DNA from: an uncultured Christensenella sp.
GTDB taxonomy: Bacteria; Bacillota; Clostridia; Christensenellales; UBA1242
Assembly (NCBI GenBank): GCA_949292875.1
Contig: CASFBJ010000008.1
Location: forward strand, 4,547 to 68,546
Direction of reading: 5' to 3'
Length of the DNA: 64,000 nucleotides
This document shows, in pieces, positions 1 to 64,000 of this stretch. The notes under the pieces were generated by a model, which saw nothing but the letters and a program-made list of their open reading frames with translations, had not been told where the DNA came from and did not search any database. The position numbers and the translations under genes are program-made. The stretch's first letter is position 1, and the number at the start of each line of letters is the position of its first letter.

Positions 1-1
1 A

Positions 2-655
2 GGTGAGGAACTTGAAATATCTAATCCTTACAATATGCCTCCAGTTGCTGAAATTGTAAGTTGGGAAGAACCAATAGTTAATATGGATATATACACACCG
101 CCAGAATACGTAGGTGCTGTAATGACCTTGTGTCAAGATAGAAGGGGTGTATATAAGGATATGCAATATTTAGATAGTAAAAGAGTAGTTTTAAAATATA
201 CTATGCCTTTAAATGAGATAGTATATGACTTTTTTGATGTTCTAAAAAGCAAAAGTAGAGGTTATGCAAGCCTTGATTATGAAATGTGTGGCTATCAAAC
301 AAGTTCTTTAGTTAGATTAGATATATTATTAAATGGTGAAATGTGTGATGCTTTAAGTATAATTGTACATAAAGATAAGGCATATATAAGAGGAAAAGCT
401 ATAGTAGAGAAACTAAAGGAAGTTATACCTAGACAACTTTTTGAGATACCTGTGCAAGCTTGTATTGGGGCAAAAGTTATAGCGAGAGAAACTGTTAAGG
501 CATATAGAAAAGATGTACTTGCTAAATGTTATGGTGGAGATATAACAAGAAAAAGAAAACTTTTAGAAAAACAAAAAGAAGGTAAAAAGAGAATGAGACA
601 AGTAGGAAATGTAGAATTACCTTCTGAAGCTTTTATTTCAATACTTAAGATATAG
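2..655 (+). CDS. lepA: Elongation factor 4 (LepA), C-terminal part; the 5' end is outside the window
   Basis: The frame is open from base 2. LepA C-terminal signature [51 protein letters not shown]. Followed directly by hemW. Confidence 0.9.
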
Positions 656-1783
656 ATGCAAGAACTTTCTTTGTATCTCCATATTCCTTTTTGCGAAAAG
701 AAGTGTAAATATTGCAATTTTATTTCATTTGAAAATTCATTTTGTATGATTGATACCTATATTAATCATTTAATAAAAGAAATACAAAAAACTCATATAG
801 AAAATGTTATAATTTCAACTATATATATAGGTGGCGGAACGCCAAGTTTATTAAAGGAAAAGCATTTAAAAAGTATCTTTAAAACAATATATTCGTTGTA
901 CAATGTTAAAAATGACGCTGAAATAACTATAGAAGCAAATCCTAATTCTTTAACTAAAGAAAAACTTTTATATTATAAAGAATTAGGCATAAATAGATTA
1001 AGTATAGGTATACAATCTTTAAAAGATAAATGCTTGCAATCCTTAGGCAGATTGCATACTGCAAAACAAGCTAAAAAAGTAGTAAGACTTGCAAGCAATA
1101 TAGGGTTTAATAATATAAGTGCAGATTTAATGCTTGGTATACCATTTTTGCATAAAAAAGATATTTGTAAAAGTGTAAATTTTTTATCTAAATACTGCAA
1201 CCATATTTCTGCATATACGCTAATTTTGGAAGAGGATACTCCATTATATAAAGAAGTTCAAGAAGAAAAAGTACATTTACCTGTGGAAAAAAAGTGTATA
1301 AATCAATATAGTTTTGCATACAAATTTCTAAAGAAAAAAGGATATACAAGATACGAGGTTTCTTCTTTTGCTAAACCTAATTATGAAAGTAGACATAATA
1401 AAAAATATTGGGATTTTAGTAATTATTTAGGATTGGGATTAGCTTCTCATTCCTATATAAATGATGTAAGATATAGTAATCCTACAACTTTTGAAGAGTA
1501 TTTTGATTTAATAGAAAATGACAAAGAAGAATTAAGACAAAAGGAAAAAATTTCCATTTTAGAGAAAAAAGAAGAATACATTATGCTTTCTTTAAGAAAA
1601 AGTACAGGAATAAATTTATTAGATTATTCAAATGAATTCAATGAAGATTTGCTTAAGAAAAAAAATAAAGAGATTACATATTTGTTGCAAAATAAATTTT
1701 TAGAGATTAAAAATAATCATCTTTATGCTACAGATACTGGAATGATGGTACTTAATCAAATAATTTTAAAACTTATTGATTAA
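656..1783 (+). CDS. hemW: Radical SAM heme chaperone HemW / coproporphyrinogen III oxidase-like
   Basis: N-terminal LYLHIPFCEKKCKYCNF (CxxxCxxC radical SAM motif). Contains GGGTPS. The ATG abuts the lepA stop. Confidence 0.85.
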   Translation: MQELSLYLHIPFCEKKCKYCNFISFENSFCMIDTYINHLIKEIQKTHIENVIISTIYIGGGTPSLLKEKHLKSIFKTIYSLYNVKNDAEITIEANPNSLTKEKLLYYKELGINRLSIGIQSLKDKCLQSLGRLHTAKQAKKVVRLASNIGFNNISADLMLGIPFLHKKDICKSVNFLSKYCNHISAYTLILEEDTPLYKEVQEEKVHLPVEKKCINQYSFAYKFLKKKGYTRYEVSSFAKPNYESRHNKKYWDFSNYLGLGLASHSYINDVRYSNPTTFEEYFDLIENDKEELRQKEKISILEKKEEYIMLSLRKSTGINLLDYSNEFNEDLLKKKNKEITYLLQNKFLEIKNNHLYATDTGMMVLNQIILKLID

Positions 1784-1852
1784 ATTTGAAAAATCTTAAA
1801 AACTATAAATATTTTGTAATCAATTGAATAAACTACCTATGAGGTAAGTTTT

Positions 1853-2566
1853 ATGTTTCAATTGAGTTTATGCGTTAGCGGTTTAAACGAAGATTATATA
1901 GACAAAAGTAAAAAAGATTTTAAAAACAAGATTATATCTTTAGATGGTGTTTTTTCTTTATATGAAAAAGGTGATTTTACATATTTTTTAATAGTTTCTA
2001 ATAAAAATACTGAGAAGATAATAAATATTGTTAAAAGTTTTATTTTTGATGCAATTATAAATTGTTTTAAGCTGAAATTAATTGTAGAAAATCTTAAATA
2101 TGATTTTGAAAAAGATATAAAATATCATGCTCTTATTCAAGCTTTACTTAGTTTTGATAGCGCTTGTGATGAAGAGTATTTGCTTAGTAAAATAGATTTA
2201 TCGTCTAATGAGTTTTACATAGAGTCTTTTTATTATTTTAAATGTAGATTAATGAGAGAAAAATGGCTTCAACTTATAGAAATTACTAATCAAAATTCAA
2301 AGCTTTTAAATGTAGAAGACAATTATCTTGATGTAATTAGATTTTTAATTGAAGGTATAGACAAGAAGCAAGATATTATAATTGAAGCGAAAGAAAAAAG
2401 TTTTCAAGTCTGTACAAACGAAAAAGTATTTTTGTTAGAATCTTATAAATCGTTAATGGATTTTATTATAAAAAACAATCCAAAGAAAATTTGTGTAAAA
2501 AATGTAGATAAAAAGTTTGTAAATTTTCTTAAACAACTTTTTTCTTCTAGGGTTATAGTTTGCTAG
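1853..2566 (+). CDS. Hypothetical protein, possibly YtxC-like sporulation protein
   Basis: 237-aa ORF with RBS gaggtaag upstream. Weak resemblance (FYIESFYYFKCRLMREKW) to the YtxC family. Assignment is from memory only. Confidence 0.45.
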   Translation: MFQLSLCVSGLNEDYIDKSKKDFKNKIISLDGVFSLYEKGDFTYFLIVSNKNTEKIINIVKSFIFDAIINCFKLKLIVENLKYDFEKDIKYHALIQALLSFDSACDEEYLLSKIDLSSNEFYIESFYYFKCRLMREKWLQLIEITNQNSKLLNVEDNYLDVIRFLIEGIDKKQDIIIEAKEKSFQVCTNEKVFLLESYKSLMDFIIKNNPKKICVKNVDKKFVNFLKQLFSSRVIVC

Positions 2567-2685
2567 TAAGCAGACTATTTTTTTGTAAAAAAATAGGCTT
2601 TTTTCTGTAGTTTTGTTATATTTGTTTGCAAAATATAAGATAATATATTATAAATATATTAAAACATTAAATATAGAAGGTGCAT

Positions 2686-5600
2686 ATGAGGGCTTTAAAA
2701 GTAATTATAAGTTGTATTATTTGTGTGGGTTTATTAGGTGGAGTTGGTTATGGTATATATACAGCAATAGTAAACCAAGGCTCAGAAGTTTCCATATTTG
2801 TTGATGGAGAATTTTTTGATATAAATGACATTGTGAAAGACTATGATAGAATCGCAGAAGGTACGACTATAGTTTTACCAAGCACTGATGAAGACCTTGC
2901 GACTTTTGGTATAAGCAAAGAAGGGTATTCTTTTGGGGGTTGGTACTACGATGCAGGTTATACAAGATTAGTTGAAAATTCATCTTTTGTGAAAAGTAAA
3001 GGATTGATTAATCTTTATCTTCAATGGAAACCTAAAGATTATACAATTTATACAATAGAATTAAAAGATGTATATGCGGAAGATTTTGATTTTAAAAATT
3101 TTGGAAATATAGATTATTATAAGCAAATAGCAAATATACAAAATCAAGATGATTTTGCACCAAATATTATCTCATATAAAAGCTCTATTATGTTGCCTGC
3201 AAAATCTTCAGCACAAAGAGGATATGAATATGTATGGATAAAGTGGATAGGTGAAAGTGAATATGAAAAAGATGAAAGTGATATGCCTATCTACTACAGT
3301 GGAGGGTATCAAGTAACAAGCGACGCTGTATTTGTACAGTGTAAAATGCCTAAAAAATATACTGTAACATATAAGTATATAGATGAGATGGGAGTAGAAC
3401 AAATAATTGGTCAAACTCAGTTAAGATTTAATGAAGAAACAGACAATATATATCAAGAAATTACAGAACTAAATTATGCTAGAGTAGGTTATGACTTTAA
3501 AGAATTTTATCTTCAAGTTGGCGAAAATAAAATATCAATAGATAGTTCTGCTTACATAAATGAATATATATTAAGTGCGGTGGGTGATACCGGAAAATTT
3601 GATTGTTATGTTGCATATACACCTAAAAAATATGAAATAAGAATTGTAGGTTATGCTGATGGTAATCCTATATATACAGATGGAAATCTTGAAATAAATA
3701 TTGCTGAAAATATTGATTATTATAGCAATTTGCAAACTTATTTAACAGATAAATATCAAAACACAACATTACTAGTTAGAAATTTCTTGATATTTCAAAA
3801 CTTTACTTTAGAAAATGGCGAAGTTATAACAGAAGAAACTACAATGCCTGCTTACAATATAGAAGTTAGGGCAAATTATAGCATAAAGAGTTATGTAGTA
3901 GATATACAATTATCACTAAAAGATGAGACAGTGTCTTTAAATGCGGGAGAACAAGAAGAGTATAGATATGGCACAGCGTTTGATATAGATAATGATATGA
4001 GAGACTTTACATACGCTTTAAATCAAGGAATTAATACAAAAAATTATTTTACTGATGAGTTTGTTTTTGCTTCATACACTGTCTCTAGAGAAGGAGAAGG
4101 TGACATAGAAGGGATAACAGACATTGATGGACTAAAAGGCCTTGCTTGTTTGCAACAAATGGATAAAGATGTGGTTATTACTATAAATACAACTAAGTCA
4201 AGATTTTTTGTGGCGTATACTGAATATAGTTTAGCAGATGACAAAGTTGTCAAAGTTTATGAAAGACATGAGATATTTTTTGATGATATGACAGGTGCGG
4301 GACACGTGCAAGTTGCAGGTACTCCTATAAAGGCTAATAATGAGCTTGGTGGCTGGAAATTAGTAGATACTGCAACATTTGGTGACTATGCATACATAGA
4401 TTATGGTTATACAATATACAAATCTCAAGTAACAGATGATGTGATAGCCTATGCTGAATGGTATGATACAGACATGTCTGGAGATTTTTCTAGGTATTGG
4501 AATTATGTACTAAATGATGAGAATAAGACAGCAACAATTACATCATATAACGGCTCAAAAGTTAATATTGCTATACCAAAGTCTATACAAGTAAGCGGTG
4601 AGCTATATACTATTACAAGCGTAGGTGATGGTACAAAGTCTGTTTTGTCAACTACATCTTCTGTGAAGAAGATAATTATTCCAACAAGTGTGATACTTGT
4701 AAATTCCAATGCGTTTGCTGGAGCGAATAAAGTAGATGTAAGATTCAAAGATTCAGACACTAATGAAAGAAACCTTGTAATTTCTTCTTTTGCTTTTACA
4801 TCTTTCTTTGATTCAAAAGGAAGCCATTTATACGGAGTGAAGAGTGTATATTTGCCAAAAAGAACATTAGAAGTACAAGAAGGAGCATTTGCTTACAATA
4901 GTTATCTTGAAAATGTAGATATAAATAGTGAAAATGGAACTTATACGATATTTAATGATGTAGAAAATGGCGTAAATGTTCTCTATAAAAATAATGGAAT
5001 AGATAGAGAATTAGTCGTGTATAGTGCTAGAAATAAGATAGCTGATTTTACTATTCCTAGCGATGTGTCAAGAATATGTAGTTATGCATTTTCATACAGC
5101 GAGAAATGGGGAGATGCGCCTAGCTTAAGAAATGTTAGGATAGAAAGTTCAAATCATTTAAAGGAAATAGGCGATTATGCTTTTGCAAATCAAATGACAT
5201 TAAATTCTGTTTATTTTCCAGAATTAAACAATCTAACGACTTTAGGAGAAGGTATATTTGATAAAGCTTTCAGTATTTCAAATGTCCAAAACAAATATGA
5301 TATAGCATTCAAGTATGTAGCTTTTGACTTTAATCATTTAAATAAAATACCTGCAAAAATGTTTAACAATAATATTTTCTTACTTTCTATAGATATGCGT
5401 AATGCAGATATGATTACAGAAGTTGGCGCTAATGCATTTCATCAATGTGGGCAAAAATATGTAGAGGAATCTAGTAATCAAAATGATAATTTTATAAATT
5501 ATTATAGTTCAAGCTACACAAATATTCATAATGATGGAATAGCATATTTAGAAAATAATTTTGGAGTAGTTTGGAATAATGAACCGGATAGCGTCTTTAA

Positions 5601-6558
5601 ACAATTGTTATTAGAATATACACAAGCGTTTGTACTTGCAGATAATCAATTGTCAAAAGTTGACGAAAGTGCCTTTAGAACTACTGTAGTAAATGTATAT
5701 TTAGCAAATAATAATTCTATATCAATAGATACTCAATTAAAAATTTATGCTTTTTATGGTACAACTTTTAGAGCTTTAAATAGTATGCAATACAATACAA
5801 ATTATCAAAGTGTGGCTTCACCAAATGTTGTAATGGAAATAGATAGTATAATTATAGAGATGTATTCATTCTATAAATCAGTGCTAATTGATATGGGTAT
5901 AAAATTTGTAGATTGTATATTTCTAGTAGGAAGTTCGGGCGGTCAATCTTTTAGAGATTTTAAAATTATTGATACAACAAATACGCCAGGAACATATAAT
6001 TTTGAAGTTATAATAAATAATCAAATTGATGCAGAAGTTGATGGTTCAAATGTTTCTAGTACAACTATAAAATCTGGTGTATTTGCTAATATGAACATGC
6101 CTAATTCTAATGTTTCTTTAAATGTTAAAAGTGGCTTAAATGCAACATTAGGTGCGCAATCAATGTATAGAATAAATTGTAATGAATTAAATATAACTAA
6201 CATTATGAATGTGGCAAACAATGCATTTGCTGATGCAGAAGAAAATAGTATGCAAACAAGTGCTTTTGACTCTGCTAAAAAAATAACTTTTACAAATTGC
6301 AGTTTTGATATTGAAGTTCAAATTATTTCTGGAACAGAAACAATAAATAAGTTTAGGAATCTATTATTTTATGAAATGAGAACTTTAAAAACTGTTGTGT
6401 TTAATAATTGTACAAATATATACAATAGATTTAGTACAGATGAAAATTATAAAAACAACTTTAATACATTTAAGACTTTGTATTGCCCTTATGTAGATGT
6501 TGCCTCTGATGATGTATTTAAAACTATAACTGTAAATTTTAGAGAGAATACTATATAA
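2686..6558 (+). CDS. Large cell-surface protein with an N-terminal membrane anchor, Listeria-Bacteroides type repeats and BspA-type leucine-rich repeats
   Basis: N-terminal hydrophobic segment VIISCIICVGLLGGVGYGIY. GYSFGGWYYDAGYT repeat motif. Many LRR_5-like units (IAIPKSIQV..ITSVGDGT, IIIPTSVILVNSNAFAG, FTIPSDVSRICSYAFSYS, LKEIGDYAFANQ). ATG at 2686 follows RBS gaagg; the track start at 2680 is a GTG. Confidence 0.8.
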   Translation: MRALKVIISCIICVGLLGGVGYGIYTAIVNQGSEVSIFVDGEFFDINDIVKDYDRIAEGTTIVLPSTDEDLATFGISKEGYSFGGWYYDAGYTRLVENSSFVKSKGLINLYLQWKPKDYTIYTIELKDVYAEDFDFKNFGNIDYYKQIANIQNQDDFAPNIISYKSSIMLPAKSSAQRGYEYVWIKWIGESEYEKDESDMPIYYSGGYQVTSDAVFVQCKMPKKYTVTYKYIDEMGVEQIIGQTQLRFNEETDNIYQEITELNYARVGYDFKEFYLQVGENKISIDSSAYINEYILSAVGDTGKFDCYVAYTPKKYEIRIVGYADGNPIYTDGNLEINIAENIDYYSNLQTYLTDKYQNTTLLVRNFLIFQNFTLENGEVITEETTMPAYNIEVRANYSIKSYVVDIQLSLKDETVSLNAGEQEEYRYGTAFDIDNDMRDFTYALNQGINTKNYFTDEFVFASYTVSREGEGDIEGITDIDGLKGLACLQQMDKDVVITINTTKSRFFVAYTEYSLADDKVVKVYERHEIFFDDMTGAGHVQVAGTPIKANNELGGWKLVDTATFGDYAYIDYGYTIYKSQVTDDVIAYAEWYDTDMSGDFSRYWNYVLNDENKTATITSYNGSKVNIAIPKSIQVSGELYTITSVGDGTKSVLSTTSSVKKIIIPTSVILVNSNAFAGANKVDVRFKDSDTNERNLVISSFAFTSFFDSKGSHLYGVKSVYLPKRTLEVQEGAFAYNSYLENVDINSENGTYTIFNDVENGVNVLYKNNGIDRELVVYSARNKIADFTIPSDVSRICSYAFSYSEKWGDAPSLRNVRIESSNHLKEIGDYAFANQMTLNSVYFPELNNLTTLGEGIFDKAFSISNVQNKYDIAFKYVAFDFNHLNKIPAKMFNNNIFLLSIDMRNADMITEVGANAFHQCGQKYVEESSNQNDNFINYYSSSYTNIHNDGIAYLENNFGVVWNNEPDSVFKQLLLEYTQAFVLADNQLSKVDESAFRTTVVNVYLANNNSISIDTQLKIYAFYGTTFRALNSMQYNTNYQSVASPNVVMEIDSIIIEMYSFYKSVLIDMGIKFVDCIFLVGSSGGQSFRDFKIIDTTNTPGTYNFEVIINNQIDAEVDGSNVSSTTIKSGVFANMNMPNSNVSLNVKSGLNATLGAQSMYRINCNELNITNIMNVANNAFADAEENSMQTSAFDSAKKITFTNCSFDIEVQIISGTETINKFRNLLFYEMRTLKTVVFNNCTNIYNRFSTDENYKNNFNTFKTLYCPYVDVASDDVFKTITVNFRENTI

Positions 6559-7148
6559 TGAAGATAATTACAAAAAATGGCTATTTTGAACAATCTATCA
6601 ATAAATCTAGATTTATAGGTTTCGCATATTTTGTAGATAGTGAAGAAGATGCACAAAAACTTATAAAACAAATACAAAATAAATATTATGATTGTAGACA
6701 TGTAGTGTATGCCTACAAAATAGAACCAAATATAGAAAAAAAAGGAAATAGTAGCGAGCCTGCAGGTACTGCAGGTGCGCCTATTTTATCTGCTATAGAA
6801 AAAAACGAATTGACTAATGTTTTAGTTGTTATTGTCCGCTATTTTGGAGGAGTTCTTTTAGGTGCTAGTAATCTTTATAGGGCGTATAGTTCTACCGCTT
6901 TAAACGCTTTACAAAATGCCGAATTGAAAGAGATGGAATTATATTATGCTTGCTCTATATTATGCGATTATGCTATCTATAATCAAATATTGTCTTTATC
7001 CAAAAAATATAGTGATATAAAGATTTTGAAAACATTTTTTGGAGATAAGATAGATATAAAAATAGCATATAAAGATATCTCAAAATATGATTTTATAGAT
7101 AAAATAATAAAGACTCAAAATGCAAAGGTAGAAAGTGTATGGCTATAA
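6558..7148 (+). CDS. YigZ / IMPACT family (UPF0029) protein
   Basis: Motifs SSEPAGTAGAPIL and VVIVRYFGGVLLGASNLYRAY are typical of YigZ/IMPACT N-domain proteins. Confidence 0.8.
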   Translation: MKIITKNGYFEQSINKSRFIGFAYFVDSEEDAQKLIKQIQNKYYDCRHVVYAYKIEPNIEKKGNSSEPAGTAGAPILSAIEKNELTNVLVVIVRYFGGVLLGASNLYRAYSSTALNALQNAELKEMELYYACSILCDYAIYNQILSLSKKYSDIKILKTFFGDKIDIKIAYKDISKYDFIDKIIKTQNAKVESVWL

Positions 7149-7150
7149 TA

Positions 7151-7762
7151 ATGCAAATAGAGAAAAAACCACGAATAAAGAATGTGTTTGTTATTGCTAT
7201 AGATACTGGAGAGTATTTTGACATATATGATGAATACATTGTTATGTCTAGGTTAAAAGTAGGTAAAGAAATATCTGAAGAAGAGTTAAAGCAAATAGCG
7301 ATAGAAAGTATGGAAAAGATAGCAAATCAGTATTGCTTACAAACTTTAACTAAAGGAATGAAAACTAAAAAAGAATTATTTGATAAGTTGTTACAAAAAA
7401 ACATAACTGAAGATGTTGCTACTATTGTATTGAAGAAACTTGAAAACTATGGTTATATAAATGATAATGCTTATGCTGAATTGTATATATCTATAGCAAA
7501 AGATAAAAAGGGTATATATGCTATAAAAAGAGAACTTGAACTTAAAGGTATAGATAAAGAACTAATTGAAGAACTTTTTGAAAATAGGGAAGATGATTTT
7601 GAGGTTGCTAGTAAAATAGCAGAAAAATATATGCGTAATAAAGAAAATACATATAAAAATAAATCTAAACTATATGCACATCTAGTGTCAAAAGGTTTTG
7701 GTTATGATACTATAAATGCTTTACTAAATTTGTATAATTGGAATAATGATAAAATTGAATAA
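7151..7762 (+). CDS. recX: RecX-like regulatory protein
   Basis: Repeated three-helix units: KKELFDKLLQKNITEDVATIVLKKLENYGYINDNAYAELYI, then GIYAIKRELELKGIDKELIEE. The start at 7151 (MQIEKK) is preferred over 7139. Confidence 0.65.
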   Translation: MQIEKKPRIKNVFVIAIDTGEYFDIYDEYIVMSRLKVGKEISEEELKQIAIESMEKIANQYCLQTLTKGMKTKKELFDKLLQKNITEDVATIVLKKLENYGYINDNAYAELYISIAKDKKGIYAIKRELELKGIDKELIEELFENREDDFEVASKIAEKYMRNKENTYKNKSKLYAHLVSKGFGYDTINALLNLYNWNNDKIE

Positions 7763-7818
7763 AAAAAGTACTCTATGGAAGTTTTCCTATAAGGTTTACT
7801 TCGTAAGAGTACTTTTTC

Positions 7819-8073
7819 TTAACCAACAAGTTGAGTCAATTTTGACACTCTTCTTGCAGCGTTATTTTTATGTATAACGCCTTTGTTTGCGCAAGAGTCT
7901 ATATATGAAACAACTTCAGGTAACATAGCTTTTGCTTGCTCCATTTCACCATCTTTTACTAATTTTTCTAATTTTTTAGTAAGTGTAGCAAGTTTGCTTT
8001 TTATCATTCTATTTTCCGCTGTTTTCTTATCTATTACTTTTATTCTCTTTTGAGCAGATTTAATATTTGCCAC
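7819..8073 (-). CDS. rpsT: 30S ribosomal protein S20
   Basis: MANIKSAQKRIKVIDKKTAENRMIKSK is the canonical S20 N-terminus. Length is 84 aa. Confidence 0.92.
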   Translation of the reverse strand: MANIKSAQKRIKVIDKKTAENRMIKSKLATLTKKLEKLVKDGEMEQAKAMLPEVVSYIDSCANKGVIHKNNAARRVSKLTQLVG

Positions 8074-8217
8074 GACTTTATCTCCTTACTTTTCGTTATT
8101 TACTATACGAGTATATCATACAAAAAAATAAAATGCAATAAGTTTTTATAAAAATTTTTATTTTTTGTATATCATAATTTTAATAATTTTGCAAAAACTA
8201 TTTTTGGAGGATAAAAT

Positions 8218-9072
8218 ATGAAATTCTATTCTGATGTGGCAAATGAACTTATTTCTAATAGTTGTAAAAGAGATGAAACCAAATTAGATTATGGTTGTAC
8301 ACAAGTTATTATACATATAGATTCTGTTAAAAAAGAAAAACTTTTTGGAAAACCTAAAGGTGAATATTTTACATTAGAATGTGCAAATCTTTTTGCTTTA
8401 GCGCCTGTAGTTATGGAGTATATGATTGAAAACCTTGCAAAATATCTGCAAAAAAAGATTAATGATATGCTCAAAAAAGAAGAATACAAAGTATTAATAG
8501 TTTGTCTTGGGAATGATAACCTTGTTAGTGATTCACTAGGCGCAGAAGTTTTTGATAACTTAATTGTTTCTCATCAGTCTATAACAAATAATGTTCTTTA
8601 TGCTCTTAAGCCTAGTGTATATGGTAAAACTAATATAAAAAGCGTAGAGCATATTCAGGCAATGGTAAAAAAACTAACTCCAGATATTTGTATTATTGTA
8701 GATGCGTTGTGTGCAAAAAGTATATCTAGATTAGGAACATGTGTGCAAGTGTGCGATAGTGGAATTGTGGCAGGTGGCGCTGTAAATAGGGGTGTAGATA
8801 TGATATTGTCAAAAAGAACTTTAGGAGTGCCAACATTATGTATAGGTTCGCCACTAGTTGTGCGAGTAGAAAATATATTAAACGAATTTATGCAAGATTT
8901 AAGTGATATAGATGTAGATGATGATAATCTTTTATTTGGAAAATATAGAAATGTGGTTGTTGCTCCAAAAAACATAGATGAGATAGTAAAACAAAATGGT
9001 TATATGATTGCTTCTGCACTTAATTATGCTATTTTGAAACTTAATGTAGATGAACAAGATAAGATAAGATAA
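8218..9072 (+). CDS. gpr: Germination protease (GPR endopeptidase, peptidase A25) homolog, short form
   Basis: LIVCLGNDNLVSDSLGAEV and IIVDALCAKSISRLGTCVQVCDSGIVAGGAVNRG...LGVPTLCIGSPLVV match the two GPR active-site regions. rpsT-gpr adjacency is the same as in Bacillus. Confidence 0.72.
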   Translation: MKFYSDVANELISNSCKRDETKLDYGCTQVIIHIDSVKKEKLFGKPKGEYFTLECANLFALAPVVMEYMIENLAKYLQKKINDMLKKEEYKVLIVCLGNDNLVSDSLGAEVFDNLIVSHQSITNNVLYALKPSVYGKTNIKSVEHIQAMVKKLTPDICIIVDALCAKSISRLGTCVQVCDSGIVAGGAVNRGVDMILSKRTLGVPTLCIGSPLVVRVENILNEFMQDLSDIDVDDDNLLFGKYRNVVVAPKNIDEIVKQNGYMIASALNYAILKLNVDEQDKIR

Positions 9073-9193
9073 GATAAGATAGTATTATTGTTTATAAATT
9101 GCAATAAAGAGTAAAAGGGATATTTTTGTATCCCTTTTAACTAAAAAATGCAATACATGTAATATTTTTTTTATGTACATATATATTTATAAT

Positions 9194-9898
9194 ATGAAAA
9201 AGATATTATTCATTGATAGCGGGTTGGGCGGTGCTAGTATAATAAAAAATTTGTATCAAATGGATAAAAAATACGATATTGTTTTTTATGTTGAAAATAA
9301 GTTTGCACCATTAGGCAAAAAATCTAAAAGCTTTTTATATAAATTAGCAAAAAATATAATACTTGATATGCAAAGCAAATGCGAAATAGGCTTAGTTGTT
9401 TTAGCATGCAATACTCTAACTGTTGCTTGTATAGAAAAGCTGAGAAAAGAATTTGATATAGAGATAATAGGGACAGAACCTAATGTGAAAGTGGGAGAGG
9501 GTAACACATTAGTACTTGCTACTACTTTTACAATTAAGCATTGTAAAATAATAAAAAATAAACCATTCAAAAAAATATCTTTGCCAAAATTATCTAAAAT
9601 GATAGATAAAAATTTTGATAACTTGCAAGCATGTTTGCCATATTTAAGTAAAAGATTAAAAGGTTGCAAAAATATTTCAAATGTTATTTGTGGTTGTACT
9701 CATTATGTTTTTGTTAAACCTTACATAAAACTACTCTTAGGTGAAGTTGTTTTTTATGATGCGGTTAATGGTGTTTCAAACAGAGTTGTAGAACTTGCAA
9801 GTAATTTTGAAAAAGAAAAAAATACATTTGAACTTATACTTTCTAAAAAAGATACAAAATTATCAAACTATATAACTACATATCTTTTTAAAAACTAA
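9194..9898 (+). CDS. murI: Glutamate racemase
   Basis: FIDSGLGG, ACNTLT and GCTHYVF motifs (the two catalytic Cys regions). The start at 9194 (MKKILFIDSG) is preferred over 9173. Confidence 0.8.
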   Translation: MKKILFIDSGLGGASIIKNLYQMDKKYDIVFYVENKFAPLGKKSKSFLYKLAKNIILDMQSKCEIGLVVLACNTLTVACIEKLRKEFDIEIIGTEPNVKVGEGNTLVLATTFTIKHCKIIKNKPFKKISLPKLSKMIDKNFDNLQACLPYLSKRLKGCKNISNVICGCTHYVFVKPYIKLLLGEVVFYDAVNGVSNRVVELASNFEKEKNTFELILSKKDTKLSNYITTYLFKN

Positions 9899-9932
9899 AA
9901 TATAAAATATTCAAAAATTATTTTTAAAAACC

Positions 9933-9962
9933 TTGACAATGTATATTTACTTATGCTATTAT
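9933..9962 (+). promoter_or_regulatory. Sigma-A type promoter for rpoBC (TTGACA, 18 nt spacer, TGcTATTAT)
   Basis: TTGACA at 9933-9938 and TATTAT at 9957-9962 preceded by TGc. A leader of about 340 nt follows before the rpoB start. Confidence 0.5.
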
Positions 9963-10304
9963 TATCTATATTATGGGGAATTGTCGCACGGTTATGAAAA
10001 TTTTTGGTGTATTTAACTTAGTTTATAAAATATAATTGCATTTAGGCACACTTTGGTGGGCCTTTTTCTAGTTATAAAAGACTAAGGGATGTGGCCGTTT
10101 TATGTGAGTCGCATATCCATTGACTATATTCCTAACATTTTAACTAAGGTTACTTAGTATGCGTTTAGATTTGTATCTAAAAACAGTTTCTCATTGTCTA
10201 ATAATCAAATTGCACTTGATTTGACAAAAAATTATATTAGACGAGCATGAGACATTTTTTTGTCTAAAATGCCTTTGATTAGTAAAAATAGGAGAATGAG
10301 TAAA

Positions 10305-13300
10305 ATGTCAGAATTATTAGATGGAATAAAAAAGGTTAAATTTGGAAAAGTTGAGAGATATTCTTTTGCTAGTAAACCTAGTTGTTTGGAAAATATGGAC
10401 TTGCTTGAATTACCTAAGAAAAGTTTTAAAAAATTTATAGATGAAGGCATAGGAGAATGTTTAAGAGACTTTTCACCTATTAAAGATTATTCTGGTAAGG
10501 CATATATCTACTTTCTAGATTATAGTTTAGATAAAGAGCCTAAGATTTCTAAGCAAGAATGTAAAAGAAGAAGTTTGACTTATTCAGTAGCTTTGAAAGC
10601 AAAAGTTAGATTAGTTCTTACAGATACAGGCGAAGCAAGGGAACAAGAAGTATTTTTGGGCGATTTACCCTTAATGACAGAAGATGGATCTTTCATTTAT
10701 GATGGAGTAGAAAGAGTTGTAATTAATCAAATAGTTAGGTCTCCAGGACTATATTTTTCTGGTGCAATTGACAAAACTGGTAAAGAGCTTTTTAAAGCAT
10801 TACTTGCGCCAACTAGAGGCTCATGGTTTGAATTGGAACAAACACACGCTGAAAATTTGAAAGCAATAATTGATAGAAGTAGCAAAATTTCTGTTGTTGC
10901 TTTCCTAAAGTGCTTTGGATATACAAACGAAGAGATTTTAGATATGTTTGGACATAATCATATTATTGTTGCTGGAGTAGAGAAAGAAGATTTAAAATCT
11001 CAAGAAGAATGCCTTATAGAACTTGCTAAAAAAATGCGTCCTAACGATATGCCTGATGCAAATGCTACTCGAATGTATCTTGACGATATCTTTTTCAATA
11101 GACAAAGATATAATCTAGAAAAAGTGGGTAGACACAAGTTAAATAAAAAACTATATCTTGGTACAAGACTTGCAAAACAAGTATCTGCAAAAGATATAGT
11201 ATTAAATAATGAAGTTTTAGTTAAAGCGGGCGAAACTATTTCTCCTGAAATGGCTGAAAAAATTGCAAATAGTGGTATAAATGTAGTAGATATAATCACT
11301 CCAACAGGTGAGAATCTAAGAGTAATAGGTAACAATCATGTATTTGCTCACAAATATATTGGTTGCGATATTGATGAACTAAATTTACCTGATATGGCAT
11401 ATTTCCCAGCATTAGTAGAAATTTTGGAAGATTGTAAAACTAAGCAAGATAAAATAAATGCCATTAATGAAAATTTTGAAAAGCTTATTGCTTATGAACT
11501 TGTTATGGAAGATTTCCTAGCAACTATTTCATATCATTTAGGATTAGATGCTGGCGTAGGTGAGACTGATAACATAGATAACTTAGAGAATAAGAGAGTG
11601 GCTCCAGCAGGAGAATTACTACAAAATTCATTTAGAATAGGTATAAATAAATTATCAAATGTAGTTAGAGAAGCTATGCAAAGTCAAGACATGGAAAACT
11701 TAATGCCTTCAAATGTTATGAATGCTAGACCTTTGAATAAAGAATTAAGAAGCTTCTTTGCTACAAACCCATTGTGTCCTATTATGGACCAAGTAAACCC
11801 TATTTCAGGTGTTACTCAAAAAAGAAAACTTTCTTCTGTTGGTAAAGGCGGAATAAAGAAAGAAAGAGCGGGTTCAGATGTTCGTGATATTCACGACTCA
11901 CAATATGGTAGAATTTGTGCAATTGAAACCCCAGAAGGTCAAAGTATAGGTCTTATCAATTCTTTTGCAAGTTTTGCAAAGATTGATGATTATGGATTTA
12001 TTTTAGCGCCATATAGAAAAGTGAATAAAGAAACTTTACAAGTAACTGATGAAATAGTTTATCTAAATGCAGAAGAAGAGAAAAAATATTATATTGCTCA
12101 ATCTATAGAGAAAACAGATAAAGAAAATAGATTTGTTGAAGAAAAGATTTTGTGTAGATATGCAAGAGAAGTAGTAGAAGTAGATGCAAGTAAAGTTGAT
12201 TTTGTAGACTATGCGCCAAATATGACTCTTTCAACCGCTACAGCTCTTATTCCATTCATTGAAAATAACGAATCTGCTCGTGCGCTTATGGGTTCAAACA
12301 TGCAAAGACAAGCAGTTCCGCTTATCCAAACTGAAGCTCCTATTGTAGGTACTGGTATGGAATACAGAGTTGCTGTAGATAGTGGTGTAATGGTTATTGC
12401 TAAAAATGATGGTGTAGTAGATTATGTAGACTCCAAAGAGATAAGAGTAATAACGAAAGATGGCGAAGATGTTTATGAATTAATCAAATTTTCTAAACCT
12501 ACAACAGAAACTTGTTTTAACCAAAAACCTATTGTAAATACAGGAGATAAAGTAAAGAAAGGTGATGTCTTAGCAGACGGATATTCTACAAAAGATGGCG
12601 AATTAGCATTAGGTAAAAATATGCTAGTAGCATTCATGAATTTTGATGGTTATAACTATGAAGATGCGGTAGTTGTTAGTGAAAGAATATCTAGAGAAGA
12701 CTTATACACTTCTATAAACTTAAGAGTAGAAGAAGTAGAATGTAGAAGTACAAAACTAGGCGATGAAGAAATAACTAGAGATATACCAAATGTCGGTGAA
12801 AGTGCGTTAAAGAACCTTGATGAAAGAGGCATAGTTAGAGTTGGTGCTGAAGTTAAGGCTGGAGATATACTTGTTGGAAAAGTTACTCCTAAAGGAGAAA
12901 CTGAACTAACTCCAGAAGAAAGATTATTAAGACAAATCTTTGGTGAAAAAGCTAGAGATGTTAGAGATAAATCTTTAAGAGTTGACCATGGACAAGGTGG
13001 CGTTGTAATAGATGTTCAAGTATTTAGTAGAAAAAACAAAGATGAGTTGCCTTCTGGTGTAAACATGGTTGTTAAAGTTGCAATAGCTCAAAAGAGAAAA
13101 CTTATAGTCGGTGATAAAATGTCGGGTAGATATGGAAACAAAGGTGTTGTTTCTAGAATAGTACCAATGGAAGATATGCCATTTATGGCAAATGGACAAC
13201 CAGTAGATATTTTGCTTAACCCACTAAGTGTAAACTCAAGAATGAACTTAGGACAACTTTTAGAAACTCACTTAGGCCTTGTTGCTAAGAGCTTAGGTTG

Positions 13301-13982
13301 GAAGATATGTTCACCATGTTTTGACGGAGCATCTGGTAATCAAATACAACAACTATTAAAAGATAACAATTTCCCTGAAGATGGTAAAATGGTGCTTTAT
13401 GATGGAAGAACAGGTTTGCCATTTGAAAATAGAGTTACAGTTGGTTATCAATACATGATTAAGTTAGATCACATGGTAGATAGTAAAATGCACGCAAGGT
13501 CTACAGGTCCTTACCAATTAATTACAAGTCAACCTTTAGGTGGTAAGGCACAAGGCGGTGGACAAAAGTTTGGTGAAATGGAAGTTTGGGCAATGTATGC
13601 ATATGGTGCTGCTCATGTACTTCAAGAAATGCTTACAATTAAGTCAGACGATGAAATAGGTAGAGTAAAGACATTCTCTGCTATAGTAAATGATGAACCA
13701 TTACCAGAACCTGGTATTCCTGAATCATTTAAGTTGTTGTTAAAAGAATTGCAAGCTTTAGCATTGGACATTACTATACTTAATCCAGAAAATAAAGAAA
13801 TTTCTATTTCTCAATTAAGCAGTGATGTGGAAGATAATATAAATATATTAGATAAGCCACAAGAAGAAGAAATAGTAGATATAGGCATAGATTTTGAAAA
13901 TACAGAACAAGAAAGTGAACAAACAGAAGACGATTTGGACTTTGAGTTTGATGAAGATAGTATGTTTGACTTAGATGAATAA
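10305..13982 (+). CDS. rpoB: DNA-directed RNA polymerase subunit beta
   Basis: Full-length RpoB signatures (GRHKLNKKL, NMQRQAVPL, GDKMSGRYGNKGVVSRI, QKFGEMEVWA). The start at 10305 follows RBS aggaga. There is an acidic C-terminal tail. Confidence 0.97.
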   Translation: MSELLDGIKKVKFGKVERYSFASKPSCLENMDLLELPKKSFKKFIDEGIGECLRDFSPIKDYSGKAYIYFLDYSLDKEPKISKQECKRRSLTYSVALKAKVRLVLTDTGEAREQEVFLGDLPLMTEDGSFIYDGVERVVINQIVRSPGLYFSGAIDKTGKELFKALLAPTRGSWFELEQTHAENLKAIIDRSSKISVVAFLKCFGYTNEEILDMFGHNHIIVAGVEKEDLKSQEECLIELAKKMRPNDMPDANATRMYLDDIFFNRQRYNLEKVGRHKLNKKLYLGTRLAKQVSAKDIVLNNEVLVKAGETISPEMAEKIANSGINVVDIITPTGENLRVIGNNHVFAHKYIGCDIDELNLPDMAYFPALVEILEDCKTKQDKINAINENFEKLIAYELVMEDFLATISYHLGLDAGVGETDNIDNLENKRVAPAGELLQNSFRIGINKLSNVVREAMQSQDMENLMPSNVMNARPLNKELRSFFATNPLCPIMDQVNPISGVTQKRKLSSVGKGGIKKERAGSDVRDIHDSQYGRICAIETPEGQSIGLINSFASFAKIDDYGFILAPYRKVNKETLQVTDEIVYLNAEEEKKYYIAQSIEKTDKENRFVEEKILCRYAREVVEVDASKVDFVDYAPNMTLSTATALIPFIENNESARALMGSNMQRQAVPLIQTEAPIVGTGMEYRVAVDSGVMVIAKNDGVVDYVDSKEIRVITKDGEDVYELIKFSKPTTETCFNQKPIVNTGDKVKKGDVLADGYSTKDGELALGKNMLVAFMNFDGYNYEDAVVVSERISREDLYTSINLRVEEVECRSTKLGDEEITRDIPNVGESALKNLDERGIVRVGAEVKAGDILVGKVTPKGETELTPEERLLRQIFGEKARDVRDKSLRVDHGQGGVVIDVQVFSRKNKDELPSGVNMVVKVAIAQKRKLIVGDKMSGRYGNKGVVSRIVPMEDMPFMANGQPVDILLNPLSVNSRMNLGQLLETHLGLVAKSLGWKICSPCFDGASGNQIQQLLKDNNFPEDGKMVLYDGRTGLPFENRVTVGYQYMIKLDHMVDSKMHARSTGPYQLITSQPLGGKAQGGGQKFGEMEVWAMYAYGAAHVLQEMLTIKSDDEIGRVKTFSAIVNDEPLPEPGIPESFKLLLKELQALALDITILNPENKEISISQLSSDVEDNINILDKPQEEEIVDIGIDFENTEQESEQTEDDLDFEFDEDSMFDLDE

Positions 13983-13997
13983 AAGGAGATAGGGTAA

Positions 13998-16900
13998 ATG
14001 TTTGAATTAAATAATATAGATGCAATAAAAATATCTATTGCATCTCCCGAAAAGATTAGAGAATGGTCCTATGGCGAAGTTAAAAAAGCAGAAACTCTAA
14101 ACTACAGGACACAGAAACCTGAACCAGATGGCTTGTTTTGTGAAAAAATATTTGGCCCTACACAAGATTGGAGATGTAGATGCGGTAAATATAAATTAAA
14201 TAGATACAAAGGCGTTATTTGTGACAAATGCGGAGTAGAAGTAACGAAAAAGAAAGTAAGAAGAGAAAGAATGGGACATATAGAACTTGCTACTCCTGTG
14301 TCTCATATTTGGTATTTTAAGGGCGTTCCTTCAAGAATAGGCGTTATTCTTGATTTAAAACCTAAACATTTGGAACAAGTATTGTATTATGTTTGTTTTG
14401 TAGTTACAGACCCAGGAGATACTCCATTACAATACAAACAAATACTTACAGACAAAGAACTTAGAGATGCTCAAGAAATATATGGTGCAAATTCATTTAA
14501 AGCAGGTATGGGTGCTGAAGCCATAAAACAATTACTTGCAGATATAGACCTTGATAAAGAGATTGTAGAATTAAAGAAAATTATAGATACAGATAAAGGG
14601 CAAAAAAGATTAAAAGCATTTCGTAAGTTAGAAGTTGTAGAAGCTTTTAAAAAGAGTGGAAATCAACCTAAATGGATGATTTTAGATGTTCTTCCTGTAC
14701 TTCCTCCTGATTTAAGACCTATGGTTCCTATTGATGGTGGCAGAATGGTTGCTTCTGACCTTAACGATTTGTATAGAAGAGTAATAGTTAGAAACAATAG
14801 ATTAAAAGAGCTTATTGCAATCAATGGTCCTGATGTAATTATTAGAAACGAAAAAAGAATGTTGCAAGAAGCAGTTGATGCGCTTATAGAAAATGGTAAA
14901 AGAGGAAAACCTGTACAAAACTCTAAACAAAAAGATTTAAAGAGTTTGTATGCAAGTATTAAGGGTAAACATGGCCGTTTCAGAGAAAATATGCTTGGAA
15001 AAAGAGTAGATTACTCAGGTCGTTCAGTTATTGTCGTTGGTCCAGAATTAAAGATGTATCAATGTGGACTTCCTAAAGAAATGGCACTTGAACTTTTTAG
15101 ACCTTTTGTAATGAAGGAACTTATTAAGTACAATCATGCGACTAATCTTGCTAGTGCTAAAAGAGCCATAAATGCTTGTAAGCCAATTGTATGGGATATG
15201 TTAGATAAGGCAATAAAAGGACATCCTGTTATTTTGAACCGTGCACCTACACTACACAAGTTAGGTATACAAGCATTTGAACCTATACTTGTTGATGGTA
15301 AAGCAATAATGCTACATCCACTTGTTTGTGAAGGTTTCCATGCAGACTTTGACGGTGACCAAATGCCAGTACACATACCACTTAGCTTAGAAGCTAGAGC
15401 AGAAGCTCAAGCAATACTTTTAAGTACTAATAACATATTAAGACCTTCAAATGGTAAATCTATTGTTGACCCTTCTAAAGATATGATTATAGGTGTTTAT
15501 TATCTTACACTAGTTAGACCTGGTGCTAAGGGAGAAGGTAGTATATTTGTTAGTGAAGATGAAGCTATTATGGCTCATGCAACTCAAAATCTTGATTTAC
15601 AAGCACAAATATATGTAAGAAGAGAAGCAGATTTTGAAGGTGAAAAAGTTGTCGGTAGAGTAGCAACTACTGTTGGTAAAATACTTTTCAATAGACAAAT
15701 TCCGCAAAATATAGGATATGTAGATAGAACTAAGAAAGAAAATGTTTTAAGATATGAAATAGAGCAACCAGTAGGCAAGAAAGAGATTGCTAATCTTGTA
15801 AAAGATTGTTATTATGCCTTAGGTGTAAATGAAACAGTTAAAATGATTGATAGCATCAAAGAAATGGGATTTAAATATTCTACACTTGCTTCTTTAACTA
15901 TATCACTATTTGACTTTAAGAATAATGATATAAAAGATAAAGTTGTTGGTGAAGCAGAGGAAAATGTTAAGCAAATAGAGAAACAATACAAGAGAGGCTT
16001 AATGACTCATACAGAAAAAGTAGATAAAAATATAGAAATCTGGAATGAGGCTGTAGAAAAAGTTGAGTCTTCAATGCTTGATTGTATGGAAGATTTTAAC
16101 CCTATTAAAATGATTGTAAATTCTGGTGCTCGTGGTAACAAGCAAAACTTAAACCAGGTAGCAGGTTTAATCGGTATAATTTCAACTACTTCAGGTGAAA
16201 AGATTGATGTCCCTGTAAAATCTAACTTTAAAAAAGGAATGGAGCCTATAGAATATTTCATTGGTTCTCGTTCTGGTCGTAAAGTTCTTGCAGATACTGC
16301 AATTAAGACAAAACAAAGTGGATATCTAACTCGTAGACTTGTGTATGTTACTCAAGATGTTATTATTACAGAAGAAGATTGCTTTAAGTCTCTTGGTGAA
16401 TCAGTAAAGGGAATGAAAGTTTCTAAGATTGTTTCAGAAGGCAGAGTAATTCAAAAATTGAGCGAAAGAATAGAGGGTAGAGTTGCTGTTAATGATATAA
16501 TTAATCCTAAAAACAACGAAGTAATAGTGAAATCAAATGAAATGATTACAAGTTCTCAAGCAAAACTTATAGAGAGTTTGGGTATAGAAGAAGTAGAAAT
16601 TCGTTCTGTATTTACTTGTAAATGTTCAAGAGGTCTTTGTGCGAAATGTTATGGTAAGAGCATGACAAGTCATGACCTTGTGCCATTAGGCGAAGCTGTT
16701 GGTGTTATTGCAGCACAAGCAATTGGTGAACCAGGAACACAGTTAAGTATGAAGAACTTTGCAGCTGGTGTCGTTGGTGGTATAGATATTTCAAGAGGTT
16801 TACCAAGAATAGAAGAAATATTTGAAGCTAGAGACCCTAAAGGAAAAGCATATTTGTCTGAAGTTGCTGGTAAAATAAGTGTTAGAGAAGTAGACAAGAG

Positions 16901-17579
16901 AGCAGAGATAACTGTTCATTCTAAGTCAGATGGTGATGTCGTTTACCTATTACCATTTGGCGTTAAGTTAAAAGTTAAAGATGGCGACACAGTAGAACCT
17001 GGAACTCCATTTACTGAAGGACCTATTAACCCTAAAGAATTGCTTAGAACAAAAGGTGTTAAAGTATTGCAAGAATATCTATTGCAAGAAGTTGTATCAG
17101 TATATAGCGGTCAATCAATAGATATCAATACAAAACATATTGAGATAGTTATTAGACAAATGGTTAAGAAGGTTAAGATTGAAAACGCTGGAGATGCTAA
17201 TTTCATTCCAGGTGAATATGTAGACATTCATGAGTACGAGAAAGAAAATCAGAGAGTGCTAATGGAAAATGGAGTACCTGCGCTTGCAAAGAAAGAAGTT
17301 TTAGGTATTATTAAAGCATCTATCAATAGTGATAGCTTCCTTGCAGCAACTTCATTCCAATACACTTCTAGTGTTCTTACAGATTCTGCGGTGAAAGGTA
17401 AAGTAGATAACTTGCTAGGACTAAAAGAAAATGTATTAATAGGTAAACTTATACCTGCTGGTACAGGTTATCCACTATACAAGAATATAAAACCTGTTCA
17501 TATAAGCAAACTTGAAAACGAAAATAAAAAAGAAAGTTATCAAGAAGATGAAATGCTTGAAGAAGAAATAGATTTCTAA
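13998..17579 (+). CDS. rpoC: DNA-directed RNA polymerase subunit beta'
   Basis: Zn-finger CRCGKYKLNRYKGVICDKCGVEV, catalytic motif in its NADFDGD region (reads HADFDGDQMPVH here), NRAPTLHKLGIQAFEP. Confidence 0.97.
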   Translation: MFELNNIDAIKISIASPEKIREWSYGEVKKAETLNYRTQKPEPDGLFCEKIFGPTQDWRCRCGKYKLNRYKGVICDKCGVEVTKKKVRRERMGHIELATPVSHIWYFKGVPSRIGVILDLKPKHLEQVLYYVCFVVTDPGDTPLQYKQILTDKELRDAQEIYGANSFKAGMGAEAIKQLLADIDLDKEIVELKKIIDTDKGQKRLKAFRKLEVVEAFKKSGNQPKWMILDVLPVLPPDLRPMVPIDGGRMVASDLNDLYRRVIVRNNRLKELIAINGPDVIIRNEKRMLQEAVDALIENGKRGKPVQNSKQKDLKSLYASIKGKHGRFRENMLGKRVDYSGRSVIVVGPELKMYQCGLPKEMALELFRPFVMKELIKYNHATNLASAKRAINACKPIVWDMLDKAIKGHPVILNRAPTLHKLGIQAFEPILVDGKAIMLHPLVCEGFHADFDGDQMPVHIPLSLEARAEAQAILLSTNNILRPSNGKSIVDPSKDMIIGVYYLTLVRPGAKGEGSIFVSEDEAIMAHATQNLDLQAQIYVRREADFEGEKVVGRVATTVGKILFNRQIPQNIGYVDRTKKENVLRYEIEQPVGKKEIANLVKDCYYALGVNETVKMIDSIKEMGFKYSTLASLTISLFDFKNNDIKDKVVGEAEENVKQIEKQYKRGLMTHTEKVDKNIEIWNEAVEKVESSMLDCMEDFNPIKMIVNSGARGNKQNLNQVAGLIGIISTTSGEKIDVPVKSNFKKGMEPIEYFIGSRSGRKVLADTAIKTKQSGYLTRRLVYVTQDVIITEEDCFKSLGESVKGMKVSKIVSEGRVIQKLSERIEGRVAVNDIINPKNNEVIVKSNEMITSSQAKLIESLGIEEVEIRSVFTCKCSRGLCAKCYGKSMTSHDLVPLGEAVGVIAAQAIGEPGTQLSMKNFAAGVVGGIDISRGLPRIEEIFEARDPKGKAYLSEVAGKISVREVDKRAEITVHSKSDGDVVYLLPFGVKLKVKDGDTVEPGTPFTEGPINPKELLRTKGVKVLQEYLLQEVVSVYSGQSIDINTKHIEIVIRQMVKKVKIENAGDANFIPGEYVDIHEYEKENQRVLMENGVPALAKKEVLGIIKASINSDSFLAATSFQYTSSVLTDSAVKGKVDNLLGLKENVLIGKLIPAGTGYPLYKNIKPVHISKLENENKKESYQEDEMLEEEIDF

Positions 17580-17608
17580 AAATGCCGTAAAAATATTGAA
17601 AAATGGTA

Positions 17609-17637
17609 TTTACAAATGAATTATCTTATGGTATAAT
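17609..17637 (+). promoter_or_regulatory. Promoter (TTTACA, 17 nt spacer, TGgTATAAT)
   Basis: TTTACA at 17609-17614 and extended -10 TGgTATAAT ending at 17637, about 30 nt upstream of the ORF at 17670. Confidence 0.55.
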
Positions 17638-17669
17638 ATTTGTGTAAGATATAGAAAGGAGATTGTCCT

Positions 17670-17972
17670 ATGGAAAAAAGTTTTAACTATCCTGTTAATG
17701 TAGCTAGAAATTTAGTTTTAAGTGGCTATAAAATGAAAGCAATGGTAAAAGATACAGGTGATATAATATACATGAATAGTCATGGAGATTTAAGAATTTT
17801 GTACAATCAAAGTTTGAAATCAAAATTAGCAAATAAAATAGCATCTTCTTTTACTTATCCAAATAAAGAAGAAGTATTAGAAAACTCATATTATGAAGAA
17901 TCTAGAAGACTTGCTGCTGTTAAGCAAAATCTTCAAAATAAAAATAATAAGATTGATAATATAGAAAAATAG
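17670..17972 (+). CDS. Hypothetical protein (100 aa)
   Basis: ORF with RBS aaggag, its own promoter and its own terminator. No family recognised. Confidence 0.5.
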   Translation: MEKSFNYPVNVARNLVLSGYKMKAMVKDTGDIIYMNSHGDLRILYNQSLKSKLANKIASSFTYPNKEEVLENSYYEESRRLAAVKQNLQNKNNKIDNIEK

Positions 17973-17993
17973 AACCGTTTGGTTCTATTTTTT
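17971..17993 (+). terminator. Intrinsic terminator
   Basis: agaacc-gttt-ggttct hairpin followed by atttttt; it overlaps the stop codon. Confidence 0.7.
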
Positions 17994-18052
17994 ATAAATA
18001 AAAATTCAATTATAAAGATATATATTTTTTTATAAGTATTTCAAGTTATATT

Positions 18053-18694
18053 TTACCACTTGTGAGCAGAACTTGTACCTATTCTATTAGCACCTGCTTT
18101 TATCATGTCTAGTGCAGTTTGCATATCTCTTATCCCGCCAGAAGCTTTTATCTTTTTGTCTTTACTTATGTTCTGTTTGATAAGTTCAATATTTTCTAAT
18201 TTTGCTCCTTCGCCTACAAAACCTGTACTAGTTTTAATGTATTGAGCATTGCTTTTATCAAATATTTTACTTATTTTAACTATTTCTTCTTTGTTTAAAA
18301 CGCTAGTTTCTATAATTACTTTTACAATTTTTGCACATTTACAAACTTCATTTATATCATTTAGTACATATTCATAGTTATTAGATTTAAAAGCGCCTAT
18401 ATTTGCGACCATATCTATTTCATCTGCACCATCGTTTATACATTGCATACATTCAGCAACTTTTATATTTGTAGGGGTGCAACCTAAAGGGAAACCTACA
18501 ACTGTTGCAATGTGTATATTACTATTTTTATAATTTGCAATTATATACTCTTTAGCGAATTTTACATAATAAGGATTTATGCAAATAGCATAGAATTTTT
18601 TTTCTACTGCAATATCAATTAAATTTTTAATATCTTCTTCATTTGCATCTGTTTTTAGTAATGTTAAATCGATATAATCATTTATTGGTTTCAT
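18053..18694 (-). CDS. deoC: Deoxyribose-phosphate aldolase
   Basis: IDLTLLK, ATVVGFPLG, ADEIDMV, IKTSTGF (Schiff-base Lys), KASGGIRD...GANRIGTSS. Confidence 0.9.
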   Translation of the reverse strand: MKPINDYIDLTLLKTDANEEDIKNLIDIAVEKKFYAICINPYYVKFAKEYIIANYKNSNIHIATVVGFPLGCTPTNIKVAECMQCINDGADEIDMVANIGAFKSNNYEYVLNDINEVCKCAKIVKVIIETSVLNKEEIVKISKIFDKSNAQYIKTSTGFVGEGAKLENIELIKQNISKDKKIKASGGIRDMQTALDMIKAGANRIGTSSAHKW

Positions 18695-19517
18695 TTTTTA
18701 GACTCCTTTTCCAGTAAAATAGGTATTGTTGTGCATATCCACTATATAATCCAAAGATTTTTACTAAATCAAAAGCAATTTTTTTTCTATTTGTTTCTTT
18801 ACCTTTTAAGTTTTCTTTATAAACTTTATCTATCCAGGTATCTACAGGAAAGACATCTTGTCTTCCATAGCCAAAAAGAAGTATACAATCTGCAACTTTA
18901 GGTCCTATACCACTTATAGATATTAGTTTTTCTCTTAAGCGATTAGTTTCTAATTTTTCTAATTCAACTAAATCTAATGTCTTTAATTGTTGCAAAGCTT
19001 TAACCATTTGTTTTGCTCTATAGCCTAATCCTGCTTGAAGAAAAAATTTTTCATCTTGTTTAGATAAAGTAGCTAGAGTAGGGAAAGCAAAAAAATCTGT
19101 TTTTTTCTCGCCTAAGTTACTGCATATATATTCTATGCTCTTTTGTATCCTAACTATGCGATTGTTTGCGGAGATTATGAAACTAATAATTACTTCAAAA
19201 GGATTTTGCTTTAAAATTCTTATACCATTTCCAAAATTAATTGCACTATCTAGTAAAGGATAATTTTTTAAGTGATTTTTAATTTTTGAATAATCAGTAT
19301 TTAAGTCAAAAAAATTTCTAAAATACTCTATATCTTTTTCTTTACATTTTATAATATAACCTGTTTTATCTTTATAAATTTCAGCTTTTTTATCAAGACT
19401 TATAACTCTATATCCTTGATTTGTTTTAGTGTATCTAAAAATTTGCCCACATTCTAAAATATGGGTAGGGTTAAAATCATTTGCATTTTCTACTTTAATA
19501 ATTGAAGTTTTTTCCAT
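18678..19517 (-). CDS. ogg: 8-oxoguanine DNA glycosylase (Ogg-type, HhH-GPD superfamily)
   Basis: HhH-GPD region ISGIGPKVADCILLFGYGRQDVFPVDTWI plus an OGG-like N-domain (ILECGQIFRY). Confidence 0.75.
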   Translation of the reverse strand: MEKTSIIKVENANDFNPTHILECGQIFRYTKTNQGYRVISLDKKAEIYKDKTGYIIKCKEKDIEYFRNFFDLNTDYSKIKNHLKNYPLLDSAINFGNGIRILKQNPFEVIISFIISANNRIVRIQKSIEYICSNLGEKKTDFFAFPTLATLSKQDEKFFLQAGLGYRAKQMVKALQQLKTLDLVELEKLETNRLREKLISISGIGPKVADCILLFGYGRQDVFPVDTWIDKVYKENLKGKETNRKKIAFDLVKIFGLYSGYAQQYLFYWKRSLKNETNK

Positions 19518-19593
19518 ATTATAATTATATCTTAACTAGATAATATTTGCAAATATAAATGTTAAATATAATTTTCTAATAAAGCTTAATGAA

Positions 19594-19622
19594 AAAAGGT
19601 TATAGATTACTATAACCTTAAA
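19594..19622 (-). terminator. Intrinsic terminator of the 19641-21464 gene (minus strand)
   Basis: aaggttatag / ctataacctt palindrome followed by a T-run on the minus strand. Confidence 0.55.
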
Positions 19623-19640
19623 TTTAAATATAGCTATTTT

Positions 19641-21464
19641 TTATAAAGTTGGATTATTGTACAATTCTTCTTTTAATCTTTTCTTTAAATCTTGATTGAA
19701 TTCAGCCATTTCTTCTTTAGCATTATTAGAAGTTTGTTCTAATTTTATCTTAGACTTTTCTGTCTTTAAATTTATAGTATTTACTAACATTTGTTTGTAA
19801 TTATTTAAAGTTTGAAGCCCAGCCTTATAAATAGCATCTTTGTCTTTCATTAAATCGTCATACTTGTTTTGTAATTTTGTTAATTCTTTCTTACAATCTT
19901 CTATATTTAAGTCATATTGAACTAATTCTTTTGCCTTGTTTTCATCAAAGAACTTTGTTATTGCTTCAGTAATATTTTTTTCTAATTCAGCAGTATCTTC
20001 ATTTTTCAATGCTTTTTCAACCAAAAATTTCATATCATTTTCAGATAAAGTAATAATTGGATTGTTGTTAATAGGGTAATTTGATATTACTGTATTAATT
20101 AATTTTGTAACATTCTTTAAAATTTCATTTTCGTTAGTACAATTCAATAATTCTTTTTGTTCATTTGATAAATCTTTAGTTATATTATCTTTTTCAGTAT
20201 TAGTTTTTTCTAGTAACTTAGCTAAATCTTCATCATATTTTGCATTAATATTTTTAATCATTGAATTGCATATATCAATACTATCTTGAATAGGTTTTAT
20301 AGCTTCTTGATTATTTGGGTCAATTTTACTTATTGTTTCTTTACTATTTTTGATATGCTCTTCATAAATAACCAATTCTTTGTTTTTCTTTTCTTCTAAT
20401 GCGCTTTTTTCTTTTGTGCTATTCTTTTCAATTTCAGCTAATTTATTTTTTATATCTTTATTTGTTAAAACACTTTTTCTTATATTTTCTAGAGTAGTAG
20501 CTATGTCGTTTGGCATTTCTTTGCTCATTTCTTCTAGTTGAGCTTTTCTAGAATTGCATTCTTCAATAAAAATATTTCTTTCATCTATTTCTTGTTTTAT
20601 AGGTGCTAATTCTTCATCTAATTTTTCTAACTTTTTACATGTGGATAGATAACTTGTTGTATATTGGTCTACAATTGCTTGCATTTCATTATCTTCAAAT
20701 TTTAGATTTGGATCTTCATAGTCATTCATTCTTGCTATTTGTTCATTTAGCATTGCATCAATATTGTCTTTAATTGAAATGTTAAAAGTATATTTGTCTA
20801 AATCTTCTTTAATAGAAGCATTTAATTCATCTCTTTTAATATTGTACGCATTATTATAATTATGTAGATTTACTTTAGGTTTAACTTTTCCAAATCTCAT
20901 TCTAACTTTTCTATATAGGCTACCTAATATACTATTAGAACCAAATATTGTATTTAATCCTTTGACTGCGCCACCAGCGATACCAAATCCTAAAAGTCCC
21001 ATAGCTAAAGGAGGTAGAGCAACAGCACTTGCTACAACAGTAGCAGTATAGGCGATAGTAGGAACTGCACATATTGCTAACAAAGCTCTATTTCCGTTTT
21101 TATCAGTTTTTGCTACATAGGCAGGTTTAAAAAGTTCTTGTGAAAGAATTTTTTTATCTCTTTCTTGAACCATGGCTTTTGCACCACTCATGTCAAAATC
21201 GTCAAGAATAAAATATTGTAAATGTTCATCATCTACATAAGTTTCTGCTTCATTAGGAACTACTACATTTTCTGCAGCATAATCTTTTATAGCATTTACA
21301 GTATTGTCTTGTAATTCTATAGGTTTTGAAACCACAGCTGTTGTATCAAAATCATCTAATGAAGATTGTCTATAATTTTTTTCTGTATTTTCTACTTCTA
21401 TATCTTCAACTTCTTGTGTTCTAATAAGTCTAGAAAAATAATTTTTAAATTTAGTTAAAATCAT
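19641..21464 (-). CDS. Hypothetical membrane-associated coiled-coil protein (607 aa)
   Basis: Central hydrophobic Gly/Ala-rich segments (LLAICAVPTIAYTATVVASAVALPPLAMGLLGFGIAGGAVKGL), then about 400 aa of K/E/N-rich heptad-like sequence. The gene is monocistronic. Confidence 0.6.
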   Translation of the reverse strand: MILTKFKNYFSRLIRTQEVEDIEVENTEKNYRQSSLDDFDTTAVVSKPIELQDNTVNAIKDYAAENVVVPNEAETYVDDEHLQYFILDDFDMSGAKAMVQERDKKILSQELFKPAYVAKTDKNGNRALLAICAVPTIAYTATVVASAVALPPLAMGLLGFGIAGGAVKGLNTIFGSNSILGSLYRKVRMRFGKVKPKVNLHNYNNAYNIKRDELNASIKEDLDKYTFNISIKDNIDAMLNEQIARMNDYEDPNLKFEDNEMQAIVDQYTTSYLSTCKKLEKLDEELAPIKQEIDERNIFIEECNSRKAQLEEMSKEMPNDIATTLENIRKSVLTNKDIKNKLAEIEKNSTKEKSALEEKKNKELVIYEEHIKNSKETISKIDPNNQEAIKPIQDSIDICNSMIKNINAKYDEDLAKLLEKTNTEKDNITKDLSNEQKELLNCTNENEILKNVTKLINTVISNYPINNNPIITLSENDMKFLVEKALKNEDTAELEKNITEAITKFFDENKAKELVQYDLNIEDCKKELTKLQNKYDDLMKDKDAIYKAGLQTLNNYKQMLVNTINLKTEKSKIKLEQTSNNAKEEMAEFNQDLKKRLKEELYNNPTL

Positions 21465-21681
21465 AAAACTCTCCTTTTATTGAAACAAATTTTATTTCAA
21501 TAATCAAACTAAATATATAATAGCATAGTTGTTTATAAAAGTCAATATGCCTAATTAAGAAAGTTTGTAAAAAAATAAAATTAAAACTGGTTTTATAAAA
21601 AAATTAAAAGACAGCATGCTTATACTTGCGTTTACATTTAAGATTGGGTATAATATATTATAATCATTTTAAGGAGTAAAT

Positions 21682-22398
21682 ATGAAAATACCGACACCAC
21701 ATATAAATGCGAAAAAAGGCGATTTTGCTAAAACTGTATTAATGCCAGGAGACCCAAACAGAGCAAAATATATAGCTGAAAATTTTTTAGAAAATGCAAA
21801 ACTTGTAAATAATGTTAGAGGTATACAAGGATATACGGGTAAATATAGAGGTAAAGACATTTCTGTAATGGCTAGTGGAATGGGTGTTCCATCAATGCTT
21901 ATATATAGTGAAGAACTTTATGAAGGTTATGGCGTAGAAAATATTATTAGGGTAGGAAGTGCTGGATCTATTAACGAAGAACTAAAAATAAAAGATTTGT
22001 TGCTAATTCAAGGGGCTAGTTCAAATGGTAAAGTTTTAAATAATTTTGTAAAAGATTTAAGTATTTCTGCAGTTTGTAATTTTGAATTACTATCTAAAGC
22101 AAATAATCTATGTAATAATTTAGGATATAAATGTAAAGTGGGAAATGTTCTTTCATCAGATTTTTTTTATGATGAAGCACCAGAAAAAATGAAGGAAATT
22201 AAAAACTTAGGTATACATGCTGTAGAAATGGAGTGTGCAGGTTTATATTTAAACGCTATGAGATTTAATAAAAAAGCTTTAGGAATATGTTCTATTTCAG
22301 ATGAAATATATAGCGGTAAAAGTTTAAATAGTGAAGAAAGAGAAATAGGCTTTAACAATATGATAAAATTAGCTTTAGAACTTGCTTTTGTTTTATAA
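21682..22398 (+). CDS. deoD: Purine nucleoside phosphorylase, DeoD type
   Basis: TPHINAKKGDFAKTVLMPGDPNRAKYIAENFL...GYTGKYRGKDISVMASGMGVPS; VEMECAGLY. Confidence 0.9.
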   Translation: MKIPTPHINAKKGDFAKTVLMPGDPNRAKYIAENFLENAKLVNNVRGIQGYTGKYRGKDISVMASGMGVPSMLIYSEELYEGYGVENIIRVGSAGSINEELKIKDLLLIQGASSNGKVLNNFVKDLSISAVCNFELLSKANNLCNNLGYKCKVGNVLSSDFFYDEAPEKMKEIKNLGIHAVEMECAGLYLNAMRFNKKALGICSISDEIYSGKSLNSEEREIGFNNMIKLALELAFVL

Positions 22399-22431
22399 TT
22401 AATCACAAAGTTTTAGTGCTATGCATAATCT

Positions 22432-23583
22432 ATGTATATGATATATTTAGATAATGCTAGCACTACTTTTTTTAAACCAAAGCGCGTAAAAAAAGCTGTT
22501 AAAAAAGCTTTAAAACATTATACAGCAAATGCAAGTAGAAGTGGGCATGATTTTGCTGTAAGAACTGCAATGCAAGTCTCTAAAACAAGGGAAATTCTTG
22601 CAAGTATTTTCAATTGTGAACAAAATATGGTAATTTTTACAAGTGGCTGTACTGAAAGTTTAAATCTTGCTATCAGAGGTACTTGTAAAAAAGGCGGTCA
22701 TATAATACTTACCGTTTATGAACATAATTCTGTATTGAGAGTAGTTGAGTATTTAAAACATAATTATGATATAAGCACTACGATAATTTTACCTGAAAAA
22801 AATGGTAAAATTTTACCCGAGCAGATTGAAAAAGCGATAAAGAAAAACACTTATTTGCTTATAGTTAATCATACAAGTAATGTTACGGGTATTACGCAAG
22901 ACTTATTAAGTATAGGAAAGATAGCAAAAAAGTATAAGATATTATTTTTAGTTGATGCTGCGCAGTCTGCTGGACACAAACAAATAGATATGAAAAAATG
23001 CAATATTTCCATGCTTGCATTAGCTGGGCATAAAGGTCTTTTAGGATTGCAAGGTGTAGGTGCTTTATGTGTTTCTAAAAAAGTAAAAATAAGCCCTATA
23101 AAATTTGGAGGTACTGGAACTTTTAGTGAAAGTTTAAAACAACCTTATGATATTCCCGAAGGCTTTGAAAGTGGAACTTTTTCTGCGTTAAATGTGATAT
23201 CTATGGGTGTTGGTGCAAAATACGCATATGATAATTTAATTTTAATTAATACTAAAATATTAAAATTAGCACAAAAAATAATCAACAATTTAGCAAAAAA
23301 TAAAAAAATAATACTTTATTCTAATGAAAAAGCGGAAAGCGGAGTTGTTAGCTTTAATATTGTAAATATGCATCCACAAAATGTTGCTACTATATTAAAT
23401 GACAAGTATAAGATTGCGGTTAGAAGTGGTTATGCTTGTGCTCCTTTGGTGCAAAAATTTTTGAGAACAGATGCATTAGGGGGTGTTGTAAGAGTATCTA
23501 TAGGTTATGGAAATAGTATTAAAGATATTAAAAAATTTTTAAGTGCTATAGAAGAGATTACGCTTGGTATTAGTAAAAACTGA
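22432..23583 (+). CDS. Cysteine desulfurase family / class V aminotransferase
   Basis: YLDNASTT N-terminus, VNHTSNVTG, DAAQSAG, PLP-lysine region LALAGHKGL. Confidence 0.8.
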   Translation: MYMIYLDNASTTFFKPKRVKKAVKKALKHYTANASRSGHDFAVRTAMQVSKTREILASIFNCEQNMVIFTSGCTESLNLAIRGTCKKGGHIILTVYEHNSVLRVVEYLKHNYDISTTIILPEKNGKILPEQIEKAIKKNTYLLIVNHTSNVTGITQDLLSIGKIAKKYKILFLVDAAQSAGHKQIDMKKCNISMLALAGHKGLLGLQGVGALCVSKKVKISPIKFGGTGTFSESLKQPYDIPEGFESGTFSALNVISMGVGAKYAYDNLILINTKILKLAQKIINNLAKNKKIILYSNEKAESGVVSFNIVNMHPQNVATILNDKYKIAVRSGYACAPLVQKFLRTDALGGVVRVSIGYGNSIKDIKKFLSAIEEITLGISKN

Positions 23584-23698
23584 TGTTATTATTTAGATTA
23601 ATTCAACTTTAAATTAAAATTGTGTTATTTTATTAATTAAAAATTGATGTCTATATCTATACTAATTTAAATTCATTTTTAAATCTTCATTATAGCTG

Positions 23699-23727
23699 TT
23701 GACATTTTTTTAATCACAATGTAAAGT
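23699..23727 (+). promoter_or_regulatory. Promoter upstream of queF (TTGACA, 17 nt spacer, TAAAGT)
   Basis: TTGACA at 23699-23704 and TAAAGT at 23722-27. Confidence 0.45.
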
Positions 23728-23811
23728 AAATTTGTTATCTATTGTTTCAAATTGCATTATGAGTAAGACTGAACAATAGGAATGATTATATTCGTAAGTA
23801 TTGAGGTAAAA

Positions 23812-24279
23812 ATGAATAAAGTTGATGACATAAAGGATTTAAGTAAATTAGGAAAAAAAATAGAAAATTATAAATTTACTTATAACAAAGAAGGCCTTGA
23901 AGCTTTTGAAAACAAGTTGGGTAATGATATATTTGTAAAGTTAGATGCTTTTGAGTTTACGACTTTATGTCCAATAACAGGACAACCAGATTTTGCTGAT
24001 ATCATTATAAACTATGTCCCAGATAATTATCTTGTTGAAAGCAAATCTTTAAAAATGTATCTTTTTGGATTTAGAAATGAGGGAAATTTTCATGAAGCCG
24101 TAGTTAGTAAAATAATGCAAGATTTAATAGACTTGCTTGACCCTAACTATATAGAAGTGATAGGTAAATTTTCTGCAAGAGGTGGAATAGCTATATTACC
24201 TTTTGTAAATTATGCAAAAAAAGGAACAAAATACGAAGATTGGCTTGATAAAAGAAAGTTAGATTATGCAAGACAATAA
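23812..24279 (+). CDS. queF: NADPH-dependent 7-cyano-7-deazaguanine (preQ0) reductase, type I
   Basis: FTTLCPITGQPDFADIIINYVP...VESKSLKMYLFGFRNEGNFHE...ARGGIA. The start at 23812 (MNKVDD, RBS gaggt) is preferred over 23782. Confidence 0.85.
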   Translation: MNKVDDIKDLSKLGKKIENYKFTYNKEGLEAFENKLGNDIFVKLDAFEFTTLCPITGQPDFADIIINYVPDNYLVESKSLKMYLFGFRNEGNFHEAVVSKIMQDLIDLLDPNYIEVIGKFSARGGIAILPFVNYAKKGTKYEDWLDKRKLDYARQ

Positions 24280-24382
24280 TTCGGTTAATATTTGTTTTAA
24301 CTTAAATTTTATAAATATGTAGATTTTGTTCTACATTTTTTTATATAAAAGCCAAAAGTTTACTAAATTTTTAAAAATTTTC

Positions 24383-24411
24383 TTGACTTTTTTATAGAAG
24401 TTTGCTACTAT
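24383..24411 (+). promoter_or_regulatory. Promoter of the rplM-rpsI operon (TTGACT, 17 nt spacer, TGcTACTAT)
   Basis: TTGACT at 24383-88 and TACTAT at 24406-11 with TGc upstream. A leader of about 100 nt follows. Confidence 0.5.
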
Positions 24412-24519
24412 ACATGAGTACTTTTTGCGAATAAAGTTCTATTTATTAATTTAGCCCTTAGTAATTAGGAGTTTTAAGGCATCTAGTCAAGAAATAATAT
24501 TGTAGTTTGGAGATAAAAT

Positions 24520-24963
24520 ATGAAAACATATATGGCTAACCCTCAAACTGTGGAAAGAAAATGGTATATAGTAGATGCAAAAGGTCTTACATTTGGTAGA
24601 TTAGCTAGTAAAGTTGCAAATGTACTAATGGGCAAGCATAAAACAACTTATACTCCACATGTTGATTCAGGGGATTTTGTTATTGTAATTAATTGTAGTG
24701 AGTTAGTTTTAACAGGCGATAAATTAGCTCAAAAGAAGTATTATCATTATTCAGGTTTTCCTGGTGGCTTGAAGGAAGTAGGTTACGATAAACTTATGAA
24801 AGAAAAGGCAAATTTTGCTTTTATTCAAGCTGTTAAAGGTATGCTTCCAAAAAATAGTTTAGGAAGAAAAATGATAAATAGGCTTAAAGCTTATAATGAT
24901 GCTAATCATGGGCATGAAGCTCAAAAGCCAGAAATTTTAGACTTAAAAGGAGAAAATAAATAA
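24520..24963 (+). CDS. rplM: 50S ribosomal protein L13
   Basis: [46 protein letters not shown] is canonical L13. Confidence 0.95.
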
Positions 24964-25613
24964 TGCCAGCAAAGAAGAAAGTAGAAGAAGTAGCTGAAGT
25001 TAAAGAAGAAGTGAAAGCTAAAAAAGCAACAACTAAAAAAGCTGACGCTAAGACTGAAGAAACTGTAAAGAAAGCTCCTGCAAAGAAAGTAACTAAGAAA
25101 GAAACTGCTAGTGAAGAAGTAAAAGAAGTTAAGTCTAAAAAGACAACTGCAACTAAAAAAGAAGCAGTAAAAGAAGAAGCTAAACCAAAGAAAGTGGCTA
25201 CTAAGAAAACTAAAGTTGCTAAAGATACAACTATTCAATTCTGGGGAACTGGTAGAAGAAAGAAGAGTATCGCAAGAGTTAGACTTTTACAAGGAAATGG
25301 TAAGATAACTATAAATGAAAGAAGTGTAGAAGACTATTTCCCATTTGGAACACTTGCTCAAGTTGCTAAGCAACCATTAACATTAATTAATGCCCTTGAC
25401 AAATTTGATGTTATAATCAAAGTACAAGGCGGTGGATTTAGTGGACAAGCAGGTGCTATAAGATTAGGTATAGCTAGAGCACTTATTAAGTTTGATGAAA
25501 CTTACAGAAGTGAACTAAAGAAAGCAGGATATCTAACAAGAGATGCAAGAATAAAAGAAAGAAAGAAATACGGCTTAAGAAAAGCTCGTCGTGCTGTTCA
25601 ATTTTCAAAATAA
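24963..25613 (+). CDS. rpsI: 30S ribosomal protein S9 with an 88-aa Lys/Ala/Glu-rich N-terminal extension
   Basis: The C-terminal 128 aa are canonical S9 ([14 protein letters not shown]...[19 protein letters not shown]...[11 protein letters not shown]). The start overlaps the rplM stop as TAATG. There is no internal ATG before the S9 core. Confidence 0.88.
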
Positions 25614-25625
25614 TTTGCATTTTTC

Positions 25626-25650
25626 AAAAACCACGCAAGTGGTTTTTTTT
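25626..25650 (+). terminator. Intrinsic terminator after rpsI
   Basis: aaccac-gcaa-gtggtt hairpin plus a T8 run. Confidence 0.8.
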
Positions 25651-25740
25651 AAATACTTGCAATTAAATAAAATATTTTTGTATATTTTTTGCAAAATATA
25701 GAGAAATGTATTATACTATCACTATATAAGGAGATAAAAA

Positions 25741-27834
25741 ATGCAATCAAAGACTTGGAAAATAGATTTAGATGGTAAAATTATTACTATAGAAGTTGGT
25801 AAATATGCTATGCAAACTAATGGACATTGTATAGTTAGTTGTGGCGATACTAAAGTTATGGTTAATGTTACAATGGCAGAAAAACCTAGAGAGGGTGTAG
25901 ACTTTTTCCCGTTAGGCGTAGATTTTGAAGAAAAGATGTATTCTGTAGGTAGAATACCTGGAAGTTATAAAAGAAGAGAAGGAAAAGCAACAGATAAAGC
26001 GATACTTACAAGTAGGCTTATAGATAGACCACTTAGACCGCTTTTTCCTAAAGGATTTTATAATGATGTAAATATTGTTGCTACTGCTCTTTCAGTAGAC
26101 CCAAATGTTTCGCCAGAACCACTTGCTATGCTTGGAAGTTCTGTAGCATTAAGCATTTCTGATATACCATTTGAAGGACCTACAGGTTCAGTATGTGTAG
26201 GTATGATTGATGGAAAATATGTGATTAACCCTACTGCGAAAGAACAAGAAATGAGTAAAATGCATACTATGCTTGCCGGAACTCACGATGCTATATTAAT
26301 GGTTGAGGCTGGAGCAAGTGAAGTAACTGAAGAAGAAATGCTAGAAGCTATTGCTTTTGGACATGAATACATTAAAAAATTAGTAGAGTTGCAAAATGAG
26401 ATTGTAAAAGAATGTGGCGTGGAAAAAAGCAAAAAGGTACAATATTTTCTATTAGATGAGAGCAAAAAAGCTGAAGTTAGAGAATATGTGTATCCTTTGT
26501 TAGAAAAAGTTTATGCTGAAGTAGACAAAATAAAAAGAAAAGATTTAGAATCTAGTACAGATGAGAAAATAAAAGCATATTTTGAAGAAAAATATCCTGA
26601 TGATTTAAGGGAAATATTAGATGCTGTTTATAATATAAAGAAAGAAATAGTTAGAGGAAAAATTGTAAACGAGGGCGAAAGACCAGATGGAAGAAGTTTA
26701 AAAGAAATTAGGCCTATTTGGTGTGAAGTTGGAATTCTTCCAAGAGCTCACGGAAGCGGTGTTTTTACTAGAGGACTTACTCAAGTAATGACTACTTTAA
26801 CACTTGGAATGTTATCTGAGGCGCAAGAGGTAGAAACTTTAGAAGAAGATGATATTCAAAAAAGATATATGCATCATTACAATATGCCTGCATATAGTAC
26901 AGGTGAAGCAAGACCTTTAAGAGCTCCAGGAAGAAGGGAGATAGGTCATGGTGCTTTGGCGGAGCGAGCTTTGGAGCCAGTTCTTCCTAGTGAAGAAGAA
27001 TTTCCTTATGCTATTAGGACTGTTTCTGAAGTTTTGTCATCAAATGGTTCTACTTCTCAAGCTAGTGTTTGTGGTAGCACTTTGGCATTAATGGATGGAG
27101 GAGTACCTATTAAAGCACCTGTTGCGGGTATAGCAATGGGCTTAATTAAAGATAAAGAAAGTGGCAAAGTTTGTGTGCTTTCTGATATACAAGGCTTAGA
27201 AGATTTTTTCGGAGATATGGATTTTAAGGTTGCTGGTACAGAAAAAGGCATTACTGCTATACAAATGGATATAAAAATAAAGGGAATAGATGGAGCAATA
27301 TTAAAAACTGCGTTGTCACAAGCAAAAGAAGGCAGACATCACATTTTAGGTGAAATGTTAAAAGTTTTAGATAGTCCAAGAAAAAATTTGAGTCCATATG
27401 CTCCAAAAATTATTTCTTTTGAAATAGACCCAGAAAAAATAAGAGATGTGATTGGTACGGGCGGTAAGACTATTAATAAGATTATAGAAGAAACTGGCGT
27501 GAAGATAGATATTACAGATGAAGGATTAGTTTCTATCTCAGGAAAAGATGCTGATATGCTTAACAGAGCAAAAGAAATAATTCAAAATATAGTAGAAGAA
27601 GTAGCCGTAGGAAAGAATTATAATGGCGAAGTTGTGAAAATAGAAAAATTTGGCGCGTTTGTTAGTATTTTAGGCGGAAACAAAGAGGGGCTTATTCATA
27701 TATCTAAAATGAGTGATAAGCACATTAAAGATGTAGAAGAAGTTTTACGATTAGGAGATAAAGTTGAAGTTCAAGTTATAAAGATAGATGATAAACACAG
27801 AATAGACTTTAAACTTAATAAAATTTTGATTTAA
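25741..27834 (+). CDS. pnp: Polyribonucleotide nucleotidyltransferase (PNPase)
   Basis: Two RNase PH domains, a KH domain (GTGGKTINKIIEETG) and an S1 domain (GEVVKIEKFGAFV). Contains the FGDMDFKVAGT motif. Confidence 0.95.
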   Translation: MQSKTWKIDLDGKIITIEVGKYAMQTNGHCIVSCGDTKVMVNVTMAEKPREGVDFFPLGVDFEEKMYSVGRIPGSYKRREGKATDKAILTSRLIDRPLRPLFPKGFYNDVNIVATALSVDPNVSPEPLAMLGSSVALSISDIPFEGPTGSVCVGMIDGKYVINPTAKEQEMSKMHTMLAGTHDAILMVEAGASEVTEEEMLEAIAFGHEYIKKLVELQNEIVKECGVEKSKKVQYFLLDESKKAEVREYVYPLLEKVYAEVDKIKRKDLESSTDEKIKAYFEEKYPDDLREILDAVYNIKKEIVRGKIVNEGERPDGRSLKEIRPIWCEVGILPRAHGSGVFTRGLTQVMTTLTLGMLSEAQEVETLEEDDIQKRYMHHYNMPAYSTGEARPLRAPGRREIGHGALAERALEPVLPSEEEFPYAIRTVSEVLSSNGSTSQASVCGSTLALMDGGVPIKAPVAGIAMGLIKDKESGKVCVLSDIQGLEDFFGDMDFKVAGTEKGITAIQMDIKIKGIDGAILKTALSQAKEGRHHILGEMLKVLDSPRKNLSPYAPKIISFEIDPEKIRDVIGTGGKTINKIIEETGVKIDITDEGLVSISGKDADMLNRAKEIIQNIVEEVAVGKNYNGEVVKIEKFGAFVSILGGNKEGLIHISKMSDKHIKDVEEVLRLGDKVEVQVIKIDDKHRIDFKLNKILI

Positions 27835-27835
27835 A

Positions 27836-27865
27836 AAATTGCAAGGCTTTTTGCAATTTTTAATT
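27836..27865 (+). terminator. Intrinsic terminator after pnp
   Basis: attgcaa-ggcttt-ttgcaat hairpin plus a T-rich tail. Confidence 0.7.
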
Positions 27866-27881
27866 TTATTTTAAAAATTAC

Positions 27882-27910
27882 TTGACAATTTGAATAATAG
27901 GTGGTAAAGT
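27882..27910 (+). promoter_or_regulatory. Promoter of the ylxM-ffh-rpsP operon (TTGACA, 17 nt spacer, TGgTAAAGT)
   Basis: TTGACA at 27882-87 and TAAAGT at 27905-10. Confidence 0.5.
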
Positions 27911-27914
27911 CTTT

Positions 27915-28247
27915 ATGCTTGACTATGGGGGAACTATGGTAAAAAACAACGAAGAATTATTTTTGTTGTACGATTGTTATAAAAAATTGTTGACAAAAAA
28001 TCAAATTGATTGTTTTGAATTGTATTTTATCTATGATACAAGTTTAGTTGAGATTGGAGAGCAATTAGGCATATCTAAGCAGGCTGTTAAAGATACTATA
28101 GACAAGGCTAAGACTAATTTGGCAAAATATGAAGATGCTTTGCATTTGGCAGAGAAGTACAAAAGATATAATGCAATAAGGCAACAAAAGCATGATTTGG
28201 AATGTGAAGAATATGCTAAGTTATTAGAAAAATTGATAGAGGAGTAG
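27915..28247 (+). CDS. ylxM: YlxM/UPF0122 helix-turn-helix protein (signal recognition particle associated)
   Basis: LYDCYKKLLTKNQIDCFELYFIYDTSLVEIGEQLGISKQAVKDTIDKA, located immediately upstream of ffh. The start could instead be 27936. Confidence 0.75.
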   Translation: MLDYGGTMVKNNEELFLLYDCYKKLLTKNQIDCFELYFIYDTSLVEIGEQLGISKQAVKDTIDKAKTNLAKYEDALHLAEKYKRYNAIRQQKHDLECEEYAKLLEKLIEE

Positions 28248-28251
28248 AGGT

Positions 28252-29568
28252 ATGGCATTGTTTTCATCTTTAAGCGAAAAAATGAATCATATTTTTTCTA
28301 AACTCACGAAAAGAGGCAGACTAACTGAACTAGAGATAAAAGAAGCAATGAGAGAGATTAGGGTTGCTTTATTAGAAGCTGATGTAAACTATACAGTAGC
28401 AAAAAATTTCATAGCTTCAGTTTCTGAAAAGGCAGTAGGTGAAAAAGTACTTACAAGTCTTACTCCTGGACAACAAGTTATAAAGATTGTTAATGAAGAA
28501 CTAACTAATCTTATGGGTAAAGAACAAAGCAAATTAGTGTTTGCTTCTAAACCGCCAACTATTTTAATGATGTGCGGTTTGCAGGGCGCTGGTAAAACAA
28601 CAATGTCTGGTAAGCTTGCAAGTTATCTTAAGCAACAAGGCAAAAAAGTTCTTTTAGTTGCTTGTGATATTTATAGACCTGCTGCAATAGAACAGTTAAA
28701 GGTTGTAGGTAAACAATCAAATACTCAAGTATTTGAAAAAGGAACACAAAGTCCTGTAAAGACTGCAAAACAAGCTATAGAGTATGCAAGTAGTTATGGT
28801 TTTGATGTTGTTATAATAGATACTGCTGGTAGGTTGCATATAAACGAAGAACTAATGATAGAGTTGCAAGAAATAAAAGAAGCAATAAGTCCTACTGAAA
28901 TTTTGCTTACTGTAGATTCTATGACAGGTCAAGATGCTGTCAATGTAGCACAAACATTTAACGAAAAACTAGATATAACAGGTGTTATTTTAACAAAGTT
29001 AGATGGTGATACTAGAGGCGGTGTTGCTTTATCAATTAAGCAAGTAATAGGAAAACCTATAAAGTTCTGTGGCGTCGGCGAAAAAATGGGGGATATAGAA
29101 CCTTTTTATCCTGATAGAATGGCTTCAAGAATACTCGGTATGGGAGATGTACTTTCTTTAATAGAAAAAGCACAACAAGCTATTACTGAAGATGAAGCAA
29201 AAAAATTAGAAGAACAATTTAGAAAAAATAATTTCACATTTGAAGACTATCTAGCACAAGTGGAAAGATTGAAAAAAATGGGAAATATTAAAGACCTAAT
29301 TGGAATGATACCAGGAATGGGGAATAAGTTAGGTGGTGCTTTAAAAGACTTTGATGATAGCATTATAGATAAAAATAAGGCTATTATACAGAGTATGACA
29401 AAACAAGAAAGAATGAACCCTAATATAATTAATGGTAGCAGAAAAAAAAGAATTGCTTTAGGTAGTGGCACTACAATTCAAGAAGTGAATGCACTATTAA
29501 AGCAATATGAACAAACAAAAGAAATGATGAAACAATTTAATAAGAAAAAAGGTTTGTTTAAGTTTTAA
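28252..29568 (+). CDS. ffh: Signal recognition particle protein Ffh
   Basis: GLQGAGKTT, DTAGRL, TKLDGDTRGG, and a Met-rich M domain (GMIPGMG). Confidence 0.95.
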   Translation: MALFSSLSEKMNHIFSKLTKRGRLTELEIKEAMREIRVALLEADVNYTVAKNFIASVSEKAVGEKVLTSLTPGQQVIKIVNEELTNLMGKEQSKLVFASKPPTILMMCGLQGAGKTTMSGKLASYLKQQGKKVLLVACDIYRPAAIEQLKVVGKQSNTQVFEKGTQSPVKTAKQAIEYASSYGFDVVIIDTAGRLHINEELMIELQEIKEAISPTEILLTVDSMTGQDAVNVAQTFNEKLDITGVILTKLDGDTRGGVALSIKQVIGKPIKFCGVGEKMGDIEPFYPDRMASRILGMGDVLSLIEKAQQAITEDEAKKLEEQFRKNNFTFEDYLAQVERLKKMGNIKDLIGMIPGMGNKLGGALKDFDDSIIDKNKAIIQSMTKQERMNPNIINGSRKKRIALGSGTTIQEVNALLKQYEQTKEMMKQFNKKKGLFKF

Positions 29569-29625
29569 TCTGGTTACAACTGCTTATGCAGTTTAACATA
29601 TACAATAATTTAAAAGGAGTAAAAA

Positions 29626-29916
29626 ATGCTAAAGATTCGTTTACAAAGATTTGGTGATAAAGGAAATCCTAATTACCGTGTAGTTGTTGCAGATTCAAGA
29701 AATCCTAGAGATGGAAAGTTTAAAGAATTGTTAGGAACTTTCAATCCTATGAGAGAACCTGAAGAAATAAAAATAAATGCAGAACTTGTAAAGAAATGGA
29801 TTGCTAATGGTGCACAACCTACAGATACTGCTCGTGCATTGCTTGAGAAAGTTGGTATATTAGAGAAAAAACCTTGCACAAAAGTTTTTAAGAAAAAAGA
29901 AAAGAAAGAGGACTAA
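29626..29916 (+). CDS. rpsP: 30S ribosomal protein S16
   Basis: [41 protein letters not shown]. Confidence 0.92.
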
Positions 29917-29919
29917 TAA

Positions 29920-30153
29920 GTGAAAGAGTTATTAAAATATATCATCAAAAGTTTGGTATCTAAACCAGATTTAGTTCAAGTAGAAGAAATAGAAGATGGT
30001 GCTTTTATGGTGCTAAAAGTAATTGCAAGTGAAGACGATTATGGAAAGATAATTGGTAAAAATGGCAAAGTAGCACAAGCATTGCGTTCTATTATTCGTA
30101 CTGCAAATAAGGAAAAAGATATTCGTTATTTAATAAAAATAGGCGATAAATAA
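29920..30153 (+). CDS. KH-domain RNA-binding protein (YlqC/UPF0109)
   Basis: GKIIGKNGKVAQALRSIIRTA is a KH GXXG motif. GTG start after RBS aagagga. The position after rpsP is conserved. Confidence 0.8.
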   Translation: MKELLKYIIKSLVSKPDLVQVEEIEDGAFMVLKVIASEDDYGKIIGKNGKVAQALRSIIRTANKEKDIRYLIKIGDK

Positions 30154-30210
30154 AAAGAGCATTATATATTAGTGTCGTGTAAAACTTCACTTTTATATAA
30201 TGCTTTTTGT

Positions 30211-30444
30211 TTATTTTAATTCGTCTTTATCTCTCATTAACATTATTCTGCCTCTATTTGCTATAGCTACATATATTAGGTACAATGTTGCTAAGCCTAC
30301 AAGTATGTATATTATTCTGCTAAAAACACTTGCTGTAGAGCCAAATATACCTGCAACTATATCAAATTGGAAAATTCCTACACTAAGCCAATTTAATCCA
30401 CCTATAGCGAGTATAATGCTAGCAATCAAATTTATAATTCTCAT
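30211..30444 (-). CDS. DUF378 family small membrane protein
   Basis: IGGLNWLSVGIFQFDIVAGIFG...SRIIYILVGLATLY is the typical DUF378 pattern. The + strand ORF at 30200-30475 is its antisense shadow. Confidence 0.75.
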   Translation of the reverse strand: MRIINLIASIILAIGGLNWLSVGIFQFDIVAGIFGSTASVFSRIIYILVGLATLYLIYVAIANRGRIMLMRDKDELK

Positions 30445-30595
30445 TTTTATTCTCCTTTTTCTTAGTCAATTATAGTGTACGCTTAAAAATGAATATTATA
30501 CTAAAAATAATAACTTTTTATTTTTACTCTTTTGCTTGCGTTCAACTAATTTTTGTTATATACTTATAAAGTATTTAATTTTTAGAGGTTTATAT

Positions 30596-31729
30596 ATGAT
30601 AGAAGTAAAAGAAGTAACAAATAAGAAAATGCAAAAAGAATTTTTAAATTTTCCTGATTTATTGTACAAAGATTGTCCTTATTATGTGCCAGCATTAATA
30701 GGAGATGAAAAAAAGATTTTTAAACCTACATATTATTATTATGAAAATTGTGAAGCTATTTATTTCAATGCCTATAAAGATGGTGAAATGGTTGGTAGAA
30801 TTTCTGGTATTATACAAAAACAATCTAATGAAAAAAATAATGAAAAAAGAGCTAGATTTACTCGTTTTGATACTATTGATGATTTAGAAGTTGCAAAAGC
30901 ACTCCTTTCTAAAGCTGAAGAATGGGCTATAAGTAAAGGAATGGATACAATTTGTGGACCATTAGGTTTTAGTGACTTAGAAAGATTAGGTATGCTTGTT
31001 AAAGGCTTTAGAGAATATGCAACATATGAAGAAGCATATAATTATGATTATTATCCAAAGTTAATAGAGCAGTGTGGTTACGAAAAAGAAGTAGACTGGT
31101 TAGAGTTTAAACTTTTTCCGCCAAGAGTGATGGATGAAAAGATTACAAGGCTTTCAAAAGCAGTGCAAAAGCGATATAAATTACATGTCCCTGAAGTGAA
31201 AAATGTTTCAAAATTTTTAGATAAATATGAAAATCAAGTTTTTGAAGTTTTAGATGAATGTTATAAAGATTTGTATGGAACTGTGCCTTTTACTGAAAGT
31301 ATGATAAAAAATCTCGTGGCTCAGTTTAAGTTAGTAATTAAACCTGAGTGTCTTATAGCTGTATGTGATGAAAATGAAAATGTTGTTGCTTTTGGTTTTG
31401 GAATGCCATCTCTTGGAGAAGCTGTAAAGAAGAGTAAGGGTAAAATGTTACCTTTTGGTTGGTACAGAATTCTTAAGGCTATAAAAAATGTGAAGGTAAT
31501 GGATTTAGCTGTTATAGGTGTAAAACCTGAGTTACAACACTCTGGTATAGTTGCTGTACTTATGGAAAGATTAATGAATGTTATGGTAGATGAAAAGCTA
31601 GAGCATTGCGAAACTAATTTTTGTTTGGAGCATAACACAAAGATACTAAAAACTTGGGAACTTTTTGAAAGGGAACAACACAAAACTAGAAGAGCATATG
31701 TAAAAAAATTAGTTAAGGAGGAAAATTAA
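30596..31729 (+). CDS. GNAT-like N-acetyltransferase family protein (about 378 aa)
   Basis: N-terminal FLNFPDLLYKDCPYYVPALIGDEKKIF pattern seen in long GNAT-fold proteins. The start at 30596 follows RBS agagg. Confidence 0.55.
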   Translation: MIEVKEVTNKKMQKEFLNFPDLLYKDCPYYVPALIGDEKKIFKPTYYYYENCEAIYFNAYKDGEMVGRISGIIQKQSNEKNNEKRARFTRFDTIDDLEVAKALLSKAEEWAISKGMDTICGPLGFSDLERLGMLVKGFREYATYEEAYNYDYYPKLIEQCGYEKEVDWLEFKLFPPRVMDEKITRLSKAVQKRYKLHVPEVKNVSKFLDKYENQVFEVLDECYKDLYGTVPFTESMIKNLVAQFKLVIKPECLIAVCDENENVVAFGFGMPSLGEAVKKSKGKMLPFGWYRILKAIKNVKVMDLAVIGVKPELQHSGIVAVLMERLMNVMVDEKLEHCETNFCLEHNTKILKTWELFEREQHKTRRAYVKKLVKEEN

Positions 31730-32217
31730 TGGGTTTTATAGATTGGCTTACAAAAGACAATTCCGTTGCGGTAGATGAAGAAGTTAAAGAAGAAAAAAAT
31801 GAAGTTGTAGAGCAACCAGTAATAGATGATGATGCTCTAAATTGTTTGAAAGAACTTTCAAATAATGAAAAAATGCAAACTGCTGAATATGATGAAGAAT
31901 ACGACAATGAAGATGATTTTGAAGTAAATAAGTTGCCTCAAACAAATTTTCAAATGCAACAAAATGCCTCTTTTACTATTTTTAAGGTTATAGATGAAGA
32001 GGATGTAAGACAAGTTTTGAAACATTTAAGTGAAAATGCTCCTTGTATTGCAACATTTGAAAATGTTAAGAAAAAGGACTTAATATTATTAATGAAGTAT
32101 TTGCAAGGAGGGACTTTTGTGCTAGGCGCTAATATGAGTGAATGGCAAAAAGATGCTTACATTATAGTACCTCGTGGAATGACAATTAATCTACAGGAAA
32201 AAACGAAAAGGAAATAA
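31729..32217 (+). CDS. sepF: Cell division protein SepF-like
   Basis: C-terminal SepF fold pattern: FTIFKVIDEEDVRQVLKHLSENAPCIATFENV...LMKYLQGGTFVLGANMSEWQKDAYIIVPRG. Confidence 0.65.
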   Translation: MGFIDWLTKDNSVAVDEEVKEEKNEVVEQPVIDDDALNCLKELSNNEKMQTAEYDEEYDNEDDFEVNKLPQTNFQMQQNASFTIFKVIDEEDVRQVLKHLSENAPCIATFENVKKKDLILLMKYLQGGTFVLGANMSEWQKDAYIIVPRGMTINLQEKTKRK

Positions 32218-32220
32218 TAT

Positions 32221-32865
32221 ATGTCTCATATAAAACAAATATTTTCTAAGACAAACCTTATTTTGTACGGTATAATATTGGGTATAGTTTTTTTAGATTT
32301 GCTTTCAAAATTTTTAGTAGATACATTTATGGACTTATATGAATCTGTACCTTTTATAGAAGGTTTTATTAATTTTACATATATAGCGAATAAAGGCGGG
32401 GCTTGGGGAATGCTTGCTGAATCAGGCGCAACTCTATGGCTTGCAATATTTTCGCTTATCTTTATCATAATATTTTTTAGTTTAAATGCTTATTATATAA
32501 AGAAGAAAAATTTATTGTATCATTTTAGTTTTTGCTTAATTGTAGGTGGAACTTTTGGAAATATGATTGATAGATTTTCGCTTGGTTATGTGAGAGATTT
32601 TATAGAGTTTGATTTTATAAATTTCCCTGTATTTAACATAGCGGATATATGCTTAGTTGTAGGAGTATTTTTGTTTTGTTTGTGGTATATCTTGTCATTA
32701 TACAAAGAATGTAAAATTAATTCAAGTGATGTGATATGTAGTACCGGTGAAACTAATGAGCAAAGCAATAATATAAAAAATATGGAGCATTCTATTGAGG
32801 ACAATAATAACAAGTTGGAAAAAAACGAAAAAGATAACAATATAAAAACTGATAATATAAAATAA
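32221..32865 (+). CDS. lspA: Lipoprotein signal peptidase (signal peptidase II) with an Asn/Lys-rich C-terminal extension
   Basis: ANKGGAWGM, GGTFGNMIDRFSLGYVRDFI, FPVFNIADI motifs. Confidence 0.85.
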   Translation: MSHIKQIFSKTNLILYGIILGIVFLDLLSKFLVDTFMDLYESVPFIEGFINFTYIANKGGAWGMLAESGATLWLAIFSLIFIIIFFSLNAYYIKKKNLLYHFSFCLIVGGTFGNMIDRFSLGYVRDFIEFDFINFPVFNIADICLVVGVFLFCLWYILSLYKECKINSSDVICSTGETNEQSNNIKNMEHSIEDNNNKLEKNEKDNNIKTDNIK

Positions 32866-32931
32866 TTATAATGCTAATGGAATAATAAAAACATTTATTG
32901 CACACATTATTATTAGTAGGAGGTGTGATAA

Positions 32932-33192
32932 ATGAAAAAGATATTTTTACTTATTTTTCCATTAGCTTTTTTGATAGGTTTAATGCCTTATTTCTTTTCA
33001 AATCAAGAAGTAAGTTATACAAGTTCACATCCAAATATTTCTCCTGAAGAAGAACAAGTTCAAACTTTTAGTAAAGAAGATAGTAAAAAACTAGAAAGGG
33101 AAGTGAAGAAAGTAGAGAAGATAAGTGCAGATGTTATAGGTGTAACAGAAAATGCAACTAAACTTATAACAGATGGAATTTATAGCATTTAA
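32932..33192 (+). CDS. Small secreted or membrane-anchored hypothetical protein
   Basis: RBS aggagg; N-terminal signal-like segment MKKIFLLIFPLAFLIGL. Confidence 0.45.
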   Translation: MKKIFLLIFPLAFLIGLMPYFFSNQEVSYTSSHPNISPEEEQVQTFSKEDSKKLEREVKKVEKISADVIGVTENATKLITDGIYSI

Positions 33193-33200
33193 TATAATTA

Positions 33201-33284
33201 TATTTGTAGAAAGATAGTAAAATTGTATAAAAAGCTACTATTTGTAGAAAGATAGTAAAATTGTATAAAAAGCTACTATTTGTA
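33201..33284. repeat. Tandem direct repeat, 38-bp unit, 2.2 copies
   Basis: tatttgtagaaagatagtaaaattgtataaaaagctac occurs at 33201-33238 and again, identical, at 33239-33276. A third copy begins at 33277 (tatttgta). Confidence 0.9.
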
Positions 33285-33423
33285 TAAATGTAAAATAAAA
33301 TTTAGTTTTTTATAACTATTATACTTGAATTATTTAAGTTTTTTTGATATAATGAATATCCGTAGAGCGGATATTTTTATTTTAAAAAATTTGTTTATAT
33401 ATTAAGTTTTATTGGAGAAAATC

Positions 33424-34248
33424 ATGAAGGTGTGTTGTTTGGCAAGTGGAAGTAAGGGTAATATGACATATGTGGAAACTGAAGATTTAAAACTTTTAAT
33501 TGATTGTGGTTTAGGTATAAGAGATGTAGAAAGTAGACTTGATAAAATTAATGTAAATCCTCAAGACATTGATTTAATACTTATAACGCATGAACATTCG
33601 GACCATATTTCAGGAATAAACAAGCTATATACAAAGTATAATGTAAAACCTTATGTACATTTCCAAAGTTTTGATTCTGTAAGAGAAAAAACTAGACTTA
33701 CAAAAAATAGTTTTATCACATTTTATAACTCTGATTTTTATATCGGCAGTACTATTATAACTCCGCTTTTATTAAGTCACGACGCAAGTAGTTGTGTGGG
33801 CTTTAGTATAGTATCTCCTTCAGGTAAAATGGCAATTATTACTGACACGGGAACAATTAAAACCGAAGTTTTGAATATAATAAAGAATAGTGATGTTGTA
33901 ATATTAGAAGCAAATCATAATGAGGTAATGCTTAGAAATAATCCAAACTATCCTATAGCATTAAAAAAGCGCATCCTTTCAAATATAGGTCATTTAAGTA
34001 ATAGGCAATCTGCTGATTATATGTATAAGTTATTCGAATTAGGTTGTAAACAATTTGTGCTTGCGCATTTGAGTGAAAACAACAATACTCCAAAACTTGC
34101 TTATATGGACATCACAGAATATATGATGTCTAATGATTTAATAGAAGGGAAAGATTATTTTATAGATTTAGCTTGGCAAGATAGAGTAGGAACTGTATAC
34201 AATATACAACAAGAAAATAGTGTAAAAGTCGAAAATGTAACTTTTTAG
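33424..34248 (+). CDS. MBL-fold metallo-hydrolase (YycJ/WalJ-like)
   Basis: LITHEHSDH motif, plus DTG and AHLS motifs. The ATG at 33424 is preferred over the TTG at 33412. Confidence 0.8.
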   Translation: MKVCCLASGSKGNMTYVETEDLKLLIDCGLGIRDVESRLDKINVNPQDIDLILITHEHSDHISGINKLYTKYNVKPYVHFQSFDSVREKTRLTKNSFITFYNSDFYIGSTIITPLLLSHDASSCVGFSIVSPSGKMAIITDTGTIKTEVLNIIKNSDVVILEANHNEVMLRNNPNYPIALKKRILSNIGHLSNRQSADYMYKLFELGCKQFVLAHLSENNNTPKLAYMDITEYMMSNDLIEGKDYFIDLAWQDRVGTVYNIQQENSVKVENVTF

Positions 34249-34257
34249 GGGTTTAAA

Positions 34258-35742
34258 GTGAAAAAAGATGGTAAAAAAACAATCAATCAACTAGAAGATG
34301 AAACCAAAAATTGTTCTTTAGATAATCAATCTTTAAATGAAAAAAATGAGGTTAAAGAAAAAAAAGAAGTTGAAGAAATAAATAAAGATTGTGAAAATAT
34401 AGATGATATTGGTCAAATAGTTGATGAAGATATTTTTAGGAAAAAGTTAAAGCGAAGTAAGGAATTAGTAAACAAAGATAAGTCACCTCAAAAGAAATTA
34501 TGGTCTTTTATATTTTTTGTATTAAATGTTGTTATTGTAGCTATCATCTTACTTGGAATGCTTGAAGGTGATAATTACACTCCTTTAGATAAAATTCCTT
34601 TTAATTATTGGTGGATTTTTGCCTCTATTATGGCTTTTGTTGTAATGGTTCTTATTGATCAAGTAAGATTTTGGCTACTTATTAAAAAGTCTACTAAAAT
34701 GAAACGCCCTTTTCTTGCTTATAAAGTAGGGGCGGTAGGGAAGTATTATGATGCTATAACTCCTTTATCTACAGGTGGGCAACCTTTTCAAGCGTATTAT
34801 CTAACGACTAGAGGAATTAAGGCTAGTCATGCAGTATCTATTCCTATTGCAAAATATATAGCGCAACAACTTGTTTTTTCTGTTTTGTCTATAATTATAC
34901 TTATTCTTGCATTCACAGAATATAAGCATCTGCTACCTGATGGCTTTGGAACTGATTGGGTTCTTTTGGCTTGCTGGATTGGTTTCATTTGTAATTTTGT
35001 TTTAGTAGCACTAGTTATTTTGCTTTCTATAGGAACTTTTGGGAAAAAATTTGTTTTAGGTATATTAAAGTTTTTAAATAAAATAAAACTTATTAAAAAT
35101 TATGATGCAACATATGAAAAACTTTTAAATATAGTTGAAGAATATCAAAGAACAGTAAAGTTTTTTGTAAAATCTCCTTTCTTACTTATTGCGACGATAC
35201 TTTTTAGTGTTGCATATCTAGTTATACAATACTCAATCCCTTATTTTATTTATTGTGCTTTTTGTGGCACTCCAAGTACAGAAGTTTGGGTTCAAATGCT
35301 CATTGTATCATTGATGATTGATTTGGCAGCTAGTTTTATACCATTACCTGGCGGTAGTGGTGTTGCTGAACTATCTTTTACTGCAATGTTTGCTGGACTT
35401 TTCTTAGGTGCAAGTTTTTGGGCTTTGTTATTCTGGCGATTGCTAACTTATTATGGATATGTTATACAAGGATTTTTGCTTTTGGTTTACGATGCGGCTT
35501 GGGGAAATAAGAAAAACAAAAAGCATCTTGCTTATTTAAAAGAACATGATGAGTATTATAAAAATGTTAATGAAATTAATGATGTTTTGTTAAACGATGA
35601 AAAAGAAAATAGCAATTTAGATGCGTCAGTTGAACAAACTGAAGAAATAAGCATTCATGAACAAACTGAAGAACTGTTACAAGATGAAAAAGGGAATGAA
35701 GACATAGAACAAAATAGTAAAAATATTGATGCAAATAACTAA
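34258..35742 (+). CDS. Flippase-like / lysylphosphatidylglycerol synthase TM-region family (UPF0104) membrane protein with charged terminal extensions
   Basis: Multi-pass membrane core with TPLSTGGQPFQAYYL and IPLPGGSGVAELSF motifs. K/E-rich N-terminus and acidic C-terminus. Confidence 0.65.
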   Translation: MKKDGKKTINQLEDETKNCSLDNQSLNEKNEVKEKKEVEEINKDCENIDDIGQIVDEDIFRKKLKRSKELVNKDKSPQKKLWSFIFFVLNVVIVAIILLGMLEGDNYTPLDKIPFNYWWIFASIMAFVVMVLIDQVRFWLLIKKSTKMKRPFLAYKVGAVGKYYDAITPLSTGGQPFQAYYLTTRGIKASHAVSIPIAKYIAQQLVFSVLSIIILILAFTEYKHLLPDGFGTDWVLLACWIGFICNFVLVALVILLSIGTFGKKFVLGILKFLNKIKLIKNYDATYEKLLNIVEEYQRTVKFFVKSPFLLIATILFSVAYLVIQYSIPYFIYCAFCGTPSTEVWVQMLIVSLMIDLAASFIPLPGGSGVAELSFTAMFAGLFLGASFWALLFWRLLTYYGYVIQGFLLLVYDAAWGNKKNKKHLAYLKEHDEYYKNVNEINDVLLNDEKENSNLDASVEQTEEISIHEQTEELLQDEKGNEDIEQNSKNIDANN

Positions 35743-35754
35743 AAAAGAAGATGA

Positions 35755-37095
35755 TTATTCATCTTCTTTTTCTATAACAAAAGTTAAAAAATTTTTTGTT
35801 AAGTCGTCGTATTTTACTAATTCGCTTACTTCTATACCTAATACAACATAAACCATATTTTCATGTGCTATTAAAGGAATGAAATCTCTTTTTCTTTGTG
35901 GTATTTTTTTATCAATAAAAAAATCTTTTAATTTCTTTTTTCCGCCACCAAATTTTACAAATATGTCGCCTTCTTGTCTATATCTTATAACGCAATTTGT
36001 AGGGAGTTTGTCATAGTCAATTATGTGTCTATATAGGTTTTTGTTTTGCAAACTTTTCTGTTTTTTTATAGTAACCGTACCAAAATTTTCAAAAACATAT
36101 TGTTCTAATTTCAAATCTATAGGTTCTAATACATTTTTTAAGATTTTGTTAGTTATGGTTATTTTGTCATAATCTTTGTATACTATAACATTGTGCGGTA
36201 AATCTATTTTACTGCCATTTTGCGCTTCTAAGGCAAATTTGTATACTATATCAAAATGTTTTTTTTCTATGTCTTTATATATTTGTAAAAGATTAAATGC
36301 TTTTTTTAATAATCTATATATTATAGAAGTATGTTCGCTAAAAACTTTTAAAGGAACATATACTTGATTATTTTTTTTCTCTAATAAGTCTAAATTAGTA
36401 TTTGATAAAATATAATTTTCATCTAATTTGCAATTATTTGAAAAGCTACATATGTTTTTTTCAAATGCAGGAAATTTTTCTTGAATAATAGGGAAGATTA
36501 CATTTCTTATATAATTTCTTGAGTATTCATTATCTAGGTTTGTTTCATCTGTCATATATGTTAAATTATTTGCGTTTATATAGCTAATAATTTCATACTT
36601 TGAAGTATGTAACAATGGTCTAATGTAGAAATCTCTTTTTTCATCCATACCACAAGCGCCTTTTAATCCGCTTCCTCTTAATATATGTAACATTACAGTT
36701 TCTGCTTGGTCTAGCATATGATGTGCTAATGCTACTTTTGTAATGATTTTATCTTCATAACATTTTGCAAAAAAATTGTATCTTAATTCTCTAGCGCCAT
36801 CTTCTATACTTAAGCCATTTTGTTTGCAATAGGAAGAAACATCTACTTGAGTACTTAGTAACTTTATTCCTTTACTTGCACAGTAATCTGTTACAAATTT
36901 TGCATCTCTTAAGCTAGTTTCTCTTAAAGTATGGTCCACATGTAATGCTATAATATCAAAATTCATTTTGTCTTTTATTTCATGCAAAAAATTTAGTAAT
37001 GCTATACTATCACTTCCACCACTAACAGCTACACCTACAATGTCGTTTTTTTGAATTAAATTATACTTTACTATAGTATTGTATACACTTTGCAT
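35755..37095 (-). CDS. tilS: tRNA(Ile)-lysidine synthase
   Basis: PP-loop VAVSGGSDSIALL; LHVDHTLR; AHHMLDQAETVMLHILRGSG. Confidence 0.87.
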   Translation of the reverse strand: MQSVYNTIVKYNLIQKNDIVGVAVSGGSDSIALLNFLHEIKDKMNFDIIALHVDHTLRETSLRDAKFVTDYCASKGIKLLSTQVDVSSYCKQNGLSIEDGARELRYNFFAKCYEDKIITKVALAHHMLDQAETVMLHILRGSGLKGACGMDEKRDFYIRPLLHTSKYEIISYINANNLTYMTDETNLDNEYSRNYIRNVIFPIIQEKFPAFEKNICSFSNNCKLDENYILSNTNLDLLEKKNNQVYVPLKVFSEHTSIIYRLLKKAFNLLQIYKDIEKKHFDIVYKFALEAQNGSKIDLPHNVIVYKDYDKITITNKILKNVLEPIDLKLEQYVFENFGTVTIKKQKSLQNKNLYRHIIDYDKLPTNCVIRYRQEGDIFVKFGGGKKKLKDFFIDKKIPQRKRDFIPLIAHENMVYVVLGIEVSELVKYDDLTKNFLTFVIEKEDE

Positions 37096-37182
37096 TATAT
37101 ATCTCCAATTATGAGTATATTGTACAATTTATTCTTTTATTTGTCAATATTATGCAAAATGTATTTTGTCGTATTTTACATT

Positions 37183-38916
37183 TTATTGTACAGTAACGCT
37201 TTTAGCCAGATTCCTTGGTCTATCGGGGTTAAGGTTTAAAATGTTGCAAGACTTATATGCTAACTTTTGAAAAGGTATAATACTATACAAATTTATAGGC
37301 ATATTTTTCTTTCTTTCTAACTTTATTATGTAGTCCGCAGTGTCTTTGGGAACATCTAAAGTAGTTATTAGGGCGGTTTTTCCATTTCTAGTTTTTATTT
37401 CATTTATTGCTGTAAAAATAGAATTAGCATATTTTTCTTGTGTTAAAATGGCTATACTTAAAGTGTTTTTGTCAATTATAGACAGTGTGCCGTGTTTTAA
37501 TTCTCCACAAGGATAGGAGATGGCGTTTCTATATGTAAGTTCTCTGTATTTTAAAACTCCTTCCATAGCAGACACATAATCTTCGCATTTTCCTATAAAA
37601 ATTACAGTACTAGATTTACACATTTCTTTAGCAAGTTCATCTTCTTTATTTGACTTGATTAGGTCTGTTAAAAGTTTTGCATCTATGTCTATATCTTTTT
37701 TCTTGCATAGAAAATATATAGCAAGTATAGTGCAATTATAAACTTTAGTTGAAGCAACACTAACTTCTTTTCCTGCATATATAGGCAAACAATAATTACA
37801 TATTTTACTTAATTGACTATGAGTAGTATTTGTTATACCTAATGTTTTATATCCTAAATCTTTTACTTTTAAAAGCGCTTGCAAAGTGTCGTAGGTTTCA
37901 CCGCTTTGACTAATGAAAATAAATAAAGAATTTTTGTCAGTCAAAATTTCTTGGAATAAAAACTCACTTGCAATATGGCAAGTGCAGGGAATCTTAAGTA
38001 AATTTTCAATAATGTATTTTCCAATGCATGCTGAATGATACGCTGTGCCACAAGCGATTATATGTATTTGCTTATATTCTTTTAGGTCAGGTATTTTATG
38101 AGTAGAATTTTTGTAATGAAATAGTGTATTGCATAGTGCTTGAGGGATATCATTTATTTCTTTTTCTAAAAATGAACCGAATTCACCTTTAGAACTACTA
38201 TAATCAAAATCTTTAAATTCTATGCTTTCTTTTTCTATTTGTATATTGTACATGTTAAAAAAAGTAATTTTTTGTCCATTTGCAATGAAACATTCTCCGT
38301 CATTTAATTCATAATATTCTTTTATTAAGCCTTGAAATGCTATAAGGTCACTGCTAAAAACATAACCAGCTTCCATTTTGCCTACATAAAGTGGAGATTT
38401 GTTTTTAACTCCATAAATGCATTTTTCACAGTCTTGAACTTGCGCTAGAATTGCATATGAACCTTCTAACAGACTTATAGCATCTATAAAACTAGACATA
38501 CTTACTCCGTTTATAAAAAATTGTCTATCTATAGTTTGCGCAATAATTTCACTGTCGCAATCGCTTATTAGTTTGTCCTTTAAATTAAGAGACTTTATTA
38601 AATCTTTATAATTATCTATTATCCCATTATGAACAATGCAAACTTTTCCAATATGGTGAGGGTGTGTGTTTTTTTCACATATATTTCCATGTGTCGCCCA
38701 CCTTGTGTGGCAAATTATATTTTTAGATTTTTTGCTACTTATTTTATCGTATAAAGTTTTTATGTATCCAACGCTTTTGTATACATTTAGTTTGTTTTTA
38801 TCTAATGTACTTATCCCTACAGAGTCATAACCTCTATATTCTAAAAGTTCAAGTCTTTGTAAGGCTTGTTTTAATTCGTATGAATGCTTTGAAATAATGC
38901 CAAATATACCACACAT
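37183..38916 (-). CDS. glmS: Glutamine-fructose-6-phosphate aminotransferase
   Basis: MCGIFGI N-terminus (Ntn Cys), two SIS domains, C-terminal RNLAKSVTVQ. Confidence 0.92.
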   Translation of the reverse strand: MCGIFGIISKHSYELKQALQRLELLEYRGYDSVGISTLDKNKLNVYKSVGYIKTLYDKISSKKSKNIICHTRWATHGNICEKNTHPHHIGKVCIVHNGIIDNYKDLIKSLNLKDKLISDCDSEIIAQTIDRQFFINGVSMSSFIDAISLLEGSYAILAQVQDCEKCIYGVKNKSPLYVGKMEAGYVFSSDLIAFQGLIKEYYELNDGECFIANGQKITFFNMYNIQIEKESIEFKDFDYSSSKGEFGSFLEKEINDIPQALCNTLFHYKNSTHKIPDLKEYKQIHIIACGTAYHSACIGKYIIENLLKIPCTCHIASEFLFQEILTDKNSLFIFISQSGETYDTLQALLKVKDLGYKTLGITNTTHSQLSKICNYCLPIYAGKEVSVASTKVYNCTILAIYFLCKKKDIDIDAKLLTDLIKSNKEDELAKEMCKSSTVIFIGKCEDYVSAMEGVLKYRELTYRNAISYPCGELKHGTLSIIDKNTLSIAILTQEKYANSIFTAINEIKTRNGKTALITTLDVPKDTADYIIKLERKKNMPINLYSIIPFQKLAYKSCNILNLNPDRPRNLAKSVTVQ

Positions 38917-39035
38917 AAATAAAATTCCTTTTTAAAATTTTGATATAATTAATTATGCGTGATGCATTTAAAATGTTTATATGCTTGCATTTTTTATAAA
39001 TATTTTTTATAATTAAAAGATGTTTAGGAGGTAAT

Positions 39036-40361
39036 ATGGGTAACAAGAAAGGGAATAAAGGCAAAAAGAATATAGATAACAAAAAAAATATAGTTGAGGA
39101 AAAAATTGAGCAAAAGGAACTAGAACAATCACAAAACAACTTAGAAAATGTAGATAATATTTCTAAAGAGTTAAATAAAGAAAATGAGAATGTACAACTT
39201 AAAGAAAGCAATAATTTTACTTTAAGTGAGCAGGAAGAAGATATAGTAGAACAAAAAAAGTTTGGTTTCAATAGATTTGATAGTTCTATTAGTTTAATAA
39301 TAGGAGGCATATGTGTTCCATTTGCTTTTTCTATTATCGCATTAATTGTTCTAAGTTTAGTTTCTGTTATTTCTGGAGTAGGAGCAGATAAATTATTAGA
39401 AATACCTATAGTATATACATTAGTTTCTTGTAGCGCACTCATTGGTTATGGTCTTTTTGCACTATATATGTGCAAGAAAAAAAATAAAGATAAAAAGAAT
39501 ATTTTGAAGTTACAAGATGTAGATGTAAAAACTAGAACAATTATTTTTAAAAAAGTTAATTGGAAAATGGTTCTTATTTGCGTAGTGTTGCCACTAATTG
39601 CCTTATTTTTAACAAGTTATTTTGTAAATTTAGTAACTGCTGGTTTGCAAAATATAGGTTATAGTAAGCCTAATGATTTGCCGTTCAAAATAGATAATTT
39701 TTGGAATTTTCTTTTATCCTTAATTTTCTTAAGTTCGTTACCTGCATTTGTGGAAGAGTTGCTTTTTAGAGGTATAATTTTAGGAGGACTTTTAAATTCT
39801 GCAAAAACTCATAAAGCAAGGGTTATAAGCGTATTTGTTTCCGCGCTTCTTTTTGCTCTTTGTCATCAAAGCGCATTGCAATTTGTTTATCCACTTATTA
39901 TGGGTGTAGTATTTGGCTTTATTTATATGTACACAGGAAATATATGGTATAGTATAATTGCTCATTTCACTTCAAATGCGGTAGTTTGTTTAGTAAATTT
40001 TATAAGTGAATTATCTGGTAATGTTTCAACTAGTATAGATGTAACTTGGCTTTATGCAGTTATAGCTATTTTGACTTTAGCTGTCTTTATAACTATTTTG
40101 TATTTTGTATTAAAACTTATTAGAAAAATGTGTAAAAATAGTTCCTCATTTGATTTGGATAATACAAATGTTAACCAACAAAATATAGAAAAATGTTTAG
40201 TTGAAAGTAAAGAAGATTTGATGTATACTCATATAGATGGTGTATATAACTATAGAAAAAGTATGGAAGAGAAAGATAAGCTTGCTATAATTTATGGAGC
40301 CATTACTATAGCTATACTTTTAGGACTACTTATAAATGATTTAATCACATATATAAAATAG
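39036..40361 (+). CDS. CPBP family intramembrane glutamic endopeptidase (CAAX protease-like) with a Lys-rich N-terminal region
   Basis: FVEELLFRGIILGGL, ALLFALCH and IIAHFTSN motifs in a polytopic membrane protein. Confidence 0.75.
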   Translation: MGNKKGNKGKKNIDNKKNIVEEKIEQKELEQSQNNLENVDNISKELNKENENVQLKESNNFTLSEQEEDIVEQKKFGFNRFDSSISLIIGGICVPFAFSIIALIVLSLVSVISGVGADKLLEIPIVYTLVSCSALIGYGLFALYMCKKKNKDKKNILKLQDVDVKTRTIIFKKVNWKMVLICVVLPLIALFLTSYFVNLVTAGLQNIGYSKPNDLPFKIDNFWNFLLSLIFLSSLPAFVEELLFRGIILGGLLNSAKTHKARVISVFVSALLFALCHQSALQFVYPLIMGVVFGFIYMYTGNIWYSIIAHFTSNAVVCLVNFISELSGNVSTSIDVTWLYAVIAILTLAVFITILYFVLKLIRKMCKNSSSFDLDNTNVNQQNIEKCLVESKEDLMYTHIDGVYNYRKSMEEKDKLAIIYGAITIAILLGLLINDLITYIK

Positions 40362-40370
40362 GTACAGTAT

Positions 40371-41312
40371 ATGAGAGAAAAAAATATAGATAGTAATTAT
40401 GAAGTTTTTACAATAACAGATAATGAAGTAGGTAAAAGATTAGATGTAGTTTTATCAGATGTTTTTAGTGAACATTCAAGAAGCTACATAAAGAAGCTTA
40501 TTGATGAAAATTTTGTATTTGTAAATGAAAAATGTCAAAAAGCAGGTTATAAAGTAAAGTATGGTGATATAGTATATATAGAGTTCCCTGTAGAAGAAAC
40601 TTATAGTTTGGAGGCACAAAATATTCCTTTAGATATTGTTTATCAAGATGAAGATATTGCAGTAATAAATAAAGCAAAAGGAATGGTAGTTCATCCTGCT
40701 GTTGGTAACACGGAGGGAACTTTAGTAAACGCAATTCTGTATCATATAAAAGATTTAAGCGGAATAAATGGTGAACTCCGTCCAGGAATAGTGCATAGGA
40801 TAGATAAGGATACTACAGGACTTTTAGTTATAGCAAAAAATGATATGGCTCATAGGTCATTAAGTGAGCAAATAAAAAATAAAACTTGCAAAAGAATATA
40901 TAAAGCTTTGGTCCACGGTGCGCCACCTAATAGTGAGGGTAGAGTAGTTACTTATATAGGTAGAAACCCGAAAGATAGAAAGAAAATGGCAGTTGTAGAA
41001 GAAAATGAAGGTAGACTTGCTGTGACTAATTATAAGGTTTTAAAAAAATATGCACATTTTAGTTTAGTTGAATTTTCTTTAGAAACAGGAAGAACTCATC
41101 AAATAAGAGTGCATTGTAAATATTTAAACATTCCTATTGTAGGTGATTTTACATATGGAGCACCAAAAAATAAGTTTGGAATAGAGGGTCAACTTCTTCA
41201 TGCTTGTAAACTTATTTTACAGCATCCACGCACAAATGAAATAATGACTTTTGAAGCGAAGTTGCCTAACTTTTTTCAAGATGTTATAGATAAATTAGAG
41301 AAAACAAATTAA
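40371..41312 (+). CDS. rluD: 23S rRNA pseudouridine synthase, RluA/RluD family
   Basis: S4 domain N-terminus, catalytic HRIDKDTTGLLVIAKN, GRTHQIRVH. Confidence 0.9.
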   Translation: MREKNIDSNYEVFTITDNEVGKRLDVVLSDVFSEHSRSYIKKLIDENFVFVNEKCQKAGYKVKYGDIVYIEFPVEETYSLEAQNIPLDIVYQDEDIAVINKAKGMVVHPAVGNTEGTLVNAILYHIKDLSGINGELRPGIVHRIDKDTTGLLVIAKNDMAHRSLSEQIKNKTCKRIYKALVHGAPPNSEGRVVTYIGRNPKDRKKMAVVEENEGRLAVTNYKVLKKYAHFSLVEFSLETGRTHQIRVHCKYLNIPIVGDFTYGAPKNKFGIEGQLLHACKLILQHPRTNEIMTFEAKLPNFFQDVIDKLEKTN

Positions 41313-41376
41313 AATATTCTTGCTTTTATTAAAGACTTGTGGTATACTACAATATATTTGTTAAGGAGATGATTAA

Positions 41377-41655
41377 ATGTCAGGTCAAGGTGGAAAAGAT
41401 TGGAGAGTAATAATCAATGCTCTTGCTTTTGTTTCAGTTATGCTTATAGGTATTGCACTAATTTTAGTTAAGATTTTTGGTGGCGGTCAAGTTTCAACCG
41501 TTATTGCAAATGTTGCAAATGCTTTAGCTTACATTATTACAGCTATATCAGGTTTTTTCTTTGTAAAAAACAAAAAGCAAGTTTGGATATGGGTAGCTTA
41601 TCTAGTTGGTGTAGTGATGATTATAATAGGCTTTATACTAACATTATTTAGTTAA
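41377..41655 (+). CDS. Small 3-TM membrane protein, hypothetical
   Basis: RBS aaggag; three hydrophobic segments; own promoter-like TGgTATACT and own terminator. Confidence 0.5.
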   Translation: MSGQGGKDWRVIINALAFVSVMLIGIALILVKIFGGGQVSTVIANVANALAYIITAISGFFFVKNKKQVWIWVAYLVGVVMIIIGFILTLFS

Positions 41656-41659
41656 TTTT

Positions 41660-41694
41660 AACCACCGATTAAAACATTCGGTGGTTTTTGTTTT
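41660..41694 (+). terminator. Intrinsic terminator
   Basis: accaccga-(9 nt)-tcggtggt hairpin plus a T-run. Confidence 0.75.
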
Positions 41695-41703
41695 AGGAGT
41701 GGT

Positions 41704-42084
41704 ATGAAATTTTTTAATAAATATATTTTTTATTTTATAGGTGTTCCTTTCGTCTTATCAATAATATTTTATTTGATAGCATTAAAACTAAGTAATGCTG
41801 TATTTTTAATTTTATATTTGGTAATGATAACTATAGGATTGGTTTTTTTTTCCTATTATTCTTGGAGAGAAGTTTTAGACATCTATAAAACATATATCTA
41901 TATACCAAAACTTGAAAAAATGGAAATAAAAATGCAAATTAAACAAGACCCTGTTTTTGCAAGTGAATATAAAGAAAATAAAAAATTAAAAAAGCAGTTT
42001 TATCAAAAAAGATTAATTAATCATGTTTTTTTTGGTATTTTTTCTATTGCGTTAATTGTGTTGATATTTATTAATTTTATTTAA
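41704..42084 (+). CDS. Hypothetical membrane protein (126 aa); last ORF with host-like composition
   Basis: Three hydrophobic segments. RBS aggag. TTA/ATA-rich codon usage like the chromosome. Confidence 0.45.
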   Translation: MKFFNKYIFYFIGVPFVLSIIFYLIALKLSNAVFLILYLVMITIGLVFFSYYSWREVLDIYKTYIYIPKLEKMEIKMQIKQDPVFASEYKENKKLKKQFYQKRLINHVFFGIFSIALIVLIFINFI

Positions 42085-42120
42085 TGGTAACTAAATGAAC
42101 AAATTTTTTGATATATTACA

Positions 42121-42156
42121 ATCTCATTGTCAGGATAAGACAGTGAGATTTTTTTT
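42121..42156 (+). terminator. Intrinsic terminator A at the chromosome/phage junction
   Basis: atctcattgtc-(7 nt)-gacagtgagat hairpin (one G-U pair) plus a T7 run. Confidence 0.75.
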
Positions 42157-42157
42157 C

Positions 42158-42190
42158 AGGTTCGTCTTAACTGGCGAACCTATTTTTTTT
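42158..42190 (+). terminator. Intrinsic terminator B at the junction
   Basis: aggttcg-(10 nt)-cgaacct hairpin followed by a-T8. It sits directly before the RBS of the first phage ORF. Confidence 0.7.
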
Positions 42191-42209
42191 GATTAAAGGA
42201 GGGAAGAAA

Positions 42210-42365
42210 ATGCTTACAAAAAAGAAACCAAGCATCTGTTCACAAATTGAACCTGAATTGAAAGCATTGGTTGTGGACTATGCAAAAAAAGAGTTCGGCG
42301 GAAATGAGAGTCTTGCGGTAAGAAAAATCATTGAAAAGTTTTTTGAAGCAAACAAAAAACAATAA
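42210..42365 (+). CDS. Small ribbon-helix-helix (CopG/Arc-like) DNA-binding protein, 51 aa (not in the ORF track)
   Basis: My translation: MLTKKKPSICSQIEPELKALVVDYAKKEFGGNESLAVRKIIEKFFEANKKQ. Beta-strand/helix/helix pattern. Strong RBS aaggaggg. Confidence 0.5.
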   Translation: MLTKKKPSICSQIEPELKALVVDYAKKEFGGNESLAVRKIIEKFFEANKKQ

Positions 42366-42406
42366 AACAAAAGCAATTAAAAAATGTATTTTAATGGAGG
42401 TATCAA

Positions 42407-42574
42407 ATGAAAAAATACAAAATTAACTTTTATTCAAAACTTCTAAACAAAAGAATAACAAAGGTTGTGGAAGATCCAAAAAATTATACCGATGCAATTA
42501 TTCTTGAAGTGATTGAAGAACCAAGAAGCATTTATCACAGACAATTAAGAATTGTTTTGGAGGTGAATGTATGA
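42407..42574 (+). CDS. Hypothetical 55-aa protein (not in the ORF track)
   Basis: RBS ggagg 6 nt upstream. The stop overlaps the next start (ATGA). Translation begins MKKYKINFYSKLLNKRITKVVEDPKNY... Confidence 0.35.
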   Translation: MKKYKINFYSKLLNKRITKVVEDPKNYTDAIILEVIEEPRSIYHRQLRIVLEVNV

Positions 42575-43455
42575 AAATAACAAACAACTTAAAATTGCCA
42601 CAACCATTTGTTGATGCGGTTGACAAAGATTATCAATATAAAGACAAAAGGTATTCAGTTACAACACTGTTAAAACCAGTCAGGGAAATCATGTTGTTAA
42701 GAAGACACAATGATGAAATTGAATGTGATGTCAGTGATATGATTTGGGCAATTTTTGGAACAGCGGTGCATTCTGTGTTGGAAAATTCAACAGAAGGAAA
42801 ACACCTATTAAAAGAAAAATCACTTGAAATCAAAATCGGTGATTATACATTGTCAGGAAGAAGTGATTTATATAATGTGCATTCATTTACAGTTATTGAT
42901 TACAAAGTAACATCAGTTTGGAAATACATATTGAAAGAATTTGATGATTATAAAAAACAGGGTGCAATGTATGTTTATATGTTGCAAAAGTTGGGTTACA
43001 AAGCAAAAAAAGCAGAGTTTATTTTGGTTTTGAAAGATTGGCAAAAATCAAAAGCAAAGTTTGATAAAAATTATCCACAACTTCCTGTTCAAAAAGTTCA
43101 GTTCACTTTTACAGACAAAGACATGGAAGAAATTGAAAAATTTATCTTTGATAAGTTTGAACAAATAAAAGAAGCGGAACAACTTGAAGATGCAAAATTG
43201 CCATTATGTTCAGCAGAAGACAGATGGAACAGTGGTGATAAGTTTGCAGTTATGAAAAATGGAAGAAAGACCGCTTTGAGAGTGTTAGACAGTAAAGAAG
43301 AAGCAGAACAATACAAAAGCAACAATGGTGGTGATTACATTGAAACCAGGAAGGGTGAAGATAGAAAATGCCAGGATTATTGTCAATGTTGTGAGTTCTG
43401 TGAACATTACAAAAAATGTGTGAAAGATGGTGGTTCACAACCACTGCCATTTTAG
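42571..43455 (+). CDS. PD-(D/E)XK (RecB/Cas4-like) exonuclease with a C-terminal Cys cluster
   Basis: GRSDLY...VIDYKV (D...D-x-K core) and CQDYCQCCEFCEHYKKC. Positioned directly upstream of an annealase. Confidence 0.68.
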   Translation: MKITNNLKLPQPFVDAVDKDYQYKDKRYSVTTLLKPVREIMLLRRHNDEIECDVSDMIWAIFGTAVHSVLENSTEGKHLLKEKSLEIKIGDYTLSGRSDLYNVHSFTVIDYKVTSVWKYILKEFDDYKKQGAMYVYMLQKLGYKAKKAEFILVLKDWQKSKAKFDKNYPQLPVQKVQFTFTDKDMEEIEKFIFDKFEQIKEAEQLEDAKLPLCSAEDRWNSGDKFAVMKNGRKTALRVLDSKEEAEQYKSNNGGDYIETRKGEDRKCQDYCQCCEFCEHYKKCVKDGGSQPLPF

Positions 43456-43473
43456 AAAGGAGGTATCAATAAA

Positions 43474-44271
43474 ATGGAACAAAAAGAAATACGACTTTTA
43501 ACAAAAGATGACATTGAAGTTAAAGTTAAAAAAGTTTTAGATGGCAAAGCATTATTACTATTATACAAAACTGCAAGGATTGACATGGCAATACTTGATG
43601 AAGTGTTTGGTGTGTTCAACTGGTGCAATGAATACAAAGAAATCAAAGGCAACATGTATTGTGGTGTCGGTGTAAGAGAAAGTGCAGACAAAGATTTCAT
43701 TTGGAAATGGGATTGTGGCATTGAAAGCAGGGAAGATGAAGAAGGAAACCAAAAGAAAGGTGAAGCAAGTGATGCATTCAAAAGAGCATGTTTCAAAGTT
43801 GGTATTGGTAGAGAACTTTACACTGCACCTGTTATTTACATAAAAGCAGAAACAGTTGCTGATGGTAAAAAACACAAATTAAAAGACAGTTTTGCAAAAT
43901 ATACAGTCAAAGAAATTCAATACAATGAAAACAGAGAAATCACAAAATTGATTATTGTTGACAGAAAGGGTGTGCAAGTATTTCCAGTAAATAAAGTTGA
44001 AAACACACCTGCACCAAAAGAAGAAAAAAAGCAACCTGCAATCACTGGTGAGAAATTAAAAGAAAGACAACAAAGATTACAGGAAGCATTGGCAAATAGT
44101 GAAATAACACTTGAAAATGCTAAAAAATGGGCAAAAATTAAGTCAAAACAAGACATTGAACCTGAACAATTAAGTGATGATTTATTTGAAGCACTTATTC
44201 AGTCAATAACCAAACCTGAATATCAAAAGAAAAAAGAAGAAACACCACCTGATGAAGATGACATATTTTAA
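43474..44271 (+). CDS. Rad52/Sak-type single-strand annealing protein
   Basis: KGEASDAFKRACFKVGIGRELY motif typical of Rad52/22 (Sak) family phage SSAPs. Lys/Glu-rich C-terminal half ending in DEDDIF. Confidence 0.7.
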   Translation: MEQKEIRLLTKDDIEVKVKKVLDGKALLLLYKTARIDMAILDEVFGVFNWCNEYKEIKGNMYCGVGVRESADKDFIWKWDCGIESREDEEGNQKKGEASDAFKRACFKVGIGRELYTAPVIYIKAETVADGKKHKLKDSFAKYTVKEIQYNENREITKLIIVDRKGVQVFPVNKVENTPAPKEEKKQPAITGEKLKERQQRLQEALANSEITLENAKKWAKIKSKQDIEPEQLSDDLFEALIQSITKPEYQKKKEETPPDEDDIF

Positions 44272-44285
44272 GGGGTAGGTGAAAG

Positions 44286-44855
44286 ATGATTGGCAAGATT
44301 AAAGTGGGAAATCCACAATTAAAAGTAGATTATAACAACAACTATGAGATTTCTTTTCCAGTGAATAATCAATCAAAATATGCGGTTAAGCAAATTATGA
44401 ATGACCTGCAAAAGAATGAAAAAGAACTTTCAATTACTATTGATTATCAAAAAAGACACAGAACATTAGACCAAAATGCATTGATGTGGGCATTGCTTAC
44501 AGAATTTGCATATCACCAAAATGGCGGAAGAAGGGGTGGAATTACAGAAGAAGAATTGTATATCCAAATGCTTCACAAATATGGACAGGTTAAGTTCTTG
44601 TTGATAAAGGAAGAAGCAGTTGAAAGTTTGAAAAATGATTACAAAGACATTGTGGTTATCAATAAAGGTTTGAAATATCAGGGTTCTTTGTATGCAGAAG
44701 TCAAATGCATCATTGGTTCATCAAATGAAGTTTATGACACAAAAAGAATGGCAGAACTTATTGATGGAATTTTAGATGAAATGGCAAAAGCAGGAATTGA
44801 AACTGCAAATAAAAGAGATTTGGAAGAACAGTGGAGGAATTATGGAAGAAAATGA
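44286..44855 (+). CDS. NinB/Orf-like recombination mediator or HNHc_6-type protein (uncertain)
   Basis: RHRTLDQNALMWALL motif resembles the DQNA-containing NinB/HNHc_6 families. The position is between the SSAP and RusA. Confidence 0.4.
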   Translation: MIGKIKVGNPQLKVDYNNNYEISFPVNNQSKYAVKQIMNDLQKNEKELSITIDYQKRHRTLDQNALMWALLTEFAYHQNGGRRGGITEEELYIQMLHKYGQVKFLLIKEEAVESLKNDYKDIVVINKGLKYQGSLYAEVKCIIGSSNEVYDTKRMAELIDGILDEMAKAGIETANKRDLEEQWRNYGRK

Positions 44856-45270
44856 TGTTGTTATTGTATATGGTGAACCAAAAGGAAAAGCAAGACCAAG
44901 AACAGTAACAATCAATGGTTTTGTTCAAACCTTCACACCAAAACCAACAAGAGATTATGAAGCGGAAGTCAGGAAGGCATACAGGAAGCAAAATGGCAAA
45001 AAATGGAGCAAAGAATTTCCATTGAAATTGATTGTTTCTGCTTACTGTAAAATTCCAAAAAGTTTCACCAAATTAAAAAAGCAACAGGCAATAGATGGTG
45101 CAAAAAGACCTATCAAAAAACCTGATTTAGACAATATCATAAAAATCATTTTAGATGCTTTGAATGGTGTTGCTTATGAAGATGATTGCCAGGTTGTTGA
45201 AATCAAATCAAAGAAATTTTATAGCGAAGTTGAAAGAGTTGAAATCAAACTGGAGGAAGTGAAATGGTAA
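44842..45270 (+). CDS. rusA: RusA family Holliday junction resolvase
   Basis: GEPKGKARPR...TPKPTRDYE...KIPKSFTK...KKPDLDNIIKIILDALNGVAYEDDCQV. The start at 44842 follows RBS ggagga. Confidence 0.82.
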   Translation: MEENDVVIVYGEPKGKARPRTVTINGFVQTFTPKPTRDYEAEVRKAYRKQNGKKWSKEFPLKLIVSAYCKIPKSFTKLKKQQAIDGAKRPIKKPDLDNIIKIILDALNGVAYEDDCQVVEIKSKKFYSEVERVEIKLEEVKW

Positions 45271-45521
45271 AGATTTACATGGAATTAACCGCAAGAAAAA
45301 GCGGTTTAACACAAATTGGTTTTTACAAACCTGGTAACAGTTACATTCCAAATAGTTCAGTCATTCAAATTCCTTTCACTTTGACAGACAAAGAACTTGC
45401 ACCAAGTTTTGATTATGGAAAAGCACTTAAACTTGCAAATCAAACACTTCAATCACTAAACATGGGTTATTACAGAACAATAACAGTTGACTTTGTGGAG
45501 GTGCAGAATGAAAAAGTATAA
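45264..45521 (+). CDS. Hypothetical phage protein
   Basis: Overlaps the rusA stop (ATGGTAA). No family recognised. Confidence 0.4.
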   Translation: MVKIYMELTARKSGLTQIGFYKPGNSYIPNSSVIQIPFTLTDKELAPSFDYGKALKLANQTLQSLNMGYYRTITVDFVEVQNEKV

Positions 45522-45858
45522 CACAGTTAAAAGTCAGGATCTAACAGAAACAACAAGAAACAGGTTGAACAAAGTTTATTCAATGTTAAAAACATCAACA
45601 ACCAAAGAAGAAATTGTGATGAATTTAGACATCAATGAAAGGGTTGCAAGAGATTTAATATCTTACATAAAAAAGAAATTTCCAGTCATTTCAAACAGTC
45701 AAAATAAAGGTTACAGATTGGCTCTTTCAGTTGATGATTTGGAAGATGCAAAACAAACTATTGCAGAAGCAAGAAGCAGAATAAATGACTTGCAAGAAGG
45801 CATCAAACCACTTGAAGATTTTGTTGACAGAATAGGGGTGGTTTATGAAGAAAAATAG
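45508..45858 (+). CDS. Putative winged-helix DNA-binding protein
   Basis: TKEEIVMNLDINERVARDLISYIKKKFPVISNSQNKGYRLA resembles an HTH_11/WYL-type winged-helix N-domain. The start at 45508 follows RBS ggaggtg. Confidence 0.4.
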   Translation: MKKYNTVKSQDLTETTRNRLNKVYSMLKTSTTKEEIVMNLDINERVARDLISYIKKKFPVISNSQNKGYRLALSVDDLEDAKQTIAEARSRINDLQEGIKPLEDFVDRIGVVYEEK

Positions 45859-46555
45859 TTTTGTGGTGTATAGCGAATATTTAAGATATTTTGATAAATT
45901 GTCATTGATTGAAAAAGGAAAATTGATTGATGCAATGTTAAGATTTTCACAAGATTTGCCTGTTGAAGAACAAATCAAAGACATGGAAGCATCAACAGAA
46001 ATGGCATTTATGTTCATCAGCAATCAAATGAGTTTAGATGCACAAAAGTATGACCGCAGGTGCGAAACTTCAAGACAAAATGGTTCAAAAGGTGGTGCTC
46101 CAAAAGGGAATAAAAATGCAAAAAAACTTGATGAAAATGATGAAGAAAAACAACCTAAACAACCTAAAAACAACCTAAAAACAACCAAAAACAAGCCTAA
46201 TGATAATGAAAATGATAATGATAATGATTTTCAAAAAGAAAATAAAAAAAGAAAAAGCATCATCTTGGCAGATGATGACATTGAAGGTTTGATTGGTGAA
46301 AATTTTAGAGATGAAGAAGTTGCAAATAAGTTTAGAGAATTTATCCAAATGCGAAAAGCAAAAGGTGTTTCAAAGGCAGTAAGAACAAAAGCAACTTTTG
46401 ATGGGTTGGTTAGAGATTTAAGGAAGTTTGCAGGTAAAAGCAAAAAGAAAGCACTTGCAATTCTTGATAAAGGAATAAACAACTGTTGGCAGGGTTTATT
46501 TGATATTCCTGACTTTGTAGAAGATGAAGAGGAGGGTGTTCCTTATGCAAACTGA
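45845..46555 (+). CDS. Replisome-organizer-like protein (DnaD-like C-terminal region) containing internal iterons
   Basis: Position immediately upstream of DnaB. C-terminal FREFIQMRKAKG...ALAILDKGINNCWQGLF. Direct repeats lie in the middle of the gene. Confidence 0.5.
   Translation: MKKNSFVVYSEYLRYFDKLSLIEKGKLIDAMLRFSQDLPVEEQIKDMEASTEMAFMFISNQMSLDAQKYDRRCETSRQNGSKGGAPKGNKNAKKLDENDEEKQPKQPKNNLKTTKNKPNDNENDNDNDFQKENKKRKSIILADDDIEGLIGENFRDEEVANKFREFIQMRKAKGVSKAVRTKATFDGLVRDLRKFAGKSKKKALAILDKGINNCWQGLFDIPDFVEDEEEGVPYAN
46151..46200 (+). repeat. Iteron cluster: CAACCTAAA x3 perfect plus 2 degenerate copies at 9-11 bp spacing; candidate phage origin
   Basis: caacctaaa at 46151, 46160 and 46171; caaccaaaa at 46182; caagcctaa at 46192. 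Followed by a (GATAAT/GAAAAT)n AT-rich stretch at 46201-46227. Confidence 0.55.
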
Positions 46556-47936
46556 CAAGAAGTTTTACAATGCACAAGCAGAAAAAGAGATGTTGGCATG
46601 TGTGTTGGTTGACAATGTTGCGAATCCATTTGTTACAGAAGACATAATGGCAAAAGTTAAAGTTGATGACTTCTTCTGCAATGAATACAAAATTGTTTAC
46701 ACATTGATGCAAAAGTTATTCAGGGCAGGCAAAGAAATCAACATTGTTACATTGTGGGAACTTCTTGACAGACAATCACCGCCACCTTTGAAAATGGAAG
46801 AACTTGTTGCACTTGCAGATAAAATTTTGCCAAACAATTCAAATTATCAAACAACTATTGATATTTTGAAAGAGAATACCAGGTTGAGAAAATTGAAAAA
46901 TCTTGCAACACAGTTTGATGAAAAGTTAAACACCAAAGACTCTTCATTGAACATCATGAAATCAATTCAGGGTGAACTTGTAGAACTTGAAGAAAGTGAA
47001 ATTGTAAACTTTGACATTGAACATGCTGATGTCAGTTCCAAGAAGGAACTTGAAAGAATAGACCAAATAATTATGGGAAAACATGATGACTTTGGTTTGC
47101 CAACAGGTTTTCCAGTATTGGACAAAACATTGTGGGGTTTACAGAAAAGTGATTTGATTATTCTTGGTGCAAGAGCAGGTGTCGGTAAAACTGCATTTGC
47201 ATTGAATGTGTTAAACCACTGTGCAAACGAATTGAAAAAGAACTGTTTGTTTTTCAGTTTGGAAATGCCAAAAAATCAAATCATTCAAAGGTTGTATTCG
47301 CTTATTGGTGGGGTTGATAACTATGACATCAAAAAAGCAACACCGCTTGGACAACAACCTGAATTATTGAAAAAGATTGCATCAAAAATTGAAAATGGAA
47401 GTTTGTATATTGATGACACATCAAAAAACACAGTTGCATCAATGTCAATTAAGGCAAAAAGATTTCAGCGAAAAAATGGTTTAGATTTGGTTGTGATTGA
47501 TTACTTGCAATTCATCACACCAAGTCAAAGGACAGGCAACCGCTTCCAAGATGTAGGTGATATTGCAAGAGATTTGAAAGTCATGGCAAGACAGTTGAAT
47601 GTTCCAGTTATTGCACTATGTCAGTTGAATAGACAGTTGGACAATGAGAAAAGAACACCAACACTTGCAGATTTGAGAGAATCAGGCGAAATTGAAAACA
47701 ATGCAGATATAATCATGTTTTTGCATTCAACAGATAGCAAATACAACGAAAAGCGAAACATTGATTTAATTATTGGCAAGTTTAGAAGCGGACAGATGCG
47801 AGCAGTGAAAATGGAATATGAAGGCAAGTGTTTCAGGTTTAAGGAACTGGAAAAAGAACCAGTGAAGAAACCAACAACCAAACAAACTTCAATGGAATTA
47901 ACACCTATTGAAGATGATGGAAGTTTGCCATTTTAG
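46545..47936 (+). CDS. dnaB: Replicative DNA helicase (DnaB family) with an SSB-like C-terminal tip
   Basis: GFPVLDKTLWGLQKSDLIILGARAGVGKTAF (Walker A), FSLEMP, VIDYLQF, ALCQLNR. Ends ...ELTPIEDDGSLPF. Confidence 0.9.
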   Translation: MQTDKKFYNAQAEKEMLACVLVDNVANPFVTEDIMAKVKVDDFFCNEYKIVYTLMQKLFRAGKEINIVTLWELLDRQSPPPLKMEELVALADKILPNNSNYQTTIDILKENTRLRKLKNLATQFDEKLNTKDSSLNIMKSIQGELVELEESEIVNFDIEHADVSSKKELERIDQIIMGKHDDFGLPTGFPVLDKTLWGLQKSDLIILGARAGVGKTAFALNVLNHCANELKKNCLFFSLEMPKNQIIQRLYSLIGGVDNYDIKKATPLGQQPELLKKIASKIENGSLYIDDTSKNTVASMSIKAKRFQRKNGLDLVVIDYLQFITPSQRTGNRFQDVGDIARDLKVMARQLNVPVIALCQLNRQLDNEKRTPTLADLRESGEIENNADIIMFLHSTDSKYNEKRNIDLIIGKFRSGQMRAVKMEYEGKCFRFKELEKEPVKKPTTKQTSMELTPIEDDGSLPF

Positions 47937-47943
47937 TAGGAGG
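47895..47943 (+). repeat. Left copy of a 49-nt direct repeat (46/49 identical to 49764-49812)
   Basis: gaattaacacctattgaagatgatgg-NNN-tttgccattttagtaggagg covers the last 13 codons, the stop and the downstream RBS. Confidence 0.9.
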
Positions 47944-47947
47944 TAGT

Positions 47948-48385
47948 ATGAAATTCTTTGAACTTATAAAGCAATACAACAATACAAAATTCAGGTTGAA
48001 ATCAAAAATGAATGAAGAGGCAGAATTAAGGGAATTGTGTGCATTGCCAAAAACAAGTGATATGGGTGGAATGCCTGGTGCTCCAGGTTATAATGGTTCA
48101 CCTGTTGAAAAATTTGTGATTAGACTTGATGAATTAAAACAAGAACAAAACAAACTTAATTCCAAACTTGAAGACATAAGAAATGACATCATGCTTTTCA
48201 TTGACACACTTGATGATTACTTTGCAAGACAGGTTGTTGAATTAGTGGTATTTAGATTATCACCAAGACCGAACTGGAAACATGTTGCAAAAAGAATTGG
48301 TTACAGTGAAAGCGGTGCAAGAGCATTATACAAAACAAGTGCTTCAAAATTGGAAAATCTTGAATTGGAGGAATTAAAAAGATGA
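47948..48385 (+). CDS. ArpU/RinA/DUF1492-like sigma-70 region-4 type phage late transcription regulator
   Basis: C-terminal HTH-like segment ARQVVELVVFRLSPRPNWKHVAKRIGYSESGARALYKTSASKLE. Central GMPGAPG segment as in phage ArpU/RinA-type activators. Assignment from memory. Confidence 0.55.
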   Translation: MKFFELIKQYNNTKFRLKSKMNEEAELRELCALPKTSDMGGMPGAPGYNGSPVEKFVIRLDELKQEQNKLNSKLEDIRNDIMLFIDTLDDYFARQVVELVVFRLSPRPNWKHVAKRIGYSESGARALYKTSASKLENLELEELKR

Positions 48386-48729
48386 GTTACTTTGGAAATG
48401 AAAAAGAACTTGCAGATAAAGAAAGAGAAGAAGCAGAAATTGTTGCAAGTAACGAATATCAAAAAGAAGTTGATGAAGGTTCGCCACACATAGAAAGATT
48501 GGCAGATGGTTCATGGGTTGCAAGCATAGAAGTTGACATGCAGAATGCAAGTATTGATGAAGTTGAATATCAACAACAAAGATTGCTTGAAGCAATATTG
48601 GAACAAAAAGAAAAAGATGCAACTGACACATCAACCTATGTTTGCGAAACAAAAATGCTTCATTTTGTTGCATCAGGAAGAAAAACAATAATTGTCAAAT
48701 TGAGAAAGGTGCAAAATTCAAATGAATAA
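48382..48729 (+). CDS. Hypothetical acidic protein
   Basis: Start overlaps the upstream stop (ATGA). No family recognised. Confidence 0.4.
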   Translation: MSYFGNEKELADKEREEAEIVASNEYQKEVDEGSPHIERLADGSWVASIEVDMQNASIDEVEYQQQRLLEAILEQKEKDATDTSTYVCETKMLHFVASGRKTIIVKLRKVQNSNE

Positions 48730-49426
48730 AAAGAAAGTTGTAAAAATTGGAATTATCTGTTTGTGCTTAATTGCATTGTGTGTTGGGGTTTATTTCATTC
48801 TAAAACACTTTGGCATAACAGATGTTGAAACAATAAGAAGTGTTGTTGAAAGTTGTGGTGTTTGGGGTTGGTTAGTATTCATGCTTATGTTTATAACTGC
48901 CAGTGTGTTCTTGTGTTTTATACCAGGAACATCAGCATCATTCATTGTTGTTTCAATCGTATTGTTTGGTGCATGGAAGGCATTGATTATATCTTCTGTG
49001 TCAGTCATTATTGCTTCATCAATTATGTTCTTTATTGGACACACTTTTGGTGAAAAGGTGGCGGAAAAAATTGTTGGAAAAGACAGTTTACATAAAGCAC
49101 AAGAATTGATTGATGTTAAAAGCAAAATATTCTTGCCATTGATGTTTCTGTTTCCTGTTTTTCCTGATGATGCACTTTGCATGGTTGCAGGAATGACAAA
49201 AATGAAATACTGGTATTTCTTAATTGTTGTTGCAGTTTGCAGAACAATAGGTATTGCCACTATATGCTTTTTGGGTAGTGGTTTTATAAACTGGGCATCA
49301 CTATCAATTATTGAATGGTTTTGCCTGATAACATGTTGTTTGGTTTGGTTGTTTGTTATATTCAAAGCATCAAACAAAATAGAACAAAAAATTAAAAATA
49401 AAAAGGTGGAAGAAAAAGATGAATAA
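48722..49426 (+). CDS. TVP38/TMEM64 (DedA-related, SNARE-associated) family membrane protein
   Basis: Polytopic protein; LFPVFPDDALCMVAGMTKMKYWYFLIVVAVCRTIG matches the re-entrant-loop motif of the DedA/TVP38 superfamily. Confidence 0.62.
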   Translation: MNKKKVVKIGIICLCLIALCVGVYFILKHFGITDVETIRSVVESCGVWGWLVFMLMFITASVFLCFIPGTSASFIVVSIVLFGAWKALIISSVSVIIASSIMFFIGHTFGEKVAEKIVGKDSLHKAQELIDVKSKIFLPLMFLFPVFPDDALCMVAGMTKMKYWYFLIVVAVCRTIGIATICFLGSGFINWASLSIIEWFCLITCCLVWLFVIFKASNKIEQKIKNKKVEEKDE

Positions 49427-49805
49427 ATGTATTTTTATTGGAAATTTAACAAAAGATCCTGAATTGGCAACAACTTCAAGTGGTGTTACAGTGTGCAGGT
49501 TTACACTTGCAGTTCAAAGAAAATTTGCAAATGCAGATGGCGAAAAGGAAGCAGATTTTATCAACATTGTTGCTTGGCGAAAACTTGGTGAAACTTGTGG
49601 AAAATATCTTGCGAAGGGTAGAAAATGCAGTGTTACAGGTGCAATGCAAACAAGAAGTTATGATGCACAAGATGGTTCTAAAAGATATGTAACAGAAATA
49701 ATTGCAGAAGAAATTGAGTTTTTATCAGCAAAACCACAAGAAGACGGCGGTTCAGCTGATCCTGAATTAACACCTATTGAAGATGATGGTGATTTGCCAT
49801 TTTAG
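49419..49805 (+). CDS. ssb: Single-stranded DNA-binding protein
   Basis: MNKCIFIGNLTKDPEL...FTLAVQR...ADFINIVAWRKLGE...V.GAMQTRSY (OB fold). Canonical tip DDGDLPF. Confidence 0.92.
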   Translation: MNKCIFIGNLTKDPELATTSSGVTVCRFTLAVQRKFANADGEKEADFINIVAWRKLGETCGKYLAKGRKCSVTGAMQTRSYDAQDGSKRYVTEIIAEEIEFLSAKPQEDGGSADPELTPIEDDGDLPF

Positions 49806-49812
49806 TAGGAGG
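49764..49812 (+). repeat. Right copy of the 49-nt direct repeat
   Basis: Same sequence as 47895-47943 except for 3 central nt. Confidence 0.9.
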
Positions 49813-49817
49813 CGAAC

Positions 49818-50231
49818 ATGAGAAACATACAACAGATGGTGAACTATTTGCAAAAAAAGTTGATTGAACATGGTTTTATAATTCAGCGGTTAGATGCAGA
49901 AACAACAAAATCAGTTTATTTGAAAATTGATTATGGTTTGTGCAATAGCATAAGAATAAGCGACCATACAGGCAAAAAAGAATTTGCATACCGCTTCAAC
50001 ATTTTAAGACAAATGCCATCAAAATCTTGCCAGTTCTTTGACAATGGCAGATTTCCAAGATATTTCTATTCATTTGATATGGTTGACAAAATGATTGAAG
50101 ACATCTTGAAAAGAAGAAGTCAGCAAATTCAAAGATATGGCAAGAAGTTGTATTTGGCATTCCAGGAAAAAGAGAAAACTGAAAGGAATGGAAACAACAG
50201 ATTTTGGAATAAAGCAAAATTTGTGAATTGA
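49818..50231 (+). CDS. Hypothetical phage protein (137 aa)
   Basis: RBS aggagg. No family recognised. Confidence 0.45.
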   Translation: MRNIQQMVNYLQKKLIEHGFIIQRLDAETTKSVYLKIDYGLCNSIRISDHTGKKEFAYRFNILRQMPSKSCQFFDNGRFPRYFYSFDMVDKMIEDILKRRSQQIQRYGKKLYLAFQEKEKTERNGNNRFWNKAKFVN

Positions 50232-50243
50232 CCTGGAGGAAAT

Positions 50244-51014
50244 ATGGAAGAATTTTATGTGTTGAGTTGGAGCAGGGGCAAAGACTCCAGTGCATTGTTG
50301 GTGTATGTTCTTCAAAAAAAGATGCCACTTCATGCAATAGTAACATGCGACATAATGTTTGATGAACATACCAGTGGTGAACATCCACTTATGGCAAAGT
50401 GGTTAGATGAAGCAGAAGAAAGAGTGAATTATTTATTAAAAAAGTTTGGTTATGAACATGTAAAAATAATTCACTTGACTGCCAAAAGAAATTTTTTAGA
50501 ACAATTTTACACAGTGAAAAGAAAAGGCAATCATATTGGTGATAACTATGGGTTTCCTTATATTATAGGTGCTTGGTGTAACAGTAAATTAAAACTTGAT
50601 CCAACAAGTAAATATATCAATAATTTATTGAAACAGGGTTATTGTGTTACTGAATATGTTGGAATTGCAAGTGATGAACCAAAAAGGTTGAAGCGGTATA
50701 AAGTTTTAACTTCACACAATCACAAATACATAACACTTGCAAAGTTTATGATAACAGAACAAAAAGCATTAAGGACTTGCAAATATTGGAAATTGCTATC
50801 ACCGAAATATGAAAATTCATTCAGGTGTGGTTGTTGGTTCTGTCCAAAACAATCATTGTATGATTTGTATAATTTGTGGAAGAACCACAATGAATACTTT
50901 GAAAGATTGTTAAAAATTGAAAAGGATTCTCATAACACTTTCAAACCTGGTTCAACACTTGCTGAAATTAAGGCAAGATTTGAAAGTGGTTATATTCCAA
51001 AAAGGAAAAGGTAG
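50244..51014 (+). CDS. PAPS reductase / PP-loop ATP-pyrophosphatase family protein
   Basis: VLSWSRGKDSSALL (SGGKDS-type PP-loop). C-terminal CGCWFCP Cys pair. Confidence 0.68.
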   Translation: MEEFYVLSWSRGKDSSALLVYVLQKKMPLHAIVTCDIMFDEHTSGEHPLMAKWLDEAEERVNYLLKKFGYEHVKIIHLTAKRNFLEQFYTVKRKGNHIGDNYGFPYIIGAWCNSKLKLDPTSKYINNLLKQGYCVTEYVGIASDEPKRLKRYKVLTSHNHKYITLAKFMITEQKALRTCKYWKLLSPKYENSFRCGCWFCPKQSLYDLYNLWKNHNEYFERLLKIEKDSHNTFKPGSTLAEIKARFESGYIPKRKR

Positions 51015-51021
51015 GTGGCAA

Positions 51022-51288
51022 ATGAAAACAGAATATGTGTGGGTAGATAGAAACCGAAATCACTACAAGTTAGAAGACATAAGCAATTCATACTTATTAA
51101 ACATTATTAAGTTTATTTGTGATGGTGGTGGTTTTACAGATGAAATGAGTGAAAGAAAAATCAAAATGCTATTTGATGAAGCAAAAAAGAGAAATTTACA
51201 ACACAAATTTCAACTTGAAAATGCAATAAGTGCATACCATGAAAAATTAAGTTATGAATGCCAGGTGTTTTGTCCTGATTGGGAGTGA
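51022..51288 (+). CDS. Hypothetical phage protein (88 aa)
   Basis: ATG at 51022 follows RBS aaggtaggtgg. The upstream part of the track ORF overlaps the previous gene. Confidence 0.42.
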   Translation: MKTEYVWVDRNRNHYKLEDISNSYLLNIIKFICDGGGFTDEMSERKIKMLFDEAKKRNLQHKFQLENAISAYHEKLSYECQVFCPDWE

Positions 51289-51290
51289 TT

Positions 51291-52217
51291 ATGAATAATG
51301 AATTTAATGCAGATGAAATCAAAGCAAGATATACCATTTATGAGATATTAAGCAAGTATGGACTTTATCCGCAAAGAAATAACATGATTGCATGTCCATT
51401 TCACAATGAAAAGAATGCATCAATGAAGATATATGACAACAATACATTTCATTGTTTTGGTTGTGGTGCTGATGGTGATATTTTTGACTTTGTGCAAAGA
51501 ATGGAAAATTGTGATTTTATAAGAGCAATGGAAATTATCACAAATAGCACCTTTCAACCTTACATTCCAAAGAAAGAACCTGTTAAAACCAAAGTTGCAC
51601 AGAATCCACAAATGTTGAAAAACTATATCAAAAAATGTCATGACAATTTGTCAAAAACAGATTACTTCTATAAAAGGAAGTTAAACAAAGAAACACAAGA
51701 AAAGTTTTGTCTTGGTTATGATGAAAAATACAATTCTGTTGTGATTCCTTACAATAAAGAACTTACATATTATCAAAGCAGAAATGTAGAAACAAAAGCA
51801 TTTTACAAACCAAACACAGACATTGCAGGAACTGAACCATTGTTTAACCAGGAAGCATTGAAACTTGCAGATTGTGTGTTTGTTGTTGAAAGTCCTATAT
51901 GTGCATTATCAATCATGCAATATGGATACAATGCCATTGCATTATGCGGTGTGCAGGGGTGGAAGAAATTACAGAACATAGAAATAAACAAAGATTGCAA
52001 ACTTATTCTATGTTTAGACAATGATTTTGAAGGCAAAAAGGCAAGAGATAACATCATCAATGCTTTTCCTGAAAAATCAATCGCATATAACATTGCCAGT
52101 GAATGTAAAGATGCAAATGAACTTCTTATTAAAGATGAAACCAGGTTTGTAAAAAATCTTTACTTAATATCAACACTGGTGAAGAAAACATATTTTGGAG
52201 GGAATTATGAAAATTGA
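51291..52217 (+). CDS. DNA primase (CHC2 zinc finger plus Toprim)
   Basis: ACPFHNEKNASMKIYDNNTFHCFGCGADGDIFDF (CHC2). Toprim-like VFVVESPICALS ... LCLDNDFEGKKA. Confidence 0.8.
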   Translation: MNNEFNADEIKARYTIYEILSKYGLYPQRNNMIACPFHNEKNASMKIYDNNTFHCFGCGADGDIFDFVQRMENCDFIRAMEIITNSTFQPYIPKKEPVKTKVAQNPQMLKNYIKKCHDNLSKTDYFYKRKLNKETQEKFCLGYDEKYNSVVIPYNKELTYYQSRNVETKAFYKPNTDIAGTEPLFNQEALKLADCVFVVESPICALSIMQYGYNAIALCGVQGWKKLQNIEINKDCKLILCLDNDFEGKKARDNIINAFPEKSIAYNIASECKDANELLIKDETRFVKNLYLISTLVKKTYFGGNYEN

Positions 52218-52989
52218 AAGTATTGAAAGTAAAAAAATTTTAGATGAAGCATTGAATTATGCAAAAAATGTTACTGTTGACTATACCACAAAAGAAGGTT
52301 GCAATGAGTATATAACAAATGTTATTGATAAGTTCAAAGAAGCAAAGAAAAGCATTGATGAACTTGCTGAAAATGTTACATACAAATTGGAAAACATTGA
52401 AGAACTATTGACAACTGATAATGTTGGAAACATGTTTGAAGTTGGTGATGAACTTGAATTTGAATTGTTGACTGGCGAACCTGCAACAATAGTTTGCATT
52501 GGCAAGAACCATGACAAATTAAAGAATGGTGAAAAAGCAACATTGACATTTGCATTTAAGAAATGTCTTGATGGCGAATTTGAAATAGATCCAAGTGGCA
52601 AAAATGAATGCGGTTGGAAGAATTGCAAAATGCGAACAGTTTACTTGCCAAGAATATTCAAATTGCTTCCAAAGGTTATTCAGGACTTGATTGTTCCAGT
52701 TGAGAAAATTGCAAACAATGGAAAAGACAAAAAAGAAACAATGCTTGACAAACTATTCCTTTTGAGTGTTAGAGAATACACAGGAACAGATGAAGACAGT
52801 TTGAAAGGCGAAGGTAAACAATATGAATACTTTGCCAAAGGCAACAAGTTCTTGAATGAATTCTGGTGGACTCGCAGTCCTTACACTAATTACACTATTA
52901 ATTGGTACACTGTTACCAATTATGGTCACATCAATTATTACAGTGTCTACTCTACTCTTTATGTCCGCCCCTGCTTCTGCATCTGTTAA
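52207..52989 (+). CDS. Hypothetical protein with a DUF6273-like C-terminal motif
   Basis: FWWTRSPY...YVRPCFCI resembles the WW[TL]RSP...VRP signature. The N-terminal half is acidic. Confidence 0.45.
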   Translation: MKIESIESKKILDEALNYAKNVTVDYTTKEGCNEYITNVIDKFKEAKKSIDELAENVTYKLENIEELLTTDNVGNMFEVGDELEFELLTGEPATIVCIGKNHDKLKNGEKATLTFAFKKCLDGEFEIDPSGKNECGWKNCKMRTVYLPRIFKLLPKVIQDLIVPVEKIANNGKDKKETMLDKLFLLSVREYTGTDEDSLKGEGKQYEYFAKGNKFLNEFWWTRSPYTNYTINWYTVTNYGHINYYSVYSTLYVRPCFCIC

Positions 52990-53021
52990 AATCGCAAGTG
53001 TATTAACACTTGCAATGCTAT

Positions 53022-53804
53022 ATGCGGTTAGAACCAGGAAATGTTTACAACATGGATTGTATAGATGGCATGAAGCAATTATTGAAGCAGGGTATCACAG
53101 TTGATTGCATCATAACAGATCCACCTTACAATATAAGTGTTGAAGGCAAAGAGATTAAAAGAGATAAACCAAATACAAAAACCGCCAGGAAAACATCAAT
53201 CAAATTTGATTTTGGTGAATGGGATAAAATGGACAATGCAGAGTTTGAAAAGTTTATTGAAGAATTTGTTTCACTTGCATGTCAGTTATTAAAACCTGGA
53301 GGAGCAGTGTTGTGTTGGTTTACAAAAGAAAAAATAAGTTGGTTAGCAGATTTATTCAATAAGAATGGAATTAAAACCAAAACAATAATAACTTGGCACA
53401 AAACAAATCCAACACCACAATTTAGAATTACAAATTATCTGTCAGCAAGTGAATTTTGTTTTTATGGAATAAAAGAAGGCGGAAAATACACATTCAATTT
53501 TGAAAAGCAAAATGACATGCACAATGTGATAGATTATCCAAATGCTTCTATTTATGGCGAAACAGAGCATCCAACAGAAAAACCGCTATATATTATAAAT
53601 AAGTTGGTGCGAACACATACAAACGAAGGTGATTTAATTTTGGACTGTTTCATGGGTTCATTCACAACCGCAGTGTCTTGCCACAAATTACAAAGACAGT
53701 TTATAGGTTTTGAGAAAGATGCGAAGTTTTATGAAATGGGAAGTGCCAGGTTAAAGAAAGCACAATCACAATTAAGCATATTTGACATGGGGGTTAAGAT
53801 ATAA
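53022..53804 (+). CDS. DNA methyltransferase, beta-class (probably N6-adenine)
   Basis: Motif IV IITDPPYNI precedes motif I LILDCFMGSFTTAV. The HPTEKP motif is present. Confidence 0.85.
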   Translation: MRLEPGNVYNMDCIDGMKQLLKQGITVDCIITDPPYNISVEGKEIKRDKPNTKTARKTSIKFDFGEWDKMDNAEFEKFIEEFVSLACQLLKPGGAVLCWFTKEKISWLADLFNKNGIKTKTIITWHKTNPTPQFRITNYLSASEFCFYGIKEGGKYTFNFEKQNDMHNVIDYPNASIYGETEHPTEKPLYIINKLVRTHTNEGDLILDCFMGSFTTAVSCHKLQRQFIGFEKDAKFYEMGSARLKKAQSQLSIFDMGVKI

Positions 53805-54085
53805 TGCAATCAATTCTTCAAAAAAGAAAAGAGTGTTATATAACACATTCAACTGTTGGACTTCATAAGCATCACATCTTTGGTGGTGCTAACAGGAACA
53901 TAAGTGAAAAGAATGGGTTTTGGGTGTGGTTAAGATATGACCTTCACAACCTGTCAAATGATGGTGTCCACAATGATTATCAATTCAATTTGCAATTAAA
54001 GCAGAAATGCCAAAAAGAGTTTGAAAAAACACATTCCAGGCAAGAATTTATGAAATTGATTGGTAGAAACTATCTTGATTGGTGA
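53804..54085 (+). CDS. Conserved Cys/His-rich small phage protein (HNH/Ref-like?); last early gene before the late control region
   Basis: KECYITHSTVGLHKHHIFGGANRNISEKNGFWVWLRYDLHN..GVHN is a pattern I recall from many Bacillota prophages. The function is not established. Confidence 0.45.
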   Translation: MQSILQKRKECYITHSTVGLHKHHIFGGANRNISEKNGFWVWLRYDLHNLSNDGVHNDYQFNLQLKQKCQKEFEKTHSRQEFMKLIGRNYLDW

Positions 54086-54096
54086 AATTGTATCAC

Positions 54097-54124
54097 TTTT
54101 AGCAGGTTTTAGCACATTTTAGCA
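54097..54124 (+). promoter_or_regulatory. Three TTTTAGCA boxes with exact 10-bp phasing; candidate activator site
   Basis: ttttagca at 54097, 54107 and 54117. The boxes end 19 bp upstream of the extended -10. Confidence 0.5.
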
Positions 54125-54142
54125 GAACAAATAAAGAAGAAG

Positions 54143-54159
54143 TGTGATATAATTATAAT
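54143..54159 (+). promoter_or_regulatory. Candidate late promoter: extended -10 (TGaTATAAT) without a good -35
   Basis: tgtgatataat at 54143-54153 and a second tataat at 54154-59. The -35 position reads gaacaa. Confidence 0.5.
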
Positions 54160-54280
54160 GTGCAAAAGTATAAGAAAAAACAATCGTAGCAATTAAGTTT
54201 GCCGAAAATCTTTGCGAAAGTAAGAACGGAAAAAGCAGTAAGAAATTACTTTGTGAGTTTGATTGTTTATAGCATAAAAC

Positions 54281-54313
54281 AAAAACAAGTTGGTGATGCT
54301 GACTTGTTTTTTT
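54281..54313 (+). terminator. Intrinsic terminator within the late leader
   Basis: aacaagt-(11 nt)-acttgtt hairpin (extendable by A-U pairs) plus a T7 run. Confidence 0.72.
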
Positions 54314-54436
54314 ATGGTGTTGTTCTGCATCTGTATGATACCTCGCAGATAAAGAATAGGGGAAACCGACTGCCAACATTAAAAATGCGGTTAAGGTGGG
54401 TGAATTTAATGGCAGAAATCAAATAAAGGAGTATTT

Positions 54437-54649
54437 ATGGAAGAAAAAGACATTTTGAATAGATTTGTATATCACAAACCAAAAGAAGATGATGCAATGA
54501 AATTTGTTACAATAAGACAACAGGCAAAACAATTTGCAGACATAATAAATGGGGTTGTGCCAGAAGGTAGAGAAAAAAGTTTGGCAATAACAAAACTTGA
54601 AGAAGTTGTGATGTGGGCAAATGCAGGAATAGCAAGAAGGGGGGAATAA
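54437..54649 (+). CDS. Small helical phage protein (70 aa); possible Acb2/Tad1-hairpin-like cyclic-nucleotide sponge
   Basis: RFVYHKPKEDDAMKFVTIRQQAKQFADIINGVVPEGREKSLAITKLEEVVMWANAGIARR. The F-x-YH-x-P ... REKSLA-x-TKLEE-x-MWAN-x-IA pattern is recalled from that family. Not verified. Confidence 0.4.
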   Translation: MEEKDILNRFVYHKPKEDDAMKFVTIRQQAKQFADIINGVVPEGREKSLAITKLEEVVMWANAGIARRGE

Positions 54650-54650
54650 T

Positions 54651-55043
54651 ATGAATATAGCAATTTTAATATTTTTAATTATAAACTTCTTACTTGTTGG
54701 AATGATTGTTGCATGTTTTATTTGGGGCATTCATAGTGATAACACAAAACAAGTTAAGAAGGTTCATGAATTGAATTATCAGTTGAATAAACAAACAGAA
54801 GATTTTGGCAAGTTAAGAGCAGAATATTTTGCACTGCAAGAAAGAAAACCACAACATTCAAAATTCAAAATAGGTGCAAGAGTTTATTGCATCAAGAAAA
54901 ATTTTGTCTATACAGGTGTTATTGATAGTATAAAGTTTTTAAGTGATAAAACAATACAGTATGAAATTAGCACTGACACAACAAAGGTTACTGCATTAGA
55001 ACATCAAATATTCTTGGGAACACCACCAGTTGAAGAAAAATAA
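54651..55043 (+). CDS. Membrane-anchored hypothetical protein (130 aa)
   Basis: N-terminal TM segment IAILIFLIINFLLVGMIVACFIWGI. The start overlaps the upstream stop (TAATATG context). Confidence 0.45.
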   Translation: MNIAILIFLIINFLLVGMIVACFIWGIHSDNTKQVKKVHELNYQLNKQTEDFGKLRAEYFALQERKPQHSKFKIGARVYCIKKNFVYTGVIDSIKFLSDKTIQYEISTDTTKVTALEHQIFLGTPPVEEK

Positions 55044-55060
55044 CCTAAAACAACCTAAAA
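55032..55060 (+). repeat. Second copy of the organizer-gene iteron pair
   Basis: gaagaaaaaTaacctaaaAcaacctaaaa compared with gaagaaaaaCaacctaaacaacctaaaaa at 46142-46170. Confidence 0.6.
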
Positions 55061-55085
55061 TAAGCAAATAGGTTGTTTTTATTTT
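55047..55085 (+). terminator. Intrinsic terminator upstream of terS
   Basis: caaccta-(11 nt)-taggttg hairpin (extendable by A-U pairs) plus a T-run. Confidence 0.7.
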
Positions 55086-55109
55086 ATATAAAAATACAAA
55101 GTTAGGAGG

Positions 55110-55544
55110 GTGGCGGTGAATAGCGAAAAAGAATATCCAAATTTGAACACTCCTAATGCAATAAAAAACAGGTTCAGCGGTGAAAGGGCGGTAGAGTTAG
55201 GCAAGAAAGGCAATAAGAAGCGAAGTGAAAATATACAACTTAAAAAACTGCTTATAAAAGCATTACAAGATAAAGCAGAAAGTGATATTGCCAAAGAAGT
55301 TATGAAGCAATCAGGAGTGCAAGTTACACAAAGGCGAAGTGTCAAAAACAAAGAAGTATTGGCACAGTCCATTATCTTACAAGCACTTGGTGGAAACTTC
55401 AAAATGACACAACTGCTTATAAAGATGATTGGTGAATTGCCAAATGACAATACCGCTTACAATATAGAAAATCAAAAACATGATTTAGACACAATCGTGA
55501 ATGCATTGAAAGGAGTGAATGATGACACAGAAGAAACAGAGTAA
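55110..55544 (+). CDS. Putative terminase small subunit
   Basis: Assigned by position immediately upstream of terL. Basic N-terminal region (GKKGNKKRSEN). GTG start at 55110 or 55116 after RBS aggagg. Confidence 0.45.
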   Translation: MAVNSEKEYPNLNTPNAIKNRFSGERAVELGKKGNKKRSENIQLKKLLIKALQDKAESDIAKEVMKQSGVQVTQRRSVKNKEVLAQSIILQALGGNFKMTQLLIKMIGELPNDNTAYNIENQKHDLDTIVNALKGVNDDTEETE

Positions 55545-55737
55545 AAAAGAAGTATGTGCAAATTTTGCACGAACTCACAAAGTTGGAAGCAAAGTGTATG
55601 GAATGAAGATATTTGATATTGCAAGAAACAATGAAGGTGAAATATTTGTCATATTGCCTTTGTATGATTTTGCTAAACACATAAATGTATTGGGTGAACA
55701 ATGTTTGGCGGATTCACAAAAAAGCAAAAAAGAATAG
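55519..55737 (+). CDS. Small ORF (72 aa) bridging the terS end and the terL start; uncertain
   Basis: Good RBS aaggag 4-5 nt upstream. Overlaps terS by 26 nt and terL by 37 nt, in a third frame. Confidence 0.3.
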   Translation: MMTQKKQSKKEVCANFARTHKVGSKVYGMKIFDIARNNEGEIFVILPLYDFAKHINVLGEQCLADSQKSKKE

Positions 55738-56972
55738 TCAGCAATATCAACAAGAGATGGTTAAAACCATTAACAATCTTCAATGGTGCAGTTAGGAGTG
55801 GTAAAACCTTTTTAACATATTTCATCATTCCATTATTGCTTGATGCTTTTGCAGGAAGCAGGGGCATCATAACAGGCAAGACACTTGGAACAATAGAAGA
55901 AAACATTTTGAAACCTATGCGGGATTTGTTTCCTGCAAATGTTGGTGATGTCAAAGTTGATGCAACAGGCAACAGGTATGTGAACCTATTTGGAACAGAT
56001 GTCAGGTTGGTTGGTGCGAATGACAAAGCAAGTGAATACAAAATCAGGGGTGCAACTTATGCATGGGCAATCTGTGATGAAGTTACAACATATCCAAAGA
56101 ATGTGTTTGCAATGCTTATGTCCAGGTTAAGTGAAGATGGTGCGGTTTGTATATGCACAACAAATCCTGATATACCTTCACACTGGTTGAAAGTTGATTA
56201 CATTGATAAGAAAGACATTGACATTGATGTTTACAACTTCACCATTGATGACAATCCAACACTTCCACCTGCTTATGTTCAACACATGAAGAACCTATAT
56301 GAAGGCACAGAGTTCTATGACAGGTTCATTCTTGGCAAGTGGGTTAGTGGAAGCGGTGCAATCTATAAGTTGTTTGTATTAAACAATGACAGATATTTGA
56401 TAGATGAACCAAAAGAAGATGAACCAAAGGTGAAATACATTGAATATGCCTGTGGTGTTGACTTTGGTGAAAATGTTTCTGCAACAGTGTTCAAACTTGT
56501 GGGGTTAAGACAGAACTTCAAAGGCATTGATATTATTGCAGAAGAAAGAATTACAGAACATGGTGATGTCAAACTATTGCAAAAACAATTCATTAACTTT
56601 TTGAAGAAATGCAAAAGTTATGGTTACAGGGTTGATTTTGCTTATTATGACAATGCACAAAAGACACTTGGTGAAAGTTTGAAAACCGCAGTTGCAAAGG
56701 AAGGAATTGCTTGCAATGTAAAACCATGTGTTAAAGATGACATTATTGAGAGAATCCACCTGGTTATTGCATTACTGGGTGCAGACATGATAAAGGTTCA
56801 CAAAAGATGTAAACATGCGGTTAAAGCATTTAATGATGCAGTATGGGCAGAAGGCACAGAAGAAAGATTGGATGAAGTCAGTGAAGTCAATGTGGTTGAT
56901 GACCTTGATGCATTTGAATATGCAATACAACACTGGAGCAATAATTTGAAGAAGGTTGCATTGTTAGAATAA
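55701..56972 (+). CDS. terL: Terminase large subunit (PBSX/Terminase_3-like)
   Basis: Walker A FNGAVRSGKTF; Walker B-like AWAICDEV; C-terminal nuclease half with ACGVDFG and DDLDAFEY. Confidence 0.9.
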   Translation: MFGGFTKKQKRIVSNINKRWLKPLTIFNGAVRSGKTFLTYFIIPLLLDAFAGSRGIITGKTLGTIEENILKPMRDLFPANVGDVKVDATGNRYVNLFGTDVRLVGANDKASEYKIRGATYAWAICDEVTTYPKNVFAMLMSRLSEDGAVCICTTNPDIPSHWLKVDYIDKKDIDIDVYNFTIDDNPTLPPAYVQHMKNLYEGTEFYDRFILGKWVSGSGAIYKLFVLNNDRYLIDEPKEDEPKVKYIEYACGVDFGENVSATVFKLVGLRQNFKGIDIIAEERITEHGDVKLLQKQFINFLKKCKSYGYRVDFAYYDNAQKTLGESLKTAVAKEGIACNVKPCVKDDIIERIHLVIALLGADMIKVHKRCKHAVKAFNDAVWAEGTEERLDEVSEVNVVDDLDAFEYAIQHWSNNLKKVALLE

Positions 56973-56987
56973 TAAACTGGAGGAATT

Positions 56988-58457
56988 ATGGAATTAGTAA
57001 AAACAGTTAGTGATTACTTACACAGAGCATTCAAAACAGACATTTCATATATAGAGTTCTTTACAAGAATAAGTGATTTCAAAGAATGGTATGAAGGTGA
57101 AACAAAATGGCATGATTACAAGATTTGGAATGGTAAGAAACGAAAGAAACAAAAACATCTTTCACTTGGTATGGCAAAAACTGCATGTGAAGACATGGCA
57201 AGTTTGCTGATGACTGAAAAGGTTGAAATTAGGTGTGCAAAAGAACCTGCAAATGCATTGTTGCAAAAAGTATTAAAAAACAACAATTTCAAAGTTATGG
57301 CAAATCAACTTGTTGAATTATCTTGTGCATTGGGAACAGGTTCTTTTGTTGTTTCAATTAAAGAAGGTTCAAATATGAACAATCTTACTGTTGATGACAT
57401 TTTGATTTCATATATTCATGGTGATTTCATTTTTCCTATAAAGTGGGATAATGGAAGAATAACAGATTGTGCCTTTGTTACTACTGGGAACAAAGATGGT
57501 GATGTTACTTATAAAGTCATGAGTTTTGTATATGATGAAAAAGCAAGAGAATACATGGAATATGTTGAAGAAGTTGATGGTGATGGCGGTGTTATAAGAA
57601 CTGGTGAAATCATTGAAGGTGTTGAACTGATTGAAGATAAAGGGCATCAATACAAAACGAGATTAAAACATTCACCATTTCAAATTATCAAACCAAACAT
57701 TGTAAACAACTTTGATAAAACAAATCCTATGGGTATGTCAATCTTTGGCAATGCAATACCTGTTCTAAAAAGCATTGATGAAATATATTCATCTTACAAA
57801 AATGAATTTAGAATGGGCAGAAAAAGAATATTTGTCAAAGCAGGGTTACAAGCAATCAGGTATGACAAAACAGATGACACCTGGATTGATTACATTGATG
57901 ACAATGAAGTTGTATATCAGCAACTTGCAGATGAGTGGGAAAACAACAAACCACCTATTTATGAAAGTAACATGACATTAAGAGTGGCAGACCATAATAG
58001 TGCTATGGAAATGCAACTTAATGTGTTTTCAAGAAAGGTTGGACTTGGTGAAAACTTTTACACATTCAACAATGGTTCAATTTCAACTGCAACACAAATA
58101 ATTAGTTCAAATTCTAGTTTATTTAGGAATATAAGAAAGCATGAATTAGTGCTTGAACCTGCACTTATTGGACTAGCAGAAGCAATTTGTGAGTATTTGA
58201 AGGTTGATCCTGGTGAAATTACTGTTGACTTTGATGACAGTATTATCATTGACACAGAAAGCGAAAAGAACCAAGCAATGCAGGAATATCAAGCAGGTTT
58301 AATTGATAAGGTTGAATATTTTGTCAAAACACAAAAGATGACAAGAAACCAAGCAAAAAAACATGTTGATGAAATGACAGCAACAGGCACAATGATGGAA
58401 GCAGAAGACATCTTGGCAGAAAAATATAGTGAAGAAATGGGAGGAATGCATGAGTAA
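56988..58457 (+). CDS. Portal protein
   Basis: 489 aa, immediately after terL. SPP1 gp6-like size and acidic C-terminus. Confidence 0.8.
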   Translation: MELVKTVSDYLHRAFKTDISYIEFFTRISDFKEWYEGETKWHDYKIWNGKKRKKQKHLSLGMAKTACEDMASLLMTEKVEIRCAKEPANALLQKVLKNNNFKVMANQLVELSCALGTGSFVVSIKEGSNMNNLTVDDILISYIHGDFIFPIKWDNGRITDCAFVTTGNKDGDVTYKVMSFVYDEKAREYMEYVEEVDGDGGVIRTGEIIEGVELIEDKGHQYKTRLKHSPFQIIKPNIVNNFDKTNPMGMSIFGNAIPVLKSIDEIYSSYKNEFRMGRKRIFVKAGLQAIRYDKTDDTWIDYIDDNEVVYQQLADEWENNKPPIYESNMTLRVADHNSAMEMQLNVFSRKVGLGENFYTFNNGSISTATQIISSNSSLFRNIRKHELVLEPALIGLAEAICEYLKVDPGEITVDFDDSIIIDTESEKNQAMQEYQAGLIDKVEYFVKTQKMTRNQAKKHVDEMTATGTMMEAEDILAEKYSEEMGGMHE

Positions 58458-59367
58458 CTTTATTGGAATGGTGTTTGCCACACTTAAAAAAGAAGGCATT
58501 GATACAAGCAAAATGGACACAAGCGAAGCAATCGCAAAATACAATGAAATTCAGGGCAGTGGTGGCGGTTCATCTACCAAAGGTGATGAAACACCAAAGA
58601 CAGAGCAAAAGACCGCTACAAAGGCAACAGATAAGAAAAATTTAGCAGTTGATGAAGGAACTACCGAGAAAGACTCGGCAGATGCAACAGTTTCCAAAAA
58701 GGAAACAGTTGAAGAAACTGGTGTAATAAGTCAGGACAAACAAAGGAATGACAGATATACAACAGGCAATCCTGACAATATTTCAAAGCAATCAAACATT
58801 GCAAACATTGGCAATGACCTTCAAAACTATAAAGGTTCAGGAAGTGCTGACTTGGTATTGCCTGGTGGCAAGTTTGTTCAAATTAGACCGCAAAAAGATG
58901 GTTCATTCCTGGTAAGAACGAGCAATGGGCAAAAATATGTTTCTTCTGTTGATGATGCGAAACAAGAAGCAGTCAATGCTTATGGTGGCAGTTCTACACA
59001 ACATGGAGCAATAAATACTGCTGAAAAAATGTCAACCGCAATGGGAATTTCACCTGATGAAGCAAAAGCATTTGTTTCAGGAAAAGGTTCATTGACAAAA
59101 GGTGGTTATGAAGGTGTAAGCAATGTCAAATCTGCACCAACTTTTGAATATAATACAACTAAAAAAGTTAGCACATGGGAAGAAGCACAGACTTATATTA
59201 AAGATATTAAACAAAAAATCAATGAACTAAACAATCAATTAAATAATGCTCCAAACAATGAAACAAAGAACAATATAAACTTACAGATAGCAAACTTAAA
59301 ATATGAACTTGCAAATTTTTATGATGAAAATGATGTAGATAGTTTGTGGTTAAAACGAAATAAGTAG
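58450..59367 (+). CDS. Hypothetical head-module protein carrying shared N-terminal module, copy 1
   Basis: MSNFIGMVFATLKKEGIDTSKMDTSEAIAKYNEI, then a Gly/Ser/Thr linker and a unique 260-aa C-terminus. ATG at 58450 follows RBS ggagga. Confidence 0.55.
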   Translation: MSNFIGMVFATLKKEGIDTSKMDTSEAIAKYNEIQGSGGGSSTKGDETPKTEQKTATKATDKKNLAVDEGTTEKDSADATVSKKETVEETGVISQDKQRNDRYTTGNPDNISKQSNIANIGNDLQNYKGSGSADLVLPGGKFVQIRPQKDGSFLVRTSNGQKYVSSVDDAKQEAVNAYGGSSTQHGAINTAEKMSTAMGISPDEAKAFVSGKGSLTKGGYEGVSNVKSAPTFEYNTTKKVSTWEEAQTYIKDIKQKINELNNQLNNAPNNETKNNINLQIANLKYELANFYDENDVDSLWLKRNK

Positions 59368-59374
59368 GTGGTAT

Positions 59375-59734
59375 ATGTCAAATTTCATAGGTTTAGTGTT
59401 TGGAACACTAAAAAAGGAAGGTATTGACACTAAAAATATGAGTGTTGATGATGCTATTGCAAAATACAATGAAATCACAAAATCATCTTCAAAGTTATTG
59501 ACATCAGGAACAACTGGAGGTAAAATACAACTACCAAAACAAGAATATGCACAAGTGGCACATGCTTTGGCAACCAAATACGCAAACAAGTCAATCAAAG
59601 CAACATCAATAAGCATTGGAAATACAATGTATATGGTAAAAAAAGTTAAACCAGGTTATTTTGAAGTTGTTGACAAGATTGACATTGAAGAATATAGAAA
59701 TTTGATTGAAATGTTGGAGGATAAAGATGATTGA
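59375..59734 (+). CDS. Hypothetical head-module protein carrying shared N-terminal module, copy 2
   Basis: MSNFIGLVFGTLKKEGIDTKNMSVDDAIAKYNEI, then an unrelated 85-aa C-terminus. Confidence 0.55.
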   Translation: MSNFIGLVFGTLKKEGIDTKNMSVDDAIAKYNEITKSSSKLLTSGTTGGKIQLPKQEYAQVAHALATKYANKSIKATSISIGNTMYMVKKVKPGYFEVVDKIDIEEYRNLIEMLEDKDD

Positions 59735-59930
59735 TGACAAAGAAATTGCACAGAAATTAAAACCTGAATTAAAAAGGTTTAATTTGACACATGAACAGAT
59801 TACTGCAATAGCAATAGCAATAAAAAAGAATCCACAACACTTGGACAAATGTGTTGAATATCTAAAAAAAGCAGATGATAAAACATCAGGTGAAGAAATA
59901 CAAACTGAAATCATTGACATCTGCTATTAA
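59727..59930 (+). CDS. Hypothetical small protein (67 aa)
   Basis: ATG at 59727 follows RBS ggagga and overlaps the upstream stop. Confidence 0.4.
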   Translation: MIDDKEIAQKLKPELKRFNLTHEQITAIAIAIKKNPQHLDKCVEYLKKADDKTSGEEIQTEIIDICY

Positions 59931-59940
59931 AAATAAACAA

Positions 59941-59970
59941 AAAGCAACTAGAACACATAGTTGCTTTTTT
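59941..59970 (+). terminator. Intrinsic terminator inside the head module
   Basis: aaagcaacta-(7 nt)-tagttgcttt hairpin plus ttt. Confidence 0.72.
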
Positions 59971-59986
59971 AATACCTGGAGGCAAG

Positions 59987-60943
59987 ATGTATAACATTAA
60001 AGAAATTGTTGCTGACCTGGAACTTGATATCAAAATTTTGATAAAACAAGCAGTTTTTAATGTGTTTAAGGCAGAAAACTTGATGAAGACAGTTACTGCA
60101 TTGATTGATAAGGAATTACAACCAGTAAAAGACAAACAGGTTAAAGACAGAGTAAAGAAAAGTTTAATTAAGTTCACAATTAAGCAATGGAAAACAATTT
60201 GCCATTCACTGCATCTTGGCGAACCATTATTGTTGATAGGTTTAGCAATACACAACCGCAAAACACCTGTTACAGACCTTCAAAAGAAGTCATTGCAGGT
60301 GGCGGTAAGCAAAAGCATAAACATGACAATAAAAACAAATGCAAATGCTATAAACAACACACTTTCAAATCTTGCAGATAGTTATCCAACAACCAAGATT
60401 GCACATCAACCATTGGACAGTCAGGTTGAGATGTGGCAAAGACATGAAGACCAGGAACAGATGGTTGACAGATTAAAACAACAAACTGACCTGGTTATTG
60501 TAAGCAGTCATGCAAACTGTTCTGCAAGATGTGCAAAATGGCAGGGTAAGGTGTTGAGTTTAAGCAACAAGTCAGGCATGACAACAGATGGCAAAACAAT
60601 TTATCCATTAAAACAGGCAACAGATGTATTTGTAACAACAAAGGCAGGCAGAACCTGGAAGAATGGATTGCTTGGGTTTAATTGCAGACATAAATTAATC
60701 CCTTACAAACCTGGAATGCGACAACCACATGTTAGCGAAGCACAAAGAAAGCATGAATATGCCATTGAATTAAAGCAAAGAGAATTTGAAAGACAAATAC
60801 GAAAATGCAAAACAGATGGCAAACTTTTGGAAGGTGCAGAAGCACAAAAACAAAGGTTAAAAGCAAAACAGTTAACACTTGAATATCAAAAGTTCTGTGT
60901 TGATAATGGCAGAGCATTCTACAAATCACGAATAGTGATATAA
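59987..60943 (+). CDS. Minor capsid / head morphogenesis protein (Mu F, SPP1 gp7 or minor-capsid-2 like)
   Basis: SSHANCSARCAKWQGKVLSL and GFNCRHKLIPY motifs. Located in the head module, downstream of the portal gene (three small ORFs intervene). Confidence 0.68.
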   Translation: MYNIKEIVADLELDIKILIKQAVFNVFKAENLMKTVTALIDKELQPVKDKQVKDRVKKSLIKFTIKQWKTICHSLHLGEPLLLIGLAIHNRKTPVTDLQKKSLQVAVSKSINMTIKTNANAINNTLSNLADSYPTTKIAHQPLDSQVEMWQRHEDQEQMVDRLKQQTDLVIVSSHANCSARCAKWQGKVLSLSNKSGMTTDGKTIYPLKQATDVFVTTKAGRTWKNGLLGFNCRHKLIPYKPGMRQPHVSEAQRKHEYAIELKQREFERQIRKCKTDGKLLEGAEAQKQRLKAKQLTLEYQKFCVDNGRAFYKSRIVI

Positions 60944-60964
60944 GCACCTGGTTGGTGCTTTTTT
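60942..60964 (+). terminator. Intrinsic terminator
   Basis: aagcacc-(5 nt)-ggtgctt hairpin plus tttt. Confidence 0.65.
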
Positions 60965-61024
60965 AATTGGTATAACCAACAGAAGTTGTTTATATAAACA
61001 AAATTATTTTTTAAGGAGGTAAAT

Positions 61025-61267
61025 ATGGACAATGTATTTCTTGAACTTGTTGAAGAAACTTTGAAGCAACATGGCATTGATGCAACAGACATGGCTGATG
61101 AAGAAAAAATCAGGCAATTTGAGCAACTTGCAAACAAAGACACAGAAGTTGCAGAAGAAGTTGTTGAAAAGGTTGCAGAAGAAGCGGAAGCAACTGGCAC
61201 AGATGAAGATCCTGATGCTGAACAACCACTACCAACTGGCACTGTCAGTCCAACAAAATTAGTGTAA
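61025..61267 (+). CDS. Acidic 80-aa protein carrying a diverged copy of the shared N-terminal module
   Basis: MDNVFLELVEETLKQHGIDATDMADEEKIRQFEQL aligns with the N-termini of the ORFs at 58450 and 59375. RBS aaggagg. Confidence 0.5.
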   Translation: MDNVFLELVEETLKQHGIDATDMADEEKIRQFEQLANKDTEVAEEVVEKVAEEAEATGTDEDPDAEQPLPTGTVSPTKLV

Positions 61268-61317
61268 TAAATAATTTTGTTTAATTAGTCAACAAAGACT
61301 CAAAAAAAGGAGCAATT

Positions 61318-61962
61318 ATGGAAGAAATTGAAAAGGTGGACACATCAACACCACAAAATGATGGAACAGATTTGGTTGACACTTCCAAAGAAGAAAAAGT
61401 GGACAATGGTTTTGACAAGTTAGAAGATGCAGATTTTGAAGAAACAAAAGATGCTGAAACAAACGAGAATGAACCTGCAAAACAAGACAAGAAGGTTGAC
61501 AAAACCTATACACAAGCAGAGTTGGAAAAAGTGTTGGAAAAAAGGTTGGCAAGAGCAACCGCACAACACAAAAAAGAACTTGAAGCACTTGAACAAAGAT
61601 ATAAAACAGGTGATTATTCGCCTGAAATAAAATCTTTACAAGAAGAATTAAAGTCAGCAAACCAAAAGAATGTTGAAATGCAAAATCAACTTGTAAGATA
61701 CGAGATTGACACTGCATTCACAAAAGCACAGGTTAAAGATGAATTTAAGGAATTTGTGGAATATAAGGTTTTGAGAATGGTTACAGAAGAAAAGAATTTT
61801 GAAAAATGCTTGAATGAATTTAAGCAACAAAAAGAAAATTCACAGTATTTTGCAGAAACCACTGGTGGAAAATCCGTTGTGCCACCAAGACCAACAAATT
61901 CAACTGCTGATGCAGAAGTGTTGGCAGGTGAAAGAAAATTGCAAAAGGCAATGGGAATCTAA
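61318..61962 (+). CDS. Capsid scaffolding protein (DUF4355-like)
   Basis: Acidic N-terminus, then YTQAELEKVLEKRLARATAQHKKELEALEQ. Located directly upstream of the major capsid gene. Confidence 0.65.
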   Translation: MEEIEKVDTSTPQNDGTDLVDTSKEEKVDNGFDKLEDADFEETKDAETNENEPAKQDKKVDKTYTQAELEKVLEKRLARATAQHKKELEALEQRYKTGDYSPEIKSLQEELKSANQKNVEMQNQLVRYEIDTAFTKAQVKDEFKEFVEYKVLRMVTEEKNFEKCLNEFKQQKENSQYFAETTGGKSVVPPRPTNSTADAEVLAGERKLQKAMGI

Positions 61963-61994
61963 AACAAAAATAAAAAAATTTTAAGGAGATTATT

Positions 61995-62873
61995 ATGGCA
62001 AATAATATTAGTTTACACAAAGTGTATTTGAAGTCATTAGACAAAATTTATCAAAATGAGTGTCTTACATCTATATTAGACACAGAAGAAATTGACTCTA
62101 CAAGAGAAGCAAAAACATTCACTGTTGACAAAATGGAAATGGATGGTTTGAGTGATTACAGTAGAGCAAATGGTTATGTAAATGGTGATGTTACATTAAC
62201 ACAAGAAGAAAAATCACCAAACTATGACAGGGGCAAAAAGTTTTCTGTTGATGAAATGGATGATGTTGAAAGTGGTTACATTGCATTTGGAAAACTTTCA
62301 GGCGAATTTGAAAGAACCAAAGTTATTCCTGAAATTGATGCATTTAGAATTGCAAAATATGCTAAAAATGCAGGATTAACAAAATTTGGTGCTATCACAA
62401 CTCCAGAAGATGCAGTGTCAGCAGTTGAAACCGCAGAACAAGAAATGGGTGATAAAGAAGTTCCATTGGAAAACTGTGTAATGTTCGTTTCTAACTCATA
62501 CTACAACCTTTTAAGAAGGGGTGCAGTTCAAAGATTTAGCGAAGTAAACAACACAAAAGTAAATAGAAAACTTGAAGAATTTGATGACATGAAAATTGTC
62601 AAAGTTCCTGAAAAGAGATTTTACAGTGATTGTGTGCTTGGTGAAAAAGGTTACACAAATGGCGGTTCAAAACTTAACTTCTTGATTGTTGAAAAATCAG
62701 CAGTTATGCAATTCCAAAAACACAAAGCATCAAATGTTATTTCACCTGAACAAAACCAAAATGCAGATGCATACATCTTGAAATATAGAAACTATGGACT
62801 TGCAGATGTTTATGATAACAAAATTGATGGTATTTACTCACATTCTGTTGAAGAAGTGGTTGTGGAAGCATAG
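61995..62873 (+). CDS. Major capsid protein
   Basis: 292 aa. Position after the scaffold gene, strong RBS aaggag, followed by a terminator-bounded small gene. The family was not identified by motif. Confidence 0.65.
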   Translation: MANNISLHKVYLKSLDKIYQNECLTSILDTEEIDSTREAKTFTVDKMEMDGLSDYSRANGYVNGDVTLTQEEKSPNYDRGKKFSVDEMDDVESGYIAFGKLSGEFERTKVIPEIDAFRIAKYAKNAGLTKFGAITTPEDAVSAVETAEQEMGDKEVPLENCVMFVSNSYYNLLRRGAVQRFSEVNNTKVNRKLEEFDDMKIVKVPEKRFYSDCVLGEKGYTNGGSKLNFLIVEKSAVMQFQKHKASNVISPEQNQNADAYILKYRNYGLADVYDNKIDGIYSHSVEEVVVEA

Positions 62874-62891
62874 TGAAGGAGGTATTAAAAT

Positions 62892-63074
62892 ATGCTATTA
62901 GAAACAGTTAAAACATATAAAGATAAATACACAGGCGAAATCTTCAAAACAGGTTCAACAAGAACAGTTGAAGCAGAAAGGGGCAAAGCACTTATTGCAA
63001 GAGGTGTTGCAGTTGAAGCAGAAGACAAGAAAACTAAAAAAGCAGAAAAGAAAACAGAAGAACCTGCTGAATAG
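62892..63074 (+). CDS. Small Lys-rich hypothetical protein (60 aa)
   Basis: RBS aaggagg. C-terminal KKTKKAEKKTEEPAE. Confidence 0.4.
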   Translation: MLLETVKTYKDKYTGEIFKTGSTRTVEAERGKALIARGVAVEAEDKKTKKAEKKTEEPAE

Positions 63075-63097
63075 TCCTGTAAATTATAAATTAAACA

Positions 63098-63127
63098 AAA
63101 AGGCATTGAAATACAGTGCCTTTTTTA
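63098..63127 (+). terminator. Intrinsic terminator after the capsid gene block
   Basis: aaggcatt-(7 nt)-agtgcctt hairpin (one G-U pair) plus a T6 run. Confidence 0.68.
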
Positions 63128-63187
63128 TCACTATTAAAGGAAAATCGCAGTTCAATTCTGCAAATAGTGCAATAAATGGAGGAAATT

Positions 63188-63607
63188 ATGATTTATACAG
63201 AAGGCATGACATTTGATAGTAAAACAAAGAAGTTTACACTTGATGAAGAATGGGTGAATAACAATGTGATGAAAATGGACTTTACAACAGTTGATGAAAC
63301 TGATGCCAACATTAGCACATTGAATAAAAGAATACTTGCAAGGGTTACAGAAGATGTTTACAGGTTCATCAGGCGAAGTTCTGCACATTATGCATCAACA
63401 TGTTATTTGTTGGCAACAGATGAAGAACTGAACATTGAATTAAGAAACTGTTTGCAATATCAACTTGAACACTTGACTATTAAAGGTGATACATCATTGC
63501 TTGAAGAACAAAAAGACAATATTTCACCTATGGTTAAAGAAATATTATACAGTTCAGGTGCATTGTCATTGATATTGCCTAAAATTCCAAGTGTGGAGGA
63601 ATGGTAA
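63188..63607 (+). CDS. Putative head-tail connector protein
   Basis: Assigned by position after the capsid gene. ATG at 63188 follows RBS ggagga. Confidence 0.4.
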   Translation: MIYTEGMTFDSKTKKFTLDEEWVNNNVMKMDFTTVDETDANISTLNKRILARVTEDVYRFIRRSSAHYASTCYLLATDEELNIELRNCLQYQLEHLTIKGDTSLLEEQKDNISPMVKEILYSSGALSLILPKIPSVEEW

Positions 63608-63946
63608 ATGTTAGAATTTTTAGCACCTAAAAGAAAGCAAATATTCAAAGCAAAGTGGGTTTCAGGTGATGATGAAAATAAAACTGGTTTTTTTAAGTTT
63701 TCAAAACCTGGTGAAGAAAAGCAAAACAAAACTTCTATTGGCAATATGAGTATAAAAACAGGAAGTGTTGTTTGGGAAACAAAAACCACATTGCCTATTA
63801 AAACAGATGATATTTGTTATTATAACAACCAAAAATATTATGTTGTTGAAGTTGGAATAAATGATGAAGAAAACCAAATCGCACATCTTTATTTCAATAA
63901 TAATGGCAATATAACAAAAATAATAACATTACAAAAGGCAGGTTAA
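63608..63946 (+). CDS. Putative head-tail adaptor / head closure protein
   Basis: Assigned by position and size (112 aa). The start abuts the upstream stop (TAAATG). Confidence 0.38.
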   Translation: MLEFLAPKRKQIFKAKWVSGDDENKTGFFKFSKPGEEKQNKTSIGNMSIKTGSVVWETKTTLPIKTDDICYYNNQKYYVVEVGINDEENQIAHLYFNNNGNITKIITLQKAG

Positions 63947-63957
63947 CATGGATAATT

Positions 63958-64000
63958 TGCAACTTATAGCAATACAAGCAATGAATTATTTGAGATACAA
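63958..64000 (+). CDS. Start of the next phage structural gene (truncated by the window end)
   Basis: ATG at 63958; the frame is open to the end (MDNLQLIAIQAMNYLRY...). Confidence 0.3.

Follow-up and report, generated by a model that had tools for sequence, protein, structure and literature searches.

How can the late genes of this gut Clostridia prophage be expressed when five hairpins of the intrinsic-terminator type, all pointing in the direction of transcription, lie among them behind one late promoter? The initial annotation of the 64,000-nucleotide stretch of DNA analysed here (the window) held that this arrangement implies processive antitermination. Features described below are on the + strand unless otherwise stated.

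Five terminators and the genes between them

The five claimed hairpin-plus-T-tract sites were all located, each in an intergenic gap. T1 (54281..54313) is a promoter-proximal intrinsic terminator with a ΔG of -11.4 kcal/mol, or -17.4 kcal/mol when outer pairs are included. T2 (55047..55085; -10.0 to -10.5 kcal/mol) closes the first late cassette directly before terS, T3 (59941..59970; -9.7 to -13.0 kcal/mol) is bidirectional and closes an inserted cassette, T4 (60942..60964; -9.9 to -10.4 kcal/mol) lies between the MuF-like gene and the scaffold-capsid block, and T5 (63098..63127; -10.8 to -14.1 kcal/mol) follows the capsid block. Each hairpin has 5-7 T directly 3' of it, and the z-scores relative to shuffled sequences range from -2.2 to -5.9. 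T1 is stronger on the + strand (-11.4 vs. -6.5 on the - strand) because its stem uses G-U pairs.

A strict ViennaRNA-based scan (single hairpin ≤40 nt, loop ≤12, ΔG ≤ -8, ≥5 T in 8) of the + strand of 54086-63180 returned exactly T1-T5. By chance 1.06 ± 0.97 sites would be expected, and none of 80 dinucleotide shuffles gave 5; at ΔG ≤ -9.7 the five observed compare with 0.29 expected from such shuffles. All five fall within the intergenic share of the region, which is ∼8.5%. A consensus terminator scan showed no overall enrichment (10 found vs. 9.7 expected); of T1-T5 it detected just T4 (+ strand) and T3 (- strand). It had been allowed that the hairpins might prove weak; the host's own terminators in the window have the same strength (-8.7 to -11.5, e.g. 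17968-17989 after rpoC), so T1-T5 are not unusually weak. They are genuine Rho-independent terminators, co-directional and kept by selection, and should terminate transcription, perhaps with only moderate efficiency since their stems are A-U rich and the T2 loop is 11 nt long.

The first late cassette (54437..55043) consists of an Acb2/Tad1-like 70-aa gene (54437-54649; PF24729, E 3e-20) and a 130-aa gene (54651-55043) whose N-terminus appears by eye to be membrane-spanning. The first slot is swappable, being occupied by a 92-aa gene in the related loci L002, L005 and L007 and by DUF6275 in L003 and L057. Candidate terS (55110-55544), so assigned by position and with only a weak match to a PHROG of unknown function, is followed by terL (55701-56972) and an SPP1-type portal gene (56988-58457). 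Between the portal and the MuF-like minor head protein gene (59987..60943; phrog_581, E 1.3e-29; PF06152 in relatives), which are directly adjacent in L050-L053, lies the inserted cassette (58429..59930), whose ORFs of 312, 119 and 74 aa had no family matches. The region's best sigma-70-like matches (59424-59452 and 59498-59526) fall inside this cassette. The scaffold-capsid block (61025..63074) comprises an 80-aa ORF, the scaffold gene (61318-61962), the major capsid protein gene (61995-62873) and a 60-aa ORF. The capsid genes, which are required in the greatest amounts, are placed behind four terminators, and we counted this placement in favor of the mechanism discussed below.

The early operon had been described as free of comparable structure. 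This holds for its interior (42.2-54.1 kb), where the strict scan gave a single marginal hit, poorly tailed and within coding sequence, but not for its 5' leader, which contains two tandem terminators. Here, at the left end of the prophage (42108..42190), a -10 TACAAT (42114-42119) is followed by hairpin 1 (42120-42150; ΔG -14.7), which overlaps the inferred start site, and hairpin 2 (42158-42181; ΔG -13.5), each with about eight T behind it; a ribosome-binding site and the first early gene, at 42210, come 3' of both. In RNA starting at the inferred site, hairpin 2 still folds, and the same layout with different stems is seen in L064 and L062.

The late promoter and its candidate regulator

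The late promoter region (54098-54159) is the one recognizable late promoter, in agreement with the single candidate proposed earlier. It begins with three 7-nt direct repeats (TTTAGCA, 10-bp spacing, 54098..54124), presumably the binding site of an Ltr-like protein, and this triplet was found once in the whole window. The repeats are conserved in relatives as three copies of AGCR in L044/L047, of TTTAGCAC in L057/L059 and of TTAGCA in L062, and are replaced by three copies of TTTTACAC in L052. The promoter core (54145..54159) is a perfect extended -10, TGATATAAT, with a second TATAAT immediately after; apart from TGNTATAAT at 54145-54153 the + strand of the phage part has no perfect extended -10, and GTGTGATATAATTATAAT is invariant or near-invariant across all lineages. 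From this we infer a transcription start at ∼54160-54166, upstream of T1. As had been claimed, no convincing sigma-A promoter was found after any of the five terminators, nor was a conserved -10 found downstream of T1 across the lineages compared.

Three ORFs had been put forward as possible sources of a terminator-resistance factor, none of them a recognizable Q, N or LoaP homolog, and the ORFs of the window indeed have no Q, N or NusG/LoaP-type domain on record. The ORF at 47948..48385 remains a candidate factor, with an identity that the initial annotation did not recognize: it encodes a 145-aa candidate late-transcription regulator of the Ltr superfamily (DUF1492/sigma-70 region-4-like) that matches phrog_36 ‘transcriptional regulator’ (E 1.8e-12). 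Foldseek matched the last ∼60 residues of its AlphaFold2 model (pLDDT 86) to SigA region 4 with a probability of 0.9-0.97 and an rmsd of 2.1-3.3 Å. The protein itself falls below all Pfam and NCBIfam cut-offs; a profile search with it gave 576 clusters, distant members of which pass the Pfam DUF1492 cut-off and match Sigma70_r4. It is best read as a distant Ltr/DUF1492, sigma-region-4-like late activator. Ltr proteins depend on two to four direct repeats ahead of the late promoter, in the case of ArpU on three 7-nt copies (PMC3753634). Of the other two candidates, 53804-54085 looks HNH-like by eye, has no domain match and has homologs in the replication modules of other phages, and 45508-45858 gave no informative match.

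Conservation of the terminators and a structured leader RNA

Relatives whose terminase is 59-83% identical carry hairpin-plus-T-tract sites at matching junctions; their stem sequences differ and the T-tracts themselves are conserved. Seven lineages have T1 3' of the late promoter: the window, L044, L047, L052, L057, L062 and L059, the last judged by eye. In L047 a C-G pair is replaced by U-A, a compensatory change, and the stems of L057, L052 and L062 are of unrelated sequence. Since the early operon of L062 has its own additional terminator upstream of the repeats, separate from T1, T1 is not merely an early-operon terminator. In L047, L052 and L062 it begins only ∼12-15 nt past the inferred start site. 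T2 is conserved in L001-L007, L042 and L047, weak in L044 and absent in L057; the T3 stem differs in L042, L044 and L047; T4 stems differ in L044 and L047 and the site is precisely absent from L057, while an equivalent site precedes the scaffold gene in L050, L052 and 80alpha (7402-7431); and the T5 junction has four different stems across the window, L042, L044 and L047.

Downstream of T1 we newly observed a conserved structured leader RNA of ∼95 nt (54325..54416), a hairpin plus pseudoknot whose structure is shown by covariation. The hairpin H0 (54329-54333/54346-54350) has an invariant loop, GAUACCUCG, and is followed by GGGG; the H-type pseudoknot pairs S1 (54364-54368/54388-54392) and S2 (54370-54375/54410-54415), joined by a Shine-Dalgarno-like linker, GGUGGG. 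The RNA is near-invariant where the flanking proteins are 60-85% identical; H0 has five different stems and S2 occurs as CUGCCA/UGGCAG, CCGCC/GGCGG and UACCAAC/GUUGGUA. In the alignment 89.6% of cells pair vs. 31-46% with the partners slid, six pairs show compensatory change, and the covariation is 0.302 vs. 0.141, with 0/500 shuffles as high. A covariance model built without L062/L063 recovered both (E 3e-5 and 7e-5) and had no match in 80alpha, and no Rfam family matched the RNA (EAR included, if in the library). The H0 loop, GAUACCUC, presumably resembles the 16S rRNA 3' end. Between the 3' end of the RNA and the ribosome-binding site of the first-slot gene, whichever gene that is, there are always 10-20 nt; L047 has an extra ∼90 nt between the RNA and the first gene. 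The RNA consistently accompanies the promoter and T1 but not T2-T5, and its independence of the internal terminators follows from the L057 lineage, which retains promoter, T1 and RNA and is missing T2-T4.

Transcription through the terminators

Because they stand behind one activator-dependent promoter, the five terminators must be read through, either with the help of a dedicated antitermination device or through leakiness. We tentatively prefer terminator-resistant late transcription, with passive partial read-through a close second. The Ltr-like protein of 47948-48385 would bind the three 7-nt repeats (54098-54124), downstream of which lies the perfect extended -10. Late transcription would then meet T1, the leader RNA, T2 and T3, followed by T4 and T5 on either side of the scaffold-capsid block. 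Complexes from the late promoter might gain terminator resistance via the promoter-loaded Ltr-like protein, the leader RNA acting in cis, or both, and polymerases from elsewhere (early-operon read-in, spurious starts, cassette promoters) would stop at T1-T5, which would thus serve as insulators and expression tuners, as in the Gram-positive conjugative-element systems conAn and canT and in lambda PR'-tR'-Q. The leader RNA cannot rescue T1 in cis, since it lies downstream of T1.

Several internal terminators combined with processive antitermination, which we infer here, have precedent in Gram-positive mobile elements (PMC8191782, PMC8955417, PMC11658703), and in phi11/80alpha transcription from upstream is stopped in vivo by the terminator that separates rinA from terS, and expression is seen only when RinA is present (PMC3152322). 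A terminator-gated design also fits T1 in seven lineages, the leader RNA after T1 and the two early-leader terminators. To this extent the initial annotation's argument stands; its word ‘implies’ is not supported. The feature is real and selected, but in staphylococcal phage 80alpha the RinA-dependent late operon, with experimental evidence for one late promoter only (PMC3152322), contains by our own scan internal terminator-like hairpins of this kind, and no antiterminator has been described for it; leaky phage terminators and the L057 lineage likewise speak against a necessary link. Counting further against the mechanism, Rfam and domain searches found no EAR homolog, nor Q, N or NusG-like proteins, and the lone ‘RNA’ run with a relative, which may be DNA, showed flat depth over the early-late junction.

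The operon closely resembles RinA/Ltr late operons in siphophages of Gram-positive bacteria (80alpha, phi11, phi55, phiFL2A; PMC3152322, PMC3753634). Common to both are a small regulator whose C-terminus resembles sigma region 4, direct repeats ahead of the late promoter (TGGCAGT x2 in 80alpha, three of 7 nt in the ArpU phage phiFL2A), a terminator between repeats and first late gene (80alpha locus L061, 2836-2859), the gene order terS, terL, portal, MuF, small ORF, scaffold, capsid, and an internal terminator before the scaffold gene with others further on. Here, in contrast, the regulator falls below the family cut-offs and its gene is part of the replication module, 5.7 kb upstream, rather than directly before the promoter, the extended -10 adjoins the repeats upstream of T1 whereas the phi11/80alpha 5' end is downstream of the terminator, and T1 is followed by a structured leader RNA not detected in 80alpha by the covariance model. 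Lambda PR'-tR'-Q shares a strong promoter, a close terminator, a DNA site for a phage protein at the promoter and a long late operon, but here the host is a Firmicute, no Q homolog was found, and there is no demonstrated sigma-dependent pause element, the second TATAAT being upstream of the initially transcribed region. HK022 put, Bacillus EAR, Tn916 canT and pLS20 conAn2 (with the ConAn1 protein) share a structured 5' leader RNA and a long terminator-bearing operon, and in cis antiterminator RNA systems terminators insulate against read-in and spurious transcription (PMC8191782, PMC8955417, PMC11658703). They differ in that here T1 is upstream of the RNA, Rfam gives no match, no ConAn1-like gene was identified and internal terminators are missing from one lineage that has the RNA.

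Passive partial termination, in which every polymerase reads through at a fixed rate with no dedicated factor, is quite possible, though we rate it below even. T1-T5 would then set dosage, close accessory cassettes and stabilize upstream mRNA by 3' hairpins, with mRNA stability and translation accounting for high capsid output. Long-read transcriptomics put >60% of mapped phage terminators below 50% efficiency, polymerases reading through them step by step, and T7 employs inefficient terminators likewise (PMC9163698). Co-directional terminators at gene-block boundaries within one transcription unit are common to T7, Pseudomonas phage LUZ7 (PMC9163698) and the present operon, but those phages have their own polymerases or many promoters, whereas here there is one host-polymerase promoter and the most-needed genes are furthest behind terminators. 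In 80alpha, where the strict scan finds terminators at matching junctions, Northern blots gave only 2-4 kb late RNAs and RT-PCR spanned the intergenic regions from terL to ORF69, with no internal 5'-triphosphate ends (PMC3152322); phi13 has several late transcripts, one a shared 6-kb RNA (PMC13123087). The A-U rich stems with ΔG of only -10 to -14, and the dispensability of T2-T4 in L057, also favor leakiness. Against it, five serial terminators before the tail genes and four before capsid would give a gradient opposite to need, T1-T5 are as strong as host operon-end terminators in the window, keeping a terminator right behind the promoter, as seven lineages do, is wasteful if it is not conditionally bypassed, and conserved T-tracts are superfluous for a mere stabilizer hairpin.

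A role for T1 and the leader RNA in mRNA stability or translation, in place of antitermination, is unlikely; T1 would end early-operon read-through and act as a 5'-proximal protective hairpin, and the RNA, through GGUGGG/GGAGGG, would be a STAB-SD-type 5' stabilizer or a translational control of the first late gene. The Shine-Dalgarno-like linker, the presumed likeness of the H0 loop to 16S rRNA, the short T1 distance from the start in three lineages, the 10-20 nt between the RNA and the first-slot ribosome-binding site and its constant association with promoter and T1 are consistent with such a role; it leaves T2-T5 and the conserved T1 T-tract unexplained, and the extra spacing in L047 and the upstream early-operon terminator already present in L062 argue against it.

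We consider it improbable that each block has an unrecognized, non-sigma-A-like and perhaps phage-factor-dependent promoter making read-through needless: ∼45 nt after T4 are conserved in all lineages, with TGNTATAAC-like and palindromic GTTTATATAAAC elements (60970-60999), sigma-70-like matches occur in the inserted cassette, and the RinA-dependent 5' end of phi11/80alpha maps downstream of the leader terminator (PMC3152322), but the repeat triplet and perfect extended -10 each occur once, 80alpha has no internal 5'-triphosphate ends in its late region (PMC3152322), no candidate after T4 has the final T that is essential in a -10, and the gaps after T2, T3 and T5 leave only 17 to ∼50 nt before the next start codon.

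Terminators of the late operon

The five hairpin-plus-T-tract sites that the initial annotation had placed on the + strand of the late region were confirmed, at 54281-54313 (T1), 55047-55085 (T2), 59941-59970 (T3), 60942-60964 (T4) and 63098-63127 (T5). Each hairpin is followed directly by 5-7 T, as in intrinsic terminators, with dG of -9.7 to -14.1 kcal/mol (-17.4 for T1 with its outer pairs) and fold z-scores of -2.2 to -5.9; in strength the five equal the host operon-end terminators within the window. The built-in consensus scan gave no terminator enrichment, and an energy-based scan with shuffles took its place. Within 54086-63180 the latter returned exactly five sites on the + strand, T1-T5, against a chance expectation of 1.06 +/- 0.97, and none of 80 dinucleotide shuffles reached five. 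All five are intergenic, in a region whose intergenic share is 8.5%. The interior of the early operon (42210-54085) yielded one marginal hit, inside coding sequence; the earlier remark that this operon has no comparable structure therefore stands for its interior and fails for its leader, which holds two terminators.

The window is a chromosome segment of low GC (26-35%), with rpoB/rpoC-sized ORFs and others resembling translation genes in its host part and the prophage from about 42.1 kb onward, all of whose genes lie on the + strand. Near-identical prophage copies came only from animal-gut metagenomes, and megablast against GenBank phages gave no match. The early region encodes an exonuclease, Erf-like, NinB, RusA, DnaB and SSB proteins, a primase and a methyltransferase. 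The early-late junction is a 351-nt gap, followed by an Acb2/Tad1-like gene and a gene for a 130-aa protein (membrane-spanning by eye). Then come a candidate terS (by position), terL, an SPP1-type portal gene, a three-gene cassette of unknown function, MuF, an 80-aa ORF, the scaffold and major capsid genes, and further genes.

Relatives at several distances were recovered through proteins and DNA patterns. In two related phages whose terminase is 81-83% identical (L044 and L047), T1, T3, T4 and T5 occupy the same junctions with different stems and a T-run each; T2 is present in L047 and weak in L044. The T5 stem is different in each of four lineages, the T3 stem occurs as GCAACUA/UAGUUGC, GCAAUUAUU/AAUAAUUGC and ACAUCAG/CUGGUGU, and T1 of L047 shows a C-G to U-A double change. 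Differing stems at the same junctions were found in L042, L044, L047, L052 and L062. Judged by sequence, T1-T5 are evidently genuine terminators with a conserved role, and evidently under selection. In the 59% lineages (L050-L053) the portal gene adjoins MuF; the cassette at 58429-59930 is therefore an insertion with T3 as its 3' boundary. The terminator ahead of the scaffold gene is retained in these lineages. T2 ends a cassette, the first gene of which is exchanged among otherwise near-identical phages, and a 76% relative (L057) lacks T2-T4, T4 being precisely deleted with its flanks retained.

Several further features lie along the operon. The exchanged first late gene (54437-54649) is Acb2/Tad1-like in the window (PF24729, E 3e-20, an anti-CBASS/Thoeris sponge family); unrelated genes (92 aa; DUF6275) take this slot in otherwise near-identical phages, between constant flanks formed by the leader RNA and the next gene. 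In relatives, a strong hairpin of differing stem, together with TTTTAATG, falls inside the first 30 codons of terL (L044 and L047 10050-10077, L057 1954-1981, L059 1177-1204), in a segment that is a four-codon insertion relative to L050/L052; the window equivalent, at about 55750-55790, is weaker and has no T-run. The ~45 nt that follow T4 are conserved across lineages (window 60970-60999), including TTGGTATAAC, which is extended -10-like but has C as its final base, and a perfect 12-bp palindrome, GTTTATATAAAC, at 60988-60999; this segment might bind a protein, or might be a weak promoter ahead of the scaffold and capsid genes. At 61995-63074 the window has a major capsid gene of 292 codons and then a separate 60-codon ORF, where L042, L044 and L047 have a single gene of 375 codons, so that in the window either the C-terminal extension has been replaced or the gene has been split. 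Contigs from the 'transcriptomic' metagenome run X24, belonging to a phage 90-95% identical, span T1, T3 and T4 (window 53800-62300) with a flat depth of 5-9 that is continuous over the early-late junction and may reflect DNA carry-over.

The late promoter and its candidate regulator

Twelve bases past the last early gene, three copies of TTTAGCA at 10-bp spacing (54098-54124) are followed after 20 bases by TGATATAAT-TATAAT. The repeat triplet occurs once only in the whole window, and the repeat-promoter block is conserved in every lineage; in L052 three repeats of TTTTACAC precede the same promoter core. Ltr-dependent late promoters need direct repeats for activation, three of 7 nt in the case of ArpU (PMC3753634), and the window promoter matches this published architecture. 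Three or four short direct repeats close upstream of the late promoter characterise the Ltr type.

Three proteins had been put forward earlier as candidate factors, and one of them gained support. The 145-aa product of 47948-48385 matches phrog_36, its model has a pLDDT of 86, and its C-terminal 60 residues superpose on region 4 of sigma (SigA). Although the protein itself has no Pfam or NCBIfam match, its family comprises 576 clusters, the more distant members of which pass the DUF1492 (LtrB) cut-off and match Sigma70_r4. Its length and sigma-region-4-like C-terminus agree with those of Ltr proteins (~130-150 aa), but its gene, 5.7 kb upstream of the promoter, is flanked by the dnaB-like and ssb genes. 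On the strength of the phrog_36 match, the model, the sigma-region-4 fold and the DUF1492-linked family, the product is best read as a putative Ltr-superfamily late regulator, though its gene is not promoter-adjacent, and the late operon as one predicted to be of Ltr type.

The other two candidates, of 93 and 116 aa, fared less well. The 93-aa protein, HNH-like by eye and with no domain match, was rejected as a late regulator, its homologs adjoining ssb in replication modules elsewhere; the loci reached through it (L009-L041) were useless for leader comparison. The 116-aa protein gave no informative match. The annotation's view that no ORF is a recognisable Q, N or LoaP homolog held, no Q-, N- or NusG-type domain being on record for any gene: no ORF scanned or on record matched a Q-family protein in Pfam, PHROG or NCBIfam, and no NGN/KOW-domain (LoaP/RfaH) protein appeared in or near the operon in gene tables or scans.

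Sigma-70-like matches in a 119-aa ORF are a possible cassette promoter, their conservation being inseparable from coding constraint. In L050 (1740-1810), a more distant relative, 14 nt separate TGATATAAT from a terminator hairpin downstream, and a Sigma70_r2 gene lies beyond them; the pairing of promoter and terminator also occurs outside the family studied.

T1 and the leader RNA

T1 follows the promoter in seven lineages (the window, L044, L047, L057, L059, L052 and L062), about 12-125 nt from the inferred start and with stems that are related or entirely different. L062 keeps T1 although a separate terminator of its early operon precedes the repeats. T1 is followed immediately by a block of ~95 nt (window 54325-54416) that is near-invariant among phages whose neighbouring proteins are only 60-85% identical. 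It consists of a hairpin, H0, with a stem that differs in five lineages and an invariant loop, GAUACCUCG; a GGGG run; and an H-type pseudoknot whose stem S2 occurs as CUGCCA/UGGCAG, CCGCC/GGCGG, CCGCUA/UGGCGG and UACCAAC/GUUGGUA. A linker is Shine-Dalgarno-like (GGUGGG/GGAGGG).

In nine sequences, whose alignment had been fitted to two of the three helices, 89.6% of cells pair, versus 31-46% with the partners slid, with compensatory change in six pairs and a covariation of 0.302 versus 0.141 in shuffles (0/500 as high). A MAFFT alignment of seven sequences gave 88.4% paired and a covariation of 0.185 versus 0.085. A covariance model made without L062/L063 recovered their copies at the expected place (E 3e-5 and 7e-5), and G-U pairs assign the structure to the + strand RNA. 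No Rfam 15 family matched the RNA at its gathering score, or better than E about 1.

The covariance model did not detect the motif in L052 or in phage 80alpha, and a marginal match in L016 falls in coding sequence. DNA-pattern scans of IMG/VR, JGI metagenomes and GTDB genomes added only five further copies (L046, L054-L056); one other match, in L058, is a chance occurrence in a collagen-like gene. Two alternative pairings were discarded: a long-range one between 54189-54203 and 54398-54412, from a single-sequence fold, is broken at two positions in L044 and has no 5' partner in L047, and CGCAUUU/AAAUGCG, from folds of L044 and L047, is not retained in L057.

No conserved -10 was found between T1 and the first gene, so the RNA would most simply be transcribed from the promoter upstream of T1, passing T1. 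It lies downstream of T1 and upstream of T2-T5, and is present in L057 even though T2-T4 are missing there, which weakens a simple model in which the RNA suppresses T2-T5, because its constant partners are the promoter and T1. The succession of a promoter-proximal terminator and a structured RNA is a new observation here.

Passage of the terminators

Read-through of the terminators would be required. Five such terminators had been held to imply processive antitermination, which by themselves they do not: phage terminators can be leaky, and 80alpha, the best-studied Ltr-type phage, is similarly arranged with no antiterminator proposed in its literature. Scanning 80alpha (L061, DQ517338) with the same terminator criteria gave one terminator between the RinA repeats and terS (2836-2859) and internal co-directional ones (7402-7431, 11412-11434, 23294-23321 and 26837-26859). 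The internal ones precede the scaffold and the lysis genes and follow the major tail gene, and include junctions matching T4 and others. In the segment 2721-2908, a -10-like TATTATGAT lies ~22 nt past the RinA repeats, ahead of the terminator between rinA and terS, in the same geometry as in the window. There is evidence in 80alpha for a single late promoter, RT-PCR products cross intergenic regions from terL to ORF69, and Northern blots show 2-4 kb RNAs only (PMC3152322). The rinA-terS terminator is functional and the late 5' end lies downstream of it; that RinA requires DNA >155 bp upstream of the mapped 5' end of terS is an acknowledged puzzle (PMC3152322), on which the -10-like sequence and the internal terminators may bear.

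In Gram-positive conjugative elements, many internal terminators coexist with processive antitermination encoded in the leader, and the terminators serve as insulators (PMC8191782, PMC8955417, PMC11658703). The window layout fits this logic: its strong promoter is followed at once by a terminator and then by a conserved leader RNA, the cassettes are closed by terminators, and the capsid genes lie behind four terminators. As in lambda Q-type systems, T1 stands shortly past the late promoter, about 30-150 nt after the inferred start, but no Q-family protein was recognised among the ORFs scanned or on record, and the tandem TATAAT that might correspond to the pause element is conserved but has its second copy ahead of the inferred start. 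The layout also differs from NusG-paralog (LoaP/RfaH) antitermination in that gene tables and scans show no such domain protein in or near the operon, and from the cis-acting antiterminator RNAs (put/EAR/canT/conAn2) in the lack of a match to a described family in Rfam 15.

We tentatively prefer terminator-resistant transcription from the late promoter, for which the Ltr-like protein and the leader RNA would be the candidate agents and in which the terminators would act as insulators and cassette boundaries. Passive partial read-through is nearly as likely; long-read data from other phages show most terminators to be leaky (PMC9163698). A more specific form of the preferred mechanism, which we consider doubtful, makes the Ltr-like protein more than an activator. 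It would be a Q-like factor, loaded onto RNA polymerase at the promoter with the repeats, and perhaps jointly with the leader RNA it would enable the polymerase to pass T1 as well as the internal terminators. This would apply to the phage family studied and might extend to RinA-type phages at large; if true, it would explain why RinA needs sequences >155 bp upstream with a functional terminator between. For T1 and the leader RNA alone, a purely mRNA-stability or translational role is unlikely. Unrecognised internal promoters are quite improbable; the + strand of the phage part has one perfect extended -10 only, which agrees with the single candidate late promoter proposed at the outset.

In temperate phages of Firmicutes, virion production, lysis, transduction and island mobilisation are all governed by how the late genes are controlled, for which the current account is only that an Ltr protein activates one promoter. 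The design of the present locus, with repeats, canonical promoter, terminator, structured RNA and terminator-closed cassettes, is clean and conserved, so how one promoter drives >20 kb through terminators is directly testable. Should antitermination be involved, no earlier system of this kind would be known from Ltr-type phages, and a new RNA class would be added; should the terminators merely be leaky, they still mark boundaries where accessory and anti-defence genes swap in and out.

The early leader and integration

The left end of the prophage lies at ~42108, upstream of which the sequence varies between insertion sites. In the early leader (window 42108-42190) a -10 (TACAAT) is followed by two terminators, the first a 12-bp hairpin that overlaps the inferred start, with a T8 run after the second; a ribosome-binding site and the first gene (RHH-like by eye) come next. 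This layout is common to three lineages with differing stems, and adds to the impression that the family may rely on conditional passage of terminators. A refolding of the RNA from the inferred start that disrupts the second hairpin was not seen when tested.

The prophage seems to use a DDE transposase (rve, IS3-like) for integration, and not an integrase of the tyrosine or serine type. The rve gene lies just ahead of the early operon in 36-38-kb contigs resembling circular phage genomes. At the junction of the circular form (L002 3946-4200, L064 3936-4260, L062 5402-5780) TTGACA and TACAAT are separated by 17 nt, and L062 has a perfect TTGACA-17-TATAAT; the -35 lies on the right end and the -10 on the left, with a 2-nt spacer varying by contig and element termini of TG...CA. 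Integrated copies at different host sites (the window, L004 and L006) have host DNA in place of the -35. The promoter is thus split, rebuilt only in the circular form, and followed by two terminators. A reverse-transcriptase (RVT_1) gene in L062/L063 (1-630), ~4 kb upstream of the rve transposase gene, probably lies in the right-hand part of the phage.

What the first reader, a model, noticed from the sequence alone, without database searches (positions are those of the whole stretch)
58450..61267. Three head-module proteins share a roughly 35-aa N-terminal module fused to unrelated C-termini: candidate capsid-targeting tag for packaged cargo
The N-termini align clearly. The ORF at 58450 begins MSNFIGMVFATLKKEGIDTSKMDTSEAIAKYNEI, and the ORF at 59375 begins MSNFIGLVFGTLKKEGIDTKNMSVDDAIAKYNEI. 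The ORF at 61025 begins MDNVFLELVEETLKQHGIDATDMADEEKIRQFEQL, which is a more diverged copy. The nucleotide sequences of the first two differ at many synonymous positions, so the peptide is conserved by selection rather than by recent duplication. After the module the three proteins are unrelated: 270 aa with a G/S linker, 85 aa, and 45 acidic aa. The first two, plus a 67-aa ORF, form an insert between the portal gene and the MuF/gp7-like gene, and that insert ends in its own terminator (59941-59970). The third lies just before the scaffold gene. A shared N-terminal domain on variable C-termini is the architecture of trafficking or targeting domains. Established examples are the capsid-targeting sequences of T4 internal proteins and polymorphic MuF-associated toxins. 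Inference: the module docks cargo to the portal, scaffold or procapsid so that different effectors are packaged and ejected with the DNA.
Basis: partly seen in the sequence, partly recalled or inferred. Interest (0 to 1): 0.75.

Follow-up and report, generated by a model that had tools for sequence, protein, structure and literature searches.

The report
Shared address tag on phage head cargo
Three small proteins in this prophage's head-assembly gene cluster begin with the same 36-residue two-helix tag; in related uncultured gut phages the tag sits in front of more than a hundred unrelated payloads, including toxins, so it is most likely an unnamed signal that loads proteins into the virus capsid for delivery with the DNA.

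Summary
ORF A (58450-59367), ORF B (59375-59734) and ORF D (61025-61267) share a 36-aa N-terminal module and nothing else. The copies are old: A and B are 65% identical in nucleotides and differ at 13 synonymous codons.

An exhaustive profile search found the module in 187 protein clusters. In 152 of 154 strong hits it lies at residue 1. It precedes about 100 unrelated C-termini, including ADP-ribosyltransferase toxins, PBECR and Ntox50 RNases, Zeta toxin, LPD11 and LPD3.

In nearly every locus examined the gene lies in the packaging and head module. It usually sits directly after the portal gene, and there are often two or three copies per phage. Nearly identical phages carry different payloads in the same slot.

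Many members, including ORF A (aa 190-204), also carry a short motif that matches the extreme C-terminus of their own phage's scaffold protein.

No Pfam or PHROG family, source annotation or paper I found describes the module. The closest known systems are MuF polymorphic toxins, polyvalent proteins, the T4 capsid-targeting sequence and SaPI1 CpmB.

Physical packaging is untested. The binding partner is unknown. The window's own payloads have no recognisable function. I rate it a new variant of a known kind, with interest about 0.7.

The parts
56988..58457 (+). Portal gene (SPP1 Gp6-like). Its stop codon overlaps the start of ORF A.
   Evidence: PF05133 scores 81.6 bits and phrog_533 scores 305 bits. 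The overlap is read.
58450..59367 (+). ORF A, 305 aa. It consists of the N-terminal module, a disordered linker, a central domain, a scaffold-tip-like motif and a variable helical tail.
   Evidence: The family comprises 70 clusters with 5 central-segment types and 9 tail types.
58450..58557 (+). Module copy 1 (ORF A aa 1-36), a helix-loop-helix.
   Evidence: HMM score 82.9 bits. AF2 predicts helices 2-14 and 24-36 with pLDDT 74-81.
58762..58989 (+). ORF A central folded domain (aa 105-180). It is a swappable payload segment.
   Evidence: pLDDT above 90. The same segment occurs on P0032, P0069 and, behind a different N-terminus, on P0216/P0220. Foldseek found no match.
59017..59061 (+). Scaffold-tip-like motif TAEKMSTAMGISPDE (ORF A aa 190-204).
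   Evidence: It is kept in 63 of 70 family members even where the flanking segments are swapped. Its best non-self match in 303,000 aa of six-frame sequence is the last 8 residues of the window's own scaffold. Shuffle p<=0.001.
59176..59361 (+). ORF A variable C-terminal helical hairpin (aa 243-304).
   Evidence: pLDDT 85-95. The tail differs among the window, L001 and L002. There are 9 tail types.
59375..59734 (+). ORF B, 119 aa. Module copy 2 occupies aa 1-36 (59375-59482). A linker and a small alpha/beta domain (aa 50-116) follow.
   Evidence: Foldseek against the PDB gave no hit with E<0.08.
59727..59930 (+). ORF C, 67 aa. Its start overlaps the stop of B (ATGA). It is conserved after B in L001-4, L010 and L011. 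Its function is unknown; it could be a partner or an immunity-like protein.
   Evidence: No Pfam or PHROG hit.
59939..59969 (.). Terminator-like 12-bp hairpin, flanked by an A-run and a T-run, that closes the A-B-C block.
   Evidence: and the sequence.
59987..60943 (+). Short MuF / minor capsid protein 2 gene with no C-terminal extension.
   Evidence: PF06152 scores 94.5 bits over profile positions 62-365. phrog_581 also matches.
61025..61267 (+). ORF D, 80 aa. A diverged module copy 3 occupies aa 1-37 (61025-61135). An acidic, proline-ended tail follows.
   Evidence: The 76-81 aa homologues are conserved in every phage of this lineage.
61318..61962 (+). Scaffold gene. Its last 12 residues, AGERKLQKAMGI (61924-61959), form the conserved tip that the ORF A motif resembles.
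   Evidence: phrog_2303. All homologues end exactly at KAMG[IL].
61995..62873 (+). Major capsid protein gene.
   Evidence: phrog_422 scores 242 bits.

Best explanation
The 36-aa module is a helix-loop-helix with family consensus MANFIGLVYATLKNEGIDTKGMSTDEAVAKYNEL. I interpret it as an N-terminal address tag that recruits otherwise unrelated proteins into the assembling procapsid. The proteins would then be carried in the virion and released into the next host cell together with the DNA.

The phages keep one or more 'cargo slots' in the head gene block. The slots lie after the portal gene, between MuF and scaffold, or after the MCP gene. In each slot the 5' tag is constant and the 3' payload is exchanged by recombination.

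Many tagged proteins add a second short element that copies the extreme C-terminal tip of the phage's own scaffold protein. That tip is the part of a scaffold that binds the coat protein in phage 80alpha and P22. These proteins may therefore enter the procapsid the way the scaffold does.

In this prophage, A carries both the tag and the tip-like motif. B carries the tag and a small alpha/beta payload. D carries the tag and an acidic tail.

Shown here: the architecture, the distribution, the payload repertoire, the gene position, the mosaicism and the motif similarity.

Inferred: physical encapsidation, ejection, the binding partner, and what A, B and D do in the host.
For: 1. Exhaustive hmmsearch against 1.84e9 representatives found 187 clusters with E<=1e-3 and 104 with E<=1e-10. 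In 152 of 154 strong hits the module starts within the first 8 residues. Protein lengths range from 30 to 448 aa.

2. The C-termini are hypervariable. 143 of them form 104 BLAST clusters, of which 92 are singletons.

3. The Pfam-identifiable payloads are ADPrib_exo_Tox x4, ART-PolyVal x2, LPD11 x3, PBECR3 x3, PBECR2 x2, Ntox50, Zeta_toxin, MuF_C and LPD3. Examples are P0081 with ART at 113-268, P0050 with ART at 190-360 and P0130. Iyer et al. 2017 (PMC5512222) predict these domains to be virion-packaged when fused to MuF or portal. T4 Alt is a packaged ART (same paper).

4. Gene position:
- Window lineage: portal > A > B > C > MuF > D > scaffold > MCP.
- L024: portal > MuF > 3 tagged genes > scaffold > MCP.
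- L030: portal > tagged > MuF > scaffold > MCP.
- Podovirus-like lineage: portal > tagged > scaffold > MCP.
- L027, L031, L032: just after the MCP gene.
- P0113: a portal-module in-frame fusion.

5. Cassette swapping. The portals of L021 and L028 are 97% identical, but the next gene is a 124-aa tagged protein in one and a 361-aa tagged ART plus a second tagged gene in the other.

6. Selection acts on the peptide: 13 synonymous codon differences between the A and B modules.

7. Scaffold-tip motif. Reciprocal HMM searches rank scaffold C-termini and cargo motifs as each other's best non-self hits. Shuffle tests give p<=0.002 and the match is lineage-matched. hhalign of the cargo N-terminal region against the scaffold N-terminal motif gives E=2.9e-4. 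As a precedent, SaPI1 CpmB copies the C-terminal helix-and-hook of the 80alpha scaffold to bind the capsid protein (PMC5644958).

8. AF2 predicts the module as two helices that form a separate unit ahead of a disordered linker.
Against: - There is no virion proteomics or other experimental datum for any member.
- The window's own payloads (the A central domain and tail, and the B domain) match no Pfam or PHROG family and no PDB or BFVD fold. They cannot be called effectors.
- D carries only an acidic tail.
- The module is 66-75% identical between phages whose portal, scaffold and MCP show no significant BLASTP similarity. That is unexpected for docking onto a fast-evolving structural protein. 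It leaves the partner open and allows a non-structural partner such as DNA or a host factor.
- Only about 40% of members have a recognisable tip-like motif. Individual motif E-values are marginal, between 0.002 and 0.5.
- One member (P0130, L029) lies next to bacterial housekeeping genes on a short contig, with no phage genes visible.
- Weak hits to repeats in dockerin proteins show that the core GIDT..M..EE pattern is a fairly generic helix-loop-helix.
Confidence: 0.6

Rival explanations
1. The tagged proteins are assembly factors, not delivered cargo. On this view the module is a scaffold-derived oligomerisation or docking domain, and A, B and D act as auxiliary scaffolds or chaperones. They would, for example, nucleate assembly at the portal or set core composition, and would leave the procapsid with the scaffold. 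D (tag plus acidic tail) together with the scaffold gene that follows it would be a split version of the podovirus-type scaffold, which has a tag-like N-terminus, an acidic region and the tip.
For: - D sits directly upstream of the scaffold gene and is conserved in every phage of the lineage.
- Podovirus-type scaffolds start with ELSKLTGIDMF..FREVFKKYF followed by DAEEEKLEEMGI and an acidic region. This is the same order of elements as in the tagged proteins. The motif part aligns with E=2.9e-4.
- A, B and D have no effector domain.
- No prohead protease gene lies in the portal-to-MCP block.
Against: - hhalign of the module against the scaffold N-terminus is not significant (E=0.075, probability 0.75%).
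- Assembly factors are not expected to carry ART toxins, RNases or a Zeta toxin, or to have about 100 unrelated C-termini.
- Payloads differ between phages with 97% identical portals. That fits accessory cargo, not core assembly parts.
Confidence: 0.15
2. The module binds something that is not a phage head protein, such as DNA or a conserved host factor, and serves as a targeting or tethering domain for the payload inside the host cell. A DNA-binding version would resemble a HeH/SAP-like helix-extended loop-helix, as with the DNA-end-binding ejection proteins SPP1 gp7 and 80alpha gp44. Any packaging would then be secondary, through DNA binding, or absent.
For: - The module is far better conserved (66-75% identity) than any head protein between distant phages. 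That fits a universal ligand.
- The sequence pattern L.K..GID....M....EAI.KY is HeH/SAP-like in spacing (my reading).
- Similar repeats occur in non-phage secreted proteins.
- P0130 lies outside an evident phage context.
Against: - There is no Pfam hit to SAP, HeH, Rho_N or LEM, even at E<=10.
- The PDB sequence search returns only a short segment of DUF498/AAMDC.
- The strict N-terminal position, the late-operon and head-module location and the scaffold-tip motif are not explained by a host-targeting role.
- The module is acidic to neutral, which is unlike typical DNA-binding HeH motifs (read from the sequences).
Confidence: 0.12
3. The tagged proteins are polymorphic toxins used against competing bacteria and are released at lysis, not injected. 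On this view the module is a leader for export, or simply a conserved recombination handle for cassette exchange with no docking function.
For: - The toxin-type payloads and cassette swapping resemble polymorphic toxin loci.
- Small ORFs follow some members, as immunity genes would: ORF C after B, and an overlapping 81-aa ORF after P0130.
- Truncated or frameshifted module copies break at the same point in helix 2 in two unrelated phages. That is consistent with recombination at the module boundary.
Against: - The module has no signal-peptide features and is 36 aa of amphipathic helix-loop-helix.
- Synonymous divergence shows selection on the peptide, not on the DNA.
- The genes are embedded in head operons and not at prophage ends, with one possible exception.
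Confidence: 0.08

Closest known systems
MuF polymorphic toxins (Jamet et al. 2017, PMC5576092) and MuF/portal-fused effectors (Iyer et al. 2017, PMC5512222)
   Same: Both have a constant N-terminal head-associated part and a hypervariable C-terminal toxin or effector (ART, BECR-type RNases and others). Both genes lie directly downstream of the portal gene in the packaging and head module. Both are often followed by a small ORF. Both are found in a temperate phage, since the window is a prophage.
   Different: The N-terminal part here is a 36-aa helix-loop-helix, not a MuF domain of more than 100 aa. It has no hit to PF04233 or PF06152. It coexists with a separate short MuF gene in the window, and it occurs in phages with no MuF gene at all (L005, L014). 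There are several tagged paralogues per phage.
Polyvalent proteins and their 'solo' LPD/PBECR/ART-PolyVal domains (Iyer et al. 2017)
   Same: The payload repertoire is the same: LPD11, LPD3, PBECR2/3, ART-PolyVal and MuF_C. Both sit in the neighbourhood of virion genes. Both are predicted to be delivered with the DNA.
   Different: The proteins here are small (median 171 aa) and carry one payload behind a dedicated tag. They are not 2-15 domains in one giant polypeptide. The tag is not among the described LPD families in Pfam.
T4 capsid targeting sequence (CTS) of IPI, IPII, IPIII and Alt (review PMC9026906)
   Same: Both are short N-terminal peptides shared by otherwise unrelated proteins. 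In T4 the peptide directs the proteins into the prohead, from which they are injected. In T4 the payloads vary between related phages, and one packaged T4 protein (Alt) is an ART.
   Different: The CTS is about 10 aa, binds the scaffolding core and is cut off by the gp21 prohead protease. Here the tag is 36 aa and is predicted to fold. The portal-to-MCP block has no prohead protease gene, and there is no sequence similarity to the CTS.
SaPI1 CpmB / phage 80alpha scaffold C-terminal 'helix-and-hook' mimicry (Dearborn et al. 2017, PMC5644958)
   Same: In both, a non-scaffold protein carries a copy of the scaffold's C-terminal coat-binding tip. CpmB also has an N-terminal helical dimerisation domain ahead of the tip, the same order as tag then tip here.
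   Different: CpmB redirects capsid size and is not a cargo carrier. Here the tip-like motif is internal, is followed by a payload and is present in only about 40% of members. Binding to the MCP has not been shown.

Membership tests
MuF polymorphic toxins (Jamet 2017) | An N-terminal MuF domain (PF04233, PF06152, MuF3 or MuF4). | tested here: not met
   hmmscan of A, B and D, and of the isolated module at E<=10, gives no MuF hit. The window's MuF domain is on a separate gene, 59987-60943.
MuF polymorphic toxins (Jamet 2017) | The gene lies immediately downstream of the portal gene in the packaging and head module. | tested here: met
   The start of ORF A overlaps the portal stop codon. The same arrangement is seen in L001-4, L005, L014, L020-22, L028 and L030.
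MuF polymorphic toxins (Jamet 2017) | A variable C-terminal extension carrying toxin domains. | tested here: inconclusive
   This is met at family level (ART, PBECR, Ntox50, Zeta toxin). The window's own A, B and D have no recognisable toxin domain.
MuF polymorphic toxins (Jamet 2017) | A small downstream ORF (under 150 aa) as a candidate immunity gene. | tested here: inconclusive
   ORF C (67 aa) overlaps the end of B and is conserved in part of the lineage. An 81-aa ORF overlaps the end of P0130. No function is known for either.
Polyvalent proteins (Iyer 2017) | Two to fifteen conflict-related domains in one large polypeptide. | tested here: not met
   Median length is 171 aa and the maximum is 448 aa. 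There is one identifiable payload domain per protein.
Polyvalent proteins (Iyer 2017) | Contains LPD, PBECR or ART-PolyVal type domains and is encoded next to virion genes. | tested here: met
   At family level there are LPD11 x3, LPD3, PBECR2/3 x5 and ART-PolyVal x2. LPD11 scores 73.4 bits in L005. This is not met by the window's own three proteins.
T4-type capsid targeting sequence | An N-terminal propeptide of about 10 aa removed by the prohead protease at its consensus site. | tested here: not met
   The module is 36 aa and is predicted to fold. No protease family hit lies between the portal and MCP genes. Actual cleavage cannot be tested here.
T4-type capsid targeting sequence | The tag is sufficient to load foreign proteins into the prohead and have them injected. 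| not testable with these tools
   This needs tag-reporter fusions and analysis of virions.
Scaffold-tip mimics (CpmB-like) | A segment homologous to the C-terminal coat-binding tip of the cognate scaffold. | tested here: met
   ORF A TAEKMSTAMGI matches the window scaffold tip ERKLQKAMGI. Cargo TPAEQRKLxEKGI matches the podovirus-type scaffold tip LTEEEKRLKAMGI. The support is reciprocal best non-self HMM hits, shuffle p<=0.002 and hhalign E=2.9e-4. The motifs are short, so the statistical support is moderate.
Scaffold-tip mimics (CpmB-like) | The segment binds the major capsid protein in procapsids. | not testable with these tools
   This needs cryo-EM of procapsids or binding assays. No complex prediction was available.
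Any curated protein family (Pfam-A, PHROGs v4) | A significant profile match to the module. | tested here: not met
   The only hits are sub-threshold matches to DUF498 (18.9 bits against a cut-off of 33) and DeaD_dimer. There is no PHROG hit. The only name from any source is 'hypothetical protein'.

The most novel reading that the evidence does not exclude
The tag is a portable two-part 'mini-scaffold' of 65 aa or less that evolved from the phage scaffold protein. It would consist of a dimerising helix-loop-helix plus a copy of the scaffold's coat-binding tip. Cargo would enter the procapsid by occupying scaffold binding sites on the capsid protein. Tagged proteins that lack the tip (B and D) would ride in by heterodimerising through the module with tip-bearing ones (A). 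This would be a modular encapsidation code shared across unrelated sipho- and podovirus-like phages of gut Clostridia, and it could be reused to load arbitrary proteins into Gram-positive phage heads.
Probability: 0.2. Interest if true: 0.85.

Novelty: new variant of a known kind. Interest (0 to 1): 0.72.

Why it matters
If the tag does load proteins into capsids, three things follow.

First, it defines a large unannotated class of virion-delivered effectors in uncultured gut and rumen Firmicutes phages. There are at least 187 clusters with about 100 payload types. Most of these payloads are unknown and are candidate anti-defence or host-takeover proteins.

Second, it shows that phages without a MuF-toxin fusion or a T4-type protease-and-CTS system have their own solution to the same problem.

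Third, it offers a short genetic handle of 36-65 aa for packaging chosen proteins into phage heads. The tag also gives a simple sequence rule for finding cargo genes in metagenomes.

Tried and rejected
- DNA similarity of the head block to 50,697 GenBank phages found no match. tblastn of the module consensus against the same set also found none. No cultured phage is therefore available as a reference.
- Pattern scans found the module in only one of 185,579 reference genomes, a Clostridia MAG, and in a handful of IMG/VR and JGI contigs. The pattern method is insensitive for a 36-aa query.
- The nearest annotated phages by MCP (Ruminococcus phage RG-TP1 and MT835475) lack the module.
- AF2 models of A and B compared by Foldseek with the PDB, and of A also with BFVD, gave no hit with E<1e-3. 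There were only roadblock-like and helical-hairpin resemblances.
- The module profile searched against PDB sequences returned only a short DUF498/AAMDC segment (E=2.4e-4, 27 aa). I judged this a chance or convergent helix-loop-helix match.
- I rejected the idea that the module is the missing N-terminus of the window's MuF protein, whose Pfam match starts at profile position 62. There is no MuF hit, and the module occurs in MuF-less phages.
- The idea that the module is homologous to the podovirus-type scaffold N-terminus was not supported (hhalign E=0.075). I keep it only as a speculation.
- I rejected a secretion signal or T7SS-type leader on sequence features and gene context.
The word-indexed search found only 9 proteins. 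The exhaustive search was needed to see the family.

Full report
**Observation**

ORF A (58450-59367, 305 aa), ORF B (59375-59734, 119 aa) and ORF D (61025-61267, 80 aa) each start at an ATG behind a strong ribosome-binding site. They share residues 1-36. BLASTP gives A/B E=1e-15, B/D 7e-6 and A/D 2e-5, and nothing is significant after the module. An HMM of the three copies finds only these three in the six-frame translation of the window, at 80-84 bits against 6 bits for the next hit. The A and B module DNA is 65% identical, with 13 codons that differ synonymously. The copies are therefore old and the peptide is under selection.

The gene context is as claimed: TerL, SPP1-type portal, A, B, a 67-aa ORF C, a short MuF/Phage_min_cap2 gene, D, scaffold and MCP. 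In L024 and in Ruminococcus phage RG-TP1 the MuF gene directly follows the portal gene, so A-B-C does look like an insertion. A terminator-like hairpin closes the block at 59939-59969.

The first ~41 kb of the window is bacterial chromosome carrying rpoB, rpoC, tilS and other genes. The phage is therefore a prophage in a 30% G+C, Clostridia-like genome. Relatives occur as 36-38 kb stand-alone contigs.

**The module is a widespread family**

The word-indexed search found only nine proteins. The exhaustive profile search of 1.84 billion representatives found 187 clusters with E<=1e-3 and 104 with E<=1e-10. Among 154 strong hits, 152 have the module within the first eight residues. One of the other two is a gene-call extension. 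The other (P0113) is an in-frame fusion to the C-terminus of a Phage_portal_3 portal. Protein lengths run from 30 to 448 aa.

After the module the sequences are essentially unrelated. 143 C-termini fall into 104 BLAST clusters, of which 92 are singletons. Where Pfam recognises the payload, it is an ADP-ribosyltransferase toxin (ADPrib_exo_Tox x4, ART-PolyVal x2), a PBECR2/3 or Ntox50 RNase, a Zeta toxin, MuF_C, LPD11 (x3) or LPD3.

This is the domain repertoire that Iyer et al. 2017 described in phage polyvalent proteins and as fusions to MuF or portal domains. They predicted these to be packaged and injected (PMC5512222). It also parallels the MuF toxins of Jamet et al. 2017 (PMC5576092).

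No Pfam or PHROG model matches the module. The only name given by any source is 'hypothetical protein'. It is absent from 50,697 GenBank phage records. I found no paper describing it.

**Genomic position and turnover**

In every phage contig long enough to judge, the tagged genes lie in the packaging and head block.
- Window lineage (L001-4, L007, L010, L011, L018, L023): the trio A/B/D is kept in the same places.
- L024 (portal 45% identical): portal, MuF, then three tandem tagged genes (an acidic one of 101 aa, then 244 aa and 183 aa), then scaffold and MCP.
- L030 (a different terminase type): portal, tagged 448-aa protein, MuF, scaffold, MCP.
- A podovirus-like group with no MuF gene: portal, one tagged gene, scaffold, MCP (L005, L014, L020-22, L028).
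- L027, L031 and L032: the tagged gene is one to three genes after the MCP gene.
- L014 and L030: an extra copy lies upstream of the small terminase gene.

Turnover is fast. L021 and L028 have 97% identical portals, but one carries a 124-aa tagged protein and the other a 361-aa tagged ART plus a second tagged gene.

The ORF A family itself has 70 clusters at 90% identity, all in the 37-38 kb lineage. It is a mosaic of five central-segment types and nine tail types. The central domain of ORF A also occurs behind a different N-terminus (MSGKGEKGEWKTINGAHIYI...) in the head block of another phage.

There is one exception. P0130, a tagged ART, lies next to DegV, ABC-transporter and L31 genes on a 5.6-kb contig.

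**Structure**

AF2 predicts the module as helix 2/4-14, a loop, and helix 24-36, with pLDDT 74-81. A disordered linker follows.
- ORF A then has a confident central domain (aa 105-180, pLDDT above 90), a short low-confidence helical region around aa 190-210, and a C-terminal helical hairpin (aa 243-304).
- ORF B has a small alpha/beta domain at aa 50-116.

None of these has a significant Foldseek match in the PDB, and ORF A has none in BFVD. The functions of the window's own payloads therefore remain unknown.

**A second element: a copy of the scaffold tip**

Most podovirus-type members carry a motif E.TPAE.[RK][KR][LM].E.G[IV] some 5-20 residues after the module. The ORF A family instead keeps an internal TAEKMSTAMGISPDE (aa 190-204 in the window). 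It is kept even where both flanking segments have been swapped, and is present in 63 of 70 members.

These motifs resemble the extreme C-termini of the phages' own scaffold proteins. The window scaffold ends in ...AGERKLQKAMGI. Podovirus-type scaffolds end in ...LTEEEKRLKAMGIDPRE.
- In a six-frame database of 303,000 residues, the best non-self hits of each cargo-motif HMM are scaffold tips. The best non-scaffold hits of a scaffold-tip HMM are cargo motifs.
- Composition-preserving shuffles give p<=0.002, and the matches are lineage-matched. The podovirus-type cargo motif hits podovirus-type scaffolds but not the window's. The ORF A motif hits the scaffolds of the window and L001.
- hhalign of the cargo N-terminal region against the N-proximal copy of the motif in podovirus-type scaffolds gives E=2.9e-4.
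- All scaffold homologues end exactly at KAMG[IL].

Because the motifs are about 12 residues long, each single statistic is modest, but the pattern is consistent. In phage 80alpha the last 16-21 residues of the scaffold bind the capsid protein. SaPI1 CpmB copies that tip to bind the same site (PMC5644958). This gives a plausible route by which tagged proteins could enter procapsids.

**Most likely mechanism**

The module is an N-terminal address tag for incorporation into the procapsid, often reinforced by a scaffold-tip mimic. The tagged proteins would be carried in the head and released with the DNA, like T4 Alt and the internal proteins (PMC9026906) or MuF-fused effectors. The slots would be recombination hot spots where payloads are exchanged.

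Shown: the architecture, the breadth of the family, the payload types, the position, the mosaicism and the motif similarity.

Inferred: encapsidation, ejection, the partner, and the function of A, B and D. I put this explanation at about 0.6.

**What argues for caution**

- The module is 66-75% identical between phages whose portal, scaffold and MCP show no significant BLASTP similarity. A specific structural partner is therefore not obvious. The equally conserved scaffold tip does show that short interaction motifs can persist across this divergence.
- Homology of the module to the podovirus-type scaffold N-terminus is not significant.
- D, with only an acidic tail and a fixed place before the scaffold gene, may be scaffold-related rather than cargo.

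**Rival explanations**

The rivals are auxiliary assembly factors (0.15), a DNA- or host-factor-binding domain (0.12), and lysis-released polymorphic toxins with the module as a mere recombination handle (0.08).

**Comparison with known systems, and novelty**

The system works like MuF polymorphic toxins, polyvalent-protein solo domains and the T4 CTS, but it is a member of none.
- It has no MuF domain, which was tested and not met.
- It is not multi-domain.
- It has no protease-cleaved 10-aa propeptide.

The scaffold-tip copy resembles CpmB-type mimicry, used here for a different purpose. I classify it as a new variant of a known kind: an unnamed trafficking module for phage polymorphic cargo.

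It matters because it flags about 100 unknown payload families as likely virion-delivered effectors in gut and rumen phages. It also suggests a short, portable encapsidation tag. Virion proteomics and tag-reporter fusions would settle the question.

Noticed in passing
window 1-41312: The first ~41 kb is bacterial chromosome: rpoB 10260-13982, rpoC 13998-17579, tilS 35755-37095 (-), a glmS-like gene 37183-38916 (-), a CAAX protease 39036-40361 and an RluD-like pseudouridine synthase 40371-41312. Phage genes start after about 41.5 kb, so the head module belongs to a prophage. Neither an integrase nor the attachment site was located.
   Followed up: partly
window 54437-54649 (+): A 70-aa ORF just upstream of the terminase genes is an Acb2/Tad1 hairpin-domain protein (PF24729, 72.6 bits). 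This is a candidate sponge for cyclic-nucleotide immune signals. The same gene is present in L001-L004.
   Followed up: partly
L005 10001-10425; L030 2500-2776: In two unrelated phages a module ORF is truncated at the same point in helix 2 (...DEAVKS*, ...DEAVA*). The rest of the module and the payload (LPD11 in L005) continue in another frame. These could be decayed copies, assembly errors, recombination scars at the module boundary, or programmed frameshifts.
   Followed up: partly
L013 4465-6504 (P0113): A 678-aa ORF fuses a Phage_portal_3 portal in frame to the module (residues 512-544) and a 134-aa unknown C-terminus. It is seen on a single 9-kb IMG/VR contig.
   Followed up: partly
L033 3485-4477 (P0220; also P0216, P0219, P0221, P0222): Proteins that share ORF A's central domain start instead with a different conserved N-terminus (MSGKGEKGEWKTINGAHIYIEDGQSVEEAM...). 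They sit right after the large terminase gene of another phage. This may be a second, alternative head-targeting tag.
   Followed up: no
P0028, P0148 (not in the window): Dockerin-bearing secreted proteins carry 3-5 tandem repeats of LEEAGIDTSGMTDEEI that weakly hit the module profile (9-19 bits per repeat). The core of the module therefore resembles a more general helix-loop-helix repeat.
   Followed up: no
L029 3607-4682: A tagged ADP-ribosyltransferase (P0130) lies next to the bacterial genes DegV, an ABC transporter and ribosomal protein L31 in a G+C-richer contig. It is followed by an overlapping 81-aa ORF, which could be an immunity gene. This is either a prophage edge or a domesticated toxin-immunity pair.
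   Followed up: partly
window 59727-59930 (+): ORF C (67 aa) is translationally coupled to ORF B through an ATGA overlap. It is conserved after B in L001-4, L010 and L011, but is absent from the L007/L018 sub-lineage, whose B-like protein differs. It has no family match.
   Followed up: partly
window 60942-60960 and 61000-61024: A second terminator-like hairpin follows the MuF gene. D, the scaffold gene and the MCP gene may therefore form their own transcription unit, separate from portal-A-B-C and from MuF.
   Followed up: no
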